This document shows, one piece after another, positions 1-47,241 of a stretch of DNA of 47,241 nucleotides. The notes under the pieces were generated by a model. It saw only the letters and a list, made by a program, of their open reading frames with translations. It made no database searches and was not told the origin of the DNA. How positions within the stretch are numbered: position 1 is the first letter of the stretch; every line of letters starts with the position of its first letter. The stretch spans positions 1 through 47,241 of the forward strand of contig MHSA01000001.1 of the NCBI GenBank assembly GCA_001821135.1. Reading direction: 5' to 3'. A program made the translations under genes and the position numbers. Origin of the DNA: Candidatus Taylorbacteria bacterium RIFCSPLOWO2_01_FULL_48_100. Lineage in GTDB: Bacteria; Patescibacteriota; Minisyncoccia; Phycocordibacterales; UBA10002.

Positions 1-2
1 GA

Positions 3-560
3 ATACAGAACAACACCGGTACAAACAACGGAGCATACAACGGCATCCGCCTACCATCAGGCGACCTAATGTCCGCCAACATCTCTTCTACATTCTCCAA
101 AAACACACTGTTCCCGTACATCATCAACAACACTCTCTCTGTTCCCACAACTGCTACTCTAATTACAGAAGCCGGCTCTGTGTGGAAATTCGGCAATTTC
201 CCCCTCAACATTTCAGGTACCATAGATGTAAACGGCACAACGGGAGACCCCGTTCTATTCACTTCTCTATGGGACGACTCTGACGGCAACGATGTCCACA
301 GTACCGGCTCTACCACTCCACTCCTCCTCCAAAACTCCGGAATATATATGCAACCCAATTCCATCTCCGACTTTCTCAATTCCACCATTCGCTATATGCA
401 CATTGGACTCTCTTACAACACTTCTCCCATCTCTCTTGAAAACATTCTCCTTGAACACAACGACACTGGATTGTCCGCACCGAGCGGGACGACAATTACA
501 AAAGCAATCAATGTGGTGTTTGACGGGAACAATGCGACGAGTACGATACAGTTGCCGTGA
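3..560 (+). CDS. C-terminal fragment of a large Asn/Thr/Ser-rich repeat protein (beta-helix-like secreted or surface protein); 5' end lies outside the window
   Basis: The frame is open from the window edge, with no stop between 3 and the listed ORF start at 69. The stop is at 558-560. N/T/S/G-rich repeats are present (NISGTIDVNGTTGD, NNTLSVP). No specific family was recognised. Confidence 0.5.
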   Translation: MQNNTGTNNGAYNGIRLPSGDLMSANISSTFSKNTLFPYIINNTLSVPTTATLITEAGSVWKFGNFPLNISGTIDVNGTTGDPVLFTSLWDDSDGNDVHSTGSTTPLLLQNSGIYMQPNSISDFLNSTIRYMHIGLSYNTSPISLENILLEHNDTGLSAPSGTTITKAINVVFDGNNATSTIQLP

Positions 561-692
561 GTAAGTAGTCATGCTAGTATATTTCCTAAGGGCTTCAGAG
601 ACAGTGGGAAGCGAAAGCTTTAATATCCGTGAAGGGTCCCGCCGAGAGGTCGAACTCTTTTATAGAGGCCCTGTTAGCACGGGTTCTTTTGT
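561..692 (+). promoter_or_regulatory. Possible structured leader upstream of rplJ (L10-leader-like)
   Basis: A 130-nt non-coding stretch sits directly upstream of rplJ. It contains nested helices (cttca...tgaag enclosing an aagc-GAAA-gctt hairpin) and a T-run before the ATG. This is position and fold only; no family match could be tested. Confidence 0.25.
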
Positions 693-1190
693 ATGGCTAT
701 TACTAAAGACAAAAAGAAAAAGATTGTAGAAAAACTGTCCGATATTTTCGCGAAGGCGCCGAGCGCGGCATTCGTGAAGTTCGGCAAACTTTCAGTGGCG
801 CAGGCGAATGTGCTTCGCCGAGCGTTGAAGGAAAAAGGGGTCGGATATTATGTGGCGAAAAAAACGCTCATTCGCAAGGCGCTTGAGAACAAAAAGACGG
901 CAGGCGAATTGCCCGAGCTCCAAGGCGAAGTGGCGGTTGCATACGCTACCAATGCGGGCGACACGCTCGCGCCGTCGCGCGAGGTCGCACTGTTTACGAA
1001 GAAGTTTGAGAAGGCAATTGAACTTATCGGCGGGATTTTTGAGGGCGCGTTTATTGGGCAAAGTAAAGTGCTTGAGCTTGCGCTCATTCCTTCGCGTCAG
1101 ACGCTTCTCGCGCAGTTTGCGAACCTCGTTAATTCGCCAATTCAGCGGTTCGTGATTGGGCTCAATGAAATTAGCAAAACTAAGAAATAA
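693..1190 (+). CDS. rplJ: 50S ribosomal protein L10
   Basis: 165 aa. The N-terminus [11 protein letters not shown]...[21 protein letters not shown] is typical of L10, and the gene is followed by rplL. Confidence 0.93.
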
Positions 1191-1195
1191 AAAAT

Positions 1196-1603
1196 ATGAC
1201 AGAAGAAACAAAACAAGATGGCGACGCGGTTGAGATACCCGCCAAGTTTAAGCAGATTATTGACGCGGTTGAACAGATGTCGGTTGTGGACTTAAACGAG
1301 CTCGTGAGAACGCTTGAAAAAAAGTTTGGCGTGTCGGCAACAGCGGTTGCCGCCGCTCCGGCGGCGGGTGCAGGCGTGCCTGCGGAAGAAAAAACCGCCT
1401 TTACTGTTGAACTCACCGACGGCGGGGCAAACAAAATTGCAGTTATTAAGGTGGTGAAGGAAGCACTCGGTATGGGACTCAAAGACGCAAAAGACCTCGT
1501 AGATGCTGCGCCGAAAGTACTCAAAGAGGGTATGAAGAAAGAAGAAGCGGAAAAGCTCAAGAAAGATGTGGAAGCGGCAGGTGGAAAGGTGGCGCTGAAA
1601 TAA
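1196..1603 (+). CDS. rplL: 50S ribosomal protein L7/L12
   Basis: 135 aa. It has an Ala-rich hinge (AAAPAAGAG) and the C-terminal domain [24 protein letters not shown]...[10 protein letters not shown]. Confidence 0.95.
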
Positions 1604-1607
1604 ATGG

Positions 1608-1737
1608 ATCCCGTTAGAAGCCACTTCGCTACGGAAACGCTCTAGTTAATAAAATTATGCGCCAAGTATTGTTTACTAGTTTACAAAGCAAGAACACTCG
1701 TACCACAATGCGAAGAGTTTCCTGCTTCTAACGGGAT
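1608..1737. mobile_element. 130-bp miniature inverted-repeat element (TIR ATCCCGTTAGAAG family), copy 1
   Basis: Perfect 14-bp terminal inverted repeats: atcccgttagaagc (1608-1621) and gcttctaacgggat (1724-1737). GG flanks both ends (1606-1607 and 1738-1739). A second helix pairs cttcgc (1624-1629) with gcgaag (1710-1715). The same 13-bp TIR bounds the element at 33931-34000. Confidence 0.55.
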
Positions 1738-2368
1738 GGAAATCCTCGGAAAACTGTTCGGTTCGGAATCTAGGGTTAAAATACTGCGCCTGTTTTTGTT
1801 TAATCAGGGCGCGGCTTTTTGTGCTGAAGAGGTTGCGGAGCGGAGCAAAGCAAATCTCTATGTGGTGAAGCATGAGCTTAAACTTTTGCGGAAAGTCGGC
1901 TTTATCAAGCGCAAGATGTGGAAAAAGCCAGTCACAAAGAAGCGGCGCTCTGCGCTTGCCGACGGCTGGACGCTGGACGAGCGGTTCGCCTACCTTTCTC
2001 CGATGCAGAAACTCCTTCTGGACACCGTATTTATGAGTGATGCGGAAATCTATAGACGGTTTAGCGGGGCGGGTAAAATGAAACTCGTCATCGTCGCGGG
2101 TGTGTTTATACAAAACCTGGAAAGTCGCCTTGACCTTTTGATTGCCGGCGACAACTTAAAGCGGCATGTTGTTGAGCATGTAGTAAAAGGACTTGAAGCA
2201 GAAATCGGGAAAGAGTTGACTTATGCCGCATTTGATATGCAGGAATTGCAGTATCGCGTCGGTATGTATGACCGCCTGCTCCGCGATGTGATGGAAAGCC
2301 CTCACCGCACGCTTTTGGACAAAGTCGGCTTTGAGAAGAAGTTTATTGAAGCGAATAGCAAGAAATAA
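1736..2368 (+). CDS. Winged-helix DNA-binding protein (ArsR/MarR-like N-terminal wHTH); the C-terminal domain has a weak nucleotidyltransferase-like pattern
   Basis: 210 aa. The N-terminus SRVKILRLFLFN...FCAEEVAERSKANLYVVKHELKLLRKVGFIKRK is wHTH-like. The C-terminal AGVF...SRLDLLIAGD weakly resembles the minimal NTase motif. Confidence 0.7.
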   Translation: MEILGKLFGSESRVKILRLFLFNQGAAFCAEEVAERSKANLYVVKHELKLLRKVGFIKRKMWKKPVTKKRRSALADGWTLDERFAYLSPMQKLLLDTVFMSDAEIYRRFSGAGKMKLVIVAGVFIQNLESRLDLLIAGDNLKRHVVEHVVKGLEAEIGKELTYAAFDMQELQYRVGMYDRLLRDVMESPHRTLLDKVGFEKKFIEANSKK

Positions 2369-2407
2369 TAGTCGCTCGGAATGCTGCTTTTGCAGAACCG
2401 GAAAAAT

Positions 2408-2518
2408 CCCCCTCTCGCCCTTTTCTAAAGGGGGAGTACCCGAGCGAAGCGAGGGGGAGGGGGTCGTTTCTGTCGGTACACAACCCCTCCGCCTCGCGGT
2501 TAGGTTAAGGGCAGGAGG
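2408..2518. repeat. GC-rich modular palindromic repeat, copy A (module X then module Y)
   Basis: cctctcgcccttttctaaagggggagtacccgagcgaagcgagggggaggggg ... cccctccgcctcgcgg..ttaggttaagggcaggagg. It is near-identical to 21991-22116, and its modules are shared with 3975-4064. Confidence 0.8.
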
Positions 2519-2530
2519 TGAAAAGAATTA

Positions 2531-2561
2531 AAAACGGCTCAGCGTGCGCTGAGCCGTTTTT
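2531..2561. terminator. Intrinsic terminator hairpin (conserved cggctcagcg...cgctgagccg family), copy 1
   Basis: aaaacggctcagcgtgcgctgagccgttttt: a GC stem with an A-tract before it and a T-tract after it. The same hairpin occurs at 4915, 29717 and 33249. Confidence 0.8.
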
Positions 2562-2588
2562 AGCCCTAGAAATAAGGGGTTTTCGGGC

Positions 2589-2617
2589 TTGACTTCTGTA
2601 ATACAGTATGCTATACT
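2589..2617 (+). promoter_or_regulatory. Near-consensus sigma70-type promoter
   Basis: TTGACT (2589-2594), a 17-nt spacer, then TATACT (2612-2617). A paralogous block is at 33311-33339. Confidence 0.55.
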
Positions 2618-2728
2618 GGAAAGTAGAAAAATAAAGTTCCTTGAGTGAAGTTCTTCACAGCGTTGATTGAGATGTGTGTCTCGCAGCTGTGAGGAAAAAA
2701 TGTGAGGAAAACAATCAACCCAAAAATA

Positions 2729-3688
2729 TCATGAATATTTGTACATTTTTCAAGCGTTGGTAACACTTTTCTTTAATTCTCGTAATTCCAGTTTGGTCCG
2801 TTGAATGTAGTCTTCAAGACAGGCAAAGGGCGATAAACCGTTCAATGACTGATGCGGTCGCAGGTGGTTGTAGTAGCGAACGATGGCGTAGAGAATCCGT
2901 CTTCGTTCTTCCCGCGAGATGAAGTGATGTTTCCGGAGCAGTCCTTTAATTGTCTTAATCACTCGTTCTGCTTTTCCGTTTGTCTGTGGACGGTATGGCC
3001 TTGTGAACTGCTGTGGAATGGAGTGGTGTGCGCACAGATGCTTAAACGCTCCCTTAAACTCTTTACCGTTGTCCGAATAGATGCACTCAATGGAGAACGG
3101 AAGCATAGTCAGCGCTTCATCAAGCACAATCGCTGCGCTGTAACTCGTTTGGTCGGGTAGGATGTCGGCAAACAGCGTGCGTGAGAAATCGTCAATGAAT
3201 ACATACAGATATTCCTTCGGTGTCGTGATGGCCTCGCCGGGAACGAGCGGCATAACTGACGAGTCAGTATGTACCATTTCGCCTGGGTGTTTCTTTACAT
3301 ATCGGTTTTCCCGTAATTCTCGCTTGAGTAGTTTCTTGCGTATTTTGCGCTCCGTCTTTTCTAGTTTCTTGAGCCCGTATTCAATAGTTCTGTACCGTAG
3401 GTTTTTGGACGAATAGTTTCCGAATACATCCAACTTGGCTTTATGGAACACTTCGTAGAGCGTCTTTCTAGATACGCGGTAATATCTTGCTAAATCCGAT
3501 ACACGATCTCCTCCCCGCCAGCGCCTATACGCTTCCTGTCGCTGGTACGGCAACAATTTGGTATTCTTATGCATACAAAAGGTGCGTTAACGATTAATGG
3601 TTTGAACACCGAAATCGTAGCGCACCTTTTGCCTTTTCAAAGAACTAATGTGTTACTAACCCGTAGTATATGTACAGAATATTCTGAC
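2729..3688 (-). mobile_element. IS481-family insertion sequence (about 960 bp)
   Basis: A single HTH plus rve (DDE) transposase ORF. Imperfect terminal inverted repeats: tcatgaatatttgtacat (2729-2746) versus atgtacagaatattctga (3670-3688), about 17 matches with 2 indels. A 5'UTR hairpin pairs aaaggtgcg with cgcaccttt (3578-3632). No clear target-site duplication was seen. Confidence 0.55.
2750..3574 (-). CDS. IS481-family transposase (integrase core / rve domain)
   Basis: 274 aa. It has an N-terminal HTH (DLARYYRVSRKTLYEVF) and a DDE core (HTD...FIDDFSR...YSDNGKEF...RPYRPQTNGKAERVIKTIK...YNHLRPHQSL). Confidence 0.9.
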   Translation of the reverse strand: MHKNTKLLPYQRQEAYRRWRGGDRVSDLARYYRVSRKTLYEVFHKAKLDVFGNYSSKNLRYRTIEYGLKKLEKTERKIRKKLLKRELRENRYVKKHPGEMVHTDSSVMPLVPGEAITTPKEYLYVFIDDFSRTLFADILPDQTSYSAAIVLDEALTMLPFSIECIYSDNGKEFKGAFKHLCAHHSIPQQFTRPYRPQTNGKAERVIKTIKGLLRKHHFISREERRRILYAIVRYYNHLRPHQSLNGLSPFACLEDYIQRTKLELRELKKSVTNA

Positions 3689-3966
3689 AGAAAACGACTG
3701 TAGTGGTAAAGTCCTGTTTACAGAAGTCGTGTGCCCGTCCTGCGGGACTGGAACACCCGCATGGGTGAGCCAGTACGGATACGGCAAGTGTGTCCACGGG
3801 CACGATGTTGTGCCTGATGGAAAAGGGGGGATCACCGTATCCCACATACCAAGTAGCAGGGAAAACTCATCCCTGCACCCAAACCATAGGCACTTTTCTT
3901 GTCAGTAAGGAGTAAGGAAAAGTCCAGGTTTGGACCCTCGCTGGAAACAGCGAGGGTTTTTGTTTG
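3689..3966 (+). ncRNA. Candidate structured non-coding RNA of unknown class (3' part of the promoter/terminator-bracketed locus 2589-3966)
   Basis: There is no credible ORF. Nested helices are visible: 3694-3702/3719-3730; 3731-3738/3796-3803 enclosing 3739-3746/3756-3764; and 3810-3820/3884-3893 enclosing 3828-3832/3839-3843 and 3856-3862/3870-3876. The locus ends in a GAAA-tetraloop terminator. Its ends are paralogous to 33286-33450. Confidence 0.4.
3935..3966 (+). terminator. Intrinsic terminator (GAAA tetraloop)
   Basis: ccctcgctg-gaaa-cagcgaggg followed by tttttgtttg. A near-identical copy is at 33419-33450. Confidence 0.75.
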
Positions 3967-3974
3967 TAAACATT

Positions 3975-4064
3975 CCCCGCCTCGCGGACTCGGCACCCCC
4001 TTCCAAGGGGGGATTTTAATTCTCCCCTTGAGGGGAGTACTCCGCCGATAGGCGGAGGGAGGGA
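3975..4064. repeat. GC-rich modular palindromic repeat, copy C (modules in permuted order: Y then X-like)
   Basis: ccccgcctcgcggactcggcaccccct matches the second half of copy B. ccccttgaggggagtactccgccgataggcggagggaggg resembles module X. Confidence 0.65.
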
Positions 4065-4112
4065 TGTATTCTTTTTATCCACACCCTGCCCACACCTTTT
4101 CCACAAGGCCAT

Positions 4113-4120
4113 TGTATAAT
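4113..4120 (+). promoter_or_regulatory. Extended -10 promoter element (TGTATAAT) upstream of the membrane protein gene
   Basis: tgtataat lies 83 nt upstream of the ATG at 4203. This rests on the motif only. Confidence 0.3.
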
Positions 4121-4202
4121 AGAAGTATTACCCAAGCGTAATGAACAGGCGGTTTGGTCTTCCGTTTGTTTCAGTTATTATTTATTAATTTAATATATTT
4201 TT

Positions 4203-4889
4203 ATGTTAGACACATGGAGTTCGGTTTTGCAGGGGGCTTTTTCAGACCTCTGGTTTGGCATTGCAAGCTTTTTGCCACAACTCATTCTCGCGGTTGTTAT
4301 TTTCGTAATTGGCTGGGCAGTAGGGAGCTTGCTCGGCAGAGTCGTGTCGCATATTGTTGGCGCGCTCAAGGTTGATTCGCTTTTGGAAAGCGCGCATGTA
4401 GACAATGTCTTGAAGCGTGGCGGGTTCAGCTTGGATTCGGGGCGATTCGTCGGCGGGTTGATAGAGTGGTTCGTCATTGTCGTATTCCTCGTTGCCTCGC
4501 TTGAGGTGCTCGGGTTGACGCAGGTTAACGCGTTTCTTCAGCAAGTGGTGCTTCTCTACTTGCCTCGCGTGATTGTCGCCGTCTTAATTCTCTTGGTCGC
4601 AGTCGTTATTGCGTCTGCGATGCAGCGGGTGGTGGTCGGCGCGGCAAAGGCGGCTGAAATTCGCTCAGCGAATTTCCTCGGGAGCGTTACGAAGTGGTCT
4701 ATTTGGATTTTCGCCGTGCTTATGGCGCTATTCCAACTCGGAATTGCGGCGCCCTTTGTGCAGACGCTCTTTACTGGGGTTGTCGTGGCGCTCTCCATCG
4801 GGTTCGGCCTTGCGTTTGGGCTAGGCGGGCAGGATGCGGCGGCGGGCTTCCTCGCGAAAGTGCGCTCGGAAATCAAGAATCACAACTAA
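4203..4889 (+). CDS. Polytopic membrane protein with repeated conserved-TM-helix units (MscS-N-terminal-like)
   Basis: 228 aa with several hydrophobic helices. There are repeated units of the type FLPQLILAVVIFVIGWAVGSLLGRVV and YLPRVIVAVLILLVAVVIASAMQRVV. Confidence 0.75.
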   Translation: MLDTWSSVLQGAFSDLWFGIASFLPQLILAVVIFVIGWAVGSLLGRVVSHIVGALKVDSLLESAHVDNVLKRGGFSLDSGRFVGGLIEWFVIVVFLVASLEVLGLTQVNAFLQQVVLLYLPRVIVAVLILLVAVVIASAMQRVVVGAAKAAEIRSANFLGSVTKWSIWIFAVLMALFQLGIAAPFVQTLFTGVVVALSIGFGLAFGLGGQDAAAGFLAKVRSEIKNHN

Positions 4890-4914
4890 CTGTTTGATTG
4901 TTGTTTTTCAACAT

Positions 4915-4949
4915 AAAAAACGGCTCAGCGCGCGCTGAGCCGTTTTTTT
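4915..4949. terminator. Bidirectional intrinsic terminator (conserved hairpin family), copy 2
   Basis: aaaaaacggctcagcgcgcgctgagccgttttttt lies between the convergent genes 4203-4889 (+) and rpmB (-). Confidence 0.85.
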
Positions 4950-4971
4950 CTACTAACTATTTCTTTACTAA

Positions 4972-5211
4972 CTAAATAACCCCAGCCTTTTTAAGCGTCA
5001 TGTAGGCGCCGTTCTTTTGTATGGTTTTAAGCCCGCGCGCCGACACTTTAATCGTTACATATTTCTTAAGTTCTGGTACGAAAACGCGCTTCTTTTGCAT
5101 GTTGGGGTAACTCCTGCTTTTACCGCAGGGGTTGTATTGCGTAGCGCGCGTGCGGTTGCTGTACGCCCCGCGCATCATTGACGACTTTTTGGTAATTGCG
5201 CAAAAATTCAT
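4972..5211 (-). CDS. rpmB: 50S ribosomal protein L28
   Basis: 79 aa. It shows the pattern C.ITKK...G...S......R..PN.Q.K......YVTIKVSARGLKTIQKNG. Confidence 0.8.
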   Translation of the reverse strand: MNFCAITKKSSMMRGAYSNRTRATQYNPCGKSRSYPNMQKKRVFVPELKKYVTIKVSARGLKTIQKNGAYMTLKKAGVI

Positions 5212-5253
5212 AGGTAATATATGCTACCATACTCCACATAAAACGCAAAATAT

Positions 5254-5862
5254 ATGGAGCTTGATATTATTTTCTCTATTCTTATTTTGATAATGTCCGT
5301 CGTGGTGCATGAGGTGTCGCACGGGCTTGTCGCCAACTACCTCGGCGACCCAACGGCGCGCCTTGCGGGGCGGCTCTCATTCAACCCGCTCAGACATCTT
5401 GATATTTTCGGCTCAATACTCGTGCCTCTGCTTCTTATTATGTCAAAAGCCGGCATCATTTTCGGATGGGCGAAGCCGGTGCCGGTAAACACATATAATT
5501 TGCGCTGGAAGTACGGAGAAGCACTCGTGTCGGGCGCGGGCCCTGCGTCCAACATTCTTATCGCGCTTGTTTTCGGTTTGCTTTTGCGGTTTTTCGGAAG
5601 CGCCTTGCCGATGTCATTTGTCGCTATTTCGGCGTCCGTCGTGTTTATAAACATCCTCCTCGCGCTTTTCAATCTTGTGCCGATTCCGCCTTTAGACGGC
5701 TCAAAGTTATTGTTTGCGTTTCTACCTTCTGGGTCGGCGTTCGCAGAATTTTTAGAGCGCTACTCACTTTTTATCTTACTCGCGTTCATTTTCTTCTTGT
5801 GGCAGTTTCTCGCACCAGTCGTCGGATTTCTCTTCCGCATTTTTACTGGAATAGGGGCGTAG
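5254..5862 (+). CDS. Site-2 protease family (peptidase M50) membrane metalloprotease
   Basis: 202 aa. It has an HExxH motif ([11 protein letters not shown]) in the first TM helix, a later [11 protein letters not shown] motif, and is polytopic. Confidence 0.85.
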
Positions 5863-5911
5863 GAGTGTGAGGGTTTGCATTTTTGCTTGGATTGTATTAT
5901 ATTTTGCCGAC

Positions 5912-6325
5912 ATGTCTACGATAAATCAGCTTATTCGGCGCGGTCGGAAAGAGCGCGTTCGCAAGAACAAAACGCCCGCGCTTACCAAAAGCTTCAATGT
6001 GCTCCGGAATAAGCCGGTGTTTTTCGATTCGCCTTTTAAGCGCGGTGTGTGCACAAAGGTTACGACCAAGACGCCACGCAAGCCGAACTCCGCTATACGC
6101 AAAATCGCGCGCGTTCGGCTTACAAACGGTATGGAAATTACCGCCTATATTCCGGGAATTGGGCACACCCTGCAAGAGCACTCGGTAGTCCTCGTGCGTG
6201 GTGGGCGTGTGAAGGATGTAAACTTGCGTTATACGATTGTGCGCGGCAAGCTTGACGCCGTGGGTGTGGAGAATCGCCGTAAAGGAAGGAGCCAATACGG
6301 CGTGAAAAAGCCGAAGACGGCTTAA
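5912..6325 (+). CDS. rpsL: 30S ribosomal protein S12
   Basis: The start was chosen at [13 protein letters not shown], inside ORF 5867-6325. Motifs: KRGVCTKV...[19 protein letters not shown]...LVRGGRVKD. Confidence 0.95.
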
Positions 6326-6331
6326 CGAAGT

Positions 6332-6802
6332 ATGAGACGAAAAATTAAAAACAAAAAAGAGTTGTCGCCAGACGCACAGTATAATTCGCAGAAAGTTGCG
6401 AAGATGGTGAATTATGTAATGGAGCGCGGCAAAAAGGAGGCGGCGCGCAAAATCGTGTACGGCGCGTTCAAGGAAGTGAAAGAAAAAACAAAAAACGACC
6501 ATCCGCTTGAAGTGTTTGAGACAGCGCTGAAAAATGTAACGCCACTTATGGAGGTGCGCTCGCGCCGCGTCGGCGGAGCGAATTACCAAGTGCCAGTGGA
6601 GGTGAGGGCTGAGCGCCGCCAGCTCTTGTCTATGAATTGGATTATTGACGCGGCGCGTGGGAAAAAAGGAAAGCCGATGCATATAAAACTTGCAGACGAA
6701 ATTATTGCGGCGAGCAAGAACGAAGGCGAGGCGGTGAAGAAGCGCGAGAATGTGCACAAAATGGCAGAAGCAAACAAAGCATTTGCGCATTTTGCATGGT
6801 AA
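6332..6802 (+). CDS. rpsG: 30S ribosomal protein S7
   Basis: 156 aa. Motifs: VEVRSRRVGGANYQVPVEVR...KKRENVHKMAEANKAFAHF. Confidence 0.95.
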   Translation: MRRKIKNKKELSPDAQYNSQKVAKMVNYVMERGKKEAARKIVYGAFKEVKEKTKNDHPLEVFETALKNVTPLMEVRSRRVGGANYQVPVEVRAERRQLLSMNWIIDAARGKKGKPMHIKLADEIIAASKNEGEAVKKRENVHKMAEANKAFAHFAW

Positions 6803-6836
6803 GTTGTATGCAGAATCGTTGCAGAAAATAAATACA

Positions 6837-7013
6837 ATGTTAAGTCCATTGGAATATAGTATAGTTGCCATTCTTGCTTTTGTAAGTGTTGCTGTAGTTT
6901 TTCTTTCTTGGGATAAACAGGAGCGTTCGGTCTTAGGTTTTTTGATTTGGTACGGTATTGGTTTCTTGATAATCACCCTTATTTTTTGGTTAACTCGCTA
7001 TATTTTGGGTTAG
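6837..7013 (+). CDS. Small two-TM membrane protein (hypothetical)
   Basis: The internal ATG of ORF 6750-7013 was used, because the upstream part overlaps rpsG. The 58-aa product has two hydrophobic helices. No homology was recognised. Confidence 0.4.
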   Translation: MLSPLEYSIVAILAFVSVAVVFLSWDKQERSVLGFLIWYGIGFLIITLIFWLTRYILG

Positions 7014-7033
7014 TTTTGTGTTACGCTGTCGGT

Positions 7034-7294
7034 ATGAAGATTTTGACTTACAGGGTGCGGATTGAACCTGATGAGGGGGGGCGAGGATACATCGCCTATT
7101 TCCCTGCGCTTCCCGGTTGTCATACGCAAGGACATACTCTTGAAGAAACGATTGCGGCTGCACGAGAAGTGCTTGTCGGGTTTTTGCGTGTGATGAAAAG
7201 GCAAGGCAAGACGATTCCAGTTGAACGAATAAAAAAGTCTCCACTGTCTTTTGGTTTGTCAGTACGCCTATCTCGCAATTCTGTTTTAGCTTAA
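7034..7294 (+). CDS. hicB: HicB-family antitoxin (UPF0150)
   Basis: Start at MKILTYRVRIEPDEGG.GYIAYFPALPGCHTQGHTLEETIAAAREVL, a typical HicB N-terminal domain. hicA follows directly. Confidence 0.8.
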   Translation: MKILTYRVRIEPDEGGRGYIAYFPALPGCHTQGHTLEETIAAAREVLVGFLRVMKRQGKTIPVERIKKSPLSFGLSVRLSRNSVLA

Positions 7295-7300
7295 TGAGCT

Positions 7301-7525
7301 ATGGCGCGGCTTCCAAATCTAAAGACGAAGAAGTTGCTCGCGGTTTTGAAACGGGCGGGTTTTGTGCCATATGACCAAGAAGGAAGTCACTTGTACCTCC
7401 GACATTCACTCACAAAAATAACAACATCGGTTCCTATGCACAGCGGAGAAATCAACCGCAGCTTAATGAAACTTATTATAAAACAAGCAGGACTCTCAGA
7501 GAACGAATTCAGAAAATATCTTTGA
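7301..7525 (+). CDS. hicA: HicA-family mRNA interferase toxin
   Basis: 74 aa. KKLLAVLKRAGFV...QEGSHLYLRH...TTSVPMHSGEI matches the HicA/YcfA pattern. Confidence 0.85.
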   Translation: MARLPNLKTKKLLAVLKRAGFVPYDQEGSHLYLRHSLTKITTSVPMHSGEINRSLMKLIIKQAGLSENEFRKYL

Positions 7526-7584
7526 TTTTGCATTTTTGGTGGTTCTACGGTATTCTCAATTGACGCTTCTGCGTTTTTTAGTTT

Positions 7585-9732
7585 ATGAATCGCGACTATC
7601 CACTTGAACGAGTTCGCAACTTCGGCATTATTGCGCATATTGACGCTGGTAAGACAACCACCAGCGAGCGCGTGCTTTTCTATACGGGAATGACTCACAA
7701 AATCGGCGAGGTGCACGAAGGCGATACCGTAACCGACTGGATGGAACAGGAGCGCGAGCGCGGCATTACGATTACCGCCGCCGCCATTACTTGTTTCTGG
7801 ACGCCGTCGTATGTTGCGAACAAGATCGACAAAGAAAAGAAAATCCGTTTTAATGTTATTGATACACCCGGGCATATTGACTTTACTGCAGAGGTAAAGC
7901 GTAGCTTGCGCGTATTGGACGGCGCGGTCGTCGTGTTTGACGGGGTTGCTGGCGTTGAGCCGCAGAGCGAAACCAACTGGCGCTATGCCGACGAAGGCAA
8001 GGTGCCGCGCATCTGTTTTATTAACAAACTAGACCGCATGGGCGCGTCTTTTGAAAAATCCTACGCTTCCATTCTTGACCGACTGAACAAGCACGCGGTA
8101 CGGATGCAAATTCCGATTGGGCTTGAAGAAAAGTTTGAGGGCGTTATAGACCTCCTCAAAATGAAGGCGTATTACTTTGAGGGCGAGAAGGGGATTGAGG
8201 TGATTGAAAAAGAAATCCCCGCAGAAGAGCTTGAAGATGCGAAAAAGTATAGACATGAATTAGTGGAACGGATTGTTGAAAATGACGATGCCCAAATGAG
8301 TGAGTATTTGGAAGGAAAAGAAATATCAGTAGACGCTCTTAAAAAGACACTTCGCAAAGCGGTAATTGCAAACAAGATTTTCCCAGTGCTTACCGGCTCC
8401 GCGCTCAAAAACAAAGGAGTACAACTAGTGCTTGATGCTGTGGTGGATTATCTTCCATCGCCTTTGGATATTCCGGCGATTTCGGCAATCAATCCAGAAA
8501 CCAATGAACCGGTTGAACGGCACTCATCCGACGAAGAGCCGTTTTCCGCGCTCGTGTTTAAGTTGCAGACAGACCCGTTTGTAGGTCAGCTAGCATTTTT
8601 CCGCGTGTATTCTGGGGCGGTGGAAGCGGGCTCGTATGTGTACAATTCTACAACCGGGAGCCGCGAGCGATTGTCGCGCATTGTGCGCTTGCAAGCGGAT
8701 AAGCGTGAAGAAGTGAAAAAGGTTTTTGCGGGAGAAATTGCCGCGGCGGTGGGGCTCAAAGATGCGAAGACCTCGCACACCCTGTGCGACGAGAAAAGCC
8801 CCGTCGTGCTTGAGCCGATTAAGTTTGCCGACCCGGTTATTTCTATGCGCATTGAGCCGAAGACAAAAGCCGACCAAGAGAAAATGGGTATGTCGCTCAA
8901 GCGCCTCTCGGACGAAGACCCGACTTTCAGAATTAAGAGCGATATGGAAACGGGCGAAACCGTCATTATGGGTATGGGTGAGTTGCAACTTGAAATTATG
9001 GTGGATAGAATGAAGCGCGAGTTTAGCGTGGAAGCGACTGTTGGCAAGCCGCAGGTTGCGTACAAAGAAACTATTCAAGGCGAGGCGGAAGTTGAAAACA
9101 AGTACATAAGGCAGACGGGCGGGCGCGGCCAGTACGGACATGTGAAGATTACCGTAAGACCAATGAAGCCGCTTGTTGAGGGTGCAAAAATTCCGAAAAA
9201 CACGAAGCGGTATGATGACTTTGAGTTCATCAATTCCATCAAAGGCGGCATCATTCCGCAGGAATATATTCCTGCGGTAGAAAAAGGGTTGCGCGAGGGA
9301 ATGGAGCGCGGCGTGGTCGCCGGCTTCCGACTCGTAAACATTTCGTGCGAGCTCTCGTACGGCTCGTATCACGAAGTGGACTCGTCAGAAATTGCGTTTA
9401 AGATTGCTGCGTCCCAAGCGATACAAGAGGCATGCCGCAAAGCTAGACCGGTGCTCCTTGAGCCGATTATGAAAGTGGAAGTGGTAACACCCGAAAAGTT
9501 TATGGGGGATGTGACGGGGCACCTGAACTCCAAGCGCGGCGAAGTGCAGAATGTATTTGACCGCGGTATGAGCAAGGTGGTGGACGCGAAAGTCCCGCTC
9601 GCGGAAATGTTCGGCTACATCACGACGCTTCGCTCAATGTCCGAAGGCCGCGCCTCGTTCAATATGGAGTTCTCGCATTATGCCGCGGTGCCGCCGAATG
9701 TTGCTATTGGTATTATTGAGGCGAGGAAATAA
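7585..9732 (+). CDS. fusA: Translation elongation factor G
   Basis: 715 aa. Motifs: RNFGIIAHIDAGKTTTSERVLFYTG, DTPGHIDFT, and all five EF-G domains. Confidence 0.97.
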   Translation: MNRDYPLERVRNFGIIAHIDAGKTTTSERVLFYTGMTHKIGEVHEGDTVTDWMEQERERGITITAAAITCFWTPSYVANKIDKEKKIRFNVIDTPGHIDFTAEVKRSLRVLDGAVVVFDGVAGVEPQSETNWRYADEGKVPRICFINKLDRMGASFEKSYASILDRLNKHAVRMQIPIGLEEKFEGVIDLLKMKAYYFEGEKGIEVIEKEIPAEELEDAKKYRHELVERIVENDDAQMSEYLEGKEISVDALKKTLRKAVIANKIFPVLTGSALKNKGVQLVLDAVVDYLPSPLDIPAISAINPETNEPVERHSSDEEPFSALVFKLQTDPFVGQLAFFRVYSGAVEAGSYVYNSTTGSRERLSRIVRLQADKREEVKKVFAGEIAAAVGLKDAKTSHTLCDEKSPVVLEPIKFADPVISMRIEPKTKADQEKMGMSLKRLSDEDPTFRIKSDMETGETVIMGMGELQLEIMVDRMKREFSVEATVGKPQVAYKETIQGEAEVENKYIRQTGGRGQYGHVKITVRPMKPLVEGAKIPKNTKRYDDFEFINSIKGGIIPQEYIPAVEKGLREGMERGVVAGFRLVNISCELSYGSYHEVDSSEIAFKIAASQAIQEACRKARPVLLEPIMKVEVVTPEKFMGDVTGHLNSKRGEVQNVFDRGMSKVVDAKVPLAEMFGYITTLRSMSEGRASFNMEFSHYAAVPPNVAIGIIEARK

Positions 9733-9794
9733 GAAAAGTGGTTGTGGATTGCGTTTTTGTGTGGGTTTGGTAGTATGGGGAGTGTGTCGCATAA

Positions 9795-9824
9795 AGCGAC
9801 CGTAGGGTCGCTCTTTGTTTTGTT
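9795..9824 (+). terminator. Intrinsic terminator/attenuator between fusA and tuf
   Basis: agcgacc-gtag-ggtcgct followed by ctttgttttgtt. An upstream alternative hairpin gtcgc-ataaa-gcgac (9786-9800) competes for the same gcgac arm. Confidence 0.55.
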
Positions 9825-9848
9825 ATAAACATTATTAGTAATATAATT
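9820..9848 (+). promoter_or_regulatory. Putative tuf promoter giving a very short leader
   Basis: TTGTTA (9820-9825), a 17-nt spacer, then TATAAT (9843-9848). The ATG is at 9859 and no SD lies between. Confidence 0.45.
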
Positions 9849-9858
9849 ATTAAAATAT

Positions 9859-11055
9859 ATGGCAGAAGAATTTAAACGCGATAAGCCGCATGTCAATGTC
9901 GGCACCATAGGGCATATTGACCACGGCAAGACGACCTTGACCGCAGCGATTTGCTCGGTTCAGGCGAAGAAGGGGCTTGCGAAAGAGCGCAGTTACGACG
10001 AAGTGGCGAAGGCGTCCGAAAAGGAGGGCCGCCGCGACCCGTCTAAAATTATTACCATTGCGATTTCGCATGTGGAATATTCTAGCGATGCGCGCCACTA
10101 CGCGCATGTGGATTGCCCCGGGCACGCGGACTATGTGAAGAATATGATTACCGGCGCGGCGCAGATGGACGGCGCGATTTTGGTGGTGGACGCGGCTGAT
10201 GGTCCGATGCCGCAGACCCGCGAACACATCTTGCTCGCGAAGCAAGTAGGCGTGCCGAAAGTTGTTGTGTTTTTGAACAAGTGCGATTTGGTAACAGATA
10301 AAGAACTGGTTGATTTGGTGGAAGAGGAAGTGCGCGAACTTTTGACCAAGAATGGCTTTGACGGAAAGGGCGCTCCAGTGATTCGCGGTTCTGCGCTAAA
10401 AGCAATTGAAGGCGACCCTGCGTGGGTTGCAAAAATTGATGAACTCTTGAAAGCGCTGGACACCTATATTACAGTTCCGCCACGCGAGGTGGATAAGCCA
10501 TTCCTAATGCCGATTGAAGACATTTTCTCCATTGAAGGCCGCGGAACTGTGGTAACCGGACGCATTGAACGCGGTAAGGTGAAGGTTGGCGAGGAAGTGG
10601 AAATTGTTGGACTCAAGCCGACTGCGAAGACGACAGTTACCGGTATTGAGATGTTCAATAAATCCCTACAGGAAGGTTTAGCCGGCGACAACGCGGGTAT
10701 TTTGCTTCGCGGTACTAAAAAAGAAGAGGTTCATCGCGGGCAAGTGCTTGCAAAAATCGGCTCTGTAACTCCTCATACCGACTTTGAAGCAGAGGTATAT
10801 GTTTTGAAAAAGGAGGAAGGAGGTCGCCACACTCCATTCTTTACGGGCTACAAGCCGCAATTTTACATCCGCACGACCGATGTAACCGGCGAAGTAACGC
10901 TTCCGGAAGGCCGCGAGATGGTAATGCCTGGCGACACGGTTACTTTTAAGGTGAAGCTGGTCGCGCCAGTCGCGCTTGAGAATCAGACGCGCTTTGCGGT
11001 GCGCGAAGGAGGCAAAACTGTGGGCGCGGGTGTTGTAACGAAGATTGTCGCGTAA
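9859..11055 (+). CDS. tuf: Translation elongation factor Tu
   Basis: 398 aa. Motifs: [51 protein letters not shown]. Confidence 0.98.
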
Positions 11056-11065
11056 AATACCAATC

Positions 11066-11161
11066 TACGAATTATACTAATCTACAAATGACTACGAATA
11101 AGAAACATTAGTAGACATTCGTATCATTTGTAACATTCGTATATTGGTATATTCATTCGTA
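11066..11161. repeat. ATTCGTA repeat block, copy 1 (2 inverted plus 3 direct units)
   Basis: tacgaat at 11066 and 11093. attcgta at 11117, 11135 and 11155. The last unit runs into the rpsJ ATG (attcgtATG). Confidence 0.7.
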
Positions 11162-11556
11162 TGGTAACTAAATCAACTACAAAAAAGAAAAGGGCAACTG
11201 CTCCAAAAAAAGCACCAACAGTGAAAAAAACCACAGTAAAGAAAACTGATGTTGCGAAACTTCGCATTCGCGTGCGCGCGTACGAACACAAGATTCTTGA
11301 CGCATCCGTACGCCAGATTATGGACACGGCTGCGCGGTTTGACGCAACCGTACAAGGTCCGGTGCCGCTTCCTACAGAAATACGCAAGTACACGGTGAAT
11401 CGCGGGGCGTTTGTGCACAAGAACGCGCGCGAACAATTTGAGATGCGCGCGCATAAACGCCTTGTAGACATCGTGAACCCATCGGGCAAACTCGTAGAGG
11501 CGCTCACCAACCTATCGCTCCCGTCTGGCGTGAATATTGAAGTAAAGATGCTATAA
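11161..11556 (+). CDS. rpsJ: 30S ribosomal protein S10 with a Lys-rich N-terminal extension
   Basis: 131 aa. The core is LRIRVRAYEHKILD...VQGPVPLPTE...HKRLVDIV. It is preceded by about 30 aa of K/T/A-rich extension. An alternative GTG start at 11221 would shorten the extension. Confidence 0.9.
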   Translation: MVTKSTTKKKRATAPKKAPTVKKTTVKKTDVAKLRIRVRAYEHKILDASVRQIMDTAARFDATVQGPVPLPTEIRKYTVNRGAFVHKNAREQFEMRAHKRLVDIVNPSGKLVEALTNLSLPSGVNIEVKML

Positions 11557-11560
11557 AAAT

Positions 11561-11595
11561 AAAAACCGTCCGCCTTATGTGGACGGTTTTTATTT
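11561..11595 (+). terminator. Intrinsic terminator between rpsJ and rplC
   Basis: aaaaaccgtcc-gccttatgt-ggacggttttta. Confidence 0.6.
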
Positions 11596-11597
11596 CT

Positions 11598-11626
11598 TTG
11601 ACTTTTTTGCGGGGATTTGGTAGGGT
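11598..11626 (+). promoter_or_regulatory. Putative internal promoter upstream of rplC
   Basis: TTGACT (11598-11603), a 17-nt spacer, then TAGGGT (11621-11626). Confidence 0.35.
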
Positions 11627-11698
11627 GTTTCGTATTCTGCGTTCGCGGATGTTTTGATAGAACTAGAACCGCTGCGCCTTGGGCGCATGTTCAAAACT

Positions 11699-12313
11699 AT
11701 GAAGTATATATTGGGTACAAAAATAAATATGTCCCAAATTTGGGACGAGCGGGGGAGATCTGTGCCGGTCACGCTCCTCGCGGTTTCGCCTAATGTGATA
11801 ACACAGGTGAAGACGAAAGAAACGGACGGCTACGATGCCGTACAAGTCGGCTTCGGCGTGCGCAAGGCGAAAAATCTCACGAAGCCCGAAAAGGGGCATA
11901 TGAAAACGCTCGGCAGTTTCCAGATATTAAAAGAGTGGCGTCTTGCTCAAGCTGCTACGGAAAAGGTGGGAGATAAAATTGAAGTGTCGGTTTTTAAGAG
12001 TGGCGATATTGTTGCGGTTTCCGGTATCTCCAAAGGCAAAGGGTTCCAGGGAGTTGTTAAGCGACACGGATTTCATGGTGGTAGCCGTACGCATGGGCAG
12101 AAGCACAGCGAGCGCGAGCCGGGTGCCATTGGCGGGCGTGGACGCGCGGGTGGGCGCGTGTCGCTCGGTATGCGCATGGCGGGGCGTATGGGAGGCGAGC
12201 GCGTAACGGTTAAAAATCTGGAAGTGGCGCAAGTGATACCCGATGAGAACTTGATTTTGCTCAAAGGCGCGGTGCCCGGTCGGCGCGGTTCGTTTATTGA
12301 GATTCGAGGATAA
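11699..12313 (+). CDS. rplC: 50S ribosomal protein L3
   Basis: Start chosen at MKYILGTKINMSQIWD, the typical L3 N-terminus. Motifs: GKGFQGVVKRHGF.GG..THG. Confidence 0.93.
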   Translation: MKYILGTKINMSQIWDERGRSVPVTLLAVSPNVITQVKTKETDGYDAVQVGFGVRKAKNLTKPEKGHMKTLGSFQILKEWRLAQAATEKVGDKIEVSVFKSGDIVAVSGISKGKGFQGVVKRHGFHGGSRTHGQKHSEREPGAIGGRGRAGGRVSLGMRMAGRMGGERVTVKNLEVAQVIPDENLILLKGAVPGRRGSFIEIRG

Positions 12314-12349
12314 TACGAGCTACGAACAAGACACGAAATTACAAAAAAT

Positions 12350-13009
12350 ATGGAATCAATTATTTACAACCAAAAAGGCGAACAATCTGGAAAGATCGCA
12401 CTTCCGAAGAGCGTTTTTGGCGCGCGTTGGAACGCTGACCTCGTGCACCAAGTCGTTACTTCGCTTCTCTCCAGCGCGCGGCGCGGAACCGCGCACACCA
12501 AAACGCGCGGTGAGGTTTCTGGGGGCGGCAAGAAGCCGTGGAAGCAAAAAGGCACAGGCCGCGCGCGCCACGGCTCTACGCGCTCGCCACTGTGGGTTGG
12601 AGGCGGCGTTACGCACGGACCGCGCTCGGACAAGAATTATGCGCGCGCAGTCAACAGTAAAATGGCGGCACGCGCGCTTGCGTCCGTCCTTTCTCAAAAG
12701 CTCAAAGACGGCGAGATTGTATTTGTGGAGTCACTTTTGTTTGATGCGCCGAAGACCGCGCGCGCAAAAGATACACTCACTGCGTTGGCGAAAGCTGGTT
12801 TTACACACATCGTGTCCAAAAAACAAAACGCCGCGTTTGTCGGTCTTGCAGGTAGCGAGCCCATTGCGAAAAAGAGTTTCCGAAATCTCGGAAACATTTC
12901 CGTAGGGGAGTGGCGCAATCTGAACGCCGCAGAAGTGCTTCGCAACAAGTATCTTGTTTTTTCCGAGCCGGAAAAAGCCGTGAAGTTTTTTGAAGAAAAA
13001 TTAAAATAA
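12350..13009 (+). CDS. rplD: 50S ribosomal protein L4
   Basis: 219 aa. Motifs: HTKTRGEVSGGGKKPWKQKGTGRARHGS.RSPLWVGGG. Confidence 0.95.
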   Translation: MESIIYNQKGEQSGKIALPKSVFGARWNADLVHQVVTSLLSSARRGTAHTKTRGEVSGGGKKPWKQKGTGRARHGSTRSPLWVGGGVTHGPRSDKNYARAVNSKMAARALASVLSQKLKDGEIVFVESLLFDAPKTARAKDTLTALAKAGFTHIVSKKQNAAFVGLAGSEPIAKKSFRNLGNISVGEWRNLNAAEVLRNKYLVFSEPEKAVKFFEEKLK

Positions 13010-13010
13010 T

Positions 13011-13406
13011 ATGTCTTTACTTAACTTAGGAAGAAAGAAAAAAGAAGCGTTGAAATCGGCAGAAAAACCGATTGTTGTCTCCGCGCCGAAGAAACTTGCC
13101 GTATCGACAGAGAAAGAGAAAAAGGGCGCGTCAAGTGTTTTTGCGCACTTCATTGAACGCCCGCGTATATCGGAGAAGGCGACAACGCTTGCTACGGAAA
13201 GTTGCTATGTGTTTGAGGTGTCGCGAACAGCGAACAAATATTTGATTGCGCAAGCTGTGAAGGCGCTGTATAACGCAGTTCCGAAGCAGGTGCGAATGCT
13301 TCCAATTCCGAAGAAAAAACTGTTCGCGCGCGGCAAGCTCGGAACAACTGGCGGCGGGAAAAAAGCGTATGTGTTTCTGAAGAAAGGCGACAAAATTGAA
13401 TTATAA
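13011..13406 (+). CDS. rplW: 50S ribosomal protein L23 with an N-terminal extension
   Basis: 131 aa. The core is IERPRISEKAT...YVFEVSRTANKYLIAQAVKALY. It is preceded by about 35 aa of Lys-rich extension. Confidence 0.9.
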   Translation: MSLLNLGRKKKEALKSAEKPIVVSAPKKLAVSTEKEKKGASSVFAHFIERPRISEKATTLATESCYVFEVSRTANKYLIAQAVKALYNAVPKQVRMLPIPKKKLFARGKLGTTGGGKKAYVFLKKGDKIEL

Positions 13407-13408
13407 TT

Positions 13409-14266
13409 ATGAAAATATATAAACCCACAACTCCGTCGCGCCAACATATGACCGGTATTGATTATCGGAAGCTTTTGTCTGGTCATAGACCGCACAAGAA
13501 ACTCGTCTTCGGCGGCAAGCGCAGTGTCGGACGAAACGCATTCGGCAGGATTACCGTGCGGCACAAAGGCGGCGGGCATAAGCGGCTTTTCCGCGATGTT
13601 GATTTTGTGTACGATAAACACGACATTCCGGCGCGCATCGCGTCCATTGAATACGACCCGAACCGCACGGGGTTCATCGGTCTAGCCGTGTACGCAGATG
13701 GCGAAAAGCGCTATGTGCTTTTACCGCAGAGCGTAAAGTCGGGCGATTCGTTCATCGTTTCAGAAAAGGCGGAAGTGAAGCCGGCGAATCGCTTACCCAT
13801 CGGCAAGATTCCAGTTGGCGCGTTTGTGTACAACATTTCTTTCCGTCTAGATGGAGCGTCTGCGCTCGCGCGCTCGGCAGGTAATTACGCAGAAATTGTC
13901 GGTCATGATGCCGGCTATACGCTTCTAAAATTACCCTCTACTGAAATACGCAAAGTGTTATCTAAAGCATGGGCGTGTATCGGCGCGGTTTCCAATGAAG
14001 AAAATTATCTCGTGCATATCGGCAAGGCGGGGCGCTCGCGCTGGCTCGGCATTCGCCCGACCGTGCGCGGCTCGGCAATGAACCCGGTTGACCACCCGAA
14101 GGGAGGCGGCGAAGGTAAGCAGCCGCGCGGACGCAGGCGCGAAATCAATGTGTACGGTAAGCCGACCGGCAAGGGGCAGAAAACCCGCCGTCCGAAAAAA
14201 TACTCCAATGTCTTTATCGTCTCGCGGCGCAAGGTCGGCAAGAGTCGCACTCAAAGCATGCAATAA
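13409..14266 (+). CDS. rplB: 50S ribosomal protein L2
   Basis: 285 aa. Motifs: GRNAFGRITVRHKGGGHKR, GSAMNPVDHPKGGGEG. Confidence 0.97.
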   Translation: MKIYKPTTPSRQHMTGIDYRKLLSGHRPHKKLVFGGKRSVGRNAFGRITVRHKGGGHKRLFRDVDFVYDKHDIPARIASIEYDPNRTGFIGLAVYADGEKRYVLLPQSVKSGDSFIVSEKAEVKPANRLPIGKIPVGAFVYNISFRLDGASALARSAGNYAEIVGHDAGYTLLKLPSTEIRKVLSKAWACIGAVSNEENYLVHIGKAGRSRWLGIRPTVRGSAMNPVDHPKGGGEGKQPRGRRREINVYGKPTGKGQKTRRPKKYSNVFIVSRRKVGKSRTQSMQ

Positions 14267-14400
14267 TCTCGGATGCGAGATTAAGTAAATCTCTTTTCGA
14301 TACTCTTCCAGTTAATTGCTATAGCAAGTAGTTGGAATAGTGAACGTGGCGAGTAGTAAAAAACATACAAAGAAAGACCCGCGAACATATTTCAGCTTTG

Positions 14401-14437
14401 CAAAAGAAGAAAGCCGTCAAGAATTGTTTGACGGCTT
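14401..14437 (-). terminator. Intrinsic terminator of the opposite-strand small gene
   Basis: A 10-bp stem pairs aagccgtcaa (14411-14420) with ttgacggctt (14428-14437). On the minus strand it is followed by tcttcttttg. Confidence 0.65.
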
Positions 14438-14443
14438 CATTGT

Positions 14444-14626
14444 TTATCGGAGGACCCTATCATACGCTCTCGCATGTGATTTTCTACGGGCTTCATCATA
14501 GGCCTGAATTTCAGGTTCAACTCCATTTGCAACTTCTACCCAGTATTTTTTCCAATCAGTTTGTGCGAGAATTCTTTGAATTCGTCTGCGTTCTTTAGTT
14601 TTCATATTTTGTTTTTGTTCGTCCAT
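14444..14626 (-). CDS. Hypothetical small protein encoded antisense between rplB and rpsS
   Basis: 60-aa ORF (MDEQKQNMKTKERRRIQRILAQTDWKKYW...) with its own downstream terminator. No family was recognised. Confidence 0.45.
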   Translation of the reverse strand: MDEQKQNMKTKERRRIQRILAQTDWKKYWVEVANGVEPEIQAYDEARRKSHARAYDRVLR

Positions 14627-14650
14627 TTATAGATTAGCATATTTATTAAG

Positions 14651-14679
14651 TTGACCTTCTGTGTTCTTTTCTGTTAGTA
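14651..14679 (+). promoter_or_regulatory. Putative promoter restarting transcription at rpsS
   Basis: TTGACC (14651-14656), a 17-nt spacer, then TTAGTA (14674-14679). Confidence 0.4.
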
Positions 14680-14716
14680 TGCGTAAACGCTCTTTTCCCG
14701 GGCGTTTTACATTTAT

Positions 14717-15058
14717 ATGAGCCGTTCAGCATCAAAAGGACCGTTTGTGGACCCGCGCATCGTTAAGAAGATTGCGGGCAAGAAGCCGGAGAACACTCCG
14801 CCGGTGAAGATGTGGGCGCGCGCATCCGTCATTTCTCCTGAAATGGTCGGTTTTAAGTTTCTCGTGCATAACGGAAAGGATTTCCCCGAAGTGCTGGTTA
14901 CTGAAGAAATGGTCGGGCACAGGTTCGGCGAATTTTCGCTCACGCGCAAGTTCGTTAAGCACGGAGGTAAGATGCAAAAGGACCAAGAAGCGAAAGCGAA
15001 GGAGTCCGAAATTGCGTCTGCACAAGCGGCAAAAGCGGCAACAGAAGCAAAGAAATAA
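14717..15058 (+). CDS. rpsS: 30S ribosomal protein S19 with a C-terminal Lys/Ala-rich extension
   Basis: 113 aa. Motifs: SRSASKGPFVD, VHNGKDF..V.VTEEMVGHRFGEFSLTRKF. It has a tail of about 20 aa (KDQEAKAKESEIASAQAAKAATEAKK). Confidence 0.94.
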   Translation: MSRSASKGPFVDPRIVKKIAGKKPENTPPVKMWARASVISPEMVGFKFLVHNGKDFPEVLVTEEMVGHRFGEFSLTRKFVKHGGKMQKDQEAKAKESEIASAQAAKAATEAKK

Positions 15059-15059
15059 C

Positions 15060-15395
15060 ATGAAGGCGCAACTGAACAATTTGCGAATGTCTCCACGCAA
15101 AGTGCGCCTTGTGGCGGACACGGTGCGTGGCAAGAGTGTCGCAGAGGCGCGCGCCATACTTTCTTTTATGCCGAAGGTGTCGGCGCTTCCGCTTCTTAAG
15201 CTTTTGGACGGCGCGGTAAAGAATGCGGCGAATGTGGGAAATACATCCGATGTATCCGCGCTTAAGGTTTCCGAATTATATGTCAATCAAGGCAAGACCT
15301 TGAAGCGGCATATGCCGCGTGCGCACGGTTCTGCGTACCAGATATTAAAGCGCACTAGCAAAATCACTCTTATTCTTGCAGACAAGAGTAAATAA
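15060..15395 (+). CDS. rplV: 50S ribosomal protein L22
   Basis: Start at MKAQLNNLRMSPRKVRLVADTVRGKSV.EA, inside ORF 15012-15395. Confidence 0.93.
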   Translation: MKAQLNNLRMSPRKVRLVADTVRGKSVAEARAILSFMPKVSALPLLKLLDGAVKNAANVGNTSDVSALKVSELYVNQGKTLKRHMPRAHGSAYQILKRTSKITLILADKSK

Positions 15396-15399
15396 TTTT

Positions 15400-16065
15400 A
15401 TGTCCCATACCGTTCATCCATATGCGCATAGAATAGGAATTATCCGCGACTGGAAAAGCCGATGGTTTGGCGTGAAAGACGCCTACCGCGACACGCTCCG
15501 CCGCGACATCATCATCCGCGAATTTTTAGCGAAGCGCCTGCGCGGAATGTATGTGTCCGATATCATCATTGAGCGCGGCGCGAAGAAGTTTCGTGTAGTC
15601 GTAAAGACCGCGCGCCCGGGGCTTCTTGTTGGTAGGGGCGGCGAAGGCGCGGTAAAAATGAAAGATGATTTGAATAGATATTTGCAGAGAAAGGGGGCGT
15701 TAAGCAAAGAGGAGATGCGTTTGGATATTGAAGAAGTGCGTTCGCCTGAGGGGAGCGCGGCAATCGTCGCTCAAATGATTGCAGAGGGTTTGGAAAAACG
15801 ACTTCCGTTCCGCCGCGTAATGAAGCAGACAATTGAAAAAGTAATGGCAAATCGCGATGTGAAGGGAGTAAAGATTTACCTTGGCGGGCGGCTCGGTGGT
15901 GCGGAAATGGCGCGCTCGGAGTCAATGCTCAAGGGCCGTGTGCCGCTTCAGACACTTCGCGCCGACATTGACTTCGCGCGCGAGCGCGCGGTGCTTCCGT
16001 ACGGCGACATCGGTATCAAGGTGTGGATTTACAAAGGTGAGATTTTTGAGAAAGATAAGAAATAA
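15400..16065 (+). CDS. rpsC: 30S ribosomal protein S3
   Basis: Start at MSHTVHPYAHRIGIIRDWKSRWF. It has KH and S3-C domains (GVKIYLGGRLGGAEMARSE). Confidence 0.95.
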   Translation: MSHTVHPYAHRIGIIRDWKSRWFGVKDAYRDTLRRDIIIREFLAKRLRGMYVSDIIIERGAKKFRVVVKTARPGLLVGRGGEGAVKMKDDLNRYLQRKGALSKEEMRLDIEEVRSPEGSAAIVAQMIAEGLEKRLPFRRVMKQTIEKVMANRDVKGVKIYLGGRLGGAEMARSESMLKGRVPLQTLRADIDFARERAVLPYGDIGIKVWIYKGEIFEKDKK

Positions 16066-16074
16066 ACCAAAATC

Positions 16075-16491
16075 ATGTTATTGCCAAAAAAAGTAAAATT
16101 TCGCAAATGGCACACGATGCGCCGCAATCCTGCGCGCGGAGGCGTTGACGCGCGTGGCTCAAGTGTTTCGTTCGGCTCGTTCGGGCTCAAGGCGATTGCG
16201 CCGGGTCGCATCCGTTCAAATCAAATTGAGGCGGCGCGCAAAGTCGCGTCGCGCGAAGCCGGCAAGAGCGGCAAAATTTGGATTCGCATCTTTCCCGACC
16301 GCCCATACACGGCGAAGCCGCCAGAAGTCGGTATGGGGAAGGGCAAGGGCGATCCGCAAGGGTACTGCATAGAGGTGCGTCCTGGGCGTGTGCTTTTTGA
16401 AGTGGATGGCTTATCGCTTGAGGCGGCTACCGAAACGCTCCGCAAGGCGGGTACAAAGTTGCCCGTGAAGACGAAAGTTGTTGCGCGATAA
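16075..16491 (+). CDS. rplP: 50S ribosomal protein L16
   Basis: 138 aa. Motifs: MLLPKKVKFRKWH, IEAARKV..R......KIWIRIFPD.P.T.KP.EVGMGKGKG. Confidence 0.96.
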   Translation: MLLPKKVKFRKWHTMRRNPARGGVDARGSSVSFGSFGLKAIAPGRIRSNQIEAARKVASREAGKSGKIWIRIFPDRPYTAKPPEVGMGKGKGDPQGYCIEVRPGRVLFEVDGLSLEAATETLRKAGTKLPVKTKVVAR

Positions 16492-16529
16492 TGCGGTTTG
16501 AGTATTTTATATAAATAAGGTATCGTGCT

Positions 16530-16790
16530 ATGTTGCTCTCTATGGAAACAGAAACGAAAAATGAAAAAACTGGCCGAGTTCTCCGAGGAACTGTCGTGTC
16601 CGACAAAATGAAGGACACGGTGGTAGTTGCCGTAAATCGCCTCGTGAAGCACCCAAAATACAAGAAATTTATGCGCATAACGAAGCGTTACAAGGCGCAC
16701 GATGCTGGCAACACGAAGCATACCGGCGATTCCGTTGAAATTATTGAATGCCGCCCAATTTCCAAAGACAAGCATTTTAAGATTGTGTAA
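16530..16790 (+). CDS. rpsQ: 30S ribosomal protein S17
   Basis: 86 aa. Motifs: GRVLRGTVVSDKMKDTVVVAV...HPKYKKF....KRYKAHD. The start could instead be 16542. Confidence 0.92.
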   Translation: MLLSMETETKNEKTGRVLRGTVVSDKMKDTVVVAVNRLVKHPKYKKFMRITKRYKAHDAGNTKHTGDSVEIIECRPISKDKHFKIV

Positions 16791-16795
16791 TTTTT

Positions 16796-17167
16796 ATGTT
16801 GCAACCGCGCGCCATCGTGAATATTGCAGATAATTCGGGCGGCAAAATCGGCCGCATTTTTAAGGTGCTTGGCGGTTCGCGCAAGCGCTATGCGGGCATT
16901 GGCGAGGTAGTCGTGTTGTCGGTGCAAAAGGCGGAGCCGCGCAAGACCGTCAAAAAGAAAGACATTCACCACGCGGTTATCGTGCGGAGCAGGAATGCCG
17001 TGCGCCGCGCGGATGGCTCGTACATTCGTTTTGATGAAAACGCCGTCGTGTTGGTAGACAAGGCGAAACACGAACCCATCGGCGGCCGCGTGTTCGGTCC
17101 AATTCCGCGCGAGATTGCTGAGATGGGTTTTACCGGGATTTCATCAAAAGCGGAAGAAATTGTCTAA
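16796..17167 (+). CDS. rplN: 50S ribosomal protein L14
   Basis: 123 aa. Motifs: MLQPRAIVNIADNSGGK, IRFDENAVVLV. Confidence 0.96.
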   Translation: MLQPRAIVNIADNSGGKIGRIFKVLGGSRKRYAGIGEVVVLSVQKAEPRKTVKKKDIHHAVIVRSRNAVRRADGSYIRFDENAVVLVDKAKHEPIGGRVFGPIPREIAEMGFTGISSKAEEIV

Positions 17168-17176
17168 TCAACTTTT

Positions 17177-17401
17177 ATGAAAATACACAAAGGAGATATT
17201 GTGAAGATACTTGCTGGCAGGGACCGCGGAAAAAGCGGCAAGGTGCTTGAGGCATTTCCAAAGAAGGAGCGCGTGCTTGTTGAGGGTGTCAATAAAGTAA
17301 AAAAGCACGAGCGGCCGCGCAAGGCGAACCAGAAAGGGCAGGTCGTGGAGCGCGCAATGCCGATACATATTTCCAATGTTGCGTTGGTGAAGAAGAAATA
17401 A
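17177..17401 (+). CDS. rplX: 50S ribosomal protein L24 (short form)
   Basis: 74 aa. It has the KOW motif MKIHKGDIVKILAGRDRGKSGKVL. Confidence 0.9.
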   Translation: MKIHKGDIVKILAGRDRGKSGKVLEAFPKKERVLVEGVNKVKKHERPRKANQKGQVVERAMPIHISNVALVKKK

Positions 17402-17406
17402 CGCAT

Positions 17407-17958
17407 ATGAAAACCATCAAGAAAAAAGAGGGAGAGGCGTTTGAGGCGCTGAAAAAGGAATTCTGCTATGCAAATATTATGCAAGCACCGCGCGTGAAAA
17501 GCGTGTCTGTGTCTGTAGGTACTGGTTCATTCAAAGACAAAAAGAAGATTGATATTGTATTAGACCGCCTTGCGAAAATTACAGGACAGAAACCCTCCCC
17601 ACGCGGCGCGAAAAAGTCCATCGCGTCGTTTAAGTCGCGCGAGGGAGATGTGGTGGGCGCGCTCGTCACCCTGCGCGGGCCGCAAATGTTCGGATTTTTA
17701 GATAAACTTGTACAAGTTGCTCTGCCGCGCACAAAGGACTTTCGCGGCATACCCCCGTCCGCAATTGACGAGATGGGGAACATCACCATAGGTGTGCGTG
17801 AGCACACCGTATTTCCGGAAACCGCAGACGAAGAATTGAAGGATGTCTTTGGTATGGGCATTACGATTGTAACGACTGCAAAAAACCGCGCCGAAGCTCG
17901 CGCCTTCCTTACGCATCTCGGCTTTCCGTTCTCCAAGCACGAAAAAGGGAGGAAGTAA
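17407..17958 (+). CDS. rplE: 50S ribosomal protein L5
   Basis: 183 aa. Motifs: NIMQAPRVKSVSVSVGTG, ALPRTKDFRG, FGMGITIVTTAK. Confidence 0.95.
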   Translation: MKTIKKKEGEAFEALKKEFCYANIMQAPRVKSVSVSVGTGSFKDKKKIDIVLDRLAKITGQKPSPRGAKKSIASFKSREGDVVGALVTLRGPQMFGFLDKLVQVALPRTKDFRGIPPSAIDEMGNITIGVREHTVFPETADEELKDVFGMGITIVTTAKNRAEARAFLTHLGFPFSKHEKGRK

Positions 17959-17976
17959 CAAAGTTTTCTCAGATTT

Positions 17977-18005
17977 TTGACATTCCGTATTGGTTTTGAT
18001 ACGAT
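17977..18005 (+). promoter_or_regulatory. Putative internal promoter upstream of rpsN
   Basis: TTGACA (17977-17982), a 17-nt spacer, then TACGAT (18000-18005). Confidence 0.35.
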
Positions 18006-18037
18006 AGGAGGACGCTCGTGGGGGCGTTTAATTTTGT

Positions 18038-18223
18038 ATGGCTAAGACCTCAGTCATTGCGCGCGCGCTTAAAAAACCGAAGTTTAGCACCCGCCTCGTG
18101 CGGCGCTGTTTTCGTTGTGGTAGGAAGCGCGCTTATATGCGCGATTTCGGAATGTGCCGCATCTGCTTCCGCGAGCTTGCGAACGATGGTCTAATTCCGG
18201 GGGTGCGCAAGTCCAGCTGGTAA
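18038..18223 (+). CDS. rpsN: 30S ribosomal protein S14, type Z (zinc-binding)
   Basis: 61 aa with CxxC...CxxC ([24 protein letters not shown]). Confidence 0.95.
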
Positions 18224-18230
18224 CTTTTTT

Positions 18231-18617
18231 ATGGATTCAATTTCAAACATTGTAACTCGATTGAAGAATGCGGCGCGCGCGAAGCGCCAAGGCATAACTA
18301 TGCCGCATTCAAAGTTTGCGGAAGCGGCGCTAAAAGCACTTCACCGCGCGGGGTATGTGGAAAGCGTAAGCTCGCGTGGCGAGAACCATAAGCGCTCGCT
18401 TGAGGCGACGCTAAAGTACGAGAGTGGCTCGCCGGTTTTCAATGAAGTCCGCCGCATTTCCAAGCCGTCGCGCCGCTTGTACCGCGCCGCAAACGAGATT
18501 CGCCGAGTGCGCGCGGGATACGGCAAAATGTTCTTAACTACTTCGCGCGGAATTATGACCGACAATGAAGCGCGCAAGGCAAAAATCGGCGGCGAACCGC
18601 TTTTTCAGATTTGGTAA
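18231..18617 (+). CDS. rpsH: 30S ribosomal protein S8
   Basis: 128 aa. Motifs: DSISNIVTRLKNA, GYGKMFLTTSRGIMTDNEARKAKIGGEPLFQIW. Confidence 0.95.
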   Translation: MDSISNIVTRLKNAARAKRQGITMPHSKFAEAALKALHRAGYVESVSSRGENHKRSLEATLKYESGSPVFNEVRRISKPSRRLYRAANEIRRVRAGYGKMFLTTSRGIMTDNEARKAKIGGEPLFQIW

Positions 18618-18625
18618 TAAAAATT

Positions 18626-19159
18626 ATGAGCCGCCTTGCGAAAAAACCAATTGTGATTCCCGAGAAAACCGCTGTAACGGTAGCGGGTTCTTTCGTAACC
18701 GTAAAAGGTGCGTCCGCGACTCTTTCGCGCACATTCCACCCGGCGGTCAGCATTAAGAACGAAAACAATGTCATCTCCGTTGCCCTTTCTGGGAATTCGC
18801 CGAAGTTGAAACCACTCGTCGGTACTACTGTCGCACACATAAAGAATATGATTGCTGGGTCCAACAAGCCGTTTGAAAAGAATCTCGTTGTTGAGGGGAT
18901 TGGATTTAAAGCAGATGTAAAAGGGAGTACACTCACACTCTCGCTCGGGTTCACACATCCAGTAATAGTATCTATCCCGCAAGGGCTAGTAGTTACTGCG
19001 GAAAAGAATGTGATAAAAGTTGTTGGTCCTGACATTGAGACAGTCGGGCAGTTTGCGGCTTTTGTACGCGAACGACGCAAGCCAGAGCCGTACAAAGGCA
19101 AGGGTATCCGATACGAAAACGAAGTTATCCGCAGAAAGCAAGGTAAAAAAACAGTATAG
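18626..19159 (+). CDS. rplF: 50S ribosomal protein L6
   Basis: Start at MSRLAKKPIVIPEKT inside ORF 18611-19159. C-terminal motif: EPYKGKGIRYENEVIRRK.GK. Confidence 0.95.
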   Translation: MSRLAKKPIVIPEKTAVTVAGSFVTVKGASATLSRTFHPAVSIKNENNVISVALSGNSPKLKPLVGTTVAHIKNMIAGSNKPFEKNLVVEGIGFKADVKGSTLTLSLGFTHPVIVSIPQGLVVTAEKNVIKVVGPDIETVGQFAAFVRERRKPEPYKGKGIRYENEVIRRKQGKKTV

Positions 19160-19172
19160 TTACAATTTCTTT

Positions 19173-19224
19173 ATTCGTAGTCATTCGTAGTCATTCGTAG
19201 ATTCGTATTGTTCGTATATTCGTA
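19173..19224 (+). repeat. ATTCGTA repeat block, copy 2 (6 direct units, spacing 10, 10, 8, 9-10 and 7-8 bp)
   Basis: attcgta at 19173, 19183, 19193, 19201 and 19218, plus (g)ttcgta at 19211. The block is homologous to 22557-22607. Confidence 0.8.
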
Positions 19225-19234
19225 TATTAAGTTT

Positions 19235-19576
19235 ATGAAATCAAAAACACTCAAAAGAGAACGACGTCACCGTCGCATTCGCGCGAAGGTTATTGGTACT
19301 CCCGAACGACCTCGGCTTTCCGTTTTCCGTTCCAATCACTTTTTGTCGGCGCAAGTTATTGATGATTCTACGCGCGCGACGCTCGCGGCTGTATCAACGC
19401 GCGCCGTAAAGGGAAAAACGCCGCTTGAAAAGGCGCGGAGTGCCGGAGAGGCGGTCGCCGCGGCGGCTATAAAAAAAGGTGTTAAAAAAGCGGCGTTTGA
19501 CCGCGGCGGGTATGGCTATTTGGGGGCAGTGCGCGCGTTTGCAGAAGGCGCGCGCGCGGGCGGACTTGAGTTTTAG
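19235..19576 (+). CDS. rplR: 50S ribosomal protein L18
   Basis: Start at MKSKTLKRERRHRRIRAKV. The listed TTG start at 19208 lies inside the repeat block. Motif: FDRGGY.YLGAVRAFAEGARAGGLEF. Confidence 0.93.
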   Translation: MKSKTLKRERRHRRIRAKVIGTPERPRLSVFRSNHFLSAQVIDDSTRATLAAVSTRAVKGKTPLEKARSAGEAVAAAAIKKGVKKAAFDRGGYGYLGAVRAFAEGARAGGLEF

Positions 19577-19605
19577 ATACAAAGACGGTAGTTTTACAAA
19601 ATACT

Positions 19606-20244
19606 ATGAACGATTCTATTTCAACAGAACCAAAGAAGGATGCGATGGGTGAAGCGCCCGTTTCTGCTCCAAGCGCGGCGGAGGCGCACGCACCTGTTCG
19701 TGCGGGTGCAGGAGACGGACAGCGTCGCGAGCCGCGTCGCAACGAGCGCCGACGCGCACGCCCCGAGCGGGCAAAGCCGGAGTTTGATGAAAAACTCTTG
19801 GCGCTCAAGCGCGTTGCGCGTGTTGCTGCGGGAGGCAGACGGTTCAACTTTAGCGCGGCGGTTGTTGTGGGGAATCGGCGCGGCGCGGTGGGCGTTGCGG
19901 TCGGCAAAGGCGCAGACACGGCACTCGCGATGGAAAAGGCAACGCGGAATGCGCGCAAAAACGCCGTGCGGCCGCACCTGACGCATGATATGTCCATTCC
20001 ACACGAAGCGCGCGCTAAGTACTCTAGTGCCATTGTGGAAATACGGCCGGCGCGCGGAAGAGGTCTTGTTGCCGGAAGCGCGGCACGCGCAGTGCTTGAA
20101 CTTGCTGGTGTAAAAGATGTGTCTGCGAAAGTGCTCACCGGAAGCAAAAATAAATTGAATATTGCGCAAGCAACAATCAAAGCATTATCAACACTACAAA
20201 AACCGAGATTGGAGAAATCCATCCCTCAATCCCTTCCTTTATAA
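19606..20244 (+). CDS. rpsE: 30S ribosomal protein S5 with an N-terminal Ala/Arg/Glu-rich extension
   Basis: 212 aa. The core is LLALKRVARVAAGGRRFNFSAAVVVGNRRG.VGVAVGKG. It is preceded by an extension of about 55 aa. Confidence 0.94.
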   Translation: MNDSISTEPKKDAMGEAPVSAPSAAEAHAPVRAGAGDGQRREPRRNERRRARPERAKPEFDEKLLALKRVARVAAGGRRFNFSAAVVVGNRRGAVGVAVGKGADTALAMEKATRNARKNAVRPHLTHDMSIPHEARAKYSSAIVEIRPARGRGLVAGSAARAVLELAGVKDVSAKVLTGSKNKLNIAQATIKALSTLQKPRLEKSIPQSLPL

Positions 20245-20252
20245 AGGAAGGG
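20231..20252. other. Perfect 22-bp palindrome spanning the rpsE stop codon
   Basis: cccttccttta|taaaggaaggg. It could be a processing or attenuation hairpin between rpsE and rplO. Confidence 0.3.
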
Positions 20253-20275
20253 ACTCAGGAAAGGATTTTAAGTAT

Positions 20276-20716
20276 ATGCAACTAAACACTTTACAACGGG
20301 TTCATCCGAATCAACGCTCCGCGCAAGTTGGGCGTGGTGGGAAGCGCGGTAAAACGAGCGGTCGCGGCGGCAAGGGGCAGACCGCGCGTGCAGGCAACAA
20401 GCCGCGCCCGGAGTTCCGCGACGCACTGATGAAGATACCGAAACAGCGCGGGCGCGGCACAAACACCTTTAAATCATTTCAGCCAAGACCGGATATTGTG
20501 TCCATTGCCGATCTTGAACGCGCGTTTTCTCATGGCGATACCGTTACGGCAGAGTCGCTTCTCGCAAAAGGGCTTATTCAGAAGCGCTCGGGGAATATGC
20601 CTCAAGTAAAAATTCTTGGAGACGGTGTTCTTACGAAGAAGCTCGCTGTGAGCGGCTGTGCCGCGTCGGCAAGCGCGCGGAAGAAAATAGAAGCGGCAGG
20701 AGGTTTAATCTCATGA
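20276..20716 (+). CDS. rplO: 50S ribosomal protein L15
   Basis: Start at MQLNTLQ inside ORF 20162-20716. Motif: VGRGGKRGKTSGRGGKGQ.AR.G. Confidence 0.93.
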   Translation: MQLNTLQRVHPNQRSAQVGRGGKRGKTSGRGGKGQTARAGNKPRPEFRDALMKIPKQRGRGTNTFKSFQPRPDIVSIADLERAFSHGDTVTAESLLAKGLIQKRSGNMPQVKILGDGVLTKKLAVSGCAASASARKKIEAAGGLIS

Positions 20717-21984
20717 CTTCTTTTTTACAAAAAGCAAAGCTTGTCTTTACCGATAAGGTGCTCCGCAAGCGCATTCTGTTTGTTGCCGGCGCGTTTGTGC
20801 TTTTCCGACTTCTTGCTTCCGTGCCAATTCCTGGGATTGACGAAACACGCCTCGCGCGCCTTCTGGAGGGCAATCAATTTCTTGGGCTTTTCAATATTTT
20901 CTCCGGCGGCGGGCTTGATAACCTCTCTATTGTTATGTTGGGAGTCGGCCCGTACATCACGGCCTCCATCATTATGCAGCTCTTGACGATGGTATTTCCA
21001 AAGCTCAAAGCACTATATCACGAAGAAGGGGAGCTCGGCAGAAAACGGTTTGCGCAATACTCGCGCCTTTTAACGCTTCCGCTCGCGCTAATTTCCAGTT
21101 TCGGATTTTTAGTTCTGCTTTCGCGGCAAGGCGTGCTCGGAGACCTGTCTTCTTTTGCAACACTTATAAATATGTCGCTGGTGGTTGCCGGCGCTTTCCT
21201 GCTTATGTGGATTGGCGAGCTCGCGACTGAGTTCGGCATCGGAAGCGGCGTATCGCTCATCATTTTTGCGGGCATTGTATCAGGAATCCCGAAAGGAATC
21301 ACAGCGCTTGCACTCTCTTTTGACCCATCGCAGATTCCGCTCTATGTAGCGTTTCTTGTTGCGGCGCTCGCAGTGATTTACGGTGTCGTGGTGGTGAGTG
21401 AGGCGGAACGACCTGTGCCGATAACTTACGCGAAGCGCGTGCGGGGGATGAAGCAATATGGCGGCGTATCTACCTACTTGCCCCTCCGCGTCAATCAGGC
21501 GGGTGTGATTCCGATTATCTTTGCGCTCTCCATTCTTTTGTTCCCGCAAATGATTTTGAGTTTTACGGCGAATGTAAGCAATCCGCTTGTGCAGAAAATT
21601 GCATCAACGCTTCTCGCCCTTTTCTCAAATGGATGGTTTTATTCCTCTTTGTACTTCCTGCTTGTGCTTGTCTTTACCTATTTTTATACCGCAGTTACCT
21701 TTGAGCCGGAATCGGTTGCGACCAATTTGCAAAAAAACGGAGCGTTCGTGCCGGGAGTTCGCCCAGGGCGCGCAACCGCAGAATATCTTTCTAAAATCGT
21801 AACGCGCATTACGCTTGTCGGAGCGGTATTCCTCGCGCTTGTTGCCGTGCTCCCTCTCGCGATGCAAGGAGTTACCGGAAACACCAACCTCGCTATCGGC
21901 GGCACCGCGCTCCTCATTGTCGTCTCCGTCGTGCTTGATTTGGTAAAGAAAATAGACGCGCAGGTCGCGATGCGAGAGTACTAG
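20713..21984 (+). CDS. secY: Preprotein translocase subunit SecY
   Basis: 423 aa with 10 TM helices. Motifs: GIDE...FSGGGLDNLSIVMLGVGPYITASIIMQLL, GELATEFGIGSGVSLIIFAGI. The ATGA start overlaps the rplO stop. Confidence 0.96.
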   Translation: MTSFLQKAKLVFTDKVLRKRILFVAGAFVLFRLLASVPIPGIDETRLARLLEGNQFLGLFNIFSGGGLDNLSIVMLGVGPYITASIIMQLLTMVFPKLKALYHEEGELGRKRFAQYSRLLTLPLALISSFGFLVLLSRQGVLGDLSSFATLINMSLVVAGAFLLMWIGELATEFGIGSGVSLIIFAGIVSGIPKGITALALSFDPSQIPLYVAFLVAALAVIYGVVVVSEAERPVPITYAKRVRGMKQYGGVSTYLPLRVNQAGVIPIIFALSILLFPQMILSFTANVSNPLVQKIASTLLALFSNGWFYSSLYFLLVLVFTYFYTAVTFEPESVATNLQKNGAFVPGVRPGRATAEYLSKIVTRITLVGAVFLALVAVLPLAMQGVTGNTNLAIGGTALLIVVSVVLDLVKKIDAQVAMREY

Positions 21985-21990
21985 AATCTT

Positions 21991-22116
21991 TCCTCTCGCC
22001 CTTTTCCAAAGGGGGAGTACCCGAGCGAAGCGAGGGGGAGGGGGTGATTTTACAGTTCAAATAAACCCCTCCGCCTCGCGGACTCGGCACCTCCCCTTAG
22101 GTTAAGGGCAGGAGGT
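21991..22116. repeat. GC-rich modular palindromic repeat, copy B (X then Y, full length)
   Basis: It aligns with 2408-2518 over both modules and has an extra gactcggcacctcccc segment that it shares with copy C. Confidence 0.8.
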
Positions 22117-22126
22117 TAATACATAA

Positions 22127-22159
22127 AATAAAAAAACGCACGGACTTTTGGTCCGTGCG
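22127..22159 (-). terminator. Intrinsic terminator of the minus-strand gene 22174-22428
   Basis: A 9-bp stem pairs cgcacggac with gtccgtgcg around a ttttg loop. The A-tract on the plus strand gives a T-tract on the minus strand. Confidence 0.7.
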
Positions 22160-22173
22160 GTGGATAGTTCGCC

Positions 22174-22428
22174 TTATCGGTTGTGTCCAAATTCCAATGT
22201 TTGGTCATTTAGGAGTCGGAGCACTTCCTCATTTTTGCCCGCTTCTGCTGCCACGCGGATTTTCTTGACATGCGCGAAAGCGGCTTCTACATTTTCTCGC
22301 ACAAGGTTGAATCTGTATCGGAAGTCCTCAACTGTGGCTCCTCCCGCCATCATGAGTCCGATCTTATGTGTGTCCACATGATGTATGGTTGTGAGCAAAC
22401 ATAGTTCCAAGTTACCATTTTCTTTCAT
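22174..22428 (-). CDS. Hypothetical protein inserted antisense between secY and adk
   Basis: Start chosen at the ATG at 22428 (MKENGNLELCLL...), which is preceded by aagaaaggg. The listed longer ORF begins at a TTG. It has its own promoter and terminator. No family was recognised. Confidence 0.55.
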   Translation of the reverse strand: MKENGNLELCLLTTIHHVDTHKIGLMMAGGATVEDFRYRFNLVRENVEAAFAHVKKIRVAAEAGKNEEVLRLLNDQTLEFGHNR

Positions 22429-22485
22429 AAGCCCTTTCTTTTTTGTTTTGATTTTAAGCCGTCTTTCCAAAGAACGACTGCGTAC

Positions 22486-22514
22486 AAGTTAGCATAATGC
22501 ACAGATTCTGTCAA
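22486..22514 (-). promoter_or_regulatory. Putative promoter of the minus-strand gene 22174-22428
   Basis: On the minus strand: TTGACA (22514-22509), a 17-nt spacer, then TAACTT (22491-22486). Confidence 0.4.
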
Positions 22515-22556
22515 TGTTTGTGAACGCGCTATTTCGCGTTACTATTCCTATGTATT

Positions 22557-22607
22557 ATTCGTAGCCATTCGCAGATTCGTATTGTTCGTATTGTTCGTAT
22601 ATTCGTA
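22557..22607 (+). repeat. ATTCGTA repeat block, copy 3
   Basis: ttattcgtagccattcgcagattcgtattgttcgtattgttcgtatattcgtATG is about 85% identical to copy 2. The last unit abuts the ATG at 22607. Confidence 0.8.
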
Positions 22608-23200
22608 TGTTTAACTCACCACAAACCTTTATGTTCATCGGGCGGAGCGGGTGCGGCAAGGGCACGCAGGCGGCGCTTTTGCATGATTATATTAAAAAGC
22701 AAGACCAGAAACGGGAGATTTTAATGATTGAGACGGGCGTGAAAATCCGCGCGTTTATCGCGGAGGAAAAAGGATACGCCGCGGAACTCTCGCGCGAGAT
22801 TTACGACGCCGGCGTGCTACAGCCCGGGTTCCTTACAACATGGACATGGTCGTCGGTTTTGATAAAAGAACTTCGCGAAGACATGAATCTTATGTTTGAC
22901 GGCACGCCGCGGCGTATTCTTGAAGCGCACTTGCTTGATTCCGCCTTTACCTTTTTTAAGCGCGAAAAGCCGCATCTCATATTCCTCAATGTATCGCGCG
23001 AATGGGCGTGCGAGCGGCTTCTCGCGCGCAAACGGATGGACGATGGTAAGAAAGATATTGACGCTCGCCTCGCGTGGTACGACACCGAGGTTGTGCCGGC
23101 AATTGAGTTTTACCGCAATAATTCTGATTATCGTTTCCACAACATCAACGGCGAGCAGGAAATTGCAAAAGTACATTTTGATGTTATAAAGTCTTTGTGA
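22607..23200 (+). CDS. adk: Adenylate kinase
   Basis: 197 aa. It has the P-loop FIGRSGCGKGTQAALL and sits in the position between secY and map. An alternative start at 22631 (MFIGRSG) is possible. Confidence 0.85.
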   Translation: MFNSPQTFMFIGRSGCGKGTQAALLHDYIKKQDQKREILMIETGVKIRAFIAEEKGYAAELSREIYDAGVLQPGFLTTWTWSSVLIKELREDMNLMFDGTPRRILEAHLLDSAFTFFKREKPHLIFLNVSREWACERLLARKRMDDGKKDIDARLAWYDTEVVPAIEFYRNNSDYRFHNINGEQEIAKVHFDVIKSL

Positions 23201-23967
23201 TTTCCATTAAATCAAAAGAAGAGATAGTGACTTTGCGCGAAGGGGGCAAACGGCTCGCTTCTATTTTGTCGCGTGTGGTGGAGGCGGTGCGCCATGGCGT
23301 ACCGTCGCTTGAGCTGGATGCGCTCGCGCGACGCCTGATTGCGGAAGGTGGAGATACTCCGTCTTTTCTTAATTATCAGGGAAAGGGCGACAAGAAAAAA
23401 TTTCCCTCGGCACTGTGCGTGTCGGTGAACGAAGAGGTGGTGCACGGAGTTCCGAGCGCGGAAAAGATTTTACAAGAAGGCGATATTGTCGGTGTTGACC
23501 TAGGGCTATTTCATAAAGGATTGTGTACAGACGCGGCAATTACTGTGCCAGTCGGCGAAATAAGCGAAGAGTCACGAAAGCTTTTGGAAGTTACAAAACA
23601 AGCGCTCGCGCGCGGCGTTGCCGCCGCGCGAACAGGCGCGACTATTGGCGACATTGGGTACGCCGTGGAATCGTTTGTAAAGTCGCAGAGTAATTTTGGG
23701 ATCGTGCGCGCTCTTTCGGGGCACGGTGTCGGCTATGCAGTACACGAGGAGCCGTTTGTGCCGAATTATGGAAAGCAGGGCGAAGGTATTAAACTTGAAG
23801 CGGGGATGGTGCTTGCGATTGAGCCAATGCTTACGCTCGGCGGCGAGAAAGTCGTGATAAGCCACGACGGATTTGCGTTCCGCACGAAAGATGGTAGCCG
23901 TTCCGCGCACTTTGAGCACACAATCGCGATTACCGAAAACGAAGTTGAAGTATTAACAAGGTGTTGA
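23197..23967 (+). CDS. map: Methionine aminopeptidase, type I
   Basis: 256 aa. The GTG start overlaps the adk stop. Motifs: IKSKEEIVTLREGG, VHG.P, DIVGVDLG, GHGVG...HEEP, LAIEP, EHT. Confidence 0.94.
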   Translation: MISIKSKEEIVTLREGGKRLASILSRVVEAVRHGVPSLELDALARRLIAEGGDTPSFLNYQGKGDKKKFPSALCVSVNEEVVHGVPSAEKILQEGDIVGVDLGLFHKGLCTDAAITVPVGEISEESRKLLEVTKQALARGVAAARTGATIGDIGYAVESFVKSQSNFGIVRALSGHGVGYAVHEEPFVPNYGKQGEGIKLEAGMVLAIEPMLTLGGEKVVISHDGFAFRTKDGSRSAHFEHTIAITENEVEVLTRC

Positions 23968-24003
23968 TTATATCGCGGATTTTTGCTATACTTTTCTTTA
24001 TCT

Positions 24004-24231
24004 ATGGAAAATCGTATTTTTACGGCAATATATAAAAAGACGGGCGCGTGGATAAGCGCGTGGATTGAGGAAATTCCAGGTGTGAACACGCAAGGAAAGA
24101 CGCGAAAAGAAGCGCAGGAGAATCTAAAAGAAGCGCTCTTTTTGACTTTGGTTTCTCGTCGCGAACTTTCTAAATTGCAGCACAAGACGGGGTTGCATCG
24201 GCAACTCTTGCAAGTGCGCGTGCCCGCGTAA
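24004..24231 (+). CDS. hicB: HicB-like antitoxin (second module)
   Basis: Start at MENRIFTAIYKKTGAWISAWIEEIPGVNTQGKTRKEAQENLKEAL (UPF0150 pattern). hicA follows directly. Confidence 0.7.
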   Translation: MENRIFTAIYKKTGAWISAWIEEIPGVNTQGKTRKEAQENLKEALFLTLVSRRELSKLQHKTGLHRQLLQVRVPA

Positions 24232-24236
24232 TTGCT

Positions 24237-24434
24237 ATGAAACGGCGGGAACTCATAGCGCACCTTGAAGCAAATGGTTGTCTTTTGCTTCGTGAGGGTT
24301 CAAAACATTCAATGTACTTTCATAAAGGAAACCAGACGACATCCAGCGTGCCTCGCCACAACGAAGTTAATAATTTTCTTGCTAAAAAGATATGCAACGA
24401 CCTCGGTATTGATACATTTGGTATGAAAAAATAA
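24237..24434 (+). CDS. hicA: HicA-family toxin (second module)
   Basis: 65 aa. Motif: RELIAHLEANGCLLLREGSKHSMYFH.....TSSVPRHNEV. Confidence 0.8.
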   Translation: MKRRELIAHLEANGCLLLREGSKHSMYFHKGNQTTSSVPRHNEVNNFLAKKICNDLGIDTFGMKK

Positions 24435-24437
24435 CAC

Positions 24438-25049
24438 ATGAAAATCCCTCACCCAAAAACAGAACGGACACTAGTGCTCATAAAGCCTGACGGCGTTCAA
24501 CGCTCGCTTATCGGCGAAATTATCGGGCGCTACGAACGCTCGGGTCTCAAGCTTGCCGGGCTTAAGATGTGCATACCGACCGAGGCGCACATTGAAGAAC
24601 ATTATTCGTTGGACCCCGCGTGGCGGCGCGTGACGGGAGAGAAAACGATAAAGGGCTACGAAAGCAAAGGGCTCACCCCGCCATCGCGCGACCCGCTTGA
24701 GATTACCGCGCGCATTCTCGCGAACCTCAAAAAGTATCTTGCGAGCGGTCCTGTCATCGCAATGGCGTGGCAAGGTGCGCACGCGGTTGCTATTGTGCGT
24801 AAGCTGACCGGCGGTACCGAACCATTAACATCAGATGTAGGCACGATTCGCGGCGATTTTGTACTTGATTCCTACCAAATGTCGGACACAGACGGCAGGG
24901 CAGTGCGCAACCTCGTGCACGCCTCTGGCTCCGTTAAAGAAGCGGAAGCGGAACTTGCACACTGGTTTTCTAAAAAAGAATTGATTGGCTATCGCCTTAT
25001 TAGCGAGCAGATTTTGTACGATGTGAATCTGGACGGGTTGCTGGAATAA
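24438..25049 (+). CDS. ndk: Nucleoside diphosphate kinase (long form with an internal insertion)
   Basis: 203 aa. Motifs: ERTLVLIKPDGVQRSLIGEIIGRYE..GLKLAGLKM and the catalytic NLVHASGS. An insertion of about 50 aa separates the conserved blocks. Confidence 0.9.
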   Translation: MKIPHPKTERTLVLIKPDGVQRSLIGEIIGRYERSGLKLAGLKMCIPTEAHIEEHYSLDPAWRRVTGEKTIKGYESKGLTPPSRDPLEITARILANLKKYLASGPVIAMAWQGAHAVAIVRKLTGGTEPLTSDVGTIRGDFVLDSYQMSDTDGRAVRNLVHASGSVKEAEAELAHWFSKKELIGYRLISEQILYDVNLDGLLE

Positions 25050-25116
25050 CATTGTATTTGTGGTTGTTTTGTGATAGTTTGCAGGGTGGATTGTGAATTG
25101 TAACAAAAGGACAAAA

Positions 25117-25716
25117 ATGCAGACAAAAGCGCTTATTTTTGACGCAGACGGAATGGTTGTGCACGGGACGCGATTTAGTATCCGCTTGGAAAAGGAGTTC
25201 GGCATCTCAACTGAAATAACAGCTCCTTTTTTCCGAAACGAATTTCAACTATGCTTGATTGGGAAGATAGACCTCAAGGTAGCACTCGTTCCTTATCTGA
25301 GACAGTGGAATTGGAAGGGAAGTGTTGATGAATTTCTTCGTGTTTGGTTTGCTGATGAACACACACAAATAGACACACGCTTCGTGTCAATTATTGGACG
25401 TATAAGGGAAAAAGGAACACAGGTGCATCTCGCGACCAATAATGAGAAATACCGCATTCACTACCTCGTCGAGACGCGCGGTCTTGGAAAATGGTTTGAC
25501 GGCATTTTTTCTTCTGCAGACATTGGCGCTAAGAAAACTGATATCGGCTTCTGGAATCATATCTTCGTCCACTACTGCAGATTTTCCAAGAAATCAGTTA
25601 CTGTCTGGGATGACGATGAGGAAAATCTAAAAGTGGCAGAAGCTTTTGGTTTGTGTACTGAGCACTATAAGAATTTCGATGGTTTTGTTCAGAAAACCAA
25701 AATGTTTTTGGAATAG
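25117..25716 (+). CDS. HAD-superfamily hydrolase
   Basis: Start at MQTKALIFDADGMVV (DxDG motif I), preceded by aaagga. A later motif is HLATNNEK, and a C-terminal VWDDDEEN motif is present. Confidence 0.8.
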   Translation: MQTKALIFDADGMVVHGTRFSIRLEKEFGISTEITAPFFRNEFQLCLIGKIDLKVALVPYLRQWNWKGSVDEFLRVWFADEHTQIDTRFVSIIGRIREKGTQVHLATNNEKYRIHYLVETRGLGKWFDGIFSSADIGAKKTDIGFWNHIFVHYCRFSKKSVTVWDDDEENLKVAEAFGLCTEHYKNFDGFVQKTKMFLE

Positions 25717-25722
25717 CATGGA

Positions 25723-25750
25723 CTGCGAGCAAGTGCTCGCAGTTTTCTTT
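25723..25750 (+). terminator. Intrinsic terminator after the HAD gene
   Basis: ctgcgagc-aagt-gctcgcag followed by ttttctttt. Confidence 0.7.
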
Positions 25751-25763
25751 TGAATACGCAAGT

Positions 25764-26113
25764 TTAACGGATTCTAATGGTGTTTTCGGTGGCGACCGTG
25801 AATTTTCCGCTCAATTTTTCACCATGTTGTTTGAGCACACTCGCAATTACCGATGTGATATTTCCGTAGTTTTCTTTTTGGAGTCGCAGAAACAACACAC
25901 CGACATGTTGTTTGGAATCTCTAAAAACCAGCGTACCAAAATCTCGATCAAGCGTGACTATAATTCGTCTTTCTTAGCGCGTTTCAGAACGGAATGATCT
26001 GTCGCGCTAGAAGAATTCTCTAGAATACTTACCACATCAAAACCATTCCGGCGAAGATCTTGTGTGGTTCGCACTCCTATATTTTCATCAAGCAAAAGCC
26101 GCAACTTTTCCAT
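25764..26113 (-). pseudogene. DUF5615-type (PIN-like) toxin gene disrupted by a frameshift
   Basis: The N-terminal frame reads MEKLRLLLDENIGVRTTQDLRRNGFDVVSILENSSSATDHSVLKRAKKDEL and then stops. The C-terminal part (IIVTLDRDFGTLVF...GVLFLRLQ...) continues in another frame. The 350-nt span is not a multiple of 3. Confidence 0.65.
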
Positions 26114-26348
26114 GATATGTTGTTTTGAGCGGATACACTAGTTCTTCTTCAACGAGCGCCGCGGCATATTCAATAGCGGCCTGAATATCTTCGGTTTGCA
26201 GATTCGGATAATTTTCAAGGATTGTTTTCGGTTCCAGTCCTTGCGCCAACTGACGCAAAACAAGCTCCACTGTTATCCGTGTGCCTTTAACGACTGGCTT
26301 TCCAAGCATAATGTTTGGGTTTGTTTCAATGCGTTCGTTCATACACAC
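26088..26348 (-). CDS. DUF433-family antitoxin-like protein
   Basis: 86 aa. Motif: NPNIMLGKPVVKGTRITVELVLRQLAQG...ILENYPNLQTEDIQAAIEYA. It overlaps the start of the downstream DUF5615 remnant. Confidence 0.8.
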   Translation of the reverse strand: MCMNERIETNPNIMLGKPVVKGTRITVELVLRQLAQGLEPKTILENYPNLQTEDIQAAIEYAAALVEEELVYPLKTTYHGKVAAFA

Positions 26349-26418
26349 CTAATAGTAGAGGATTATATTATTTTAGTCAAACCGTGCTCTGACAGGCTAA
26401 TGGCGGATTAAATGCCCC

Positions 26419-26475
26419 CGCCTCATCTCCGAACAGATTTTGTATGATGTGAATCTGGACGGGTTGCTGGAGTAA
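26419..26475 (+). repeat. Orphan second copy of the ndk 3' end (57 bp)
   Basis: It matches 24993-25049 at 50 of 57 positions. Both copies translate to RLISEQILYDVNLDGLLE-stop, and all 7 differences are synonymous. Confidence 0.85.
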
Positions 26476-26490
26476 TTAATTCTTAACAGA

Positions 26491-26562
26491 TACGCCCGGA
26501 GGGACTCGAACCCCCAACAAATCGCGTATAAGGCGACTGCTCTACCATTGAGCTACGGGCGT
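26491..26562 (-). tRNA. tRNA with anticodon UAU (tRNA-Ile, AUA-reading type); CCA not encoded
   Basis: Manual cloverleaf: acceptor ACGCCCG/CGGGCGT, D arm GCTC-AATGGTA-GAGC, anticodon arm GTCGC-CTTATAC-GCGAT, variable loop TTGTT, T arm GGGGG-TTCGAGT-CCCTC, discriminator A. Confidence 0.85.
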
Positions 26563-26598
26563 GCATTGAAATCGTAACGCAAAGAAGCAATGGCCGCA

Positions 26599-26638
26599 AT
26601 AAGAAACCCCCGCCGCGCAATGCACAGCGCGGCGGGGG
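26599..26638 (-). terminator. Intrinsic terminator downstream of the ftsH unit
   Basis: A 12-bp GC stem pairs cccccgccgcgc with gcgcggcggggg around an 8-nt loop. On the minus strand it is followed by tttctt. Confidence 0.7.
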
Positions 26639-26656
26639 CGGAGGAACTTGGCTCAT

Positions 26657-26833
26657 CTAGAGCCGGTCTAGCAAATCTTCGCGAAACGCTTCACGGACGC
26701 GATAGTTGAAATGATTGGCGGTCGCTCTTTCTTCCGATGTTCGCATTTGAAGAATGTGTGTGGGAGCGGTCTGCGCAGGTTTTTGTTTGCGTCTTTGCGT
26801 ATTGCGTTTGTAGATTTTTGGTGTGCGCGCCAT
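26657..26833 (-). CDS. Hypothetical small basic protein (58 aa) downstream of ftsH
   Basis: This ATG-initiated frame reads MARTPKIYKRNTQRRKQKPAQ...FNYRVREAFREDLLDRL and falls just below the ORF-track cutoff. It competes with the listed overlapping ORF 26668-26871 in another frame. Neither could be verified. Confidence 0.3.
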   Translation of the reverse strand: MARTPKIYKRNTQRRKQKPAQTAPTHILQMRTSEERATANHFNYRVREAFREDLLDRL

Positions 26834-26905
26834 AACATCTCGCTTTCTTGAATTAAAAAAACTATTTCCACCTATAATCTTACCGCATGGTGTATTTTTT
26901 GCAAG

Positions 26906-28801
26906 TTAAATCTCTTGTTTCTTTTTCGGCACGATTCCGTTGGCGATAAGGAGCTTTTCAAACTCGTCGCGTTCAATTGTTTCCACCTCAATAAGTTTTT
27001 TTGCAATTGTGTCCAGTGCTTTTCTGTGTTTCTTCAAGATGTCGGTGGCGCGCCCTTCCGCCTCCGACATAATGCGCGCGACTTCCGAGTCAACAACAGA
27101 TCCAACTTTTTCCGAATATTCCCGCGCCGCATACTCTCCGCCAAAAGGCGACAGCCCCGCCGATTCTTCCAGCGCAATCGGCCCTATTTTATCCGACATA
27201 CCGTAGCGCGTTACCATATCGCGTGCAAGCGCGGTCGCGACTGCGAGGTCGTTTGATGAGCCAGTTGTGAGGTCGTCAAAGAGCATCTTTTCGGCAACGA
27301 ACCCACCGAGCGATACGGCGATATCGTCCAGAAACTCTTTGCGGGATTGAAGTTTTCTATCTTCAATCGGAAGCTTTAGTGTATATCCCGCAGCGCGCCC
27401 GCGTGAGATGATGGACACTTTGTGCACCGGGTCGGCGTGTTCAAGAACTGACGCCGCGAGCGCGTGCCCCGCTTCGTGGTATGCGGTTATCTCTTTTTCT
27501 TTCACCGACAAGAGGTGGCTACGGCGTTCGGGGCCGAGCATTACTTTTTCAATTGAGCGAATTAGGTCGTATTGCGTTACAGTGGCGCGGTTTTCGCGCG
27601 CGGCGAGAATCGCACTTTCGTTCATAAGAGAATAAAGGTCAGCACCGGAGAAACCTGGTGTGCGCTCGGCAATCACGCGCAAGTTCACATCTTCAAACAA
27701 GGGCTTGCCGCGCGCATGGATTTTAAGGATTTCCTCGCGGTCGCCGCGGTCGGGCAAATCCACCACCACGCGCCGGTCAAAGCGCCCCGGGCGCACAAGC
27801 GCGGGGTCCAGCACATCTGGACGGTTCGTCGCCGCCATCACAACGAGGCGGTCAGTCGGTTCAAAGCCGTCTAGTTCCACAAGGATTTGATTGAGCGTCT
27901 GCTCGCGCTCGTCGTTGCCGCCGCCCATTCCGCCGCCGCGCACGCGCCCAACCGCGTCAATTTCGTCTATAAAAATAATGGACGGCGCTGACTTTTTCGC
28001 CATATTAAAGAGGTCGCGCACGCGCGAGGCGCCCACTCCCACAAACATTTCCACAAATTCCGAGCCGGAGATGGAAAAAAATGGGACATTCGCTTCGCCG
28101 GCGACCGCGCGCGCGAGAAGCGTCTTACCAGTTCCCGACGCGCCCATTAGGAGCACTCCTTTTGGGATTTGCGCGCCGATGTCTAGAAACTTTTTCGGAT
28201 TTTTGAGAAAATCAACAATTTCTTTTAATTCCTCTTTCGCTTCTTTCGCGCCCGCAACATCTTTGAACGAAACCTTCTGCTTTTTATCGTGCGGGAAGAT
28301 TATGCGAGCTTTTGACTGCCCGAACGAAAGCGCCTGCATTCCAGCGCCGCGCACTTGGCGCGACAAAAACCAGATTAGGAAAGCGAGCAGGAGAATAGGT
28401 AATAGAAATGGTGCAATATTGCCGAACCAGTACGAAAATCCGCTTGGCCGCTTGACGGTGAGCGTGAGCGCGCCGAGTTTTTGTTCTGGCACGCCGAGCG
28501 CCTGCAATGTCTCGGTAACGGACACCCCTGCTTCTTTCTTAGCAAAAATATGCGGCGCATCCGGCTTTGTATCTTTGTAAATCGCTTCAATTTCGTCCTG
28601 CCTCGCGATAATTTCTACGACTTTACCGCTCGTAATGTCTGCGGCGAGCGCGGAGAGCGCAATTTCCTCGCGGGTACCATTTTGCTCTGTCAAAAATGAG
28701 TACGCGCTGGTGAGCGTGAGGAAGATTAGGAGCGCGACAGCGCCGTGGCGCGCGAGCGACAGCGGAGCCATGTTTTTCGGCTTCTTTTCTTTGTTTTCCA
28801 T
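26906..28801 (-). CDS. ftsH: ATP-dependent zinc metalloprotease FtsH
   Basis: 631 aa. Motifs: Walker [19 protein letters not shown], Walker [13 protein letters not shown], and the HEAGHAL zinc site. Confidence 0.97.
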
Positions 28802-28848
28802 AGCGATTTATTATATCACTCTTTTCCAGTTTGTGCTACTATTGTGCT

Positions 28849-29292
28849 ATGTCCCTCGTGGAAAACAAAAAAGCGCGATTCAATTATGAATTTATGCGCA
28901 CGCTGGAGGCGGGCATAGAACTTTTCGGTCTTGAAGTGAAGTCGTTACGCCAAAAACAGGGCGCGTTGGACGGCGCGTATGTGATTGCGCGCGGAGGCGA
29001 GGCGTTCCTCGTCGGCGCGTACATTCCGCAGTATCAGCCGAAAAATACGCCAAAGGGTTACGACCCAAGGCGCAATCGCAAACTTCTACTCACGAAAAAG
29101 GAGATTGCGGAGCTTGCTGGGAACGAACTCAAGAATGGTTTGACAATAATACCTGTGTCAGTGTATAATAAAGGGAGGAAGATTAAGGTGGAAATTACGG
29201 TTGCGCGCGGCAAGAAGAAGTATGACAAGCGCGAAACGCTAAAGCGACGCGATGCGGAGCGAGAAATGCAGAGAACCTTGAAAAACCAATAG
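28849..29292 (+). CDS. smpB: SsrA-binding protein SmpB
   Basis: Start at MSLVENKKARFNYEF. Motifs: GIELFGLEVKSLR, RKLLL.KKEI. tmRNA follows directly. Confidence 0.94.
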   Translation: MSLVENKKARFNYEFMRTLEAGIELFGLEVKSLRQKQGALDGAYVIARGGEAFLVGAYIPQYQPKNTPKGYDPRRNRKLLLTKKEIAELAGNELKNGLTIIPVSVYNKGRKIKVEITVARGKKKYDKRETLKRRDAEREMQRTLKNQ

Positions 29293-29327
29293 AAAAACAT
29301 TTTCGCCACAGGCGAAAAGTGTTTTAG

Positions 29328-29709
29328 GGGGATGCAAGGCATAGACAAAAGCGTACATCTCGCGTGTGCAAGGTGGAGCTCCAACAACTCCTTAAACGGT
29401 TGGAAACCTAACTGCAAAAACAGTTGCTAAAGCAGTCGCTTCTCCATTTTTTGGAGTAAACGATTTTGCTTTCGCTCGCGCTTCGGCGTAAGCGACATTC
29501 GCCGTCCAACGCCTCAGCGGACGGACCGAGTGTTGTATCAGGGGCTAGAAATCTTGAGCGTCTCGGCAGGATTTTGAAAATAAGAGAATCGTGTATAAAG
29601 TATTTTGTTCGTTTATAGCTTCATACATTAAAAAAACAAAACGGCACTAAACCTTGTAGATTCACGCGCGACGAACTTTTGCACCCGAGTTCAATTCTCG
29701 GCATCTCCA
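29328..29709 (+). ncRNA. ssrA: tmRNA (SsrA)
   Basis: The 5' GGGGAUG pairs with the 3' CAUCUCC plus discriminator A, including a G3:U70 pair. The T arm is ccgag-ttcaatt-ctcgg. An internal tag frame ends ...GVNDFAFARASA-taa (29453-29491). The gene lies directly downstream of smpB. CCA is not encoded. Confidence 0.85.
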
Positions 29710-29716
29710 TTCGTAA

Positions 29717-29751
29717 TAAAAAACGGCTCAACGCGCGCTGAGCCGTTTTTT
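29717..29751. terminator. Intrinsic terminator (conserved hairpin family), copy 3
   Basis: aaaaaacggctcaacgcgcgctgagccgtttttt lies right after the tmRNA. Confidence 0.8.
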
Positions 29752-29908
29752 AATTGTAACTAGAAAAAAAGTTGTCCACACTTTTGCGGGAGATTTTGTT
29801 GTGTAATGCGCGCGGACGCGCGATAATAAACATGCCTATGCAATTTTTCTGCGGAGGTCGGCGGAAAAATTGTACGCTTTGAAAGTTTTGTAATATTTTT
29901 TCACTCCT

Positions 29909-29992
29909 ATGGCAAAGAAAAGAAAAACGAAGAAGACGGCAAAAAAGAGAAAAACAACAAAGAAGAGAAAAGGTTCTCGCCGCCGCAGGTAA
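29909..29992 (+). CDS. Candidate 27-aa Lys/Arg-rich micro-protein
   Basis: MAKKRKTKKTAKKRKTTKKRKGSRRRR-stop. There is no SD. A possible promoter TTGTAC-N18-TATTTT ends about 10 nt upstream. The composition resembles very small basic ribosomal proteins. This is unverified. Confidence 0.3.
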   Translation: MAKKRKTKKTAKKRKTTKKRKGSRRRR

Positions 29993-30035
29993 GTCGGTTG
30001 CATGCTCTATGTGTTTGCGCGTATGATATCGCTCT

Positions 30036-31268
30036 ATGCGCGCAAATCCGTTTGAGAATGCACTAGTACAACTCGCGCGCGCAGCGCGCGTAAAAAAGTT
30101 TTCTCCCGAACTCCTCGCACGCCTCGCACGTCCAGAGCGTGAGATTAATGTTGCGATTCCAGTGCGGATGGACAACGGGAACGCGCGCATCTTTGACGGC
30201 TACCGTGTCCAGCATTCTAATCTACGCGGCCCATACAAGGGCGGCATCCGGTATCATCCCGACACCGATATCAACGAAGTGCGCGCGCTCGCGTTTTGGA
30301 TGACACTCAAGACAGCCGTTGCGAACATTCCGTTCGGTGGTGGGAAGGGCGGCGTTGCCGTTGACCCGAAGACACTTTCCAAAGGTGAATTGGAACGGCT
30401 CTCACGCGCGTTTGTGCGCGCGCTCGCGCCAGTACTTGGCGCTCGCGCAGATATTCCAGCGCCGGATGTGAACACCACGCCGGAGATTATGAATTGGATG
30501 GAGGACGAGTACGAGAAAATAACCGGCGATAAAACTGGGGCAACATTTACTGGGAAGCCGCTAGGCAGTGGTGGTTCAGAGGGGCGCGGCGCGGCGACCG
30601 GGCTCGGCGGGTTTTTCGTCTTTGACGCATTGCGCGAAATTCTCGGTGTGAGAAAAGGCGCGAGCGTCGCGGTGCAGGGTATAGGCAATGTAGGCGCGCA
30701 CGCGGCGCGTATATTTGAAGAACACGGATACAGAGTCGTTGCACTCTCCGATTCTAAAAGCGGAATTTATAACGAAGACGGGGTTTTTGTTTCCGAAGTG
30801 ATTGCGCACAAGAAAAAGTACGGGACGCTCTCAGGATTTCCAAACGCACACACTGTCTCAAACGAAAAACTCCTGATGCTTCCGGTTGATGTACTCATTC
30901 CAGCCGCGCTTGAGAATCAAATTACCAAGAAAAATGCGCGCACCGTGAAAGCAAAAATAATTTTAGAACTCGCCAACGGTCCGACAACGCCGGAAGCAGA
31001 CGACATTCTCTTTAAGCGCGGTATCCACGTCGTGCCCGACATTCTTGCAAATGCGGGCGGCGTGACCGTGTCGTATTTTGAGTGGGTGCAAAATCTAAAA
31101 AGAGAGCATTGGACGGAAGATTCAGTATTTCGTAAATTGCGGGCGATGCTCGCGCGCGAAGCGCGCGCTATTTTCGCGCGCTCGCGCGCGCTTAAAACCG
31201 ACTTGCGCCGCGCGGCGTTTGTAGTTGCGTTGGAACGGATAGAAAAATCCTTACGCAATAAAAAGTAA
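30036..31268 (+). CDS. gdh: Glutamate dehydrogenase (Glu/Leu/Phe/Val dehydrogenase family)
   Basis: 410 aa. Motifs: RGPYKGGIRYHP, the catalytic-Lys block IPFGGGKGGV, and the Rossmann motif VAVQGIGNVG. Confidence 0.93.
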   Translation: MRANPFENALVQLARAARVKKFSPELLARLARPEREINVAIPVRMDNGNARIFDGYRVQHSNLRGPYKGGIRYHPDTDINEVRALAFWMTLKTAVANIPFGGGKGGVAVDPKTLSKGELERLSRAFVRALAPVLGARADIPAPDVNTTPEIMNWMEDEYEKITGDKTGATFTGKPLGSGGSEGRGAATGLGGFFVFDALREILGVRKGASVAVQGIGNVGAHAARIFEEHGYRVVALSDSKSGIYNEDGVFVSEVIAHKKKYGTLSGFPNAHTVSNEKLLMLPVDVLIPAALENQITKKNARTVKAKIILELANGPTTPEADDILFKRGIHVVPDILANAGGVTVSYFEWVQNLKREHWTEDSVFRKLRAMLAREARAIFARSRALKTDLRRAAFVVALERIEKSLRNKK

Positions 31269-31408
31269 AACCCCGTCGCGCTAAACAACGGGGTGTCTCA
31301 TGGCGTGGTATCCACGAGAGCAATGAAGCGCTGAAAAGAACGGGTGTTTTGTCGAACAGCGACAAGACCTATATGCACTTATAATACACCAGAACCAAGT
31401 TTTCGCAA

Positions 31409-32089
31409 ATGCGGTACAATCAATCTATGATTAAAATTGAGCCGTCATGGGGTAAGGTGCTAGCGGAGGAATTTGAAAAACCGTACTTCAAGAATCTTGC
31501 GGAATTCATACGCGGAGAATATCTTTCCGCAAAAGTGTTTCCGCCTCCTCGGTTTATTTTCCGTGCGTTTGAGCTATGTCCGTTTGGAGATACAAAAATT
31601 GTCTTGTTGGGGCAGGACCCGTACCATGGCGACGGTCAAGCGCATGGACTATGTTTTTCTGTGCCGGAAAAGGAGGATGTGCCGCCCTCGCTTGCGAATA
31701 TTTACAAAGAAATTGCAAATGATGTCGGAGGCACGCCGCCTACACACGGCAATTTGGAGGAGTGGGCAAAGCAGGGGGTGCTTCTCTTAAACGCGACGCT
31801 TACCGTTCGCGCACACAGTGCCGGTTCGCATCAGGGGAAAGGGTGGGAGGAGTTTACGGACGCGGTCATTAAAAAACTCTCTGCCGAAAAAGAAAATCTC
31901 GTCTTTTTGCTCTGGGGCAACTACGCAAAGAAAAAGAGCGGGCTAGTTGATTGGGAAAAGCACCTCGCGCTGGAAGCCGCACACCCGTCGCCATTTTCCG
32001 CACACAGCGGCTTTTTCGGATGTAAGCATTTTAGCCAGACGAACGATTATCTCACAAAGCACAGCAAAGAGCCGATAAGGTGGGTGTAA
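31409..32089 (+). CDS. ung: Uracil-DNA glycosylase (family 1)
   Basis: 226 aa. Motifs: VLLGQDPYHGDGQAHGLCFSV, LLLNATLTV, HPSP. The start may instead be the ATG at 31427. Confidence 0.93.
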   Translation: MRYNQSMIKIEPSWGKVLAEEFEKPYFKNLAEFIRGEYLSAKVFPPPRFIFRAFELCPFGDTKIVLLGQDPYHGDGQAHGLCFSVPEKEDVPPSLANIYKEIANDVGGTPPTHGNLEEWAKQGVLLLNATLTVRAHSAGSHQGKGWEEFTDAVIKKLSAEKENLVFLLWGNYAKKKSGLVDWEKHLALEAAHPSPFSAHSGFFGCKHFSQTNDYLTKHSKEPIRWV

Positions 32090-32146
32090 TATTGCGGTAT
32101 TTTTACGATTGTGTTACGATACTTATACCGTAATTTTGAGTAATTT

Positions 32147-32659
32147 GTGAGCACCATACGAGCAAGAATAAATCATCAGATACGCGCAGCGGAACTTCGG
32201 GTTATAGGACCCGAAGGAGAGAATCTCGGCGTGTTGCCGCTTTCCGCGGCTCTAAAAAAAGCCGAGGATTTCGGTAGCGATTTGATTGAGATTTCGCCTG
32301 ATGCGAATCCGCCAGTCGCGAAGGTGATGGATTACGGGAAGTATCAATACGAGGAGAGCAAGAAACGCAAGTCGGCGCAAGCAAAGAGCAAGGCAGGCGA
32401 GGTTAAAAGCGCACAAATTAAAATCGGTACGAGCGAGCACGACCTAGCGCTGAAGGCGAAAAAGACAGGAGAGTGGCTTGGAGAAGGGAATCGCGTGAAG
32501 ATTGAGCTTTTCCTCGCGGGCAGAGCGAAGTTTCTTGACGAGAAGTTTTTGCGGGAGCGGTTGGAGCGAATATTGAAGATTGTTCCAGTCGCATACAAAA
32601 TCGCAGACCCGGTCCGCCGAGGTCCTAAAGGACTCACGATTATTATAGAAAAACAATAA
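32147..32659 (+). CDS. infC: Translation initiation factor IF-3
   Basis: 170 aa with a GTG start. Motifs: INHQIRAAELRVIGPEGENLGV, PPVAKVMDYGKYQYE. Confidence 0.93.
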   Translation: MSTIRARINHQIRAAELRVIGPEGENLGVLPLSAALKKAEDFGSDLIEISPDANPPVAKVMDYGKYQYEESKKRKSAQAKSKAGEVKSAQIKIGTSEHDLALKAKKTGEWLGEGNRVKIELFLAGRAKFLDEKFLRERLERILKIVPVAYKIADPVRRGPKGLTIIIEKQ

Positions 32660-32662
32660 GTA

Positions 32663-32843
32663 TATGAGGGTCAATAAAACATTTACAGACAGAATAAGAA
32701 TTACCAAAAACGGCAAACAAATGTCGCGCGCTAAGGGGCAGGACCATTTTAATGCGAAGGAGTCGGGCAGAAGCCAATTTCGCAAGGGGCGCAGTGTGCG
32801 GACGGCATTTAAGAAGAAAACCATTTCAAGATATTTAGCATAA
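32663..32843 (+). CDS. rpmI: 50S ribosomal protein L35, with the reading frame interrupted by one extra nucleotide (needs a +1 shift at the TTT at 32700-32702)
   Basis: The frame from the ATG at 32663 reads MRVNKTFTDRIRI and then stops at 32732. The L35-like continuation TKNGKQMSRAKGQDHFNAKESGRSQFRKGRSV...SRYLA is in the +1 frame and ends at 32843. The 181-nt span is not a multiple of 3. The gene sits in the canonical infC-rpmI-rplT position. Confidence 0.75.
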
Positions 32844-32847
32844 TTTT

Positions 32848-33192
32848 ATGAGCCGAGTTAAAAAAGCAACCAATGCGTTGAAGTTTCGCAAAAAGCTTTT
32901 GGGGAAGACCAAGGGCTACCGCCACGACCGTTCCAAGAAGGAGCGCGCCGCGTGGGAAGCATATGTGCACGCAGGTAAGTATGCGTTTGCGCACCGCAAA
33001 GACAAGAAAAATGATTTCCGCACGCTCTGGAACATACGTCTCAACGCGGCGCTCCGCGTGAACGGCACGACATATAGCAAGTTTATCGGCGCGATGAAAA
33101 AGAAAAATATCTTACTCAACCGCAAGATGCTCTCAGAATTGGCGAATGAACACCCTGACTCATTCAAGCGTGTTGTGATGCAGGTGATGTAA
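32848..33192 (+). CDS. rplT: 50S ribosomal protein L20
   Basis: 114 aa. Motifs: MSRVKKATNALKFRKKLL..TKGYR, AFAHRKDKKNDFR.LWN.RLNAA. Confidence 0.95.
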   Translation: MSRVKKATNALKFRKKLLGKTKGYRHDRSKKERAAWEAYVHAGKYAFAHRKDKKNDFRTLWNIRLNAALRVNGTTYSKFIGAMKKKNILLNRKMLSELANEHPDSFKRVVMQVM

Positions 33193-33248
33193 AAGTCGCT
33201 CGGAATCTTTATCTTGTTACTTTCTAATTCGCGCGAATAAGCACATAA

Positions 33249-33282
33249 GAAAAAACGGCTCAGCGCGCGTTGAGCCGTTTTT
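33249..33282. terminator. Intrinsic terminator (conserved hairpin family), copy 4
   Basis: aaaaaaacggctcagcgcgcgttgagccgttttt lies after rplT. It is followed by the same gccctagaaataagggg block as copy 1. Confidence 0.8.
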
Positions 33283-33310
33283 GAGCCCTAGAAATAAGGG
33301 GTTTTTGGGC

Positions 33311-33339
33311 CTGACTTCTATATTAGGGTATGCTACACT
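33311..33339 (+). promoter_or_regulatory. Promoter-like block paralogous to 2589-2617
   Basis: CTGACT, a 17-nt spacer, then TACACT. The flanking sequence is about 85% identical to the 2562-2620 block. Confidence 0.35.
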
Positions 33340-33345
33340 ATGACC

Positions 33346-33450
33346 ATAAATTAGTAGAAACACTTCGGGAGTTGTATAGAGAGGGCAAACTCGGATTCTA
33401 GGATTCAAAAGATCCAAACCCTCGCTGGAAACGGCGAGGGTTTTTGTTTG
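33346..33450 (+). ncRNA. Candidate small RNA (about 100 nt), short paralog of the 2589-3966 locus
   Basis: It is bracketed by the paralogous promoter block and a near-identical GAAA-tetraloop terminator (33419-33450). It contains a C(UUCG)G hairpin and a ggat...atcc hairpin. There is no ORF. Confidence 0.35.
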
Positions 33451-33511
33451 TTCCAAATCTCCTCCTCAGATGAGGAGGGGAGGAAAGAAAAAGATTATCT
33501 TACGTATTCAA

Positions 33512-34021
33512 CTAGCTTCCGCACTGGATTGTAGTCGTATTTGCGGACGCCTCTTTGGCGATGCCGCTGGAATCAACGCACCACGCTTTTGTTTTATCGC
33601 GGAGGGGGACGGACACGGCCCACAGTGTCGTTGAGTTGGCGCAGGTCGCAACCGAGCCGCCGCCAGATGCGCTTTGCGCCGCAGTAAGTTGTGCCGCAAC
33701 GCGCGAGTCCGTAAAGACACTGCCGGCGGTTGTACAACTTGTGCCGGTGTTTGGACCGAAACTTGAATTGTTATCGTCAAAATACAGCGCTGCTTGCGAA
33801 CGCAAGTTTGATAGGTTTGCCTTTACTGTGACATCCCCACTCTTATCTCGCGCGCCGTTTAGAGAGGCGAGCACGACTGAAGTTAAAATACCGATAATAG
33901 CGATGACAACCAGTAACTCAATAAGCGTAAATCCCGTTAGAAGTAAGGAATCTTTGATTCCTGCCGATTTGCTAGAAGCAAATCGGACTTCTAACGGGAT
34001 AAATCCTTTTTTGTATTGCAT
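33512..34021 (-). CDS. Type IV pilin / pseudopilin-like prepilin with an unusually long leader
   Basis: Start at MQYKKGF. It has the class III signal ...TG|FTLIELLVVIAIIGILTSVVLASL and a C-terminal Cys pair. 75 aa of the listed ORF upstream of this start were rejected. Confidence 0.85.
   Translation of the reverse strand: MQYKKGFIPLEVRFASSKSAGIKDSLLLTGFTLIELLVVIAIIGILTSVVLASLNGARDKSGDVTVKANLSNLRSQAALYFDDNNSSFGPNTGTSCTTAGSVFTDSRVAAQLTAAQSASGGGSVATCANSTTLWAVSVPLRDKTKAWCVDSSGIAKEASANTTTIQCGS
33931..34000. mobile_element. 70-bp miniature inverted-repeat element (TIR ATCCCGTTAGAAG family), copy 2, inside the prepilin leader
   Basis: Perfect 14-bp TIRs: atcccgttagaagt (33931-33944) and acttctaacgggat (33987-34000). 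AA flanks both ends. Internal hairpins pair ggaatc with gattcc and ccgatttgc with gcaaatcgg. Removing the 70 bp plus one AA restores MQYKKGFTLIE. Confidence 0.6.
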
Positions 34022-34085
34022 AATATTTTCTTTTTTAATAAAAAACGGCCTTTTTTGCATTCGTAAAGTATAACACATCTTGCTT

Positions 34086-34128
34086 CTAAAAACGCAATCC
34101 AGCCCTACTTTTGCAAATAGGGCTGGAT
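34086..34128 (-). terminator. Intrinsic terminator downstream of the minus-strand GT4 gene
   Basis: An 11-bp stem pairs atccagcccta with tagggctggat. On the minus strand it is followed by ttgcgttttt. Confidence 0.65.
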
Positions 34129-34297
34129 ACGGTCCGCTGTAAAATATGTTTCCTAACAAAGTTAGGTGGGTGCCCGCACGCGCACCGCGAACGATGAGCA
34201 GATGTTGAGCTCCCTGTATGTATGTTATAGAGTTTATATTTCGCAAACGGACCTACCTATATTTTACCGCGCACGCGCTGTTCCGCAAGTGCAAAAT

Positions 34298-35344
34298 TCA
34301 CATAAGTGATTTAAAAATCTCCGAGAGCGAGCGCGCCCAACGCTCGCTAGTGAAATGAACGAGAACATATACCTGTGCTGTGTTGCCGAGTTGGTTTCCG
34401 AACTGTTTATCGCGCAAAAGCCGTTCTATTGCCGCGCGGAGCGCGGCTGGGTTTTCTGGTTGGACTAGGAGTCCTGTCTTTTCATTTTCTATATAATCGC
34501 GCACGACGGGCTTGTCTGTTGCGATAACGGCCTTGCACGCCGCCATCGGTTCAAGGTAGCCGTATTGACCCGATGTCTCCGAACCTATTGAGTTGTTGGT
34601 GGATTTGAGAGGAGTAACCACAAAGAGCGCGTTGTGGTATAGCGCGGGCATTTCTTCGTATGGCACATTAAAACGCACTTCAACATTTGGTGGAACGATA
34701 AGTCCTGCAATTGCCTCGGTTTTTGTGGCGACAATAACCTTAACTGGCAGGTCGCGCACAGCGTCAAAGAGCGTTTTATAATCGCGCCCTAAGTCGCGGC
34801 CAACGGATAGGATGTAGTCGCTCTGGAATACTCGGTCAGTTCCCCGCGCTCCAACGAACTTTCTCGCATCAATTCCAATCGGCACGAATTTAATTTTCTC
34901 TGATGCAATACCAGCTTCAATAAGCGGCGGCATCTGCGTGCGCGCGGTGCACACAATCACATCCAAACCCTCAATCGCCTTTTTGTTAAACCAATGCAAA
35001 ACGCCGCGCGGATGACGACGAAGCGCGTTTGCGAGGTATGTGTTGTAAATAACGAATCGCGGGTTTTTCCAGTGTAAGATTTTTTTTGCGATAAAAACGA
35101 GCGGAAGCCCCGCGCATATAAACACAATGTCATATTTTTTTATGGCGAAAATATACGGCAGATGCACGAGGTTGAAGGAAATTCGGCGCAGAAACTCCGG
35201 CAAACGCCACTCAATGAATTTTGCGTCTATGCCGAATCTTTCCATATAGTTTAAACCCAGGAGCTGTGTATCTGGCACTTCTCCGCGTTCCCATTTTTCA
35301 TAAAATGCTTTGCGCGAGCCGGCGTATAGATAAAGCACTCTCAT
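34298..35344 (-). CDS. Glycosyltransferase family 4 (GT-B, GT1 superfamily)
   Basis: Start at MRVLYLYAG; the upstream part of the listed ORF is antisense to the methyltransferase. There is an E-x7-E-like region (GYLEPMAACKAVIATD) and the motif TGLLVQPENPAAL. Confidence 0.88.
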   Translation of the reverse strand: MRVLYLYAGSRKAFYEKWERGEVPDTQLLGLNYMERFGIDAKFIEWRLPEFLRRISFNLVHLPYIFAIKKYDIVFICAGLPLVFIAKKILHWKNPRFVIYNTYLANALRRHPRGVLHWFNKKAIEGLDVIVCTARTQMPPLIEAGIASEKIKFVPIGIDARKFVGARGTDRVFQSDYILSVGRDLGRDYKTLFDAVRDLPVKVIVATKTEAIAGLIVPPNVEVRFNVPYEEMPALYHNALFVVTPLKSTNNSIGSETSGQYGYLEPMAACKAVIATDKPVVRDYIENEKTGLLVQPENPAALRAAIERLLRDKQFGNQLGNTAQVYVLVHFTSERWARSLSEIFKSLM

Positions 35345-35346
35345 AT

Positions 35347-35363
35347 GTTGTATAGTATACAAC
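35347..35363. promoter_or_regulatory. Perfect palindrome filling the 22-bp divergent intergenic region
   Basis: gttgtata-g-tatacaac contains TATAGT on the plus strand and TATACT on the minus strand. Each lies about 10 nt from the respective ATG (35367 on plus, 35344 on minus). Confidence 0.35.
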
Positions 35364-35366
35364 GCT

Positions 35367-36041
35367 ATGAAAGCACTTTTGTTAAAGGCGGCACATGCAT
35401 TTGGCTTGACTGATAAGCTTGTGCGGCGGCGCATTGACGCGTTTTTGCAAAAGCATGCGACAAGCGGGCGAACTCTGGATGTCGGCGGCGGGAGCGGACC
35501 GTACAAAAAGTATTTTCCAAACCGCGTATGCATTGACGCGGAAGCCGGAGATGGGGTGGATGTCGTCGGCGACGCGCACGATTTGTCTCGTTTTCGCGAT
35601 GGCGAGTTTGATTGTGTCTTGTGTACAGAGGTACTTGAACACTTGCATACCCCACAGAAAGCGATTGATGAAATGCGCCGCGCGCTTCGCCTTGGAGGGA
35701 CGCTTATTTTGACCACGCGCTTCATTTTCCCCCTCCACAACATTCCCGGTGATTACTTTCGTTTTACACGCTATGGCCTTGCACACCTTTTGCGCGGGTG
35801 GAAGAGCGTAGAGATTGCGGAGGAGGGAACAACCATTGAGGCGCTCGCGGTTCTCTGCGAACGCATTGGGTTTCAGACGGAAACCTTGTGGACAAAACTG
35901 CTTTCTGTTGACTGGTTTATTTTGTCAAAAATTATCCGCCCGCTTTCATTTCTTATTACGAAAGAATACGGAGATGTAACGCGCAAAAGCAAAACGAGAA
36001 ATATATTAACGAGCGGCTACTATATAGTTGCGAAAAGGTAA
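35367..36041 (+). CDS. Class I SAM-dependent methyltransferase
   Basis: 224 aa. It has motif I LDVGGGSGPY and the block FDCVLCTEVLEHL. A deleted paralog is at 44951-45252. Confidence 0.88.
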   Translation: MKALLLKAAHAFGLTDKLVRRRIDAFLQKHATSGRTLDVGGGSGPYKKYFPNRVCIDAEAGDGVDVVGDAHDLSRFRDGEFDCVLCTEVLEHLHTPQKAIDEMRRALRLGGTLILTTRFIFPLHNIPGDYFRFTRYGLAHLLRGWKSVEIAEEGTTIEALAVLCERIGFQTETLWTKLLSVDWFILSKIIRPLSFLITKEYGDVTRKSKTRNILTSGYYIVAKR

Positions 36042-38230
36042 TGAAACAATTTTTCTTCGGACTCCCTATACTCGTGCGCTACTTGATTGCTGGAGGAACT
36101 TCTACGGCAGTTGACCTAGGAATTCTCTATGTACTCACCGAATTTGCAGGATGGTGGTACATTTCGTCAGCAATCGTTGCGTTTATAGTAGCGTTCGCGG
36201 TTAGTTTTGTATTACAAAAGTTTTATACATTCAACAATCGCGATACATCAAGAAAGACGGTCGCTACGCAGGGCGCATTTTATTTTACACTCGCGCTTAC
36301 TAATCTTGGAATCAACACGATTTTAATGTACGCACTCGTGGAATGGGCGGGCGTGTGGTATTTCCTCGCACAAATAATCTCCGCCGCGGCGATTGCCGTT
36401 GAAAGTTTTTTCATATATAGATTTGTGATTTTCCATCCGAAAGCGGTTCTCGCGGAACGAATGACGCGCCTCGTTTCGGTGTTGTTGCGGCATCGCGCGG
36501 CGTTTGTGGTCGCGGTCGCTGTGTCTCTTTTGTACGGAATGCATCATTTTTTAATGCCCCGATTTATGCCGGAAGGGCTAGAATACAAGCCAGTTACCTA
36601 CGAATCAGACCCTGATGCAGGCGGCTATTACGGTCCTCGCGCGAACGCGTTTTTCTCGCGCAACGAAATTACAACCCCATCTTTTTTACCAATCGCGAAT
36701 CCGCTCATTATGGGAGGACTTGGAAAAATGTTGGGGAATATGGAACATGCGTACATTGTTTCCGACTTCATGTTTCCGCCGCTTATTTTTCTAACCGTGT
36801 ATGCGCTTGCGCGCGAACTTTTGCGTAGAAAAACCGCTTCACTGGTACTCTCTTCTGTATTTATTGTTTCTCCGTACGCCGTGCTCTATGTTCCTCCTAT
36901 AAGTGGTTATGCTTTTAAAGAATTTGTTGCACAGTGGTTTCCTTTTTTCTCCGACCCATCCTTGCTATATTTTTCTAGTTTTGAATATCCAAAAATTACC
37001 TTTTTGTTTTATGTTGGTGCTTTGTTTTTTATTTTCCGCGCGCTTGCGCGTGGTGGAAGAAAAAATGTATTGCTTGCGGGTCTTTTCTTTGGCTCGCTGT
37101 TCTATACTTATTTGTACGATTGGGCATATATAGTTGTCTCGCTTTTCATTATGCTGGCGTGGTTTGCTGTTCGTCGGGAATGGGTTCCAGTTAAATCATG
37201 CGCTGGTATTTTTGGTATTGGCGCACTTCTTTCTATTCCGTATTGGCTCAATTTTACCGCCGTGCGCCGACTGCCGCAGTATGGCGACATTATGTTCCGC
37301 ATCGGCGGGATTGAAGTCGGCAGGCATTTTCGTTTTTCGTCCGTTTGGAAGACCTATGCGCGGCATATTGTGTGGATTGCGGCGCTTGCGGCAACCTCAT
37401 TGAAGCGCGCTCCGCGCTCTGTAATTTTTCTAACATCGCTTCTTGCGGCATATTTTGTTGTGGTGAATGTACAAGTGGTTTTAGGTTTTTCGCCTCAGCC
37501 CGACCATTGGTACCGCGAGACATTTTTACCGATAACGCTTGCTTTTGGCGTGCTCTTGGTGTGGCTGTGGGACAGGTATATTGCCACACACATTCCGATA
37601 AAAAAAGTGCGTGCTCTTTTCTTTGTTTTTATCGTCTTATTTTTTGCGCAAGCGTTTTACGGGCAGTATCTTCTGAGCCGCGGGGATGTTGGGCGATGGG
37701 GTATTGAAAAACGCTACGCAAACGCATACGATTGGCTCAATGCAAATACAGACGCAGGAACAACGGTTTGGAGCATCAGTAGAGAAACGAGCCGAGACAT
37801 TATTCTGTTTTCCAGTAATACGGTTTTTCTTCGGAGCGGAGGCACAACACTTGCGTCAAACGAAGAGTTGTGGGAGCGGCTATTTGTCCTTGCGGCTCGG
37901 TGGGAACTGTCTCCAGAACAACTTAGTGTGTTTGCGCATGAAAATACACCGTTCATTTTTCATGATTACTATCGTTCAAGAGAAATGGACAATTATTTTA
38001 AGACGGCGCCAACTCGCTCAATCCCGAATGAAGAGCTCACGCGCCGCGTGAATGCGTATGCAGTTCTGCGATCTCGCCTTGCATCTCCGTCATTTTCCTT
38101 ACAGTATCTTTTTGTCGGACCGCGCGAAGAAAAAATCGCTCCAACACCTCATGCGTTCAAAACAATGCCGCTTGTCTATGAAGCGGAAGGCGTGCAAATA
38201 TACAGATTTAATTATGGAAACAAAGAATAA
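36041..38230 (+). CDS. GtrA-like domain fused to a large polytopic membrane protein (possible GT-C-type glycosyltransferase)
   Basis: 729 aa. The first 130 aa or so are GtrA-like (LIAGGTSTAVDLGILYVLTEF..WWYISSAIVAFIVAFAVSFVLQKFYTF). More than 10 further TM helices and a soluble C-terminal tail of about 170 aa follow. Confidence 0.8.
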   Translation: MKQFFFGLPILVRYLIAGGTSTAVDLGILYVLTEFAGWWYISSAIVAFIVAFAVSFVLQKFYTFNNRDTSRKTVATQGAFYFTLALTNLGINTILMYALVEWAGVWYFLAQIISAAAIAVESFFIYRFVIFHPKAVLAERMTRLVSVLLRHRAAFVVAVAVSLLYGMHHFLMPRFMPEGLEYKPVTYESDPDAGGYYGPRANAFFSRNEITTPSFLPIANPLIMGGLGKMLGNMEHAYIVSDFMFPPLIFLTVYALARELLRRKTASLVLSSVFIVSPYAVLYVPPISGYAFKEFVAQWFPFFSDPSLLYFSSFEYPKITFLFYVGALFFIFRALARGGRKNVLLAGLFFGSLFYTYLYDWAYIVVSLFIMLAWFAVRREWVPVKSCAGIFGIGALLSIPYWLNFTAVRRLPQYGDIMFRIGGIEVGRHFRFSSVWKTYARHIVWIAALAATSLKRAPRSVIFLTSLLAAYFVVVNVQVVLGFSPQPDHWYRETFLPITLAFGVLLVWLWDRYIATHIPIKKVRALFFVFIVLFFAQAFYGQYLLSRGDVGRWGIEKRYANAYDWLNANTDAGTTVWSISRETSRDIILFSSNTVFLRSGGTTLASNEELWERLFVLAARWELSPEQLSVFAHENTPFIFHDYYRSREMDNYFKTAPTRSIPNEELTRRVNAYAVLRSRLASPSFSLQYLFVGPREEKIAPTPHAFKTMPLVYEAEGVQIYRFNYGNKE

Positions 38231-38969
38231 TACCCGTATTTCAATTATTGTTCCTCTATACAACGAAGAGCGCCGTTTGCGTCATACTTTTGCAGCGCTT
38301 GAACGGTTCTGTGTTTCTCTGAGTTCTTCTGTGTTTGAAGTTGTGTTTGTTGATGATGGAAGCACAGACCGAAGCGTAAAACTCGTCCGCGTTTTCATAG
38401 CGCGGTTTCCTCACGCTCGGCTCGTCGGGCACACCCTCAATAGGGGAAAGGGGGCGGCGGTGCGAACTGGAATGCTCGCGGCGCGCGGTAAATGGCGGCT
38501 GTTTCTTGACGCTGATATGGCTACCGACCTCGCCGAATTCACAAAGTTTGTGCCATTTCTCAATGCGGGTGCGCAAGTTTGTATCGGAAGCCGACGTATG
38601 ATAGGGGCGGAGGTGTTGGTGCGTCAGCCAAGGTTGCGCGAAGCGATGGGTGGCGCGTATACAGCACTCGCCAATTTTTTCACCGGCGCTTTGGTATCTG
38701 ATTTTACCTGCGGGTTCAAGTGTTTTTCTGCGGAAGCGGCGGTGGAGATTTTCTCTCGCTCGGTGATTGCGCGCTGGAGTTATGATGCGGAGATACTTTT
38801 TTTAGCACATCGTCTTGGATATACGATTCATGAAGTTCCTGTGGTGTGGAAGAACGATGGTGCGACGCGCGTACGGCTGTGGAAAGACACTCCGCGCGCC
38901 TTTTTTGATTTATTTTATATTCGTGCACGCTCTCTTTTGGGATGGTATCGCTCTATGCAACAACAGTAG
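38214..38969 (+). CDS. GT2 polyprenyl-phosphate glycosyltransferase (DPM1/GtrB-like)
   Basis: Start at METKNNTRISIIVPLYNEE, overlapping the preceding stop by 17 nt. Motifs: VVFVDDGSTDRS, DADM. Confidence 0.88.
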   Translation: METKNNTRISIIVPLYNEERRLRHTFAALERFCVSLSSSVFEVVFVDDGSTDRSVKLVRVFIARFPHARLVGHTLNRGKGAAVRTGMLAARGKWRLFLDADMATDLAEFTKFVPFLNAGAQVCIGSRRMIGAEVLVRQPRLREAMGGAYTALANFFTGALVSDFTCGFKCFSAEAAVEIFSRSVIARWSYDAEILFLAHRLGYTIHEVPVVWKNDGATRVRLWKDTPRAFFDLFYIRARSLLGWYRSMQQQ

Positions 38970-39783
38970 GACGATGTGCAAAGAGCAGTCCGCGCAGTTT
39001 GTTTTCAGGAATTATGCGTACTTCAAAGCCGGATTGTTTTAGTTTTTCAATAATGCGCGAGAGTTTGTGTATTTGCGTATTCAATCCAAAGTACGGAGGA
39101 AGATGGTATTCCATAGCGATTTTGTTGATGTGTGTAAATGTTTCAAGTGGTGCCGCTTCTGTGATTTCATATTCGGCGCCCTCGCAGTCCATTTTAAGAA
39201 AATCGCATTGCGCGATATTTTGTTGTCTCAATAATTCAGCAATGGAGAGCGCGGGAACAGAAACCGAATGTCCTGCGCCGTACAAGCCGTTTCGCGCCGC
39301 ATTACGCGCGTCTAAAAAGAGTTCTCGCACGCCGTCGTCTCCAGCAATACAGATTTGCAATGCGGTAATGTTGTGCATATTGTTGCACGCGATGTTTTTG
39401 GATAGCATGCGATAATTTTCCGGTGACGGCTCGCATGCAACAACACGCGCTCCGCGCGCGTGCGCCAAAAGCGCAAATGAGCCGATGTGTGCGCCTATAT
39501 CAACAACCACATCCCCGTTTTGTATCGCATATCCGTCAGGTTCATATTGGCGTTCTGTGATGCAGGTAAACGCCATATGGCTATCAATGATTTTACTTAT
39601 ATACGAATGGGCGCGTACGCTGATGTGCGGTGCGCCGTTCTCTTGGTATGGAGATCCTCTTTTTGAGAACCAAAAGTTAAACCATGGTAAGAATGGCCAG
39701 CGGACAAATGATGCATAAAAAAAGTCAGTCACTGTGGCGACTGAAATCCATTTTCTGTATAGCGATTGGCGGAATGTCTCCAT
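38953..39783 (-). CDS. FkbM-family methyltransferase
   Basis: 276 aa. Motifs: VVVDIGAHIGSFALLAHARGARVVACEPSPENY, FLKMDCEGAEYEI. It converges on the GT2 gene and overlaps it by 17 nt. Confidence 0.85.
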   Translation of the reverse strand: METFRQSLYRKWISVATVTDFFYASFVRWPFLPWFNFWFSKRGSPYQENGAPHISVRAHSYISKIIDSHMAFTCITERQYEPDGYAIQNGDVVVDIGAHIGSFALLAHARGARVVACEPSPENYRMLSKNIACNNMHNITALQICIAGDDGVRELFLDARNAARNGLYGAGHSVSVPALSIAELLRQQNIAQCDFLKMDCEGAEYEITEAAPLETFTHINKIAMEYHLPPYFGLNTQIHKLSRIIEKLKQSGFEVRIIPENKLRGLLFAHRPTVVA

Positions 39784-39841
39784 AGGAGCGATTGTTGTAT
39801 GCTATGTAGATTACGAGTTTCCAACCACTCGTGCAACCTCT

Positions 39842-40879
39842 ATGCGGCTTCTCTTTATCACACAAGCGATTGACGAGCGCGACTCTGTACTGGGTTTCGT
39901 GTGCGGGTGGCTCAGCGCGTTTGCGGTAGAGTTTACGCATATATCCGTAGTGTGTTTACGGAAGGGCGGATATGATTTACCGAAGAATGTGGAGGTATAT
40001 TCACTTGGGAAAGAGCGCGGCGCACACAGATTTCAGTACGTTTTTCGTTTTTTGCGATATATCTGGCGCAAACACTCCGAATATGATGCGGTTTTTGTGC
40101 ATATGAACCCCGAGTATGTACTCCTTGGATGGCTTATGTGGAAAATACAAGGAAAAAGAGTTGCACTTTGGTACAATCATCAGGCGGGTGGAATCCGTAT
40201 TCGCCTCGCCGCCCTTTTTTCTGATGTACTTTTTCACACCTCGCCGTTTGCCTATACGGCGCGATATAGAAAAGCGGTGCGTATGTCCGCAGGTATTGAT
40301 ACAGTACTTTTCCACAAAACGAATACGCAGAGGCAAAAGAACTCAATTGTTTTTGTTGGGAGAATCGCACCAATTAAGAGATTGGAAATATTGCTTAACG
40401 CGGCGCTTCAGCTCCACAACGAAGGTTCTGATTTCTTTTTGTCGGTGTATGGCGAAAGCGCGCTGTCTGACCGCGCATACGAAAAAAAAATGCGGAAAAT
40501 CGGAGCGCAGCTTGAATCGGTTGGGAGAATTCGCTTTTGCGGCTCCGTGAGACATTCCGAACTGCCGTATGTTTTCTCGGCAAACGAACTCGCCGTCAAT
40601 CTCAGTCCTGCCGGTCTCTTTGACAAAACCGTGCTTGAGGCGGCGGCGTGCGAATGTATTCCGCTCGTATCAAGTCCCGCTTTTAAGAATTTTCTTCCTG
40701 ACTCGCTTTTCTGCAAAGAAAGTGATTCGTTAGATTTACTGCGCAAAATTAAGATGCTTTTATCTCTGTCAACAGAAGAAAAAAAGGCGCTTGGCGAGGC
40801 GCTTCGAGAAAAGGTGGTGCAGGAGCATGGGTTATCTGTCCTCGCACACTCACTCCCACTTCTCCTCTCCAATGACTAA
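39842..40879 (+). CDS. Glycosyltransferase family 4
   Basis: Start at MRLLFITQAIDE. It has the GT-B C-terminal domain (IVFVGRIAPIKR...FDKTVLEAAACECIPLVSS). Confidence 0.85.
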   Translation: MRLLFITQAIDERDSVLGFVCGWLSAFAVEFTHISVVCLRKGGYDLPKNVEVYSLGKERGAHRFQYVFRFLRYIWRKHSEYDAVFVHMNPEYVLLGWLMWKIQGKRVALWYNHQAGGIRIRLAALFSDVLFHTSPFAYTARYRKAVRMSAGIDTVLFHKTNTQRQKNSIVFVGRIAPIKRLEILLNAALQLHNEGSDFFLSVYGESALSDRAYEKKMRKIGAQLESVGRIRFCGSVRHSELPYVFSANELAVNLSPAGLFDKTVLEAAACECIPLVSSPAFKNFLPDSLFCKESDSLDLLRKIKMLLSLSTEEKKALGEALREKVVQEHGLSVLAHSLPLLLSND

Positions 40880-42485
40880 TCTGCGAAACATATTGTTTGC
40901 AATTTTAATTCTCGCGTTCGCGCTGCGTGTTGCCGGGGTGGGGCACGGCTTGCCGCTTCTTGTTGTGGACGACGAACCGCCTTTCGTATTTTCCGCGCTC
41001 AAAATGCTGGAACTTAAAACTCTCGTATTACACGGAGAAAATTTTAAAGATATCCTATATTATCCGCCGTATTTGGCGTACGCACTCCTGCCTTTTTTTG
41101 CGGTTCTCGCAGGTCTTTTGTTTTTCAGATTTGGTTCTCTTGAACTTCTTAAAACATATGTTGCAGCCGACCCGTCTCTTTTTTTTCTAACAGCGCGGAT
41201 TGTCACCGCCGCTCTAGGTGTTCTGTCTGTGTACCTCATATATCGTTTTGCGCGAAATATATGGAAAACGGAAGCCCCCGCTTTGTGGGCGGCATTCTTT
41301 ACAGCAACTAGTTTACTTGCTATTTCGCTCTCTTCTGTGGCGCGGCATTGGACGGCGGTGCTTTTTCTTTTTTCGCTCGTGTTATTTTTCCTATCACACA
41401 CAGCATGGACGGCGCGGAAACGATATGCATTGTCTTTATTTGTTGCCGGCACGAGCTTTGGCGTGGTGGGTGATTTTACTATTTCCTTACTCGCGCTTAT
41501 TGCTCTTTGGTTTTTCTTCTGTGAATGCGATGAATCGCGGTGGAAGTTGCTAAAGAAGTATTGGCTCCCCAGCGCAATAGTGCTCGGATTTTTTTATAAG
41601 TTGCCGCTCTGGCTCTACCCCATCGGCATGGGTTTCAAGGCAGAGACCATTCTCAAGGCTCCATATGTGGTAGATGTTCTGATAGCACCTTTTGCATTTG
41701 GGTATAGCTTTTTTGTTTCAGAGCCGATATTCGCACTTGCCGTTTTTGCAGGAATGTGGATTGCATTAAGAAATTACAAACGGTTTTTCTGCTTGAGCGC
41801 ATGTTTTGCGTACTTATATGCGCTGCTGTTTCTCATTTTTTTCCGTTATGAGGCGCGATTTTTCTTGCCGCTTATTCCGCTCTTTTCCGCGCTTGCCGGG
41901 CTAGCATTTTCGCGCATACGGATGCGTGTCAGCATTCCCGCCGCCCTTCTGATTATTTTCTTGTCTGCGCGCCTCGCGCTGCTCGCTTGGGGAGGAGATA
42001 CGCGCGAACTTGCCCGCGCGTGGGTTGATGGGCATATTCCGGAAAAAAGCCGCATCGCAACATACGGCAAAGGACTCCGGCTTCCAAAGACCAAGGAGGC
42101 GTTTGCGGAACAGGCGGTATTGGACGCGTCATCACTTCGGAGCGCAGACCGTGCGGATGAATCTTTGTCGGAAAGCACTCGCTCCGCGCGACGCTACCAC
42201 GCGCTTAATTTATATGCGCTCCAAAACGATAAGTTGTGGTCTGGTATCACTGAATACCTGGCGCGCAATGACTATCAATTTCTCGCGGTTTCAGAAGATG
42301 GTGGTGATGACTCGCGCGTAATGGAACTAAAAAAGACGGGCGACGCCGGTGCGCTTATACAAGTATTTTCTGGAAGTTATACAGATGGGGTGCGCTATAC
42401 CGACGCGGATTTCAAAGGGGGATTTCCGGCACTCTTTCGCATCCGCGCGCTTGGTCCTGATATGATACTCTATATGTTTAAATAA
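40872..42485 (+). CDS. GT-C-fold membrane glycosyltransferase (ArnT/PMT, GT39/83-like)
   Basis: Start at MTNLRNILFAILILAFALRV, overlapping the upstream stop. An acidic first-loop motif VVDDEPPF is present. There are about 11 TM helices and a soluble C-terminal domain. Confidence 0.8.
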   Translation: MTNLRNILFAILILAFALRVAGVGHGLPLLVVDDEPPFVFSALKMLELKTLVLHGENFKDILYYPPYLAYALLPFFAVLAGLLFFRFGSLELLKTYVAADPSLFFLTARIVTAALGVLSVYLIYRFARNIWKTEAPALWAAFFTATSLLAISLSSVARHWTAVLFLFSLVLFFLSHTAWTARKRYALSLFVAGTSFGVVGDFTISLLALIALWFFFCECDESRWKLLKKYWLPSAIVLGFFYKLPLWLYPIGMGFKAETILKAPYVVDVLIAPFAFGYSFFVSEPIFALAVFAGMWIALRNYKRFFCLSACFAYLYALLFLIFFRYEARFFLPLIPLFSALAGLAFSRIRMRVSIPAALLIIFLSARLALLAWGGDTRELARAWVDGHIPEKSRIATYGKGLRLPKTKEAFAEQAVLDASSLRSADRADESLSESTRSARRYHALNLYALQNDKLWSGITEYLARNDYQFLAVSEDGGDDSRVMELKKTGDAGALIQVFSGSYTDGVRYTDADFKGGFPALFRIRALGPDMILYMFK

Positions 42486-43223
42486 ATGAAAATCACCATT
42501 ATTATTCCAACATATAATGAGATAGATACGATTGGCGCGCTTATTGATAAGCTTTTGCTGGTTTGTGCGGAAATGCCGCAACATATATTCTCTATTCTCG
42601 TGGTAGACAGCAATTCACAAGACGGTACGGCATCTCTGGTGGAAGAAAAAGCGCGCAAGCATGGAACAGTGCATCTTCTAAAGCAAAACGAGAGACGCGG
42701 GCTCGGTTCCGCATATGTACTTGGAATGCAGTACGCTGCCCGCCGCCTCGCCGCGGACGCCTTTATTGAATGCGATGCTGATTTCCAGCACGACCCGCGA
42801 GACATCAAACGGCTCATTACTGAATTTGATAATGGGTACGATTATGTCATCGGTTCGCGATATGTTCCTGGAGGTAGCGTGCCGCATGAGTGGAAATGGT
42901 ACAGGAAAATCATAAGCCGTTGGAGCAATGTGTTTATCAGATTGATTTTGCACATTCCGATCGCCGATGCAACTTCCGGGCTGAAGCTTACGCGCGTACA
43001 GACATTTTCCGAGCGCCTGCCGCTTGAAGAAAGAAAACTCTATTCGCGATTTCATGCTTATAAAATCCATCTCTTGTATTGCATGTTCGCATACGGCGCA
43101 AAAATAAAAGAAGTTCCGATTACATTTCATGAACGCGGCAATGGGGCATCAAAATTGCGAACGATAAAAGATATTGCGGAATCGCTCAAAGTCGTATTCC
43201 TTCTGCGATTAAAAGGCGTATGA
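42486..43223 (+). CDS. GT2 polyprenyl-phosphate mannose/glucose synthase-like (DPM1-like)
   Basis: 245 aa. Motifs: KITIIIPTYNEIDTIG, VVDSNSQDGT, ECDADFQHDP, GSRY. Confidence 0.9.
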   Translation: MKITIIIPTYNEIDTIGALIDKLLLVCAEMPQHIFSILVVDSNSQDGTASLVEEKARKHGTVHLLKQNERRGLGSAYVLGMQYAARRLAADAFIECDADFQHDPRDIKRLITEFDNGYDYVIGSRYVPGGSVPHEWKWYRKIISRWSNVFIRLILHIPIADATSGLKLTRVQTFSERLPLEERKLYSRFHAYKIHLLYCMFAYGAKIKEVPITFHERGNGASKLRTIKDIAESLKVVFLLRLKGV

Positions 43224-44344
43224 AAATCTACTACATTGCCAACGCTCGCATGCCGACCGAGAAGGCGCACGGTATTCAGATTGCGAAAATGAGCGAAGCG
43301 CTCCGCGCGGCAGGCGCTGATGTGACACTTGTTGTCCCTCGGCGCGGAAGTGGCGGCTCGCTCAAAAATGTTTATAATCTTGCGGCTGATATTCCTGTGG
43401 TGCGCATACCAGTTATACCGTACGCGCAAAGTTTTCTTATTGGTTCTGCATCGTTTATGTTTTCCGTGTTTTTCTTTCTTCTTGTGAAAAAAATGATTGG
43501 TAAGAAATTTCTTGTCTACACGATAGATATGGACCAATTTTCTTTTTCGTTCATTCCGTTTCTGGGTGTGCCGTATTTTGTAGAGATTCACGACGCGAAA
43601 CGGCGCGGTGCGCTTTTCAATTTTCTTTTTAAGCACGCGATGGGCGTCTTGACGATTAATCACATCATTAAGAATAAATTATGCGCGAGGTTTGGTCTTT
43701 CGGAAGAAAAGGTCTTGGTTGCTCCGAACGGCATTTCCTATGAGTTCTTTAATGCAGTAAGTATAACGTGCGAACAGGCGCGCGTCGCGCTTGGTCTGCC
43801 GCAGGAAAGTCGCATCGCATTATATGCAGGACAATTTTACGCATGGAAAGGACTTGAGATTTTTGCTGAAGCGGCGCGGCGCGCGCCAAATGTTTTGTTT
43901 TATCTTGCGGGTGGCACGCGCGAATCATTTGAAAAAGTAACAGGCATTCGCGCTCTTCAGGAGAATATCTTATTTGGCGGTATTCGCCCATACAAAGAGA
44001 TGCCGCTTTTGATGCGCGCGGCAGACGCTCTTATCGTGCTTGGTACAAAACGCGACGAGTATTCATACTTCCACACCTCTCCTATGAAATTGTTTGAGTA
44101 TCTACCGATAGGAAGGCCGATTGTTGCATCGCGCACGCCCGCGATCGCTGATATGGTTTCCGAAAAAGAAGTATTTTTTTACGAACCGGATAACGCGGAA
44201 AATATGGCGCACGCTATAGTGGAGGCAATTCGCAATAAAACAGTTGCGGCAACAAAGGTCGCATCGGCGCGCGCGCTTGCCGAAAGATATACCTGGGAAA
44301 CCCGCGCCGAATCCGTTCTTGCGAAAATGATTTCACGCAGGTAG
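43220..44344 (+). CDS. Glycosyltransferase family 4
   Basis: 374 aa. Motifs: MKIYYIANARMPTEKAHGIQI and the GT-B C-terminal domain (YAGQFYAWKGLE...SPMKLFEYLPIGRPIVAS). Confidence 0.88.
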   Translation: MKIYYIANARMPTEKAHGIQIAKMSEALRAAGADVTLVVPRRGSGGSLKNVYNLAADIPVVRIPVIPYAQSFLIGSASFMFSVFFFLLVKKMIGKKFLVYTIDMDQFSFSFIPFLGVPYFVEIHDAKRRGALFNFLFKHAMGVLTINHIIKNKLCARFGLSEEKVLVAPNGISYEFFNAVSITCEQARVALGLPQESRIALYAGQFYAWKGLEIFAEAARRAPNVLFYLAGGTRESFEKVTGIRALQENILFGGIRPYKEMPLLMRAADALIVLGTKRDEYSYFHTSPMKLFEYLPIGRPIVASRTPAIADMVSEKEVFFYEPDNAENMAHAIVEAIRNKTVAATKVASARALAERYTWETRAESVLAKMISRR

Positions 44345-44353
44345 TATTTATTT

Positions 44354-44944
44354 ATGCTTAAATCAATTGGCTTGAAAAGCAGTTCTGCATTAAAAGGGGG
44401 GACTGCTTTGCGCTTTGTTACTGATATTTCAAAACGGCATTTTCGCGGTTCTTCCGAGATTGAGCTTCTGGATGTGGGATGCGGCGCAGGACATTTCTTG
44501 AGATCATTGCCGCCAATCTTTCGCGGTACGGGCGTTGATTACAATGGACTCGCGGCGCAGTCGGTTAATATTTCGTATGAGCGGCTTCCATTTCCCGATT
44601 CCTCGTTTGACATAGCAACCGCGTGGCAGGTATTGGAGCATTTAGAGAATCCATTTTTTGCTGGACGCGAAATACACCGCGTGCTTCGTCCCGAAGGAAT
44701 CTTTATCTTTTCGGTGCCGAACATCAAACATATACGCACGCGCATGCATTTCTTTCTTTCTGGCGGCATTTTGCGCTGGAACAAACGCAATGACCATCTA
44801 TTTGTTCCGCTTGAAGCGGTGCTCAAAAAGAGATTGTTTCAAGGATTTTGTATGATAAATAGGGTATATGCTGATGGACCTGCGATTTTGCCGGCACATT
44901 TTCTTTTTGCAAAAAATGAATATTGGGTGCTCCAAAAAGATTAA
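44354..44944 (+). CDS. Class I SAM-dependent methyltransferase
   Basis: 196 aa. Motifs: LLDVGCGAGHFL, FDIATAWQVLEHLENP, LRPEGIFIFSVPN. Confidence 0.88.
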   Translation: MLKSIGLKSSSALKGGTALRFVTDISKRHFRGSSEIELLDVGCGAGHFLRSLPPIFRGTGVDYNGLAAQSVNISYERLPFPDSSFDIATAWQVLEHLENPFFAGREIHRVLRPEGIFIFSVPNIKHIRTRMHFFLSGGILRWNKRNDHLFVPLEAVLKKRLFQGFCMINRVYADGPAILPAHFLFAKNEYWVLQKD

Positions 44945-44950
44945 AAAACA

Positions 44951-45252
44951 ATGAAAGCTTTTTTATTGAAAATTGCCGATAAGATTGGTCTGACCGACAA
45001 ACTTGTGCGGCGGCGTATAGACGCGTTTCTGCAAAAACACGCGACTTGTGAACGAACACTGTTCTTTGCGAACGCATTGGGTTTCAGACAGAAACATTAT
45101 GGACAAAACTGCTTTCTGTTGATTGGCTTATTTTGTCAAAAATTATTCGCTCACTTTCCTTTCTTATTACGAAAGAGTACTGCGATGTAACGCGTAAAAG
45201 CGAAACGCACAATATTTTAACGAGTAGGTATTTCGTTACGGCGAGAAAGTGA
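44951..45252 (+). pseudogene. Internally deleted, frameshifted copy of the 35367-36041 methyltransferase gene
   Basis: The N-terminus MKAFLLKIADKIGLTDKLVRRRIDAFLQKHAT matches MKALLLKAAHAFGLTDKLVRRRIDAFLQKHAT. After a junction at 45061/45062 the sequence matches the 3' end of the intact gene (CERIGFQTETLWTKLLSVDW...) in another frame. About 373 bp, including the SAM motifs, is missing. Confidence 0.8.
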
Positions 45253-46386
45253 TATGAGTTCGTCCGCAACGCGCGCGACCATCTCTACTGTAATGTCGTC
45301 GCTTTGGCGGCGGGCTTCTAGTTCGTTATACACGGTGTTGTCAATGATGCCGAGCGCGGGTTTCTCGCGCGGCGCGGCAACGGTGCGGTGGAGCTCACCT
45401 TGCGGCGGTTGAATGTTCTCATACATCGGTCCAACAATGTCAATCGTTGGCGTACTGAATGCCTCGGCAATATACACAGGTCCCGTGTCTGCGCTTATGA
45501 AGAGCGAAAGCGAGGCGATAAGCGCTTTTAATTCTTCAATAGAAAGGAGATTATACAAGTTAACTGCGCGTGTTGAAGGAGAAATCTGCGTGAACATTGT
45601 TTCAACATCGGCGTGGTCCTTGCCGCTTCCAAGTACGAGAATTTTCGCGTTGTGTTTTTGCGCGAGTTCATCGGCAAGTCCTGCAAATTTTTCAGGTGCC
45701 CAACATTTTATGGGGTCGCCGCCGACTCCAGGGAGTATACCGACAATTAAATCTCTTTTTGCATCTAGATTTTCTTTTTGTAGAAGCGCTTGTACGCTTT
45801 TCACCGCTTCCTCCGAATAGGCAAGTTCTTTGCGCGTGTTGCTCGTATGGATGCCGAGCGGTTCAAGGAGCCGCAAATATTCGCGCGGCACATAGCGTTC
45901 GTTATAGTGTGGTACAACAATAACGGCTCGAAGAAGTTTTTTGTAGGTGCGTGTTTCGTATGGAGAATATCCGCCAACAATTTTAGGCGCGGCAATTGAT
46001 TTAACGCCGGCAACGATAAGGAGTGCTAGGCCATAGAGCGACGGAAGAGGAAGAATTCCGAAATCTGCGCGCTCGCGCGCTAGGACGCGCGCGGCGCGCC
46101 AGAAGCTTTTTTCAATAACAATATAGTGGTCCACTTGAGGATGTCCATAGAGCAGTTTTTGATTGACCGCATCACCAACGACCACCAACCGCGAATGAGG
46201 ATAGGTATTTTTAATGGCGCGGAAAAGAGGGGTTGTGCAGACCATATCGCCGAGTTTAGCACCCTGCACGATAGCAATCGTCCGTGGGTTTTGAGGCGCG
46301 CGTCCGCGCGCGCCGCGCAAGGCAATATGCGCGTACGCCGCAACAAAAAGCCATAGATTATACAGCTGATGCGATAACGCTTTCAT
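45217..46386 (-). CDS. Glycosyltransferase family 9 (heptosyltransferase-like)
   Basis: 389 aa. Motifs: IAIVQGAKLGDMVCTTPLFRAIK, ILPGVGGDPIKCWAPEKF, ISADTGPVYIAEAF. Confidence 0.85.
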   Translation of the reverse strand: MKALSHQLYNLWLFVAAYAHIALRGARGRAPQNPRTIAIVQGAKLGDMVCTTPLFRAIKNTYPHSRLVVVGDAVNQKLLYGHPQVDHYIVIEKSFWRAARVLARERADFGILPLPSLYGLALLIVAGVKSIAAPKIVGGYSPYETRTYKKLLRAVIVVPHYNERYVPREYLRLLEPLGIHTSNTRKELAYSEEAVKSVQALLQKENLDAKRDLIVGILPGVGGDPIKCWAPEKFAGLADELAQKHNAKILVLGSGKDHADVETMFTQISPSTRAVNLYNLLSIEELKALIASLSLFISADTGPVYIAEAFSTPTIDIVGPMYENIQPPQGELHRTVAAPREKPALGIIDNTVYNELEARRQSDDITVEMVARVADELISLSRRNEIPTR

Positions 46387-46449
46387 GCTTGATAATAATG
46401 ATTTTATACGGTACTATAACATTCTTAACGGGCGTTTTGTTTTTATAGT

Positions 46450-47241
46450 ATGTGTGAGCAAATTATCGTATTGGGCGCAGACCACAATGGAGTCGCATTA
46501 AAATCAGAAGTCAAAAAACTTCTGAACGACTCCGGTTTTTATTGTATTGATATCGGTTCGCACACTGACAGTGAGAAGGTTGATTATACAGATTATGCGC
46601 ATACGCTCGGGTTCATCGTGCACAATGGGGACGCGGCGCGTGGCGTGCTTATATGCGGTACCGGAGTTGGTATGTCCATTGCCGTGAATCGCTTTCAGAA
46701 TGTGCGCGCCGCGCTCGCGCACAGCGTTCTCGTCGCGCAAAAAACAAGAGAACATAATGATGCGAATGTGTTGTGCCTTGGCGCGTGGGTTGCAACACCG
46801 TTTGGCGAAGGGAGACATGTGCGGCGGGTGGAAAAAACAAAAACGCACTCGCGCGAGAAAATTGTTTTCACGAACGGCATTTTTGATATTTTACACAAAG
46901 GGCACATTGAACTCTTTAAGTTTGCGAAATCTCTCGGCGGGCGGCTAGTGGTCGGCATCAATTCCGACCGTGCGACGAAGTTGCTCAAAGGAAAAAACCG
47001 ACCAATCAATTCCGCGCCGGAAAGAAAAGCGACGCTTGAAAACATACAATACATTGACCAAGTCGTTATTTTTGACGACACAAAAACAGTAGACATTATC
47101 AGTGATATTAAACCGCATATTGTCGTCAAAGGCGGCGAATGGACTGCAGAAGAAGTTCGTACGCGCGACAGGATTCCGAAAAATATAGAAGTGAAAGTGT
47201 GTCCGCTCGTTATGCAAGCATCGGGAATTAAATACTCTTCA
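46450..47241 (+). CDS. Fusion protein: RpiB/LacAB-type sugar-phosphate isomerase domain plus RfaE-II/HldC-type cytidylyl/adenylyltransferase domain; 3' end outside the window
   Basis: I checked the frame from the ATG at 46450 codon by codon to 47241 and found no stop. The ORF track does not list it because no stop lies inside the window. The N-terminal part has IIVLGADHNG...ICGTGVGMSIAVNRF...EHNDANVLCLGA...GRHVRRV. The C-terminal part has KIVFTNGIFDILHKGHIELFKFAKSLGGRLVVGINSD. Confidence 0.8.
   Translation, partial: MCEQIIVLGADHNGVALKSEVKKLLNDSGFYCIDIGSHTDSEKVDYTDYAHTLGFIVHNGDAARGVLICGTGVGMSIAVNRFQNVRAALAHSVLVAQKTREHNDANVLCLGAWVATPFGEGRHVRRVEKTKTHSREKIVFTNGIFDILHKGHIELFKFAKSLGGRLVVGINSDRATKLLKGKNRPINSAPERKATLENIQYIDQVVIFDDTKTVDIISDIKPHIVVKGGEWTAEEVRTRDRIPKNIEVKVCPLVMQASGIKYSS

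Follow-up and report, generated by a model that had tools for sequence, protein, structure and literature searches.

A putative structured transcription unit split by an IS481-like element in a hypervariable intergenic slot of Candidatus Taylorbacteria

The window, that is, the whole stretch of 47,241 nucleotides that we analyzed, contains a strain-specific insert of about 1.7 kb, located in the intergenic region that separates a conserved 210-aa gene from an MscS-like gene. This intergenic slot is hypervariable and adjoins the L10/L12 ribosomal genes in these Parcubacteria. The insert is the site of a segment that we named payload X, which measures about 399 nt without the insertion sequence (IS) that interrupts it (2624–2739 joined to 3684–3966). 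The features are as follows.

2369–2528, no strand: left edge of the insert, beginning immediately downstream of the 210-aa gene's stop codon.
2529–2562, no strand: terminator-1, a perfect 16-bp palindromic hairpin usable in both directions.
2563–2617, plus strand: promoter module, with a −35 TTGACT at 2589–2594 and a TG-extended −10 TATACT at 2612–2617.
2624–2739, plus strand: 5′ part of X, with a long hairpin (2637–2709) that pairs both GAGGAA motifs; fold z = −3.24.
2733–2739, no strand: left copy of the target-site duplication, GAATATT, 7 bp, read from the sequence, with bounds set by other IS copies.
2740–3676, minus strand: 937-bp insertion sequence, IS481-like, bounded by TGTACA...TGTACA; its terminal inverted repeats are imperfect.
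2750–3574, minus strand: transposase gene, 274 aa, with an HTH and an rve/rve_3 DDE domain (Pfam).
3677–3683, no strand: right copy of the target-site duplication, GAATATT, 7 bp, with bounds set by other IS copies.
3684–3931, plus strand: 3′ part of X, a nested multi-helix domain with the closing stem 3684–3693/3895–3905.
2731–2739 joined to 3684–3908, plus strand: hypothetical 77-codon ORF, ATG AAT ATT followed by codons 4–77 and a stop codon.
3932–3966, plus strand: terminator-2, with a 12-bp stem, a GAAA loop and a T-run.
3967–4074, no strand: right edge of the insert, where the GC-rich hairpin repeat described below occurs in a scrambled form.
33251–33455, plus strand: sister cassette, composed of terminator-1, the promoter module, a different payload of about 75 nt without an ORF, and terminator-2.

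In relatives, the stop codon of the 210-aa gene runs directly into the TTATCCACA promoter region; here, the ancestral promoter and leader of the MscS gene start at about 4075. Where the flanking protein is 63–84% identical, the X site holds a spacer of 108–150 nt or different cargo. PemK toxin genes occupy the slot at two loci and a 657-aa gene at a third, and X is absent from the syntenic site at five others. Altogether, no X-like sequence was found at the site in the 7–8 related loci. The left flank of the insert (2369–2528) is replaced by other sequence in a variant strain. Inside this left edge, at about 2405–2520, lies a GC-rich hairpin repeat, of which a 95% identical copy is present at 21992–22050. 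The insert is a mosaic of repeats: the GC-rich element lies at either edge, and across the 47-kb window terminator-1 occurs four times and the promoter/terminator-2 module twice.

The sequence-only reading had described an IS481-type element that interrupts a bracketed unit. This holds for an IS481-like element, with its rve/rve_3 transposase and target duplication, but the bounds given then (2729–3688) were replaced by 2740–3676, based on the shared TGTACA ends, the GAATATT duplication, and IS-only contigs of 937–939 bp. Homologous copies show about 72% nucleotide identity, and TGTACAT...ATGTACA ends are common to 17 related copies. The target duplications of related copies are differing short A/T-rich sequences; in one of the copies the duplication is 6 bp long (ATATGC). 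Like the IS481 family (e.g., IS481 of Bordetella), the element is about 1 kb long, carries a single DDE (rve) ORF with no programmed frameshift, has terminal inverted repeats that start with TGT, and generates a short target duplication, 7 bp in this case. The transposase matched IS481 (NF033577) best, at 165.2 bits (E = 2e-48), which is below the curated cut-off of 224, and scored 72 bits against the NCBIfam IS3 model. A further difference from the family is that the element belongs to a compact 937-bp lineage and is single-copy and fixed in this genome. More than 100 clusters of transposase relatives, 78–89% identical, were found, and most of their contigs extend little beyond the IS itself. 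Members of the IS481 family are known for disrupting neighboring genes or driving them anew. By comparison with other copies, the ends and the repeated GAATATT show that the element transposed into the linker of a pre-existing unit.

The bracket around X was also re-examined. The promoter module (CCCTAGAAATAAGGGGTTTT) contains a promoter-like site, TTGACT-17-TATACT (2589–2617), that matches the consensus at 10 of 12 positions. Such 10/12 matches occur 9 times in the window and 8.4 ± 2.9 times in shuffled sequence, that is, at chance frequency; the support for a promoter is positional only. A copy of the module at 33279–33339 is 87% identical over 61 nt (2557–2617), with its hexamers weakened to CTGACT/TACACT. 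The terminator-1 hairpin is found again at 4919, at 29722 (after the tmRNA) and at 33254, and terminator-2 (CCCTCGCTGGAAACRGCGAGGG) has a 97% identical copy at 33418–33451. X occupies the exact interval from the promoter-like site to the strong terminator. Both elements of the proposed bracket, the promoter-like site (2589–2617) and the terminator (3932–3966), are present.

We then considered the predicted fold of X. The 3′ part comprises two sub-domains closed by GUGCC stems, 3731–3738/3796–3803 and 3810–3820/3884–3893. On the plus strand, the fold of 3684–3931 gave z = −5.26, and none of 200 shuffles was equally stable, in agreement with the earlier description of the locus as highly structured, here a nested fold beyond chance. 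When 240-nt segments of the whole 47 kb were scored strand by strand, 392 in all, this one ranked 10th. Five of six helices proposed by eye are present in the minimum free energy (MFE) fold, namely the two GUGCC-closed stems, 3694–3699/3725–3730, 3828–3832/3839–3843, and 3856–3862/3870–3876. The sixth, 3739–3746/3756–3764, is a perfect alternative to the MFE pairing of ACUGG with CCAGU and CACCC with GGGUG. The hairpins noticed earlier in the part before the IS also held up, merged by the MFE fold into one 11-bp helix (2651–2661/2686–2696), and 3′ of the long hairpin 2637–2709 follows an A-rich linker that ends in ATGAATATT.

Of the 77 pairs in the 3′ part, only 3 are G-U (3.9%), compared with 12.3 ± 3.1% in shuffles, 13.4% in coding windows (minimum 6.2%) and 11.6% in the tmRNA of the window. 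Given this depletion relative to the coding windows, the segment 3684–3931 folds unlike coding sequence here. However, helices that are almost purely Watson-Crick score on both strands, and indeed the minus strand gave z = −3.69. The fold therefore discriminates neither the strand nor an RNA-level function.

No relative of X was found by phage and plasmid BLAST, and peptide patterns of X were found in none of the genome, viral and metagenome collections, the metagenome scan having missed JGI contigs known to carry X. The X-carrying contigs were located through three exact flanking proteins, and no base change in X or the IS was seen across them. The search for IS-free alleles yielded none: all of about 40 loci from contigs of the same population carry the IS, and scans of weak power found the exact empty-site junction ATATCATGAATATTCTGACAGAAAAC in neither the metagenome nor the genome collections. 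Within the 47-kb window, X is single-copy. With one representative that lacks relatives and variation and is split by the IS in every contig found, X cannot define a class. The suggestion of a novel large ncRNA class was accordingly not sustained, with no conservation in related loci or in the low-powered collection scans.

Taking these observations together, we tentatively favor the reading that X, at about 400 nt, is an accessory sRNA-type gene of orphan character, inactivated by the IS. Several observations point in this direction. The IS entered a unit that already existed, and X is specific to the strain. The bracketing modules recur at 33251–33455 around a payload without an ORF, and there is a signal at the nucleic-acid level, formed by the z-score of −5.26, the nested helices, and the scarcity of G-U pairs. 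The coding alternative, discussed below, has weak support. On the other side, no homologue was found, which leaves neither covariation nor evidence of selection; the contigs that carry X show no variation in it; no Rfam family matches; the promoter match occurs at chance frequency; the minus strand also folds better than expected; X was found in the IS-split state only; and an ATG-started ORF of 77 codons (p about 0.04) extends from the linker until 24 nt short of the terminator. X resembles orphan or strain-specific bacterial sRNA genes in its sigma-70-like promoter, structured body and Rho-independent terminator, and in its position at a variable intergenic site beside accessory cargo of the toxin-antitoxin type. 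It differs from them in its size of about 400 nt, larger than typical, in its predicted fold of several nested domains, and in being split by an IS, with no homologue found.

A somewhat unlikely alternative is that X is functionless debris in a hotspot that gathers hairpin-forming repeats and mobile DNA. Its perfect short inverted repeats would then have a DNA-level origin, comparable to that of REP/BIME-type palindromes or of products of template switching, and the promoter-like and terminator modules would be copies of the generic intergenic repeats of the genome. The mosaic make-up of the 1.7-kb insert, the left flank that differs between strains, the nearly exclusive Watson-Crick pairing that scores on both strands, the chance frequency of the promoter match, the finding of X in the IS-split state only, and the failure to find conservation all agree with this. 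The elements that flank X do resemble REP/BIME repeats, being GC-rich perfect hairpins that follow stop codons and are reused as terminators. X itself, unlike REP-type repeats, occurs once in the 47-kb window, where only the flanking GC-rich element and the terminators are repeated. Moreover, it folds into nested helices whose closing stems reach over 73, 84 and 222 nt, rather than into a tandem row of simple palindromes, and it lies exactly between the promoter-like site and the strong terminator.

We also asked what a coding reading of X would imply. The earlier view that the transposase is the only credible ORF is right for the sequence as it stands; excision of the IS in silico, however, restores an ORF that runs from ATG AAT ATT across the junction into CTG and on, in frame, to the TAA at 3906–3908, 24 nt before the terminator. 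X could then be a gene for a small protein that the IS has interrupted, encoding a 77-aa ORFan (MNILTENDCSGKVLFTEVVCPSCGTGTPAWVSQYGYGKCVHGHDVVPDGKGGITVSHIPSSRENSSLHPNHRHFSCQ), a Cys/His-rich peptide with a CPxCG knuckle, behind a structured 5′ UTR of about 107 nt, with the IS parting codons 1–3 from the rest. We consider this unlikely. In its favor, an open frame of at least 97 codons arises in only 3.7% of dinucleotide shuffles, and the frame opens in a context (AAAAATATCATG) similar to the A/T-rich gene starts usual in this genome, where an SD motif precedes only 5 of 34 genes. The slot also holds small accessory protein genes in relatives. The codon score of the frame, −0.05 bits per codon, is the best of the six frames. 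Against it, this score is borderline, at the 94th percentile of wrong-frame segments and the 4th of segments from real genes, and two frames of the minus strand of X are open as well (80–103 codons).

The searches with the peptide likewise gave little support to a coding gene. Among 1.84 billion representatives, 17 matches were obtained, all of them repeat proteins whose scores add up over several repeat units; taken singly, the best alignment reached 31.6 bits, and no true homologue was among them. A three-frame concatenated word search of 5.8 billion clusters returned nothing. The peptide has no Pfam match at E ≤ 10 and none in NCBIfam, whereas two of the matched proteins do match the SBBP beta-propeller repeat (PF06739), which we rejected as an identity for the peptide. 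Foldseek against the PDB gave no fold match. AlphaFold confidence was 69.5 for the ORF and 72.2 for a control ORF from the minus strand; since the control scores as well, this measure is uninformative on coding. The fold statistics and the G-U depletion are also unlike the coding sequence of this window.

That the IS masks a divergent representative of some known RNA family (RNase P, SRP, 6S, a riboswitch, a group I or II intron, HEARO, GOLLD, ROOL, OLE or raiA) is very improbable. The length of X, about 400 nt, and its nested architecture are like those of large ncRNAs, and we take GGAAAAGUCC at 3916–3925 to be reminiscent of the P4 motif of RNase P, but the order of motifs is wrong for RNase P. 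Scanning 2350–4200 with the IS in place against Rfam 15 gave no match at gathering thresholds and, at E ≤ 10, only terminator-driven or chance matches of at most 21 bits. The best of these, RT-3, reached 20.4 bits where its gathering score is 40.5, in an alignment that uses the upstream terminator hairpin. The tmRNA elsewhere in the window was detected normally. The scan agrees with the sequence-only reading, which could not fit the locus to RNase P, SRP, 6S, tmRNA or common riboswitches. X shares with GOLLD, ROOL, HEARO, OLE and raiA its size, its complex nested secondary structure and its origin in an uncultivated lineage, but these classes rest on many representatives with covariation, whereas X is single and matches none of their models.

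It is scarcely credible at all that the structured domain belongs to the mobile element, as a guide or regulatory RNA that the IS carries or targets. The domain does abut the transposase-proximal IS end and is read from the opposite strand, but the IS is a 937-bp unit that ends at TGTACA, IS-only contigs measure 937–939 bp, the target duplications of related copies differ, and the flanks of the 17 related copies in other contexts have nothing in common with X, on which grounds an RNA carried by the IS was rejected.

If X is an orphan sRNA-type gene, as we favor, it would have been assembled from promoter and terminator modules reused elsewhere in the genome and dropped into the hypervariable slot between the 210-aa gene and the MscS-like gene. 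Its original transcript would begin at about 2624 and end in the GAAA-loop terminator at 3932–3966, and would consist of the 5′ hairpin 2637–2709, an A/U-rich linker, a closed multi-helix domain of about 222 nt (3684–3905), and a 3′ hairpin with the terminator. The product, we infer, would be an RNA rather than a protein. The IS in the linker separated the promoter and the 5′ hairpin from the structured domain. At present, the promoter would read into the IS, antisense to the transposase gene, and the 3′ domain may be transcribed only by read-through or from a weak putative promoter at the junction (CTGACA-17-TAAAGT, 3684–3712). The unit is probably inactive and dispensable now; X was found in no state other than the IS-disrupted one, so its former role is not required at present.

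In practical terms, the analysis provides corrected ends and the target duplication for a compact 937-bp IS481-like lineage, whose more than 100 transposase clusters at 78–89% identity occur in public metagenome assemblies, and recognizes a hypervariable cargo slot beside the L10/L12 ribosomal genes in these Parcubacteria. A bolder reading, which we regard as quite doubtful, is that X is a genuine undescribed structured ncRNA of about 400 nt from a Parcubacteria lineage, carried on a reusable promoter/terminator cassette, with the IS as a natural knock-out. The genome would then deploy the cassette with different payloads, the second copy being at 33251–33455, by insertion into accessory hotspots. 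Should X prove to be a real RNA, it would join the very few large structured ncRNAs known from CPR/Patescibacteria, and the paired cassettes would suggest modular movement of small transcription units in a reduced genome.

Many aquifer metagenome assemblies and two NCBI MAGs contain the same sequence as the window, which comes from a Parcubacteria/Patescibacteria genome; by the flanking 210-aa protein, its nearest named relatives are Parcubacteria, Taylorbacteria and Zambryskibacteria MAGs. We compared the locus with related loci at the syntenic site (L009 to L019); features of the window and of these loci are listed below.

Features of the window and of related loci
1736-2368: conserved 210-aa gene, downstream of rplJ-rplL, left neighbour of the locus
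2405-2520, 21986-22125, 3973-4065: GC-rich hairpin repeat, ~135 nt, directly 3' of stop codons
2529-2562, 4915-4948, 29718-29751, 33250-33283: palindromic terminator AAAAACGGCTCAGCGnGCGCTGAGCCGTTTTT, four uses in 47 kb, one after tmRNA
4075-4202; L009 2870-3004; L011 1868-1980; L012 7600-7733; L017 2651-2788; L018 1828-1940: promoter and leader of the MscS-like gene, conserved across relatives
4075-4083, 29776-29784; L012 5581-5590, 7601-7610: DnaA-box-like motif, TTATCCACA or variants (e.g. TGTCCACA), just upstream of promoters
4203-4889: MscS-like gene, right neighbour of the locus
L017 1927-2609; L019 1009-1404; L012 5621-7594: cargo of the slot in relatives, PemK-type toxin genes or a 657-aa gene
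29140-29169: perfect 12/12 sigma-70 consensus TTGACA-18-TATAAT, with a short basic ORF and the tmRNA gene (29328-29712) downstream
33920-34011: imperfect inverted repeat, 25 nt, inside or upstream of a minus-strand pilin-like ORF

In the relatives that share 63-84% identity in the 210-aa protein, only 108-150 nt separate the gene for this protein from the MscS-like gene, and its stop codon leads directly to a TTATCCACA...GGTATAAT promoter and the conserved leader, which in the window start only at ~4075. Elsewhere among the relatives the slot is occupied by a PemK toxin gene (L017, L019) or by a 657-aa gene (L012). The short spacer or different cargo of the relatives argues that 2369 to ~4074 (~1.7 kb) is accessory DNA within a cargo hotspot. 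The insert is a mosaic of seven pieces, from left to right: a GC-rich hairpin repeat, the palindromic terminator (terminator-1), a promoter module, a unique payload (X), an IS inside X, a second terminator (terminator-2) and a scrambled GC-rich repeat. The left GC-rich repeat has a 95% identical copy at 21992-22050, after a 423-aa ORF ending at 21984.

Several side observations concern the slot and its surroundings. One of the PemK-type toxin genes is followed by a gene for a 42-aa hydrophobic peptide. The MscS-like leader runs TTATCCACA, ~35 nt, GGTATAAT, then GCATTAC..GGTCGTA..AAACAGGCGG-loop-CCGTTTGTTTTT, the last being a 5'-UTR hairpin that resembles a terminator. This hairpin could be an attenuator or a small cis-regulator; only one compensatory pair was found among six sequences. 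The DnaA-box-like motif resembles a promoter element specific to this lineage or a binding site for a regulator.

The sequence-only reading had described a promoter and a terminator enclosing a structured non-coding locus. Both were recovered: the motif scan gives a TG-extended TTGACT-17-TATACT (2589-2617, 10/12), and the terminator scan a GAAA-loop hairpin (12-bp stem, 3932-3959) with a T-run behind it. By itself the 10/12 match has no significance, since the window holds 9 such sites versus 8.4 +/- 2.9 in shuffles. The promoter module recurs at 33251-33455 (87% identity, 61 nt), as does terminator-2 (97%, 34 nt). In this sister cassette, downstream of a 114-aa ORF (32848-33192), the modules and the same terminator-1 accompany another payload, ~75 nt long, which has no ORF (z = -3.5). 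Its promoter hexamers have decayed to CTGACT/TACACT and fail the promoter scan, and the cassette has no above-threshold Rfam match; it may be a small sRNA gene. These comparisons show an accessory insert in a variable slot, with bracket modules reused elsewhere in the genome.

The interrupting element carries, as proposed, a transposase ORF on the minus strand (2750-3574); it is of the rve/rve_3 DDE type. Its best curated match is IS481 (165 bits, under the cut-off of 224); IS3 scores 72 bits. More than 100 transposase clusters share 78-89% identity, most on contigs of 935-1200 nt and many of exactly 937-940 nt. Since 17 related copies (~72% nucleotide identity) begin with TGTACAT, finish with ATGTACA and measure 935-937 bp, the IS proposed at 2729-3688 stands, with its extent corrected to 2740-3676 (937 bp). 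A perfect direct repeat, GAATATT, lies on both sides (2733-2739 and 3677-3683), demonstrating that the IS truly inserted within the bracketed unit and duplicated 7 bp. The identical transposase occurs in this single genomic context only. The flanks of other copies have nothing in common with the sequence here, so the structured part was rejected as IS cargo.

Next to the IS, the 3' part of X (3684-3931) is stable, with z = -5.26 on the plus strand (0/200 shuffles as stable), -3.69 on the minus strand and -7.2 with the terminator; for the 5' part, z is -3.24. Of the six helices previously read by eye, five are present in the MFE fold of 3684-3931; the sixth, absent from it, is a perfectly paired alternative. 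The helices are nested, with closing stems spanning 73, 84 and 222 nt. Only 3 of 77 pairs are G-U (3.9%), versus 12.3 +/- 3.1% in shuffles (0/200 as low), 13.4% in coding windows (minimum 6.2%) and 11.6% in the window's tmRNA. Because pairing is near-perfectly Watson-Crick, both strands fold, so that it is mainly the orientation of promoter and terminator that speaks for one strand. In the 5' part, a tandem UGUGAGGAAAA repeat (2689-2711) has a minimal start-stop (AUG UGA) after its first copy, and both GAGGAA motifs are paired within the 5' hairpin.

When both strands of the entire window were scanned in 240-nt steps of sequence (mean z -0.66, sd 1.73), the X segment ranked 10th of 392, mostly behind repeated hairpin elements and terminators. 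Windows over the GC-rich repeat copies reach z ~ -4.6 to -7; the most extreme value, ~ -10 to -11 on both strands, surrounds 33920-34011. The predicted fold of 3684-3931 is unlike coding sequence of this genome and unlike a plain row of palindromes. We tentatively read X as an orphan sRNA-type gene, now inactivated; that it is non-functional hairpin debris seems somewhat unlikely.

We found no DNA similarity to X in phage or plasmid records, related loci or the rest of the window. All of ~40 same-population loci, collected via three exact flanking proteins, contain the IS, and X does not vary among them, which makes covariation and substitution-pattern tests impossible. The only differences, none within X, are those of one variant strain (L006) in its upstream repeat and terminator-1; its first copy of the AAAAACGGCTCAGCGnGCGCTGAGCCGTTTTT terminator has partly compensating changes. 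The IS-free junction was not found in metagenome and genome collections. Peptide-pattern scans for X found none in three collections, the metagenome scan missing JGI contigs that contain X (L004, L007, L023). Scanning the genome collection likewise missed both NCBI MAGs that carry the query. As these scans missed contigs known to carry the query, absence there is weak evidence. In the comparative tests available, the suggestion of a novel large ncRNA did not hold up, no conservation being found.

The transposase had been taken as the only credible ORF, which overlooked a coding alternative. Excising the IS and one duplication copy joins ATG AAT ATT (2731-2739) in frame to 3684-3908, restoring an ATG-started ORF of 77 codons that ends 24 nt upstream of the terminator. 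X would then be an ORFan, split by the IS, that encodes a small protein rich in Cys and His, a reading we consider improbable. Only 3.7% of dinucleotide shuffles have an open frame of this length, but two minus-strand frames of 80-103 codons are open too. The A/T-rich start context is usual in this genome (SD motif in only 5/34 genes), whereas the codon-usage score, -0.05 bits per codon, ranks at the 4th percentile among real gene segments and the 94th among wrong frames. HMMER against 1.84 billion representatives gave only 17 matches, all scored over several repeats (best single alignment 31.6 bits), and a concatenated query of three frames had no match among 5.8 billion clusters. The matches inspected were repeat proteins, namely SBBP-type propellers and one VVPDGKGG repeat protein; SBBP membership of the peptide was rejected, as Pfam SBBP gives no match. 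AlphaFold does not discriminate, since the minus-strand control ORF scores as well (pLDDT 72.2 vs 69.5 for the peptide). Foldseek against the PDB found no similar fold.

In agreement with the sequence-only reading, in which the locus did not fit RNase P, SRP, 6S, tmRNA or the common riboswitch cores, Rfam 15 gave no match at gathering thresholds, and at E <= 10 only terminator-driven or chance matches. A hidden known RNA family and an IS-linked RNA are, even jointly, very improbable.

As an sRNA-type gene, the unit would once have given a ~400-nt structured RNA made up of a 5' hairpin (2637-2709), an A/U-rich linker where the IS probably landed, a closed domain (3684-3905), a 3' hairpin and the terminator. 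The promoter would now read into the transposase gene in antisense. The 3' domain would be cut off from its promoter, with a weak junction site from the promoter scan (CTGACA-17-TAAAGT, 3684-3712) remaining as a putative start. That the IS-split state alone was found suggests that the bracketed unit is dispensable. Taken together, the anatomy first described is real and is now sharpened. The event is of an ordinary kind, in which an IS entered an accessory unit specific to the strain, and the orphan payload is unusually well folded.

Follow-up and report, generated by a model that had tools for sequence, protein, structure and literature searches.

The window, the whole 47,241-nt stretch of DNA that was analysed, belongs to a 25-contig MAG of 645 kb from a groundwater member of the Parcubacteria (CPR), and raises the question of how a second copy of the 3' end of the housekeeping gene ndk came to lie downstream of the gene with other genes in between. 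A repeat search of the window identified a 57-nt direct repeat with a spacing of 1426 in which 50 of 57 positions (88%) are identical (Table 1). Self-BLAST of the genome recovered the same pair (E = 8e-12) and no third copy across the 645 kb, in agreement with the first-pass annotation, which had reported that the last 57 nt of ndk recur. Both copies encode RLISEQILYDVNLDGLLE followed by a stop codon. The seven differences, at repeat positions 6, 9, 10, 11, 15, 27 and 54, fall in the codon pairs CTT/CTC, ATT/ATC, AGC/TCC, GAG/GAA, TAC/TAT and GAA/GAG and are synonymous in every case, as had also been described. Simulation of seven random substitutions gave a probability of an all-synonymous outcome ranging from 5e-6 (no transition bias) to 2.4e-4 (4x bias). 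The longest perfect block between the copies is 26 nt. Similarity to ndk ends abruptly on both sides of the repeat, the right copy starting at 26419 and the homology terminating exactly at the ndk stop codon. A candidate inverted repeat, CAGATT-N12-AATCTG, was read inside the block common to both copies. The first bases of copy 1 also resemble the tRNA anticodon arm in inverted orientation over 15 nt, at chance level and without conservation in relatives.

Table 1. Features of the ndk-tRNA region, in positions of the window.
Feature	Position	Strand	Remarks
ndk	24438..25049	+	203 aa, intact; CPR-type NDK with conserved C-terminal tail; Pfam NDK E = 4.4e-35
Repeat copy 1	24993..25049	+	Working ndk 3' end, attL-like
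Putative crossover interval, CAGATTTTGTA	25008..25018	+	Twin at 26434-26444; placed by the split of informative sites
Spacer, presumed imported	25050..25116	+	Carries the HAD ribosome-binding site AAGGA, 6 nt before ATG
HAD-IA type hydrolase	25117..25716	+	199 aa, apparently intact
Intrinsic-terminator-like hairpin and T-run	25720..25753	+	11 pairs, 6 G-C, tail TCTTTTGAAT
DUF5615 toxin-like gene	25764..26113	-	One frameshift near 25958-25973
DUF433 antitoxin-like gene	26088..26348	-	86 aa, intact; Pfam DUF433 E = 5e-23
Toxin-antitoxin promoter region	26349..26418	-	Right end of the DNA presumed imported
Repeat copy 2	26419..26475	+	Orphan ndk 3' end, attR-like, counterpart of icdC
Native ndk-tRNA spacer	26476..26490	.	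TTAATTCTTAACA, similar to the L042 spacer ATAACTTACA
tRNA-Ile(UAU), anticodon TAT	26491..26562	-	ARAGORN; convergent with ndk, 15 nt past the orphan stop codon

Orthologs of ndk were present in 40 of 41 relatives. The window's ndk product also matches the NCBIfam NDK models, and its nearest NDK proteins include one (P0055) that is 99% identical. The closest relative with DNA, L042 (95% NDK identity), has 11 nt between the ndk stop codon and tRNA-Ile(UAU), while in the genus relatives G007 and G012 ndk is followed by the same tRNA with gaps of 26 nt and 52 nt. This direct ndk-tRNA junction, present in all three, is the empty site. Alignment revealed that the orphan copy, spacer, tRNA and downstream DNA are colinear with the ndk-tRNA junctions of L042 and G007. 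The empty site in relatives and the colinear orphan end therefore indicate that 25050-26418 was inserted and brought with it a replacement for the end of the gene, which bears out the first-pass reading of an element that integrated into, or recombined at, the 3' end of ndk. The tRNA gene had been noted beside the orphan copy, and that adjacency holds; however, tRNA-Ile(UAU) is a neighbour of the insertion and not its target. No duplicated tRNA sequence was found within the islet by repeat search or genome self-comparison. The ndk-tRNA interval itself varies among relatives, G018 carrying a different gene there and the tRNA occurring in two unrelated versions between conserved flanks. The window's ndk is only 78-84% identical in DNA to the whole ndk genes of relatives, and a sliding comparison with L042 detected no breakpoint in divergence upstream of the repeat.

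Two other origins had been raised alongside the first-pass annotation, and neither agrees with what was found. Ordinary tandem duplication of ndk or its end, with genes inserted afterwards and the second copy decaying, would account for a direct repeat with copies only 1.4 kb apart and is nevertheless very improbable. Since all of the differences are synonymous, a recent local duplication whose extra copy decayed neutrally is excluded, as had been argued; a dead copy would not diverge in this manner, and the AGC/TCC difference requires two steps via non-serine codons. Furthermore, relatives have a simple ndk-tRNA junction and no ndk remnant lies upstream of 26419, where only 70 nt of promoter region separate the DUF433 start from the orphan copy; thus, the orphan copy is not part of a longer degraded ndk paralog. 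The in-frame open stretch at the orphan copy is 24 codons without a start codon and is untranslatable as it stands. Its intact reading frame is the one feature in favor of an element conserved for a role in the regulation or structure of the ndk-tRNA region, a reading with next to negligible probability given that no such copy was found in approximately 440 related genomes or 38 metagenome loci and that the closest relatives lack it. An assembly chimera, in which the ndk ends of two strains were joined in the MAG, is extremely improbable. The genome is in 25 contigs and related ndk alleles are present in the same samples; however, low-depth contigs from the runs of other studies bridge both junctions without differences, the left in X14 record 11 (24899-25103) and the right in X19 record 29 (26381-26549) and X10 record 6 (26171-26469). 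The bridging contigs were built with 31-mers, which are longer than the longest identical block, and nine runs contain at least 92% of the stretch's sampled words. Contigs from four low-share runs represent the same strain at approximately 3x depth and none of them skips the islet, an observation that, at the level of contigs, is silent on excision and on islet-less strains.

The 1.37-kb insert comprises a gene for a HAD-IA type hydrolase together with a toxin-antitoxin pair of the families DUF433 and DUF5615. Its GC content of 0.421, against a genome mean of 0.476, lies at about the 10th percentile, and the composition is only mildly atypical. The spacer upstream of the HAD gene contains no terminator-like site between 25050 and 25116 and was unmatched elsewhere in the genome or in the loci compared; the arrangement suggests that the HAD gene is probably co-transcribed with ndk by read-through. 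The AAGGA site upstream and the hairpin and T-run downstream are consistent with the earlier description of a HAD gene with its own Shine-Dalgarno sequence and terminator. Matches of the HAD protein itself to Pfam Hydrolase and HAD_2 were weak and under the cut-off, and NCBIfam scores were likewise under the curated cut-offs. Homologs at 40-56% identity bear PF13419/PF00702, and residues D9, D11, T107, K140, D165 and D166, which represent motifs I-IV (DxD, T/S, K, DD), are invariant in the HAD alignment (A2). No HAD homolog above 56% identity was found among 5.8 billion proteins.

The DUF5615 gene is divided between two frames. The N-terminal piece (26113-25958) matches positions 2-48 of the 110 in the Pfam profile (E = 1.5e-7) and the C-terminal piece (25973-25764), in the other frame, matches positions 47-108 (E = 4.9e-9). 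The same sequence was found across the gene in a contig from another run (X10 record 5). Thus, both families named in the first-pass annotation were matched, but with DUF433 intact and DUF5615 broken the pair is without two intact adjacent genes; the frameshift does not figure in the first-pass description of the islet. The nearest DUF433 relatives in species-representative genomes belong to non-CPR members of other phyla and are 45-67% identical. A candidate promoter, TTGACT-17-TACTAT at 26380-26352, is recognized by consensus match only.

Neither the open reading frames of 25050-26418 nor profile searches revealed an integrase or a tyrosine or serine recombinase in the islet, in line with the earlier remark that no integrase remains. 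Genome-wide, one Xer-like tyrosine recombinase was found, on contig C13 rather than on the contig of the islet, and no serine recombinase or resolvase-type enzyme was found in the genome. The host genome encodes RecA (444 bits) and ComEC (Competence domain, 168 bits). Natural competence with homologous recombination has been demonstrated in Patescibacteria (PMC10633639).

Searches of 41 + 401 related genomes, 38 metagenome loci and viral contigs brought up no further orphan ndk end. The 401 genomes, a count that includes the unpublished genome G267, are those of the order scanned for orphan ndk tails. Second ndk matches in seven of them were weak, lay inside open frames of 159-676 aa, and represent second NDK-like genes or chance similarities and not orphan tails; apparent ndk fragments in G032 and G004 are located at contig ends. 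Genome-wide self-comparison revealed no other gene end with an orphan copy of the ndk type. One candidate gene-end duplicate, on C11 (20576/20972), was rejected for the many amino-acid changes between its copies. No cognate integrase-bearing element at ndk was found in the same sample of 41 + 401 genomes, the 38 metagenome loci or the viral contigs, and the viral contigs contained no ndk relative, HAD relative or junction sequence. The expected donor order, ndk followed by HAD, was absent from 58 ndk loci and 19 HAD loci, and no relative of the islet at the DNA level was found in any locus compared. The idea that the same islet might occur elsewhere with an integrase attached was therefore not upheld, the closest proteins being at most 56% (HAD) and 67% (DUF433) identical.

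The position of the exchange was approached by comparing the two copies with relatives. At the informative sites, relatives match copy 1 at positions 9, 11 and 15 and copy 2 at positions 27 and 54. Copy 1 has two differences from L042 in the first 15 nt and three in the other 42 nt. A reconstructed 'native' end, composed of the left of copy 1 and the right of copy 2, has three differences from L042 and five from G012, while the reciprocal mosaic has eight and nine, respectively, and the extant copies 5-7. A single reciprocal crossover predicts the observed direction of these differences; with five informative sites and P of about 0.1-0.2, the pattern is no more than suggestive of one such crossover within CAGATTTTGTA. 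The left part of copy 1 would then probably be native and the right part imported. The imported and native ends, identical at 50 of 57 positions, are as close as the ends of genus relatives, and RLIS-type tails occur in the related NDKs P0065 and P0072, for which reasons the donor would be a near relative. An L042-like ndk allele was found alongside in one of the same groundwater runs.

The islet may be the insertion scar of a homology-driven entry of DNA from a related strain, a reading to which we give about an even chance. In the ancestor, 11-50 nt would have separated the end of ndk from a convergent tRNA-Ile(UAU) gene. A fragment from a related Parcubacteria lineage, comprising the 19 terminal codons of the donor's ndk, the HAD-IA gene and the DUF433/DUF5615 pair, would have undergone recombination with the chromosome within the final 57 nt of ndk to produce the order ndk with a hybrid, protein-identical end, HAD, toxin-antitoxin pair, displaced ndk end and tRNA. 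The preferred route would be homologous recombination by the host RecA after uptake of DNA released by a co-occurring relative, either through Campbell-type integration of a circularised fragment by one crossover, probably located in CAGATTTTGTA, or through one-ended homology-facilitated illegitimate recombination (HFIR), in which homologous recombination at one end is combined with illegitimate joining at the other (PMC3240628). An islet that entered in this manner would not be self-mobile. The toxin-antitoxin pair may once have stabilised it and, since the toxin is frameshifted, would now be decaying. We infer in this scheme where the crossover lay, what the donor was, how its DNA was taken up and which enzyme recombined it. 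The lack of a recombinase in the islet and the presence of RecA and ComEC in the host count for homology-driven entry, as do the direction of the mosaic, the closeness of the imported end to those of genus relatives, the co-occurring L042-like allele, and a unique event with no element family at ndk in an ndk-tRNA interval that is variable. Counting against it are the shortness of the homology (57 nt, 88% identical, at most 26 nt without a mismatch), which approaches the minimum for RecA-dependent exchange; homology that stops at the stop codon, like att sites in gene ends; the lack of an ndk-HAD donor among the 58 ndk and 19 HAD loci; a mosaic that stands on five sites when relatives' ndk genes are 78-84% identical in DNA; and a toxin-antitoxin pair, which is typical cargo of true mobile elements.

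Several of the same observations bear on the main rival, the decayed remnant of an integrative element that was site-specific, or a cis-mobilisable element lacking an integrase, which we regard as possible but only tentatively so. The attP of such an element would have held the ndk end, such that integration restored the gene as for e14 and phage 21 in icd, and the 57-nt copies would be attL and attR; the integrase gene would later have been deleted, or would act in trans from another element. Repeats that bracket foreign cargo, one of them completing the target gene, are consistent with this origin, as are a homology that ends at the stop codon and whose length does not suffice for efficient exchange by RecA, a mosaic compatible with crossover at one defined point, the inverted repeat read from the sequence of the shared block and toxin-antitoxin cargo typical of such elements. 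The precedent of e14, icd and icdC is also documented (PMC13626634). However, the islet has no integrase, the sole tyrosine recombinase being Xer-like and on another contig with no serine recombinase in addition; the 41 + 401 genomes and 38 metagenome loci yielded no other orphan ndk end; the viral contigs are without ndk, HAD or junction matches; no close relative of the cargo was found, given the at most 56% and 67% identities of HAD and DUF433; and the TAC/TAT difference lies inside the putative overlap region. It is also conceivable, though improbable, that the strongly conserved CPR-type ndk tail is the attachment site of an unrecognised class of minimal integrase-less cassettes moved in trans, for example by the Xer-like recombinase acting on a CAGATT-N12-AATCTG core. 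If true, no earlier description of a site-specific gene-cassette system in Patescibacteria would exist.

The insertion offers a clean, datable case in which an ultra-small CPR genome of 645 kb acquired genes, whereas such genomes are usually discussed for gene loss. A housekeeping gene was the entry point and was kept intact by an imported end that encodes the same residues. Insertions are tolerated in the ndk/tRNA-Ile interval, which is occupied by the islet here and by another gene in G018, and has swapped tRNA versions in other relatives. Considered with recA and comEC, the variable interval suggests a role for exchange with co-occurring relatives in shaping these genomes. A further suggestion is that the short ndk homology could offer a neutral landing site should genetic manipulation of such organisms become feasible.

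Among known systems, type II pairs of DUF433 (antitoxin-like) and DUF5615 (PIN-like toxin) resemble that of the islet in having neighbouring genes that overlap, the antitoxin gene leading; unlike intact pairs, the toxin gene of the islet is frameshifted and the antitoxin-like gene alone is intact. The islet is also similar to Campbell-type insertion-duplication and HFIR, by which short homology admits foreign DNA and flanking duplicates can be left. Its 57 nt at 88% are shorter than the usual anchors reported for these modes of entry. Like cis-mobilisable elements (CIMEs), the att-flanked, integrase-less relatives of ICEs and IMEs, the islet has cargo between att-like direct repeats at a gene 3' end; however, CIMEs are defined by a cognate integrase-bearing element at the same att site and none was found at ndk among the genomes and contigs covered. 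The passage of PMC13626634 that cites Hill et al. 1989 describes for e14/icd a replacement end that keeps the gene functional and an orphan end that differs mainly synonymously or conservatively. As in e14/icd, the insert lies in the end of a housekeeping gene, supplies a replacement end and leaves the displaced end as an orphan, with direct repeats that bracket the insert and an empty target site in close relatives. In contrast, e14 is 15 kb, has its own integrase and excises on SOS induction, whereas the islet is 1.37 kb, without a recombinase, was not seen in an excised form, and resides in a Parcubacteria host of 645 kb. Overall, the structure is of a type already well known from e14/icd and ordinary apart from its CPR host, and it leaves current understanding unchanged.

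A second copy of the terminal 57 nt of ndk (24993-25049), matching it at 50 of 57 bases, is located at 26419-26475; no further copy was present in the whole genome (644,823 bp in 25 contigs, 100% complete by marker genes). The nearest named proteins are in keeping with an origin in Parcubacteria. Both copies encode the peptide RLISEQILYDVNLDGLLE followed by a stop codon. All seven differences are synonymous, as stated in the first-pass annotation, and include an AGC/TCC serine pair interconvertible only via a codon for another amino acid. In simulation, the probability that seven random substitutions would all be silent was 5e-6 to 2.4e-4. The RLISEQILYDVNLDGLLE tail is near-invariant in NDK proteins throughout the genus and order, a result indicating strong purifying selection which, combined with the silent-only differences, indicates that both copies evolved within working ndk genes. 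These results uphold the derivation of the orphan copy from a functional, diverged ndk allele rather than from recent local duplication. Similarity to ndk breaks off sharply at either side of the repeat, and between the DUF433 gene and the orphan copy there is room for no more than the 70-nt promoter region of that gene; the orphan copy is therefore not part of a longer degraded ndk paralog.

Features of the ndk/tRNA-Ile interval in the window
Feature	Position or length (nt)	Strand	Remarks
ndk	24438-25049	+	Pfam NDK
Spacer ndk-HAD	67		AAGGA ahead of ATG
HAD-IA type hydrolase, 199 aa	25117-25716	+	Catalytic residues all conserved; own profile scores below cut-off
Terminator-like hairpin	25720-25745		3' of HAD gene
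DUF433 antitoxin-like gene	26088-26348	-	
DUF5615 toxin-like gene		-	Overlaps DUF433 gene; one frameshift splits coding sequence
Orphan ndk end	26419-26475	+	Followed by 15 nt, then tRNA-Ile(UAU)
tRNA-Ile(UAU)	26491-26562	-	

The HAD gene and DUF433/DUF5615 pair reported between the copies are both present; the frameshift in DUF5615 places profile positions 2-48 and 47-108 in different frames. The GC content of this islet (0.421) is lower than that of the genome (0.476) or of ndk and ftsH (0.53-0.54); thus, the proposed compositional comparison revealed a mild deviation, at approximately the 10th percentile. Among the 401 genomes of the order, 26 encode the HAD protein, for which no relative above 56% identity was found among 5.8 billion proteins. 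A HAD-IA paralog in the same genome (contig C12, 30144-30728) shares 56% protein and 67% DNA identity and also has a low GC3 (0.40); the only relative within the genus, in G013, is 41% identical. For the DUF433 protein, the closest matches in species-representative genomes are from other phyla and share at most 67% identity. The NDK proteins of CPR genomes (that of the window and P0055-P0174) are of ~200 aa with a ~40-60-residue insertion relative to the 135-position Pfam profile, which they match in two stretches; their C-terminal tail EQILYDVNLDG[LI]LE is almost invariant across the order.

The stretch was present in 20 runs, from groundwater and soil, that belong to 11 studies. Both junctions were bridged with zero differences by low-depth contigs originating from other studies' runs, the left one at 24899-25103 and the right one at 26381-26549 and 26171-26469. 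These junction-crossing contigs, together with a longest identical repeat block of 26 nt that is too short to produce a chimera in a 31-mer graph, make an assembly artefact very unlikely.

The gene order adk-map-ndk-tRNA-Ile-ftsH is common to the window and its nearest relatives. In L042, a metagenome contig of the closest relative with DNA, encoding an NDK 95% identical to that of the window (84% at the DNA level), the ndk stop codon is followed after 11 nt by tRNA-Ile(UAU) and by DNA nearly the same as the window from 26563 on. The ndk-tRNA gap is 26 nt in G007 and 52 nt in G012, both from the genus; thus, the empty junction anticipated by the first-pass annotation is present in all three. 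The orphan copy, spacer, tRNA and downstream DNA of the window align with these junctions as one colinear block, indicating that 25050-26418 is an insertion at the 3' end of ndk, consistent with the proposal that a replacement gene end was supplied. As judged from the alignment, the orphan copy is in the ancestral position and the working ndk end is at least partly imported. The duplication is not conserved in relatives: searches of 41 close relatives, of 401 genomes from the order and of 38 metagenome loci yielded no other orphan ndk end. The 401 include the unpublished genome G267, which supports no individual claim. In G018, the ndk/tRNA-Ile interval carries a different gene (locus L003, 521-1381), whose 286-aa product is a multi-pass membrane protein having an NxxxDxxxD-like motif, and no duplicated ndk end, results indicating that the interval is a variable spot and recurrent insertion site.

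Other features nearby also vary. Between conserved flanks, the tRNA-Ile(UAU) gene has two versions that differ clearly, one of 71-72 nt (window, G007, G012 and G018) and one of 74 nt (L042 2487-2560, and loci L043 5626-5699 and L044 5628-5701). The window and L042 have different versions despite near-identical downstream DNA, and the occurrence of the two versions is not in line with ndk similarity, which suggests that the gene was replaced in place by recombination. Between map and ndk, directly upstream of the latter, is a HicB/HicA toxin-antitoxin pair (23983-24434; GC3 of hicA 0.38 versus 0.58 for ndk). It is absent from L042, G012, G007, G018 and G019, where the map-ndk gap is 6-190 nt, and L043 aligns through it, making this a second patchily distributed toxin-antitoxin module at the locus.

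At the seven variable sites of the repeat, L042 matches copy 1 (the working end) at three sites, all in the left part, and copy 2 (the orphan end) at two, both in the right part; it matches neither copy at the other two. A mosaic of copy 1 left and copy 2 right differs from L042 at three sites and from G012 at five, compared with eight and nine for the reciprocal mosaic and 5-7 for the extant copies. The pattern and its direction are as expected if the chromosome underwent a single reciprocal crossover with a molecule containing a foreign ndk end; the crossover would have occurred within CAGATTTTGTA (25008-25018). With five informative sites and a chance probability of ~0.1-0.2, it is suggested rather than demonstrated. 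The imported end resembles the native one to the same degree as do the ends of genus relatives, and RLIS-type tails are present in related NDKs, indicating that the donor was a near relative. Besides the window strain, groundwater run X14 contained a contig with another ndk allele (window 24929-25019) with the L042-like codons CTA, GGC and TAT; thus, possible donors or recipients live in the same sample.

Taking all sub-mechanisms together, it is very probable that recombination within the final 57 nt of ndk was the point of entry for foreign DNA, which brought a replacement end. No recombinase gene was found in the islet, in agreement with the earlier statement that no integrase remains. The sole tyrosine recombinase of the genome, an enzyme of the XerC/D type, is encoded on a different contig from the islet; the genome lacks serine recombinases and encodes RecA and ComEC. 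Viral contigs contained neither this ndk type nor the HAD gene nor the junction sequences, and no other gene end with an orphan copy was found genome-wide. A 117-nt direct repeat on contig C11 (20576-20692 and 20972-21088; 87% identity) was dismissed as a second case since its copies differ by many amino-acid changes; one copy is near the 3' end of a 261-aa ORF and the other 280 nt downstream, with a WNPxNRxVYLxWxYAxxCNPNNGARS-like motif.

The preferred explanation is host homologous recombination, in which DNA from a related strain would be taken up by the cell and integrated by a Campbell-type single crossover or by a one-ended event of homology-facilitated illegitimate recombination, as described (PMC3240628). 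It is preferred because the event is unique, ndk has neither an associated integrase nor a family of elements, the imported end is of the type of a near relative, other exchanges are evident nearby, and uptake and RecA genes are present, with competence and homologous integration demonstrated in cultivated Patescibacteria (PMC10633639). Two points count against it: the stretch of homology is very short, and in no relative was the HAD gene found after ndk. The main alternative, a site-specific element that has decayed or is mobilised in trans, is possible but less likely; it would account for homology that stops exactly at the stop codon and for a toxin-antitoxin cargo typical of such elements, and a small inverted repeat in the shared block (CAGATT-N12-AATCTG) may be a candidate core site.

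The closest described case is that of e14 (and phage 21) in icd, the architecture of which is the same as that of the ndk islet. In E. coli the e14 prophage reaches into icd, and icdC, a C-terminal pseudogene, is at the far end (PMC13626634). The ndk islet was not assigned to this class because it lacks the integrase that defines the class; it behaves like an insertion of the e14/icd type or represents the scar of one. Cis-mobilisable elements are the nearest integrase-less category, although the cognate element that defines them was not found for the islet. Overall, the observation of the first-pass annotation is confirmed and its interpretation supported, and the ndk islet is a further example of an already known kind of structure, valuable mainly as a clear instance of a minimal CPR genome acquiring genes at a recombination hot spot.

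Follow-up and report, generated by a model that had tools for sequence, protein, structure and literature searches.

The last gene of the window, the 47,241-nucleotide stretch of DNA analysed here, joins an RpiB-type sugar-phosphate isomerase domain to an HldC-like nucleotidyltransferase (NT) domain. We consider it probable that this bifunctional fusion heads a conserved, mobile cassette, which makes a nucleotide-activated C7 or C8 sugar without GmhA and feeds a GT9 glycosyltransferase and the neighbouring glycan cluster. The fusion family is a real variant of a known pathway type. A literature search found no description of the fusion or the cassette.

The fusion gene and its two domains

The fusion gene (46450..47241, + strand) was recognised as an open frame carrying both Pfam domains. 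As an earlier note on this DNA had stated, the frame that begins with the ATG at 46450 continues without a stop to 47241, the final base of the window (264 codons, in an ORF listing with open ends), and it is missing from the ORF track because frames that run off the window end are omitted from such lists. Because the window is the entire contig C1, the end of the contig truncates the gene at its 3' side. Alignment with 288-aa fused proteins from Parcubacteria MAGs, to which the window protein is 77-79% identical, indicates that approximately 10 C-terminal residues are absent. No suffix-prefix overlap or shared 20-mer linked the end of C1 to any contig, and tblastn retrieved no match to the missing tail. 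The motifs quoted in the earlier note (GTGVGMSIAVNRF, EHNDANVL, and FTNGIFDILHKGH) are all present in the ORF. The single-ORF fusion that it described also holds across the family, as both domains lie in one frame in all 168 fused sequences examined, and the best 120 homologues are all fused proteins. A frameshift or two-gene artefact was ruled out by the continuity of the frame in the window and in all homologues. The AlphaFold model of an intact relative, P0004 (pLDDT 89), contains two separate domains, which match RpiB (3he8, TM 0.88) and HldC (5xf2, 42% identity).

The RpiB-type domain (residues 6-133; 46465..46848, + strand) was assigned from Pfam and NCBIfam profile searches, invariant columns, and signature analysis, which bear out the RpiB/LacAB-type reading of the N-terminal half. 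Pfam LacAB_rpiB (PF02502) matches residues 6-115 with an E-value of 7.9e-39 (133.2 bits; cut-off 24.7), and the RpiB subfamily model of NCBIfam scores 136 bits. TIGR00689 scores 133.1 bits against a cut-off of 88.3, which places the protein in the RpiB/LacA/LacB family; the RpiB/LacAB relatives listed in NCBIfam include DerI, LacAB, and AlsB-type proteins. With the TIGR01120 rpiB equivalog (cut-off 138.65), the window copy falls below the threshold (123.8), whereas the intact P0004 lies just above it (142.1). The domain has the same fold as RpiB of Clostridium thermocellum (3HE8; TM 0.88, 45% identity) and shares with this enzyme and with E. coli RpiB/AlsB the Asp11-His12 pair, Cys69, Thr71, His102-Asn103, and the R-H-x-x-R motif. 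In the alignments, D11, H12, C69, T71, H102, N103, R122, H123, and R126 are invariant.

Two positions distinguish the fused clade from known RpiBs. Ordinary RpiBs have Gly or Ala at position 13 and the phosphate-site Arg at position 113 (LdRpiB/MtRpiB numbering); 8 of the 9 stand-alone RpiBs in the signature analysis have Arg113, as does the G/A-C-R group. In contrast, Asn13 and Trp113 occur in 168/168 fused sequences, are also carried by the window copy, and form a clade-specific signature that lacks the Arg113 of RpiB proper. The window copy differs further from known RpiBs by the loss of one helix. An in-frame deletion of 42 nt has removed 14 residues that 19/19 aligned relatives have between LGAWV and TPFGEGRH. 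The Trp113 codon and the deletion junction lie at 46786..46794 (+ strand), with the break at 46791/46792, and the DNA alignment has a clean 42-nt gap, in agreement with the protein alignment. The deleted stretch corresponds to residues 115-128 of intact relatives, which form a helix (117-129 in the P0004 AlphaFold model), and its loss may have disabled the RpiB domain of the window copy.

The NT domain (46858..47241, + strand) is HldC-like (RfaE domain II-like), as judged by its rfaE_dom_II score and its best solved structure. Pfam CTP_transf_like matches fusion residues 140-248 (E-value of 3.9e-18). The rfaE_dom_II model (HldC, TIGR02199) scores 130.7 bits on residues 130-244 of the truncated window copy and 134.5 bits on the full-length P0004, both under its cut-off of 181.5, and the best PDB match is Burkholderia pseudomallei HldC with 42% identity. 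HldC is thus the best-scoring transferase family by a wide margin, as the glycerol-3-phosphate cytidylyltransferase model reaches only 54 bits (54-58 with relatives) against 130-134 for HldC. The HldC-type reading of the earlier note therefore stands, and a TagD-like second domain was ruled out (54 bits versus 131 for HldC). TagD and ECT are also among the PDB matches of the fusion protein. The HxGH motif is HKGH (residues 149-152; 46894-46905). The window ends within the KYS(S/T)T motif, with KYSS at the contig end and the full KYS(S/T)T in relatives. The Arg of the 'STTR5' motif (PMC11573728) is absent from the fused NT, which has Lys-Tyr there instead. NT domains of this kind also fuse with other pathway members (NT::GmhA, TAL::NT, NT::HAD, and the canonical K::NT).

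Genomic neighbourhood and the conserved cassette

The gene adjacent and divergent to the fusion gene (45217..46386, - strand) encodes a 389-aa heptosyltransferase-like GT9 glycosyltransferase, as the earlier note had claimed. Its PF01075 score is 65.8 bits (cut-off 22), and the models for heptosyltransferase II and III give 79-86 bits, under their cut-offs. The 63-bp spacer between the two genes (46387..46449) contains promoter-like sites for both, which are consensus matches only: TTGATA-17-TACTAT on the + strand (46389-46417) and a - strand site at 46428-46401. Three such sites were found in 46250-46600, compared with 0.6 expected. Upstream, Pfam scans delineate a surface-glycan cluster (34298..44944) that comprises GT4 (34298-35743, - strand), a GtrA-domain membrane protein (36041-38230), GT2 (38052-38969), GT4 (39734-40879), a PMT_2-like GT-C (40791-42485), GT2 (42486-43223), GT4 (43220-44344), and a SAM methyltransferase (44354-44944). 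Its gene order is identical in the closest relative, L005. The position of the fusion gene beside GT9 and this cluster supports the idea that a nucleotide-sugar route feeds the glycosylation cluster.

The source genome (645 kb) contains no match to GmhA (TIGR00441), as the claim of a non-GmhA route predicts, and no LpxC. Candidate enzymes for the kinase and phosphatase steps were found outside the window. Contig C25 starts with the C-terminal half of a PfkB kinase (best match rfaE_dom_I, 82 bits; cut-off 345), followed by a cupin, a HAD enzyme, and a transaldolase (TAL). From synteny only, and with no sequence overlap between the contigs, we infer that C25 follows C1 and that the contig break divides the cassette. 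The HAD beside the cupin is of the beta-PGM-type HAD-IA class, and neither HAD-IIIA nor AraD was found in this genome. A second, Glu-type RpiB is located on C2 within a GAPDH-Rpe-Tkt (pentose-phosphate) operon; given this separate copy, the RpiB of the fusion is dedicated to the cassette. Because no other NT-domain gene is present in the genome, the kinase/phosphatase route, if functional at all, has to rely on the fused NT.

In our own HMM survey, the downstream sequence of the fusion gene extended for 5 kb or more in 33 genome loci. All 33 contain a PfkB kinase of the HldA-like type, together with a PMI-like cupin, a small transaldolase, and a HAD phosphatase; the cassette order is RpiB::NT, PfkB kinase, cupin, small transaldolase, HAD. 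No more than 300 nt separate PfkB from the fusion gene in 37 of 44 cases, and GT9 is found within ~8 kb of the fusion gene in 29/33 loci. A HAD-IIIA-like domain (29/33) and an AraD-like epimerase (16/33) are further companions. The partner proteins resemble known families, and the NCBIfam scores of the NT, kinase, TAL, and AraD-like proteins are all under the equivalog cut-offs. The full-length PfkB kinase of L005 matches rfaE_dom_I best (151.5 bits, cut-off 345; ribokinase 79), the Aldolase_II partner resembles AraD (213 bits), and in a 363-aa partner a HAD-IIIA domain is joined to a cupin. Among 27 cupin sequences, 20 match MannoseP_isomer and 18 match Lyx_isomer with weak similarity, and His156, Glu161, and His200 are invariant, even in 145-aa viral monocupins. 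Foldseek retrieved only generic bicupins (oxalate decarboxylase, vicilins) and gave no functional assignment; therefore, it is these weak sequence matches and the conserved ligands that suggest an isomerase role for the cupin.

The survey of its spread revealed a large family that is not unique to the window. Carriers include CPR bacteria, DPANN archaea, Acidobacteria, Proteobacteria, and viral contigs, although the taxon labels of the MAGs and the viral status of the IMG/VR contigs are predictions. The non-LPS setting proposed in the earlier note agrees with the lack of LpxC in the source genome, but it does not hold for the family as a whole, given the presence of the fusion in Acidobacteria and Proteobacteria and on viral contigs. 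The same cassette in the same order was found on 39 IMG/VR viral contigs, and we propose that it is horizontally mobile. Among the deposited phage genomes of INPHARED, no full-length fusion was found, only single-domain matches; cyanophage S-SM2 has a heptose cluster. Clustering at 50% identity produced only about a dozen full-length representative clusters; therefore, the family is tightly conserved rather than diverse in sequence. GmhA (TIGR00441) is absent from five CPR/DPANN carriers and present in nine large-genome carriers, away from the cassette. Two RpiB genes occur in 10 of 14 carrier genomes. The large-genome carriers also retain a housekeeping TalB, whereas CPR and DPANN genomes have no TAL other than that of the cassette. 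Many cassettes have a second NT, which is more HldC-like than the fused one. Cupin cassettes without a dedicated RpiB also exist, in one genome with a canonical RpiB only (L061) and in another with none (L056).

Comparison with known pathways

The C-terminal half of the fusion shares the fold and the HxGH motif with canonical HldC. The cassette resembles the canonical ADP-heptose route in having GT9 and candidates for the kinase (HldA-like PfkB) and the phosphatase (HAD). It differs in that the SIS-type GmhA is absent, the cupin and transaldolase are obligatory partners, and the NT, which scores under the HldC equivalog even at full length, is fused to RpiB rather than to the kinase. Tang et al. 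listed three NT architectures, which do not include the RpiB fusion, and cited tridomain enzymes of the GmhA/kinase/NT type (PMC11573728). NT::GmhA fusions occur in Pyrinomonadaceae and Chloracidobacterium (L064, L073, and L083). These multidomain enzymes also combine an isomerase-family domain with an HldC-type NT in one polypeptide, near PfkB and GT9, but their isomerase is the SIS-fold GmhA and they lack the cupin and transaldolase, whereas the isomerase here has the RpiB fold and is N-terminal. In contrast to known RpiBs, the fused RpiB domain is always embedded in a nucleotide-sugar cassette.

In lincomycin biosynthesis, LmbR, LmbN, LmbP, LmbK, and LmbO make GDP-octose, in which the transaldolase LmbR acts first on ribose-5-phosphate (R5P) as the acceptor, with F6P or S7P as the donor (PMC4351081, PMC5854111). 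The cassette follows the same logic of a dedicated transaldolase, isomerase, kinase, phosphatase, and nucleotidyltransferase, with TAL in 33/33 loci. The Lmb pathway uses a GmhA-like isomerase and a GDP-type transferase; in contrast, the cassette has a cupin and an HldC-type transferase, along with a PfkB kinase and RpiB.

Proposed route and competing readings

The route that we infer from sequence has seven steps. The transaldolase would make a ketose phosphate, either sedoheptulose-7-phosphate (from F6P and E4P) or octulose-8-phosphate (from F6P or S7P and R5P). The N-terminal RpiB domain would act upstream, on a sugar phosphate that feeds the transaldolase, and would most simply supply the aldose-phosphate acceptor. 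The cupin would turn the ketose phosphate into a manno-type aldose phosphate, which is the canonical job of GmhA. The PfkB kinase would phosphorylate O-1, the HAD enzyme would remove the distal phosphate, and the HldC-like domain would couple the sugar-1-phosphate with ATP to yield an ADP-sugar, which GT9 would transfer. The precursor is probably the joint product of RpiB and the transaldolase, and it may be an octulose, as in lincomycin biosynthesis. The activated sugar is most likely ADP-linked and of the beta-manno type. A role of RpiB as a mere R5P supplier leaves the invariant Arg113-to-Trp and Gly13-to-Asn replacements at the phosphate site unexplained.

RpiB itself could instead replace GmhA by converting sedoheptulose-7-phosphate, or another heptulose phosphate, to heptose-7-phosphate for the kinase, with the cupin in another role such as epimerisation. 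The lack of GmhA in CPR and DPANN carriers, the parallel with NT::GmhA of Pyrinomonadaceae, the C4 to C6 substrate range of the RpiB/LacAB family, and the altered phosphate site, which could suit a longer substrate, are consistent with this role. However, a PMI/lyxose-isomerase-like cupin is found in every cassette, even those without a dedicated RpiB, and intact members pass the rpiB equivalog and are 45% identical to C. thermocellum RpiB. RpiB-type enzymes give ribo, allo, or galacto configuration at the C2 hydroxyl, not the manno type that homologues of HldA, HldC, and GT9 would expect. The window RpiB has also lost a helix while the remaining cassette looks intact. We therefore regard the replacement of GmhA by RpiB, which the earlier note had implied, as unlikely; judged by sequence, the cupin is the more likely GmhA substitute. 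An octose end product is a possibility to which we give limited credence. RpiB would provide R5P (or a pentose-5-phosphate together with the AraD-like enzyme), and the transaldolase would add three carbons to give octulose-8-phosphate and finally ADP-octose. Each conserved domain would thereby have a job, LmbR offers a direct biochemical precedent, and the RpiB and TAL of the cassette are retained even in viruses and large genomes where S7P, TalB, RpiB, and GmhA are already available. However, the sole TAL of CPR and DPANN genomes could be no more than their pentose-phosphate enzyme, the nearest families of the kinase, NT, and GT9 are heptose-specific, and an R5P supplier does not need Trp113. 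Moreover, we know of no ADP-octose.

A housekeeping pentose-phosphate RpiB joined by chance to HldC in streamlined genomes, with no significance for a pathway, is highly improbable. NCBI and JGI label the members merely as 'ribose 5-phosphate isomerase B', and the fused copy is the sole RpiB-family gene in two DPANN genomes, which would be compatible with such an origin. Against it, the pentose-phosphate operon of the source genome has its own RpiB, the fused clade has an invariant signature, and the fusion and its gene order are retained in 5-8 Mb genomes and viral contigs. Fusions often link consecutive steps, and the two domains might act in turn on a pentose, with Ru5P isomerised to R5P and its 5-phosphate adenylylated to an ADP-ribose-like compound rather than a glycosyl-1-phosphate nucleotide. 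The cytidylyltransferase superfamily does include enzymes acting on primary phosphate esters, such as the matched TagD and ECT, and the second NT of many cassettes could perform the canonical step. Nevertheless, the single NT-domain gene of the source genome and the far closer relationship of the fused NT to HldC than to TagD leave this pentose reaction with a negligible share of our confidence.

The GmhA-independent cassette that we favour can be cast in a more specific form, which we offer only tentatively: a self-contained mobile route to ADP-octose or a non-canonical heptose epimer, with a retuned RpiB (Trp113/Asn13), an optional AraD-like epimerase, a dedicated transaldolase, and a metal-dependent cupin in place of GmhA, which CPR, DPANN, Acidobacteria, and their viruses might have in common for surface glycans. 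For enzymology, both the RpiB clade with Trp in place of Arg113 and the PMI-like cupin lend themselves to direct tests. ADP-heptose-type molecules are innate-immune agonists (PMC11573728), and new producers or analogues such as an octose are therefore of interest. If the proposed route is correct, thousands of entries named only 'ribose 5-phosphate isomerase B' would take on a new meaning, as lead enzymes in the GmhA-independent activation of higher sugars. CPR and DPANN, which have no LPS and very few biosynthetic genes, would gain a defined surface-sugar pathway, and this pathway would be seen moving between domains of life and viruses.

A truncated isomerase-nucleotidyltransferase fusion and its family

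The fusion gene (46450-47241, forward strand) stays open for 264 codons, from its ATG to the very end of the window, without a stop, as the earlier note had read it and as an open-ended frame listing confirmed. Because the window is the complete contig C1 of a 644,823-bp genome in 25 contigs, the gene is truncated by the contig end, that is, by the assembly; ordinary ORF lists omit such frames, which accounts for its absence from the ORF track. LacAB_rpiB spans residues 6-115 of the protein (Pfam, E 7.9e-39) and CTP_transf_like residues 140-248 (E 3.9e-18). In NCBIfam, the top transferase model for the second domain was rfaE_dom_II (HldC; 130.7 bits), in line with the proposed HldC type; glycerol-3-phosphate cytidylyltransferase reached just 54 bits and was rejected. 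The divergent neighbour (45217-46386, reverse strand) is the GT9 protein that it had been taken for, and promoter-like sites occur on both strands within the 63-bp spacer.

Of 5.8 billion proteins searched, 2658 matched, and the best 120 of these all carry both Pfam domains (284-310 aa), so that the domain fusion, whose spread had been left to be surveyed, belongs to a large family. One further match, 441 aa long, carries the transferase domain twice. Such RpiB::NT::NT proteins, with tandem HldC-like domains, measure 441-464 aa and include L018 7623-9017 and P0002. The homologues are named in databases as 'ribose 5-phosphate isomerase B' or 'rfaE ... nucleotidyltransferase chain'. The nearest relatives (288 aa, 77-79% identical) come from Parcubacteria MAGs, and alignment with them indicates that the C-terminus of the window's copy is short by only about 10 residues. 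Collapsing the fused family at 50% identity leaves about 12 full-length representatives, which shows that it is tightly conserved. In Foldseek searches with the model of the homologue P0004, the RpiB half matched 3he8 (TM 0.88, 45% identity) and the HldC half matched 5xf2 from B. pseudomallei (42% identity), which was also found at the sequence level.

In the fusion-protein tree, the window's copy adjoins Parcubacteria Gr01-1014_17. Besides a DPANN and an Acidobacteriaceae clade, the tree has a CPR clade in which Acidobacteriota and Armatimonadota sequences are nested; as judged from the phylogeny, this pattern indicates horizontal transfer. Three loci (L032, L033 and L034) have near-identical fusion genes and cassettes (tree distances ≤0.016) under the MAG labels Longimicrobiales, Acidobacteria and Gammaproteobacteria; the explanation is either mis-binning of contigs or very recent movement of an element that may be viral.

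The window's protein lacks 14 internal residues that all 19 aligned relatives have. The deletion is a clean 42-nt in-frame gap in the DNA alignment (window 46789-46794) and corresponds to helix 117-129 in the AlphaFold model of P0004 (pLDDT 89.1, pTM 0.54), which stands before the R-H-x-x-R phosphate-binding segment of the RpiB domain. This apparent loss possibly disables the RpiB domain of the window's copy, and a separate RpiB on contig C2 could make it tolerable.

A conserved gene cassette

GT9, the fusion (RpiB::NT), PfkB, Aldolase_II and TAL_FSA occurred together in each of the first three loci inspected (Parcubacteria, Doudnabacteria and Woesearchaeota). For the synteny survey of 79 genome loci, HMMs were built from the partner proteins and every ORF was scored. 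Full fusions were present at 44 distinct loci, 33 of which have at least 5 kb downstream; all 33 encode a PfkB kinase, a cupin, a transaldolase and some HAD phosphatase (HAD-IIIA-like in 29/33, HAD-IA in 6/33), with GT9 in 29/33 and an AraD-like epimerase in 16/33. At 37 of the 44 loci, no more than 300 nt separate the kinase gene from the fusion gene. According to MAG labels, which may include mis-binning, the carriers are CPR bacteria (Parcubacteria, Taylor-, Kaiser- and Doudnabacteria, 'Saccharibacteria'), DPANN archaea (Woese- and Pacearchaeota), many Acidobacteriaceae/Terracidiphilus, Bryobacterales, Armatimonadota, Gemmatimonadota, several Proteobacteria and a Pelagibacteraceae SAG. An IMG/VR scan found the full fusion on 39 viral contigs, in the order RpiB::NT, kinase, AraD, cupin (a 145-aa monocupin), transaldolase and HAD, while deposited phage genomes yielded single-domain relatives only. 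In the cultured cyanophage Synechococcus phage S-SM2 (L092, NC_015279.1 146703-161089), a heptose-type cluster combines a free HldC-like transferase and a carbohydrate kinase with glycosyltransferases, two small 'phosphoheptose isomerase' genes and one gene each of the class II aldolase/adducin and transketolase-like kinds; an AraD-like partner occurs there in a GmhA-type setting.

In the window's own genome, contig C25 (L011) opens within a PfkB kinase gene and encodes the last 183 residues of the kinase (best model, the heptose-7-phosphate kinase rfaE_dom_I); after it lie a 238-aa cupin, a beta-PGM-type HAD, an unassigned reverse-strand ORF, a GIY-YIG nuclease gene (115 aa, 3012-3359), the genome's only transaldolase (from 3356) and TylF-type methyltransferases. 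The nuclease and transaldolase genes overlap by 4 nt. Because the closest relative has this order straight after its own fusion gene, it is very probable, judging from gene order, that C25 continues C1 after a gap of about 0.4 kb; no sequence overlap joining the two contigs was found. Upstream of the fusion gene, GT2, GT4, GtrA-domain, PMT_2-like and methyltransferase genes form a glycan cluster in the window (34.3-44.9 kb). The check for gmhA advised in the earlier note found no match in the genome, nor was LpxC matched. A second GT9 homologue is located on contig C14 (1879-3111; 255 bits to the survey's GT9 profile). The RpiB on C2 is of the Glu-base type, 33% identical, and is flanked by GAPDH, Rpe and a split transketolase, which is a pentose-phosphate operon.

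Partner enzymes and the two candidate isomerases

With scores that all lie below the equivalog cut-offs, the kinase partner matched rfaE_dom_I best (151.5 bits; ribokinase, 79), the Aldolase_II partner is AraD-like (L-ribulose-5-phosphate 4-epimerase, 213 bits) and the transaldolase belongs to the fsa/talC type (about 125 bits). The latter has Glu and Phe at the positions by which transaldolases differ from fructose-6-phosphate aldolases. A 363-aa 'unknown' partner combines a cupin with a HAD-IIIA domain, the class to which GmhB belongs. The cupin was confidently modelled as a bicupin (pLDDT 95.5), for which Foldseek returned generic bicupins only. Pfam MannoseP_isomer was matched by 20/27 cupin sequences and D-lyxose isomerase by 18/27; Lys124-Tyr-Trp-Gly, Glu154, His156, Lys159, Glu161, His200 and an acidic cluster are invariant in the C-terminal barrel and are also kept in the viral single-barrel forms. 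Because of these family matches and invariant residues, the cupin is the best candidate for a ketose-to-manno-aldose isomerase, which would perform the GmhA step.

The catalytic and R-H-x-x-R residues are all invariant in the fused RpiB clade, and intact members exceed the NCBI rpiB equivalog cut-off (142.1 vs 138.65 bits). Position 13 is Asn, whereas ordinary RpiBs have Gly or Ala, and position 113 is Trp in 168/168 fused sequences instead of the ordinary Arg, which PMC4783025 lists as phosphate-anchoring in type B isomerases. A third, stand-alone group with Arg13 and Asp113 (16/119 close stand-alone matches; for example P0155, P0156 and P0158) is distinct from both the canonical G/A-C-R and the fused N-C-W types. 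A canonical GmhA (175-205 bits) and a housekeeping TalB are also encoded by large-genome carriers, which usually have another RpiB as well, indicating that the cassette RpiB and transaldolase are dedicated copies. CPR and DPANN carriers have no transaldolase besides that of the cassette. The cassette is probably not a simple duplicate of the canonical ADP-heptose route.

Proposed pathway and relation to known architectures

In the last step, the C-terminal domain would convert a sugar-beta-1-phosphate and ATP into an ADP-sugar and PPi; ADP was chosen from the HldC similarity, the GT9 partner and the absent 'STTR5' Arg. The RpiB domain would work upstream, together with the transaldolase. If the product is a heptose, the transaldolase would form sedoheptulose-7-phosphate and the cupin would convert it to heptose-7-phosphate. 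If it is an octose, RpiB would supply ribose-5-phosphate and the transaldolase would add C3 to give octulose-8-phosphate, in analogy to LmbR of lincomycin biosynthesis, a pathway in which LmbN, LmbP, LmbK and LmbO then lead to GDP-octose (PMC4351081, PMC5854111). The octose route gives every conserved domain a role and accounts for viruses and large genomes having their own RpiB and transaldolase, but it leaves Trp113 unexplained. The earlier note's version, in which the RpiB domain replaces GmhA, is possible but less likely: the absence of GmhA from the genome fits it, whereas the cupin is the better candidate and cassettes without a dedicated RpiB exist, which supports the cupin as the isomerase of this step. 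One Nealsonbacteria cassette (L061) comprises transferase, kinase, cupin and transaldolase, and the genome's only RpiB is canonical and adjoins Rpe. Another (L056, 9380-12866) encodes TAL::NT (354 aa), a kinase and Cup::TAL (483 aa), and thus has the transaldolase domain twice; the search of this whole 0.6-Mb MAG gave no RpiB.

In other lineages the transferase is fused to GmhA, transaldolase, HAD or kinase, so that its fusion partners are always pathway members. HldC::GmhA proteins (335-350 aa; L064, L073 and L083, Pyrinomonadaceae/Acidobacteria MAGs, about 9995-11023) represent another kind of isomerase-transferase fusion, one that belongs to the canonical pathway: the transferase is N-terminal and the SIS isomerase comes after it. 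Downstream of their genes are those for an HldA-like kinase and GT9. A second, free-standing transferase that is more HldC-like (153 bits) is present in many Acidobacteriaceae and Woesearchaeota cassettes, and the two transferases of one cassette may differ in substrate. For heptose transferases, the commentary of Tang et al. gives no architectures other than one, two (kinase/NT) or three (isomerase/kinase/NT) domains (PMC11573728), and our literature search found no description of the RpiB-HldC fusion or the cassette. The cassette is real and widespread, and represents an uncharacterised variant of pathways of the NDP-heptose type.
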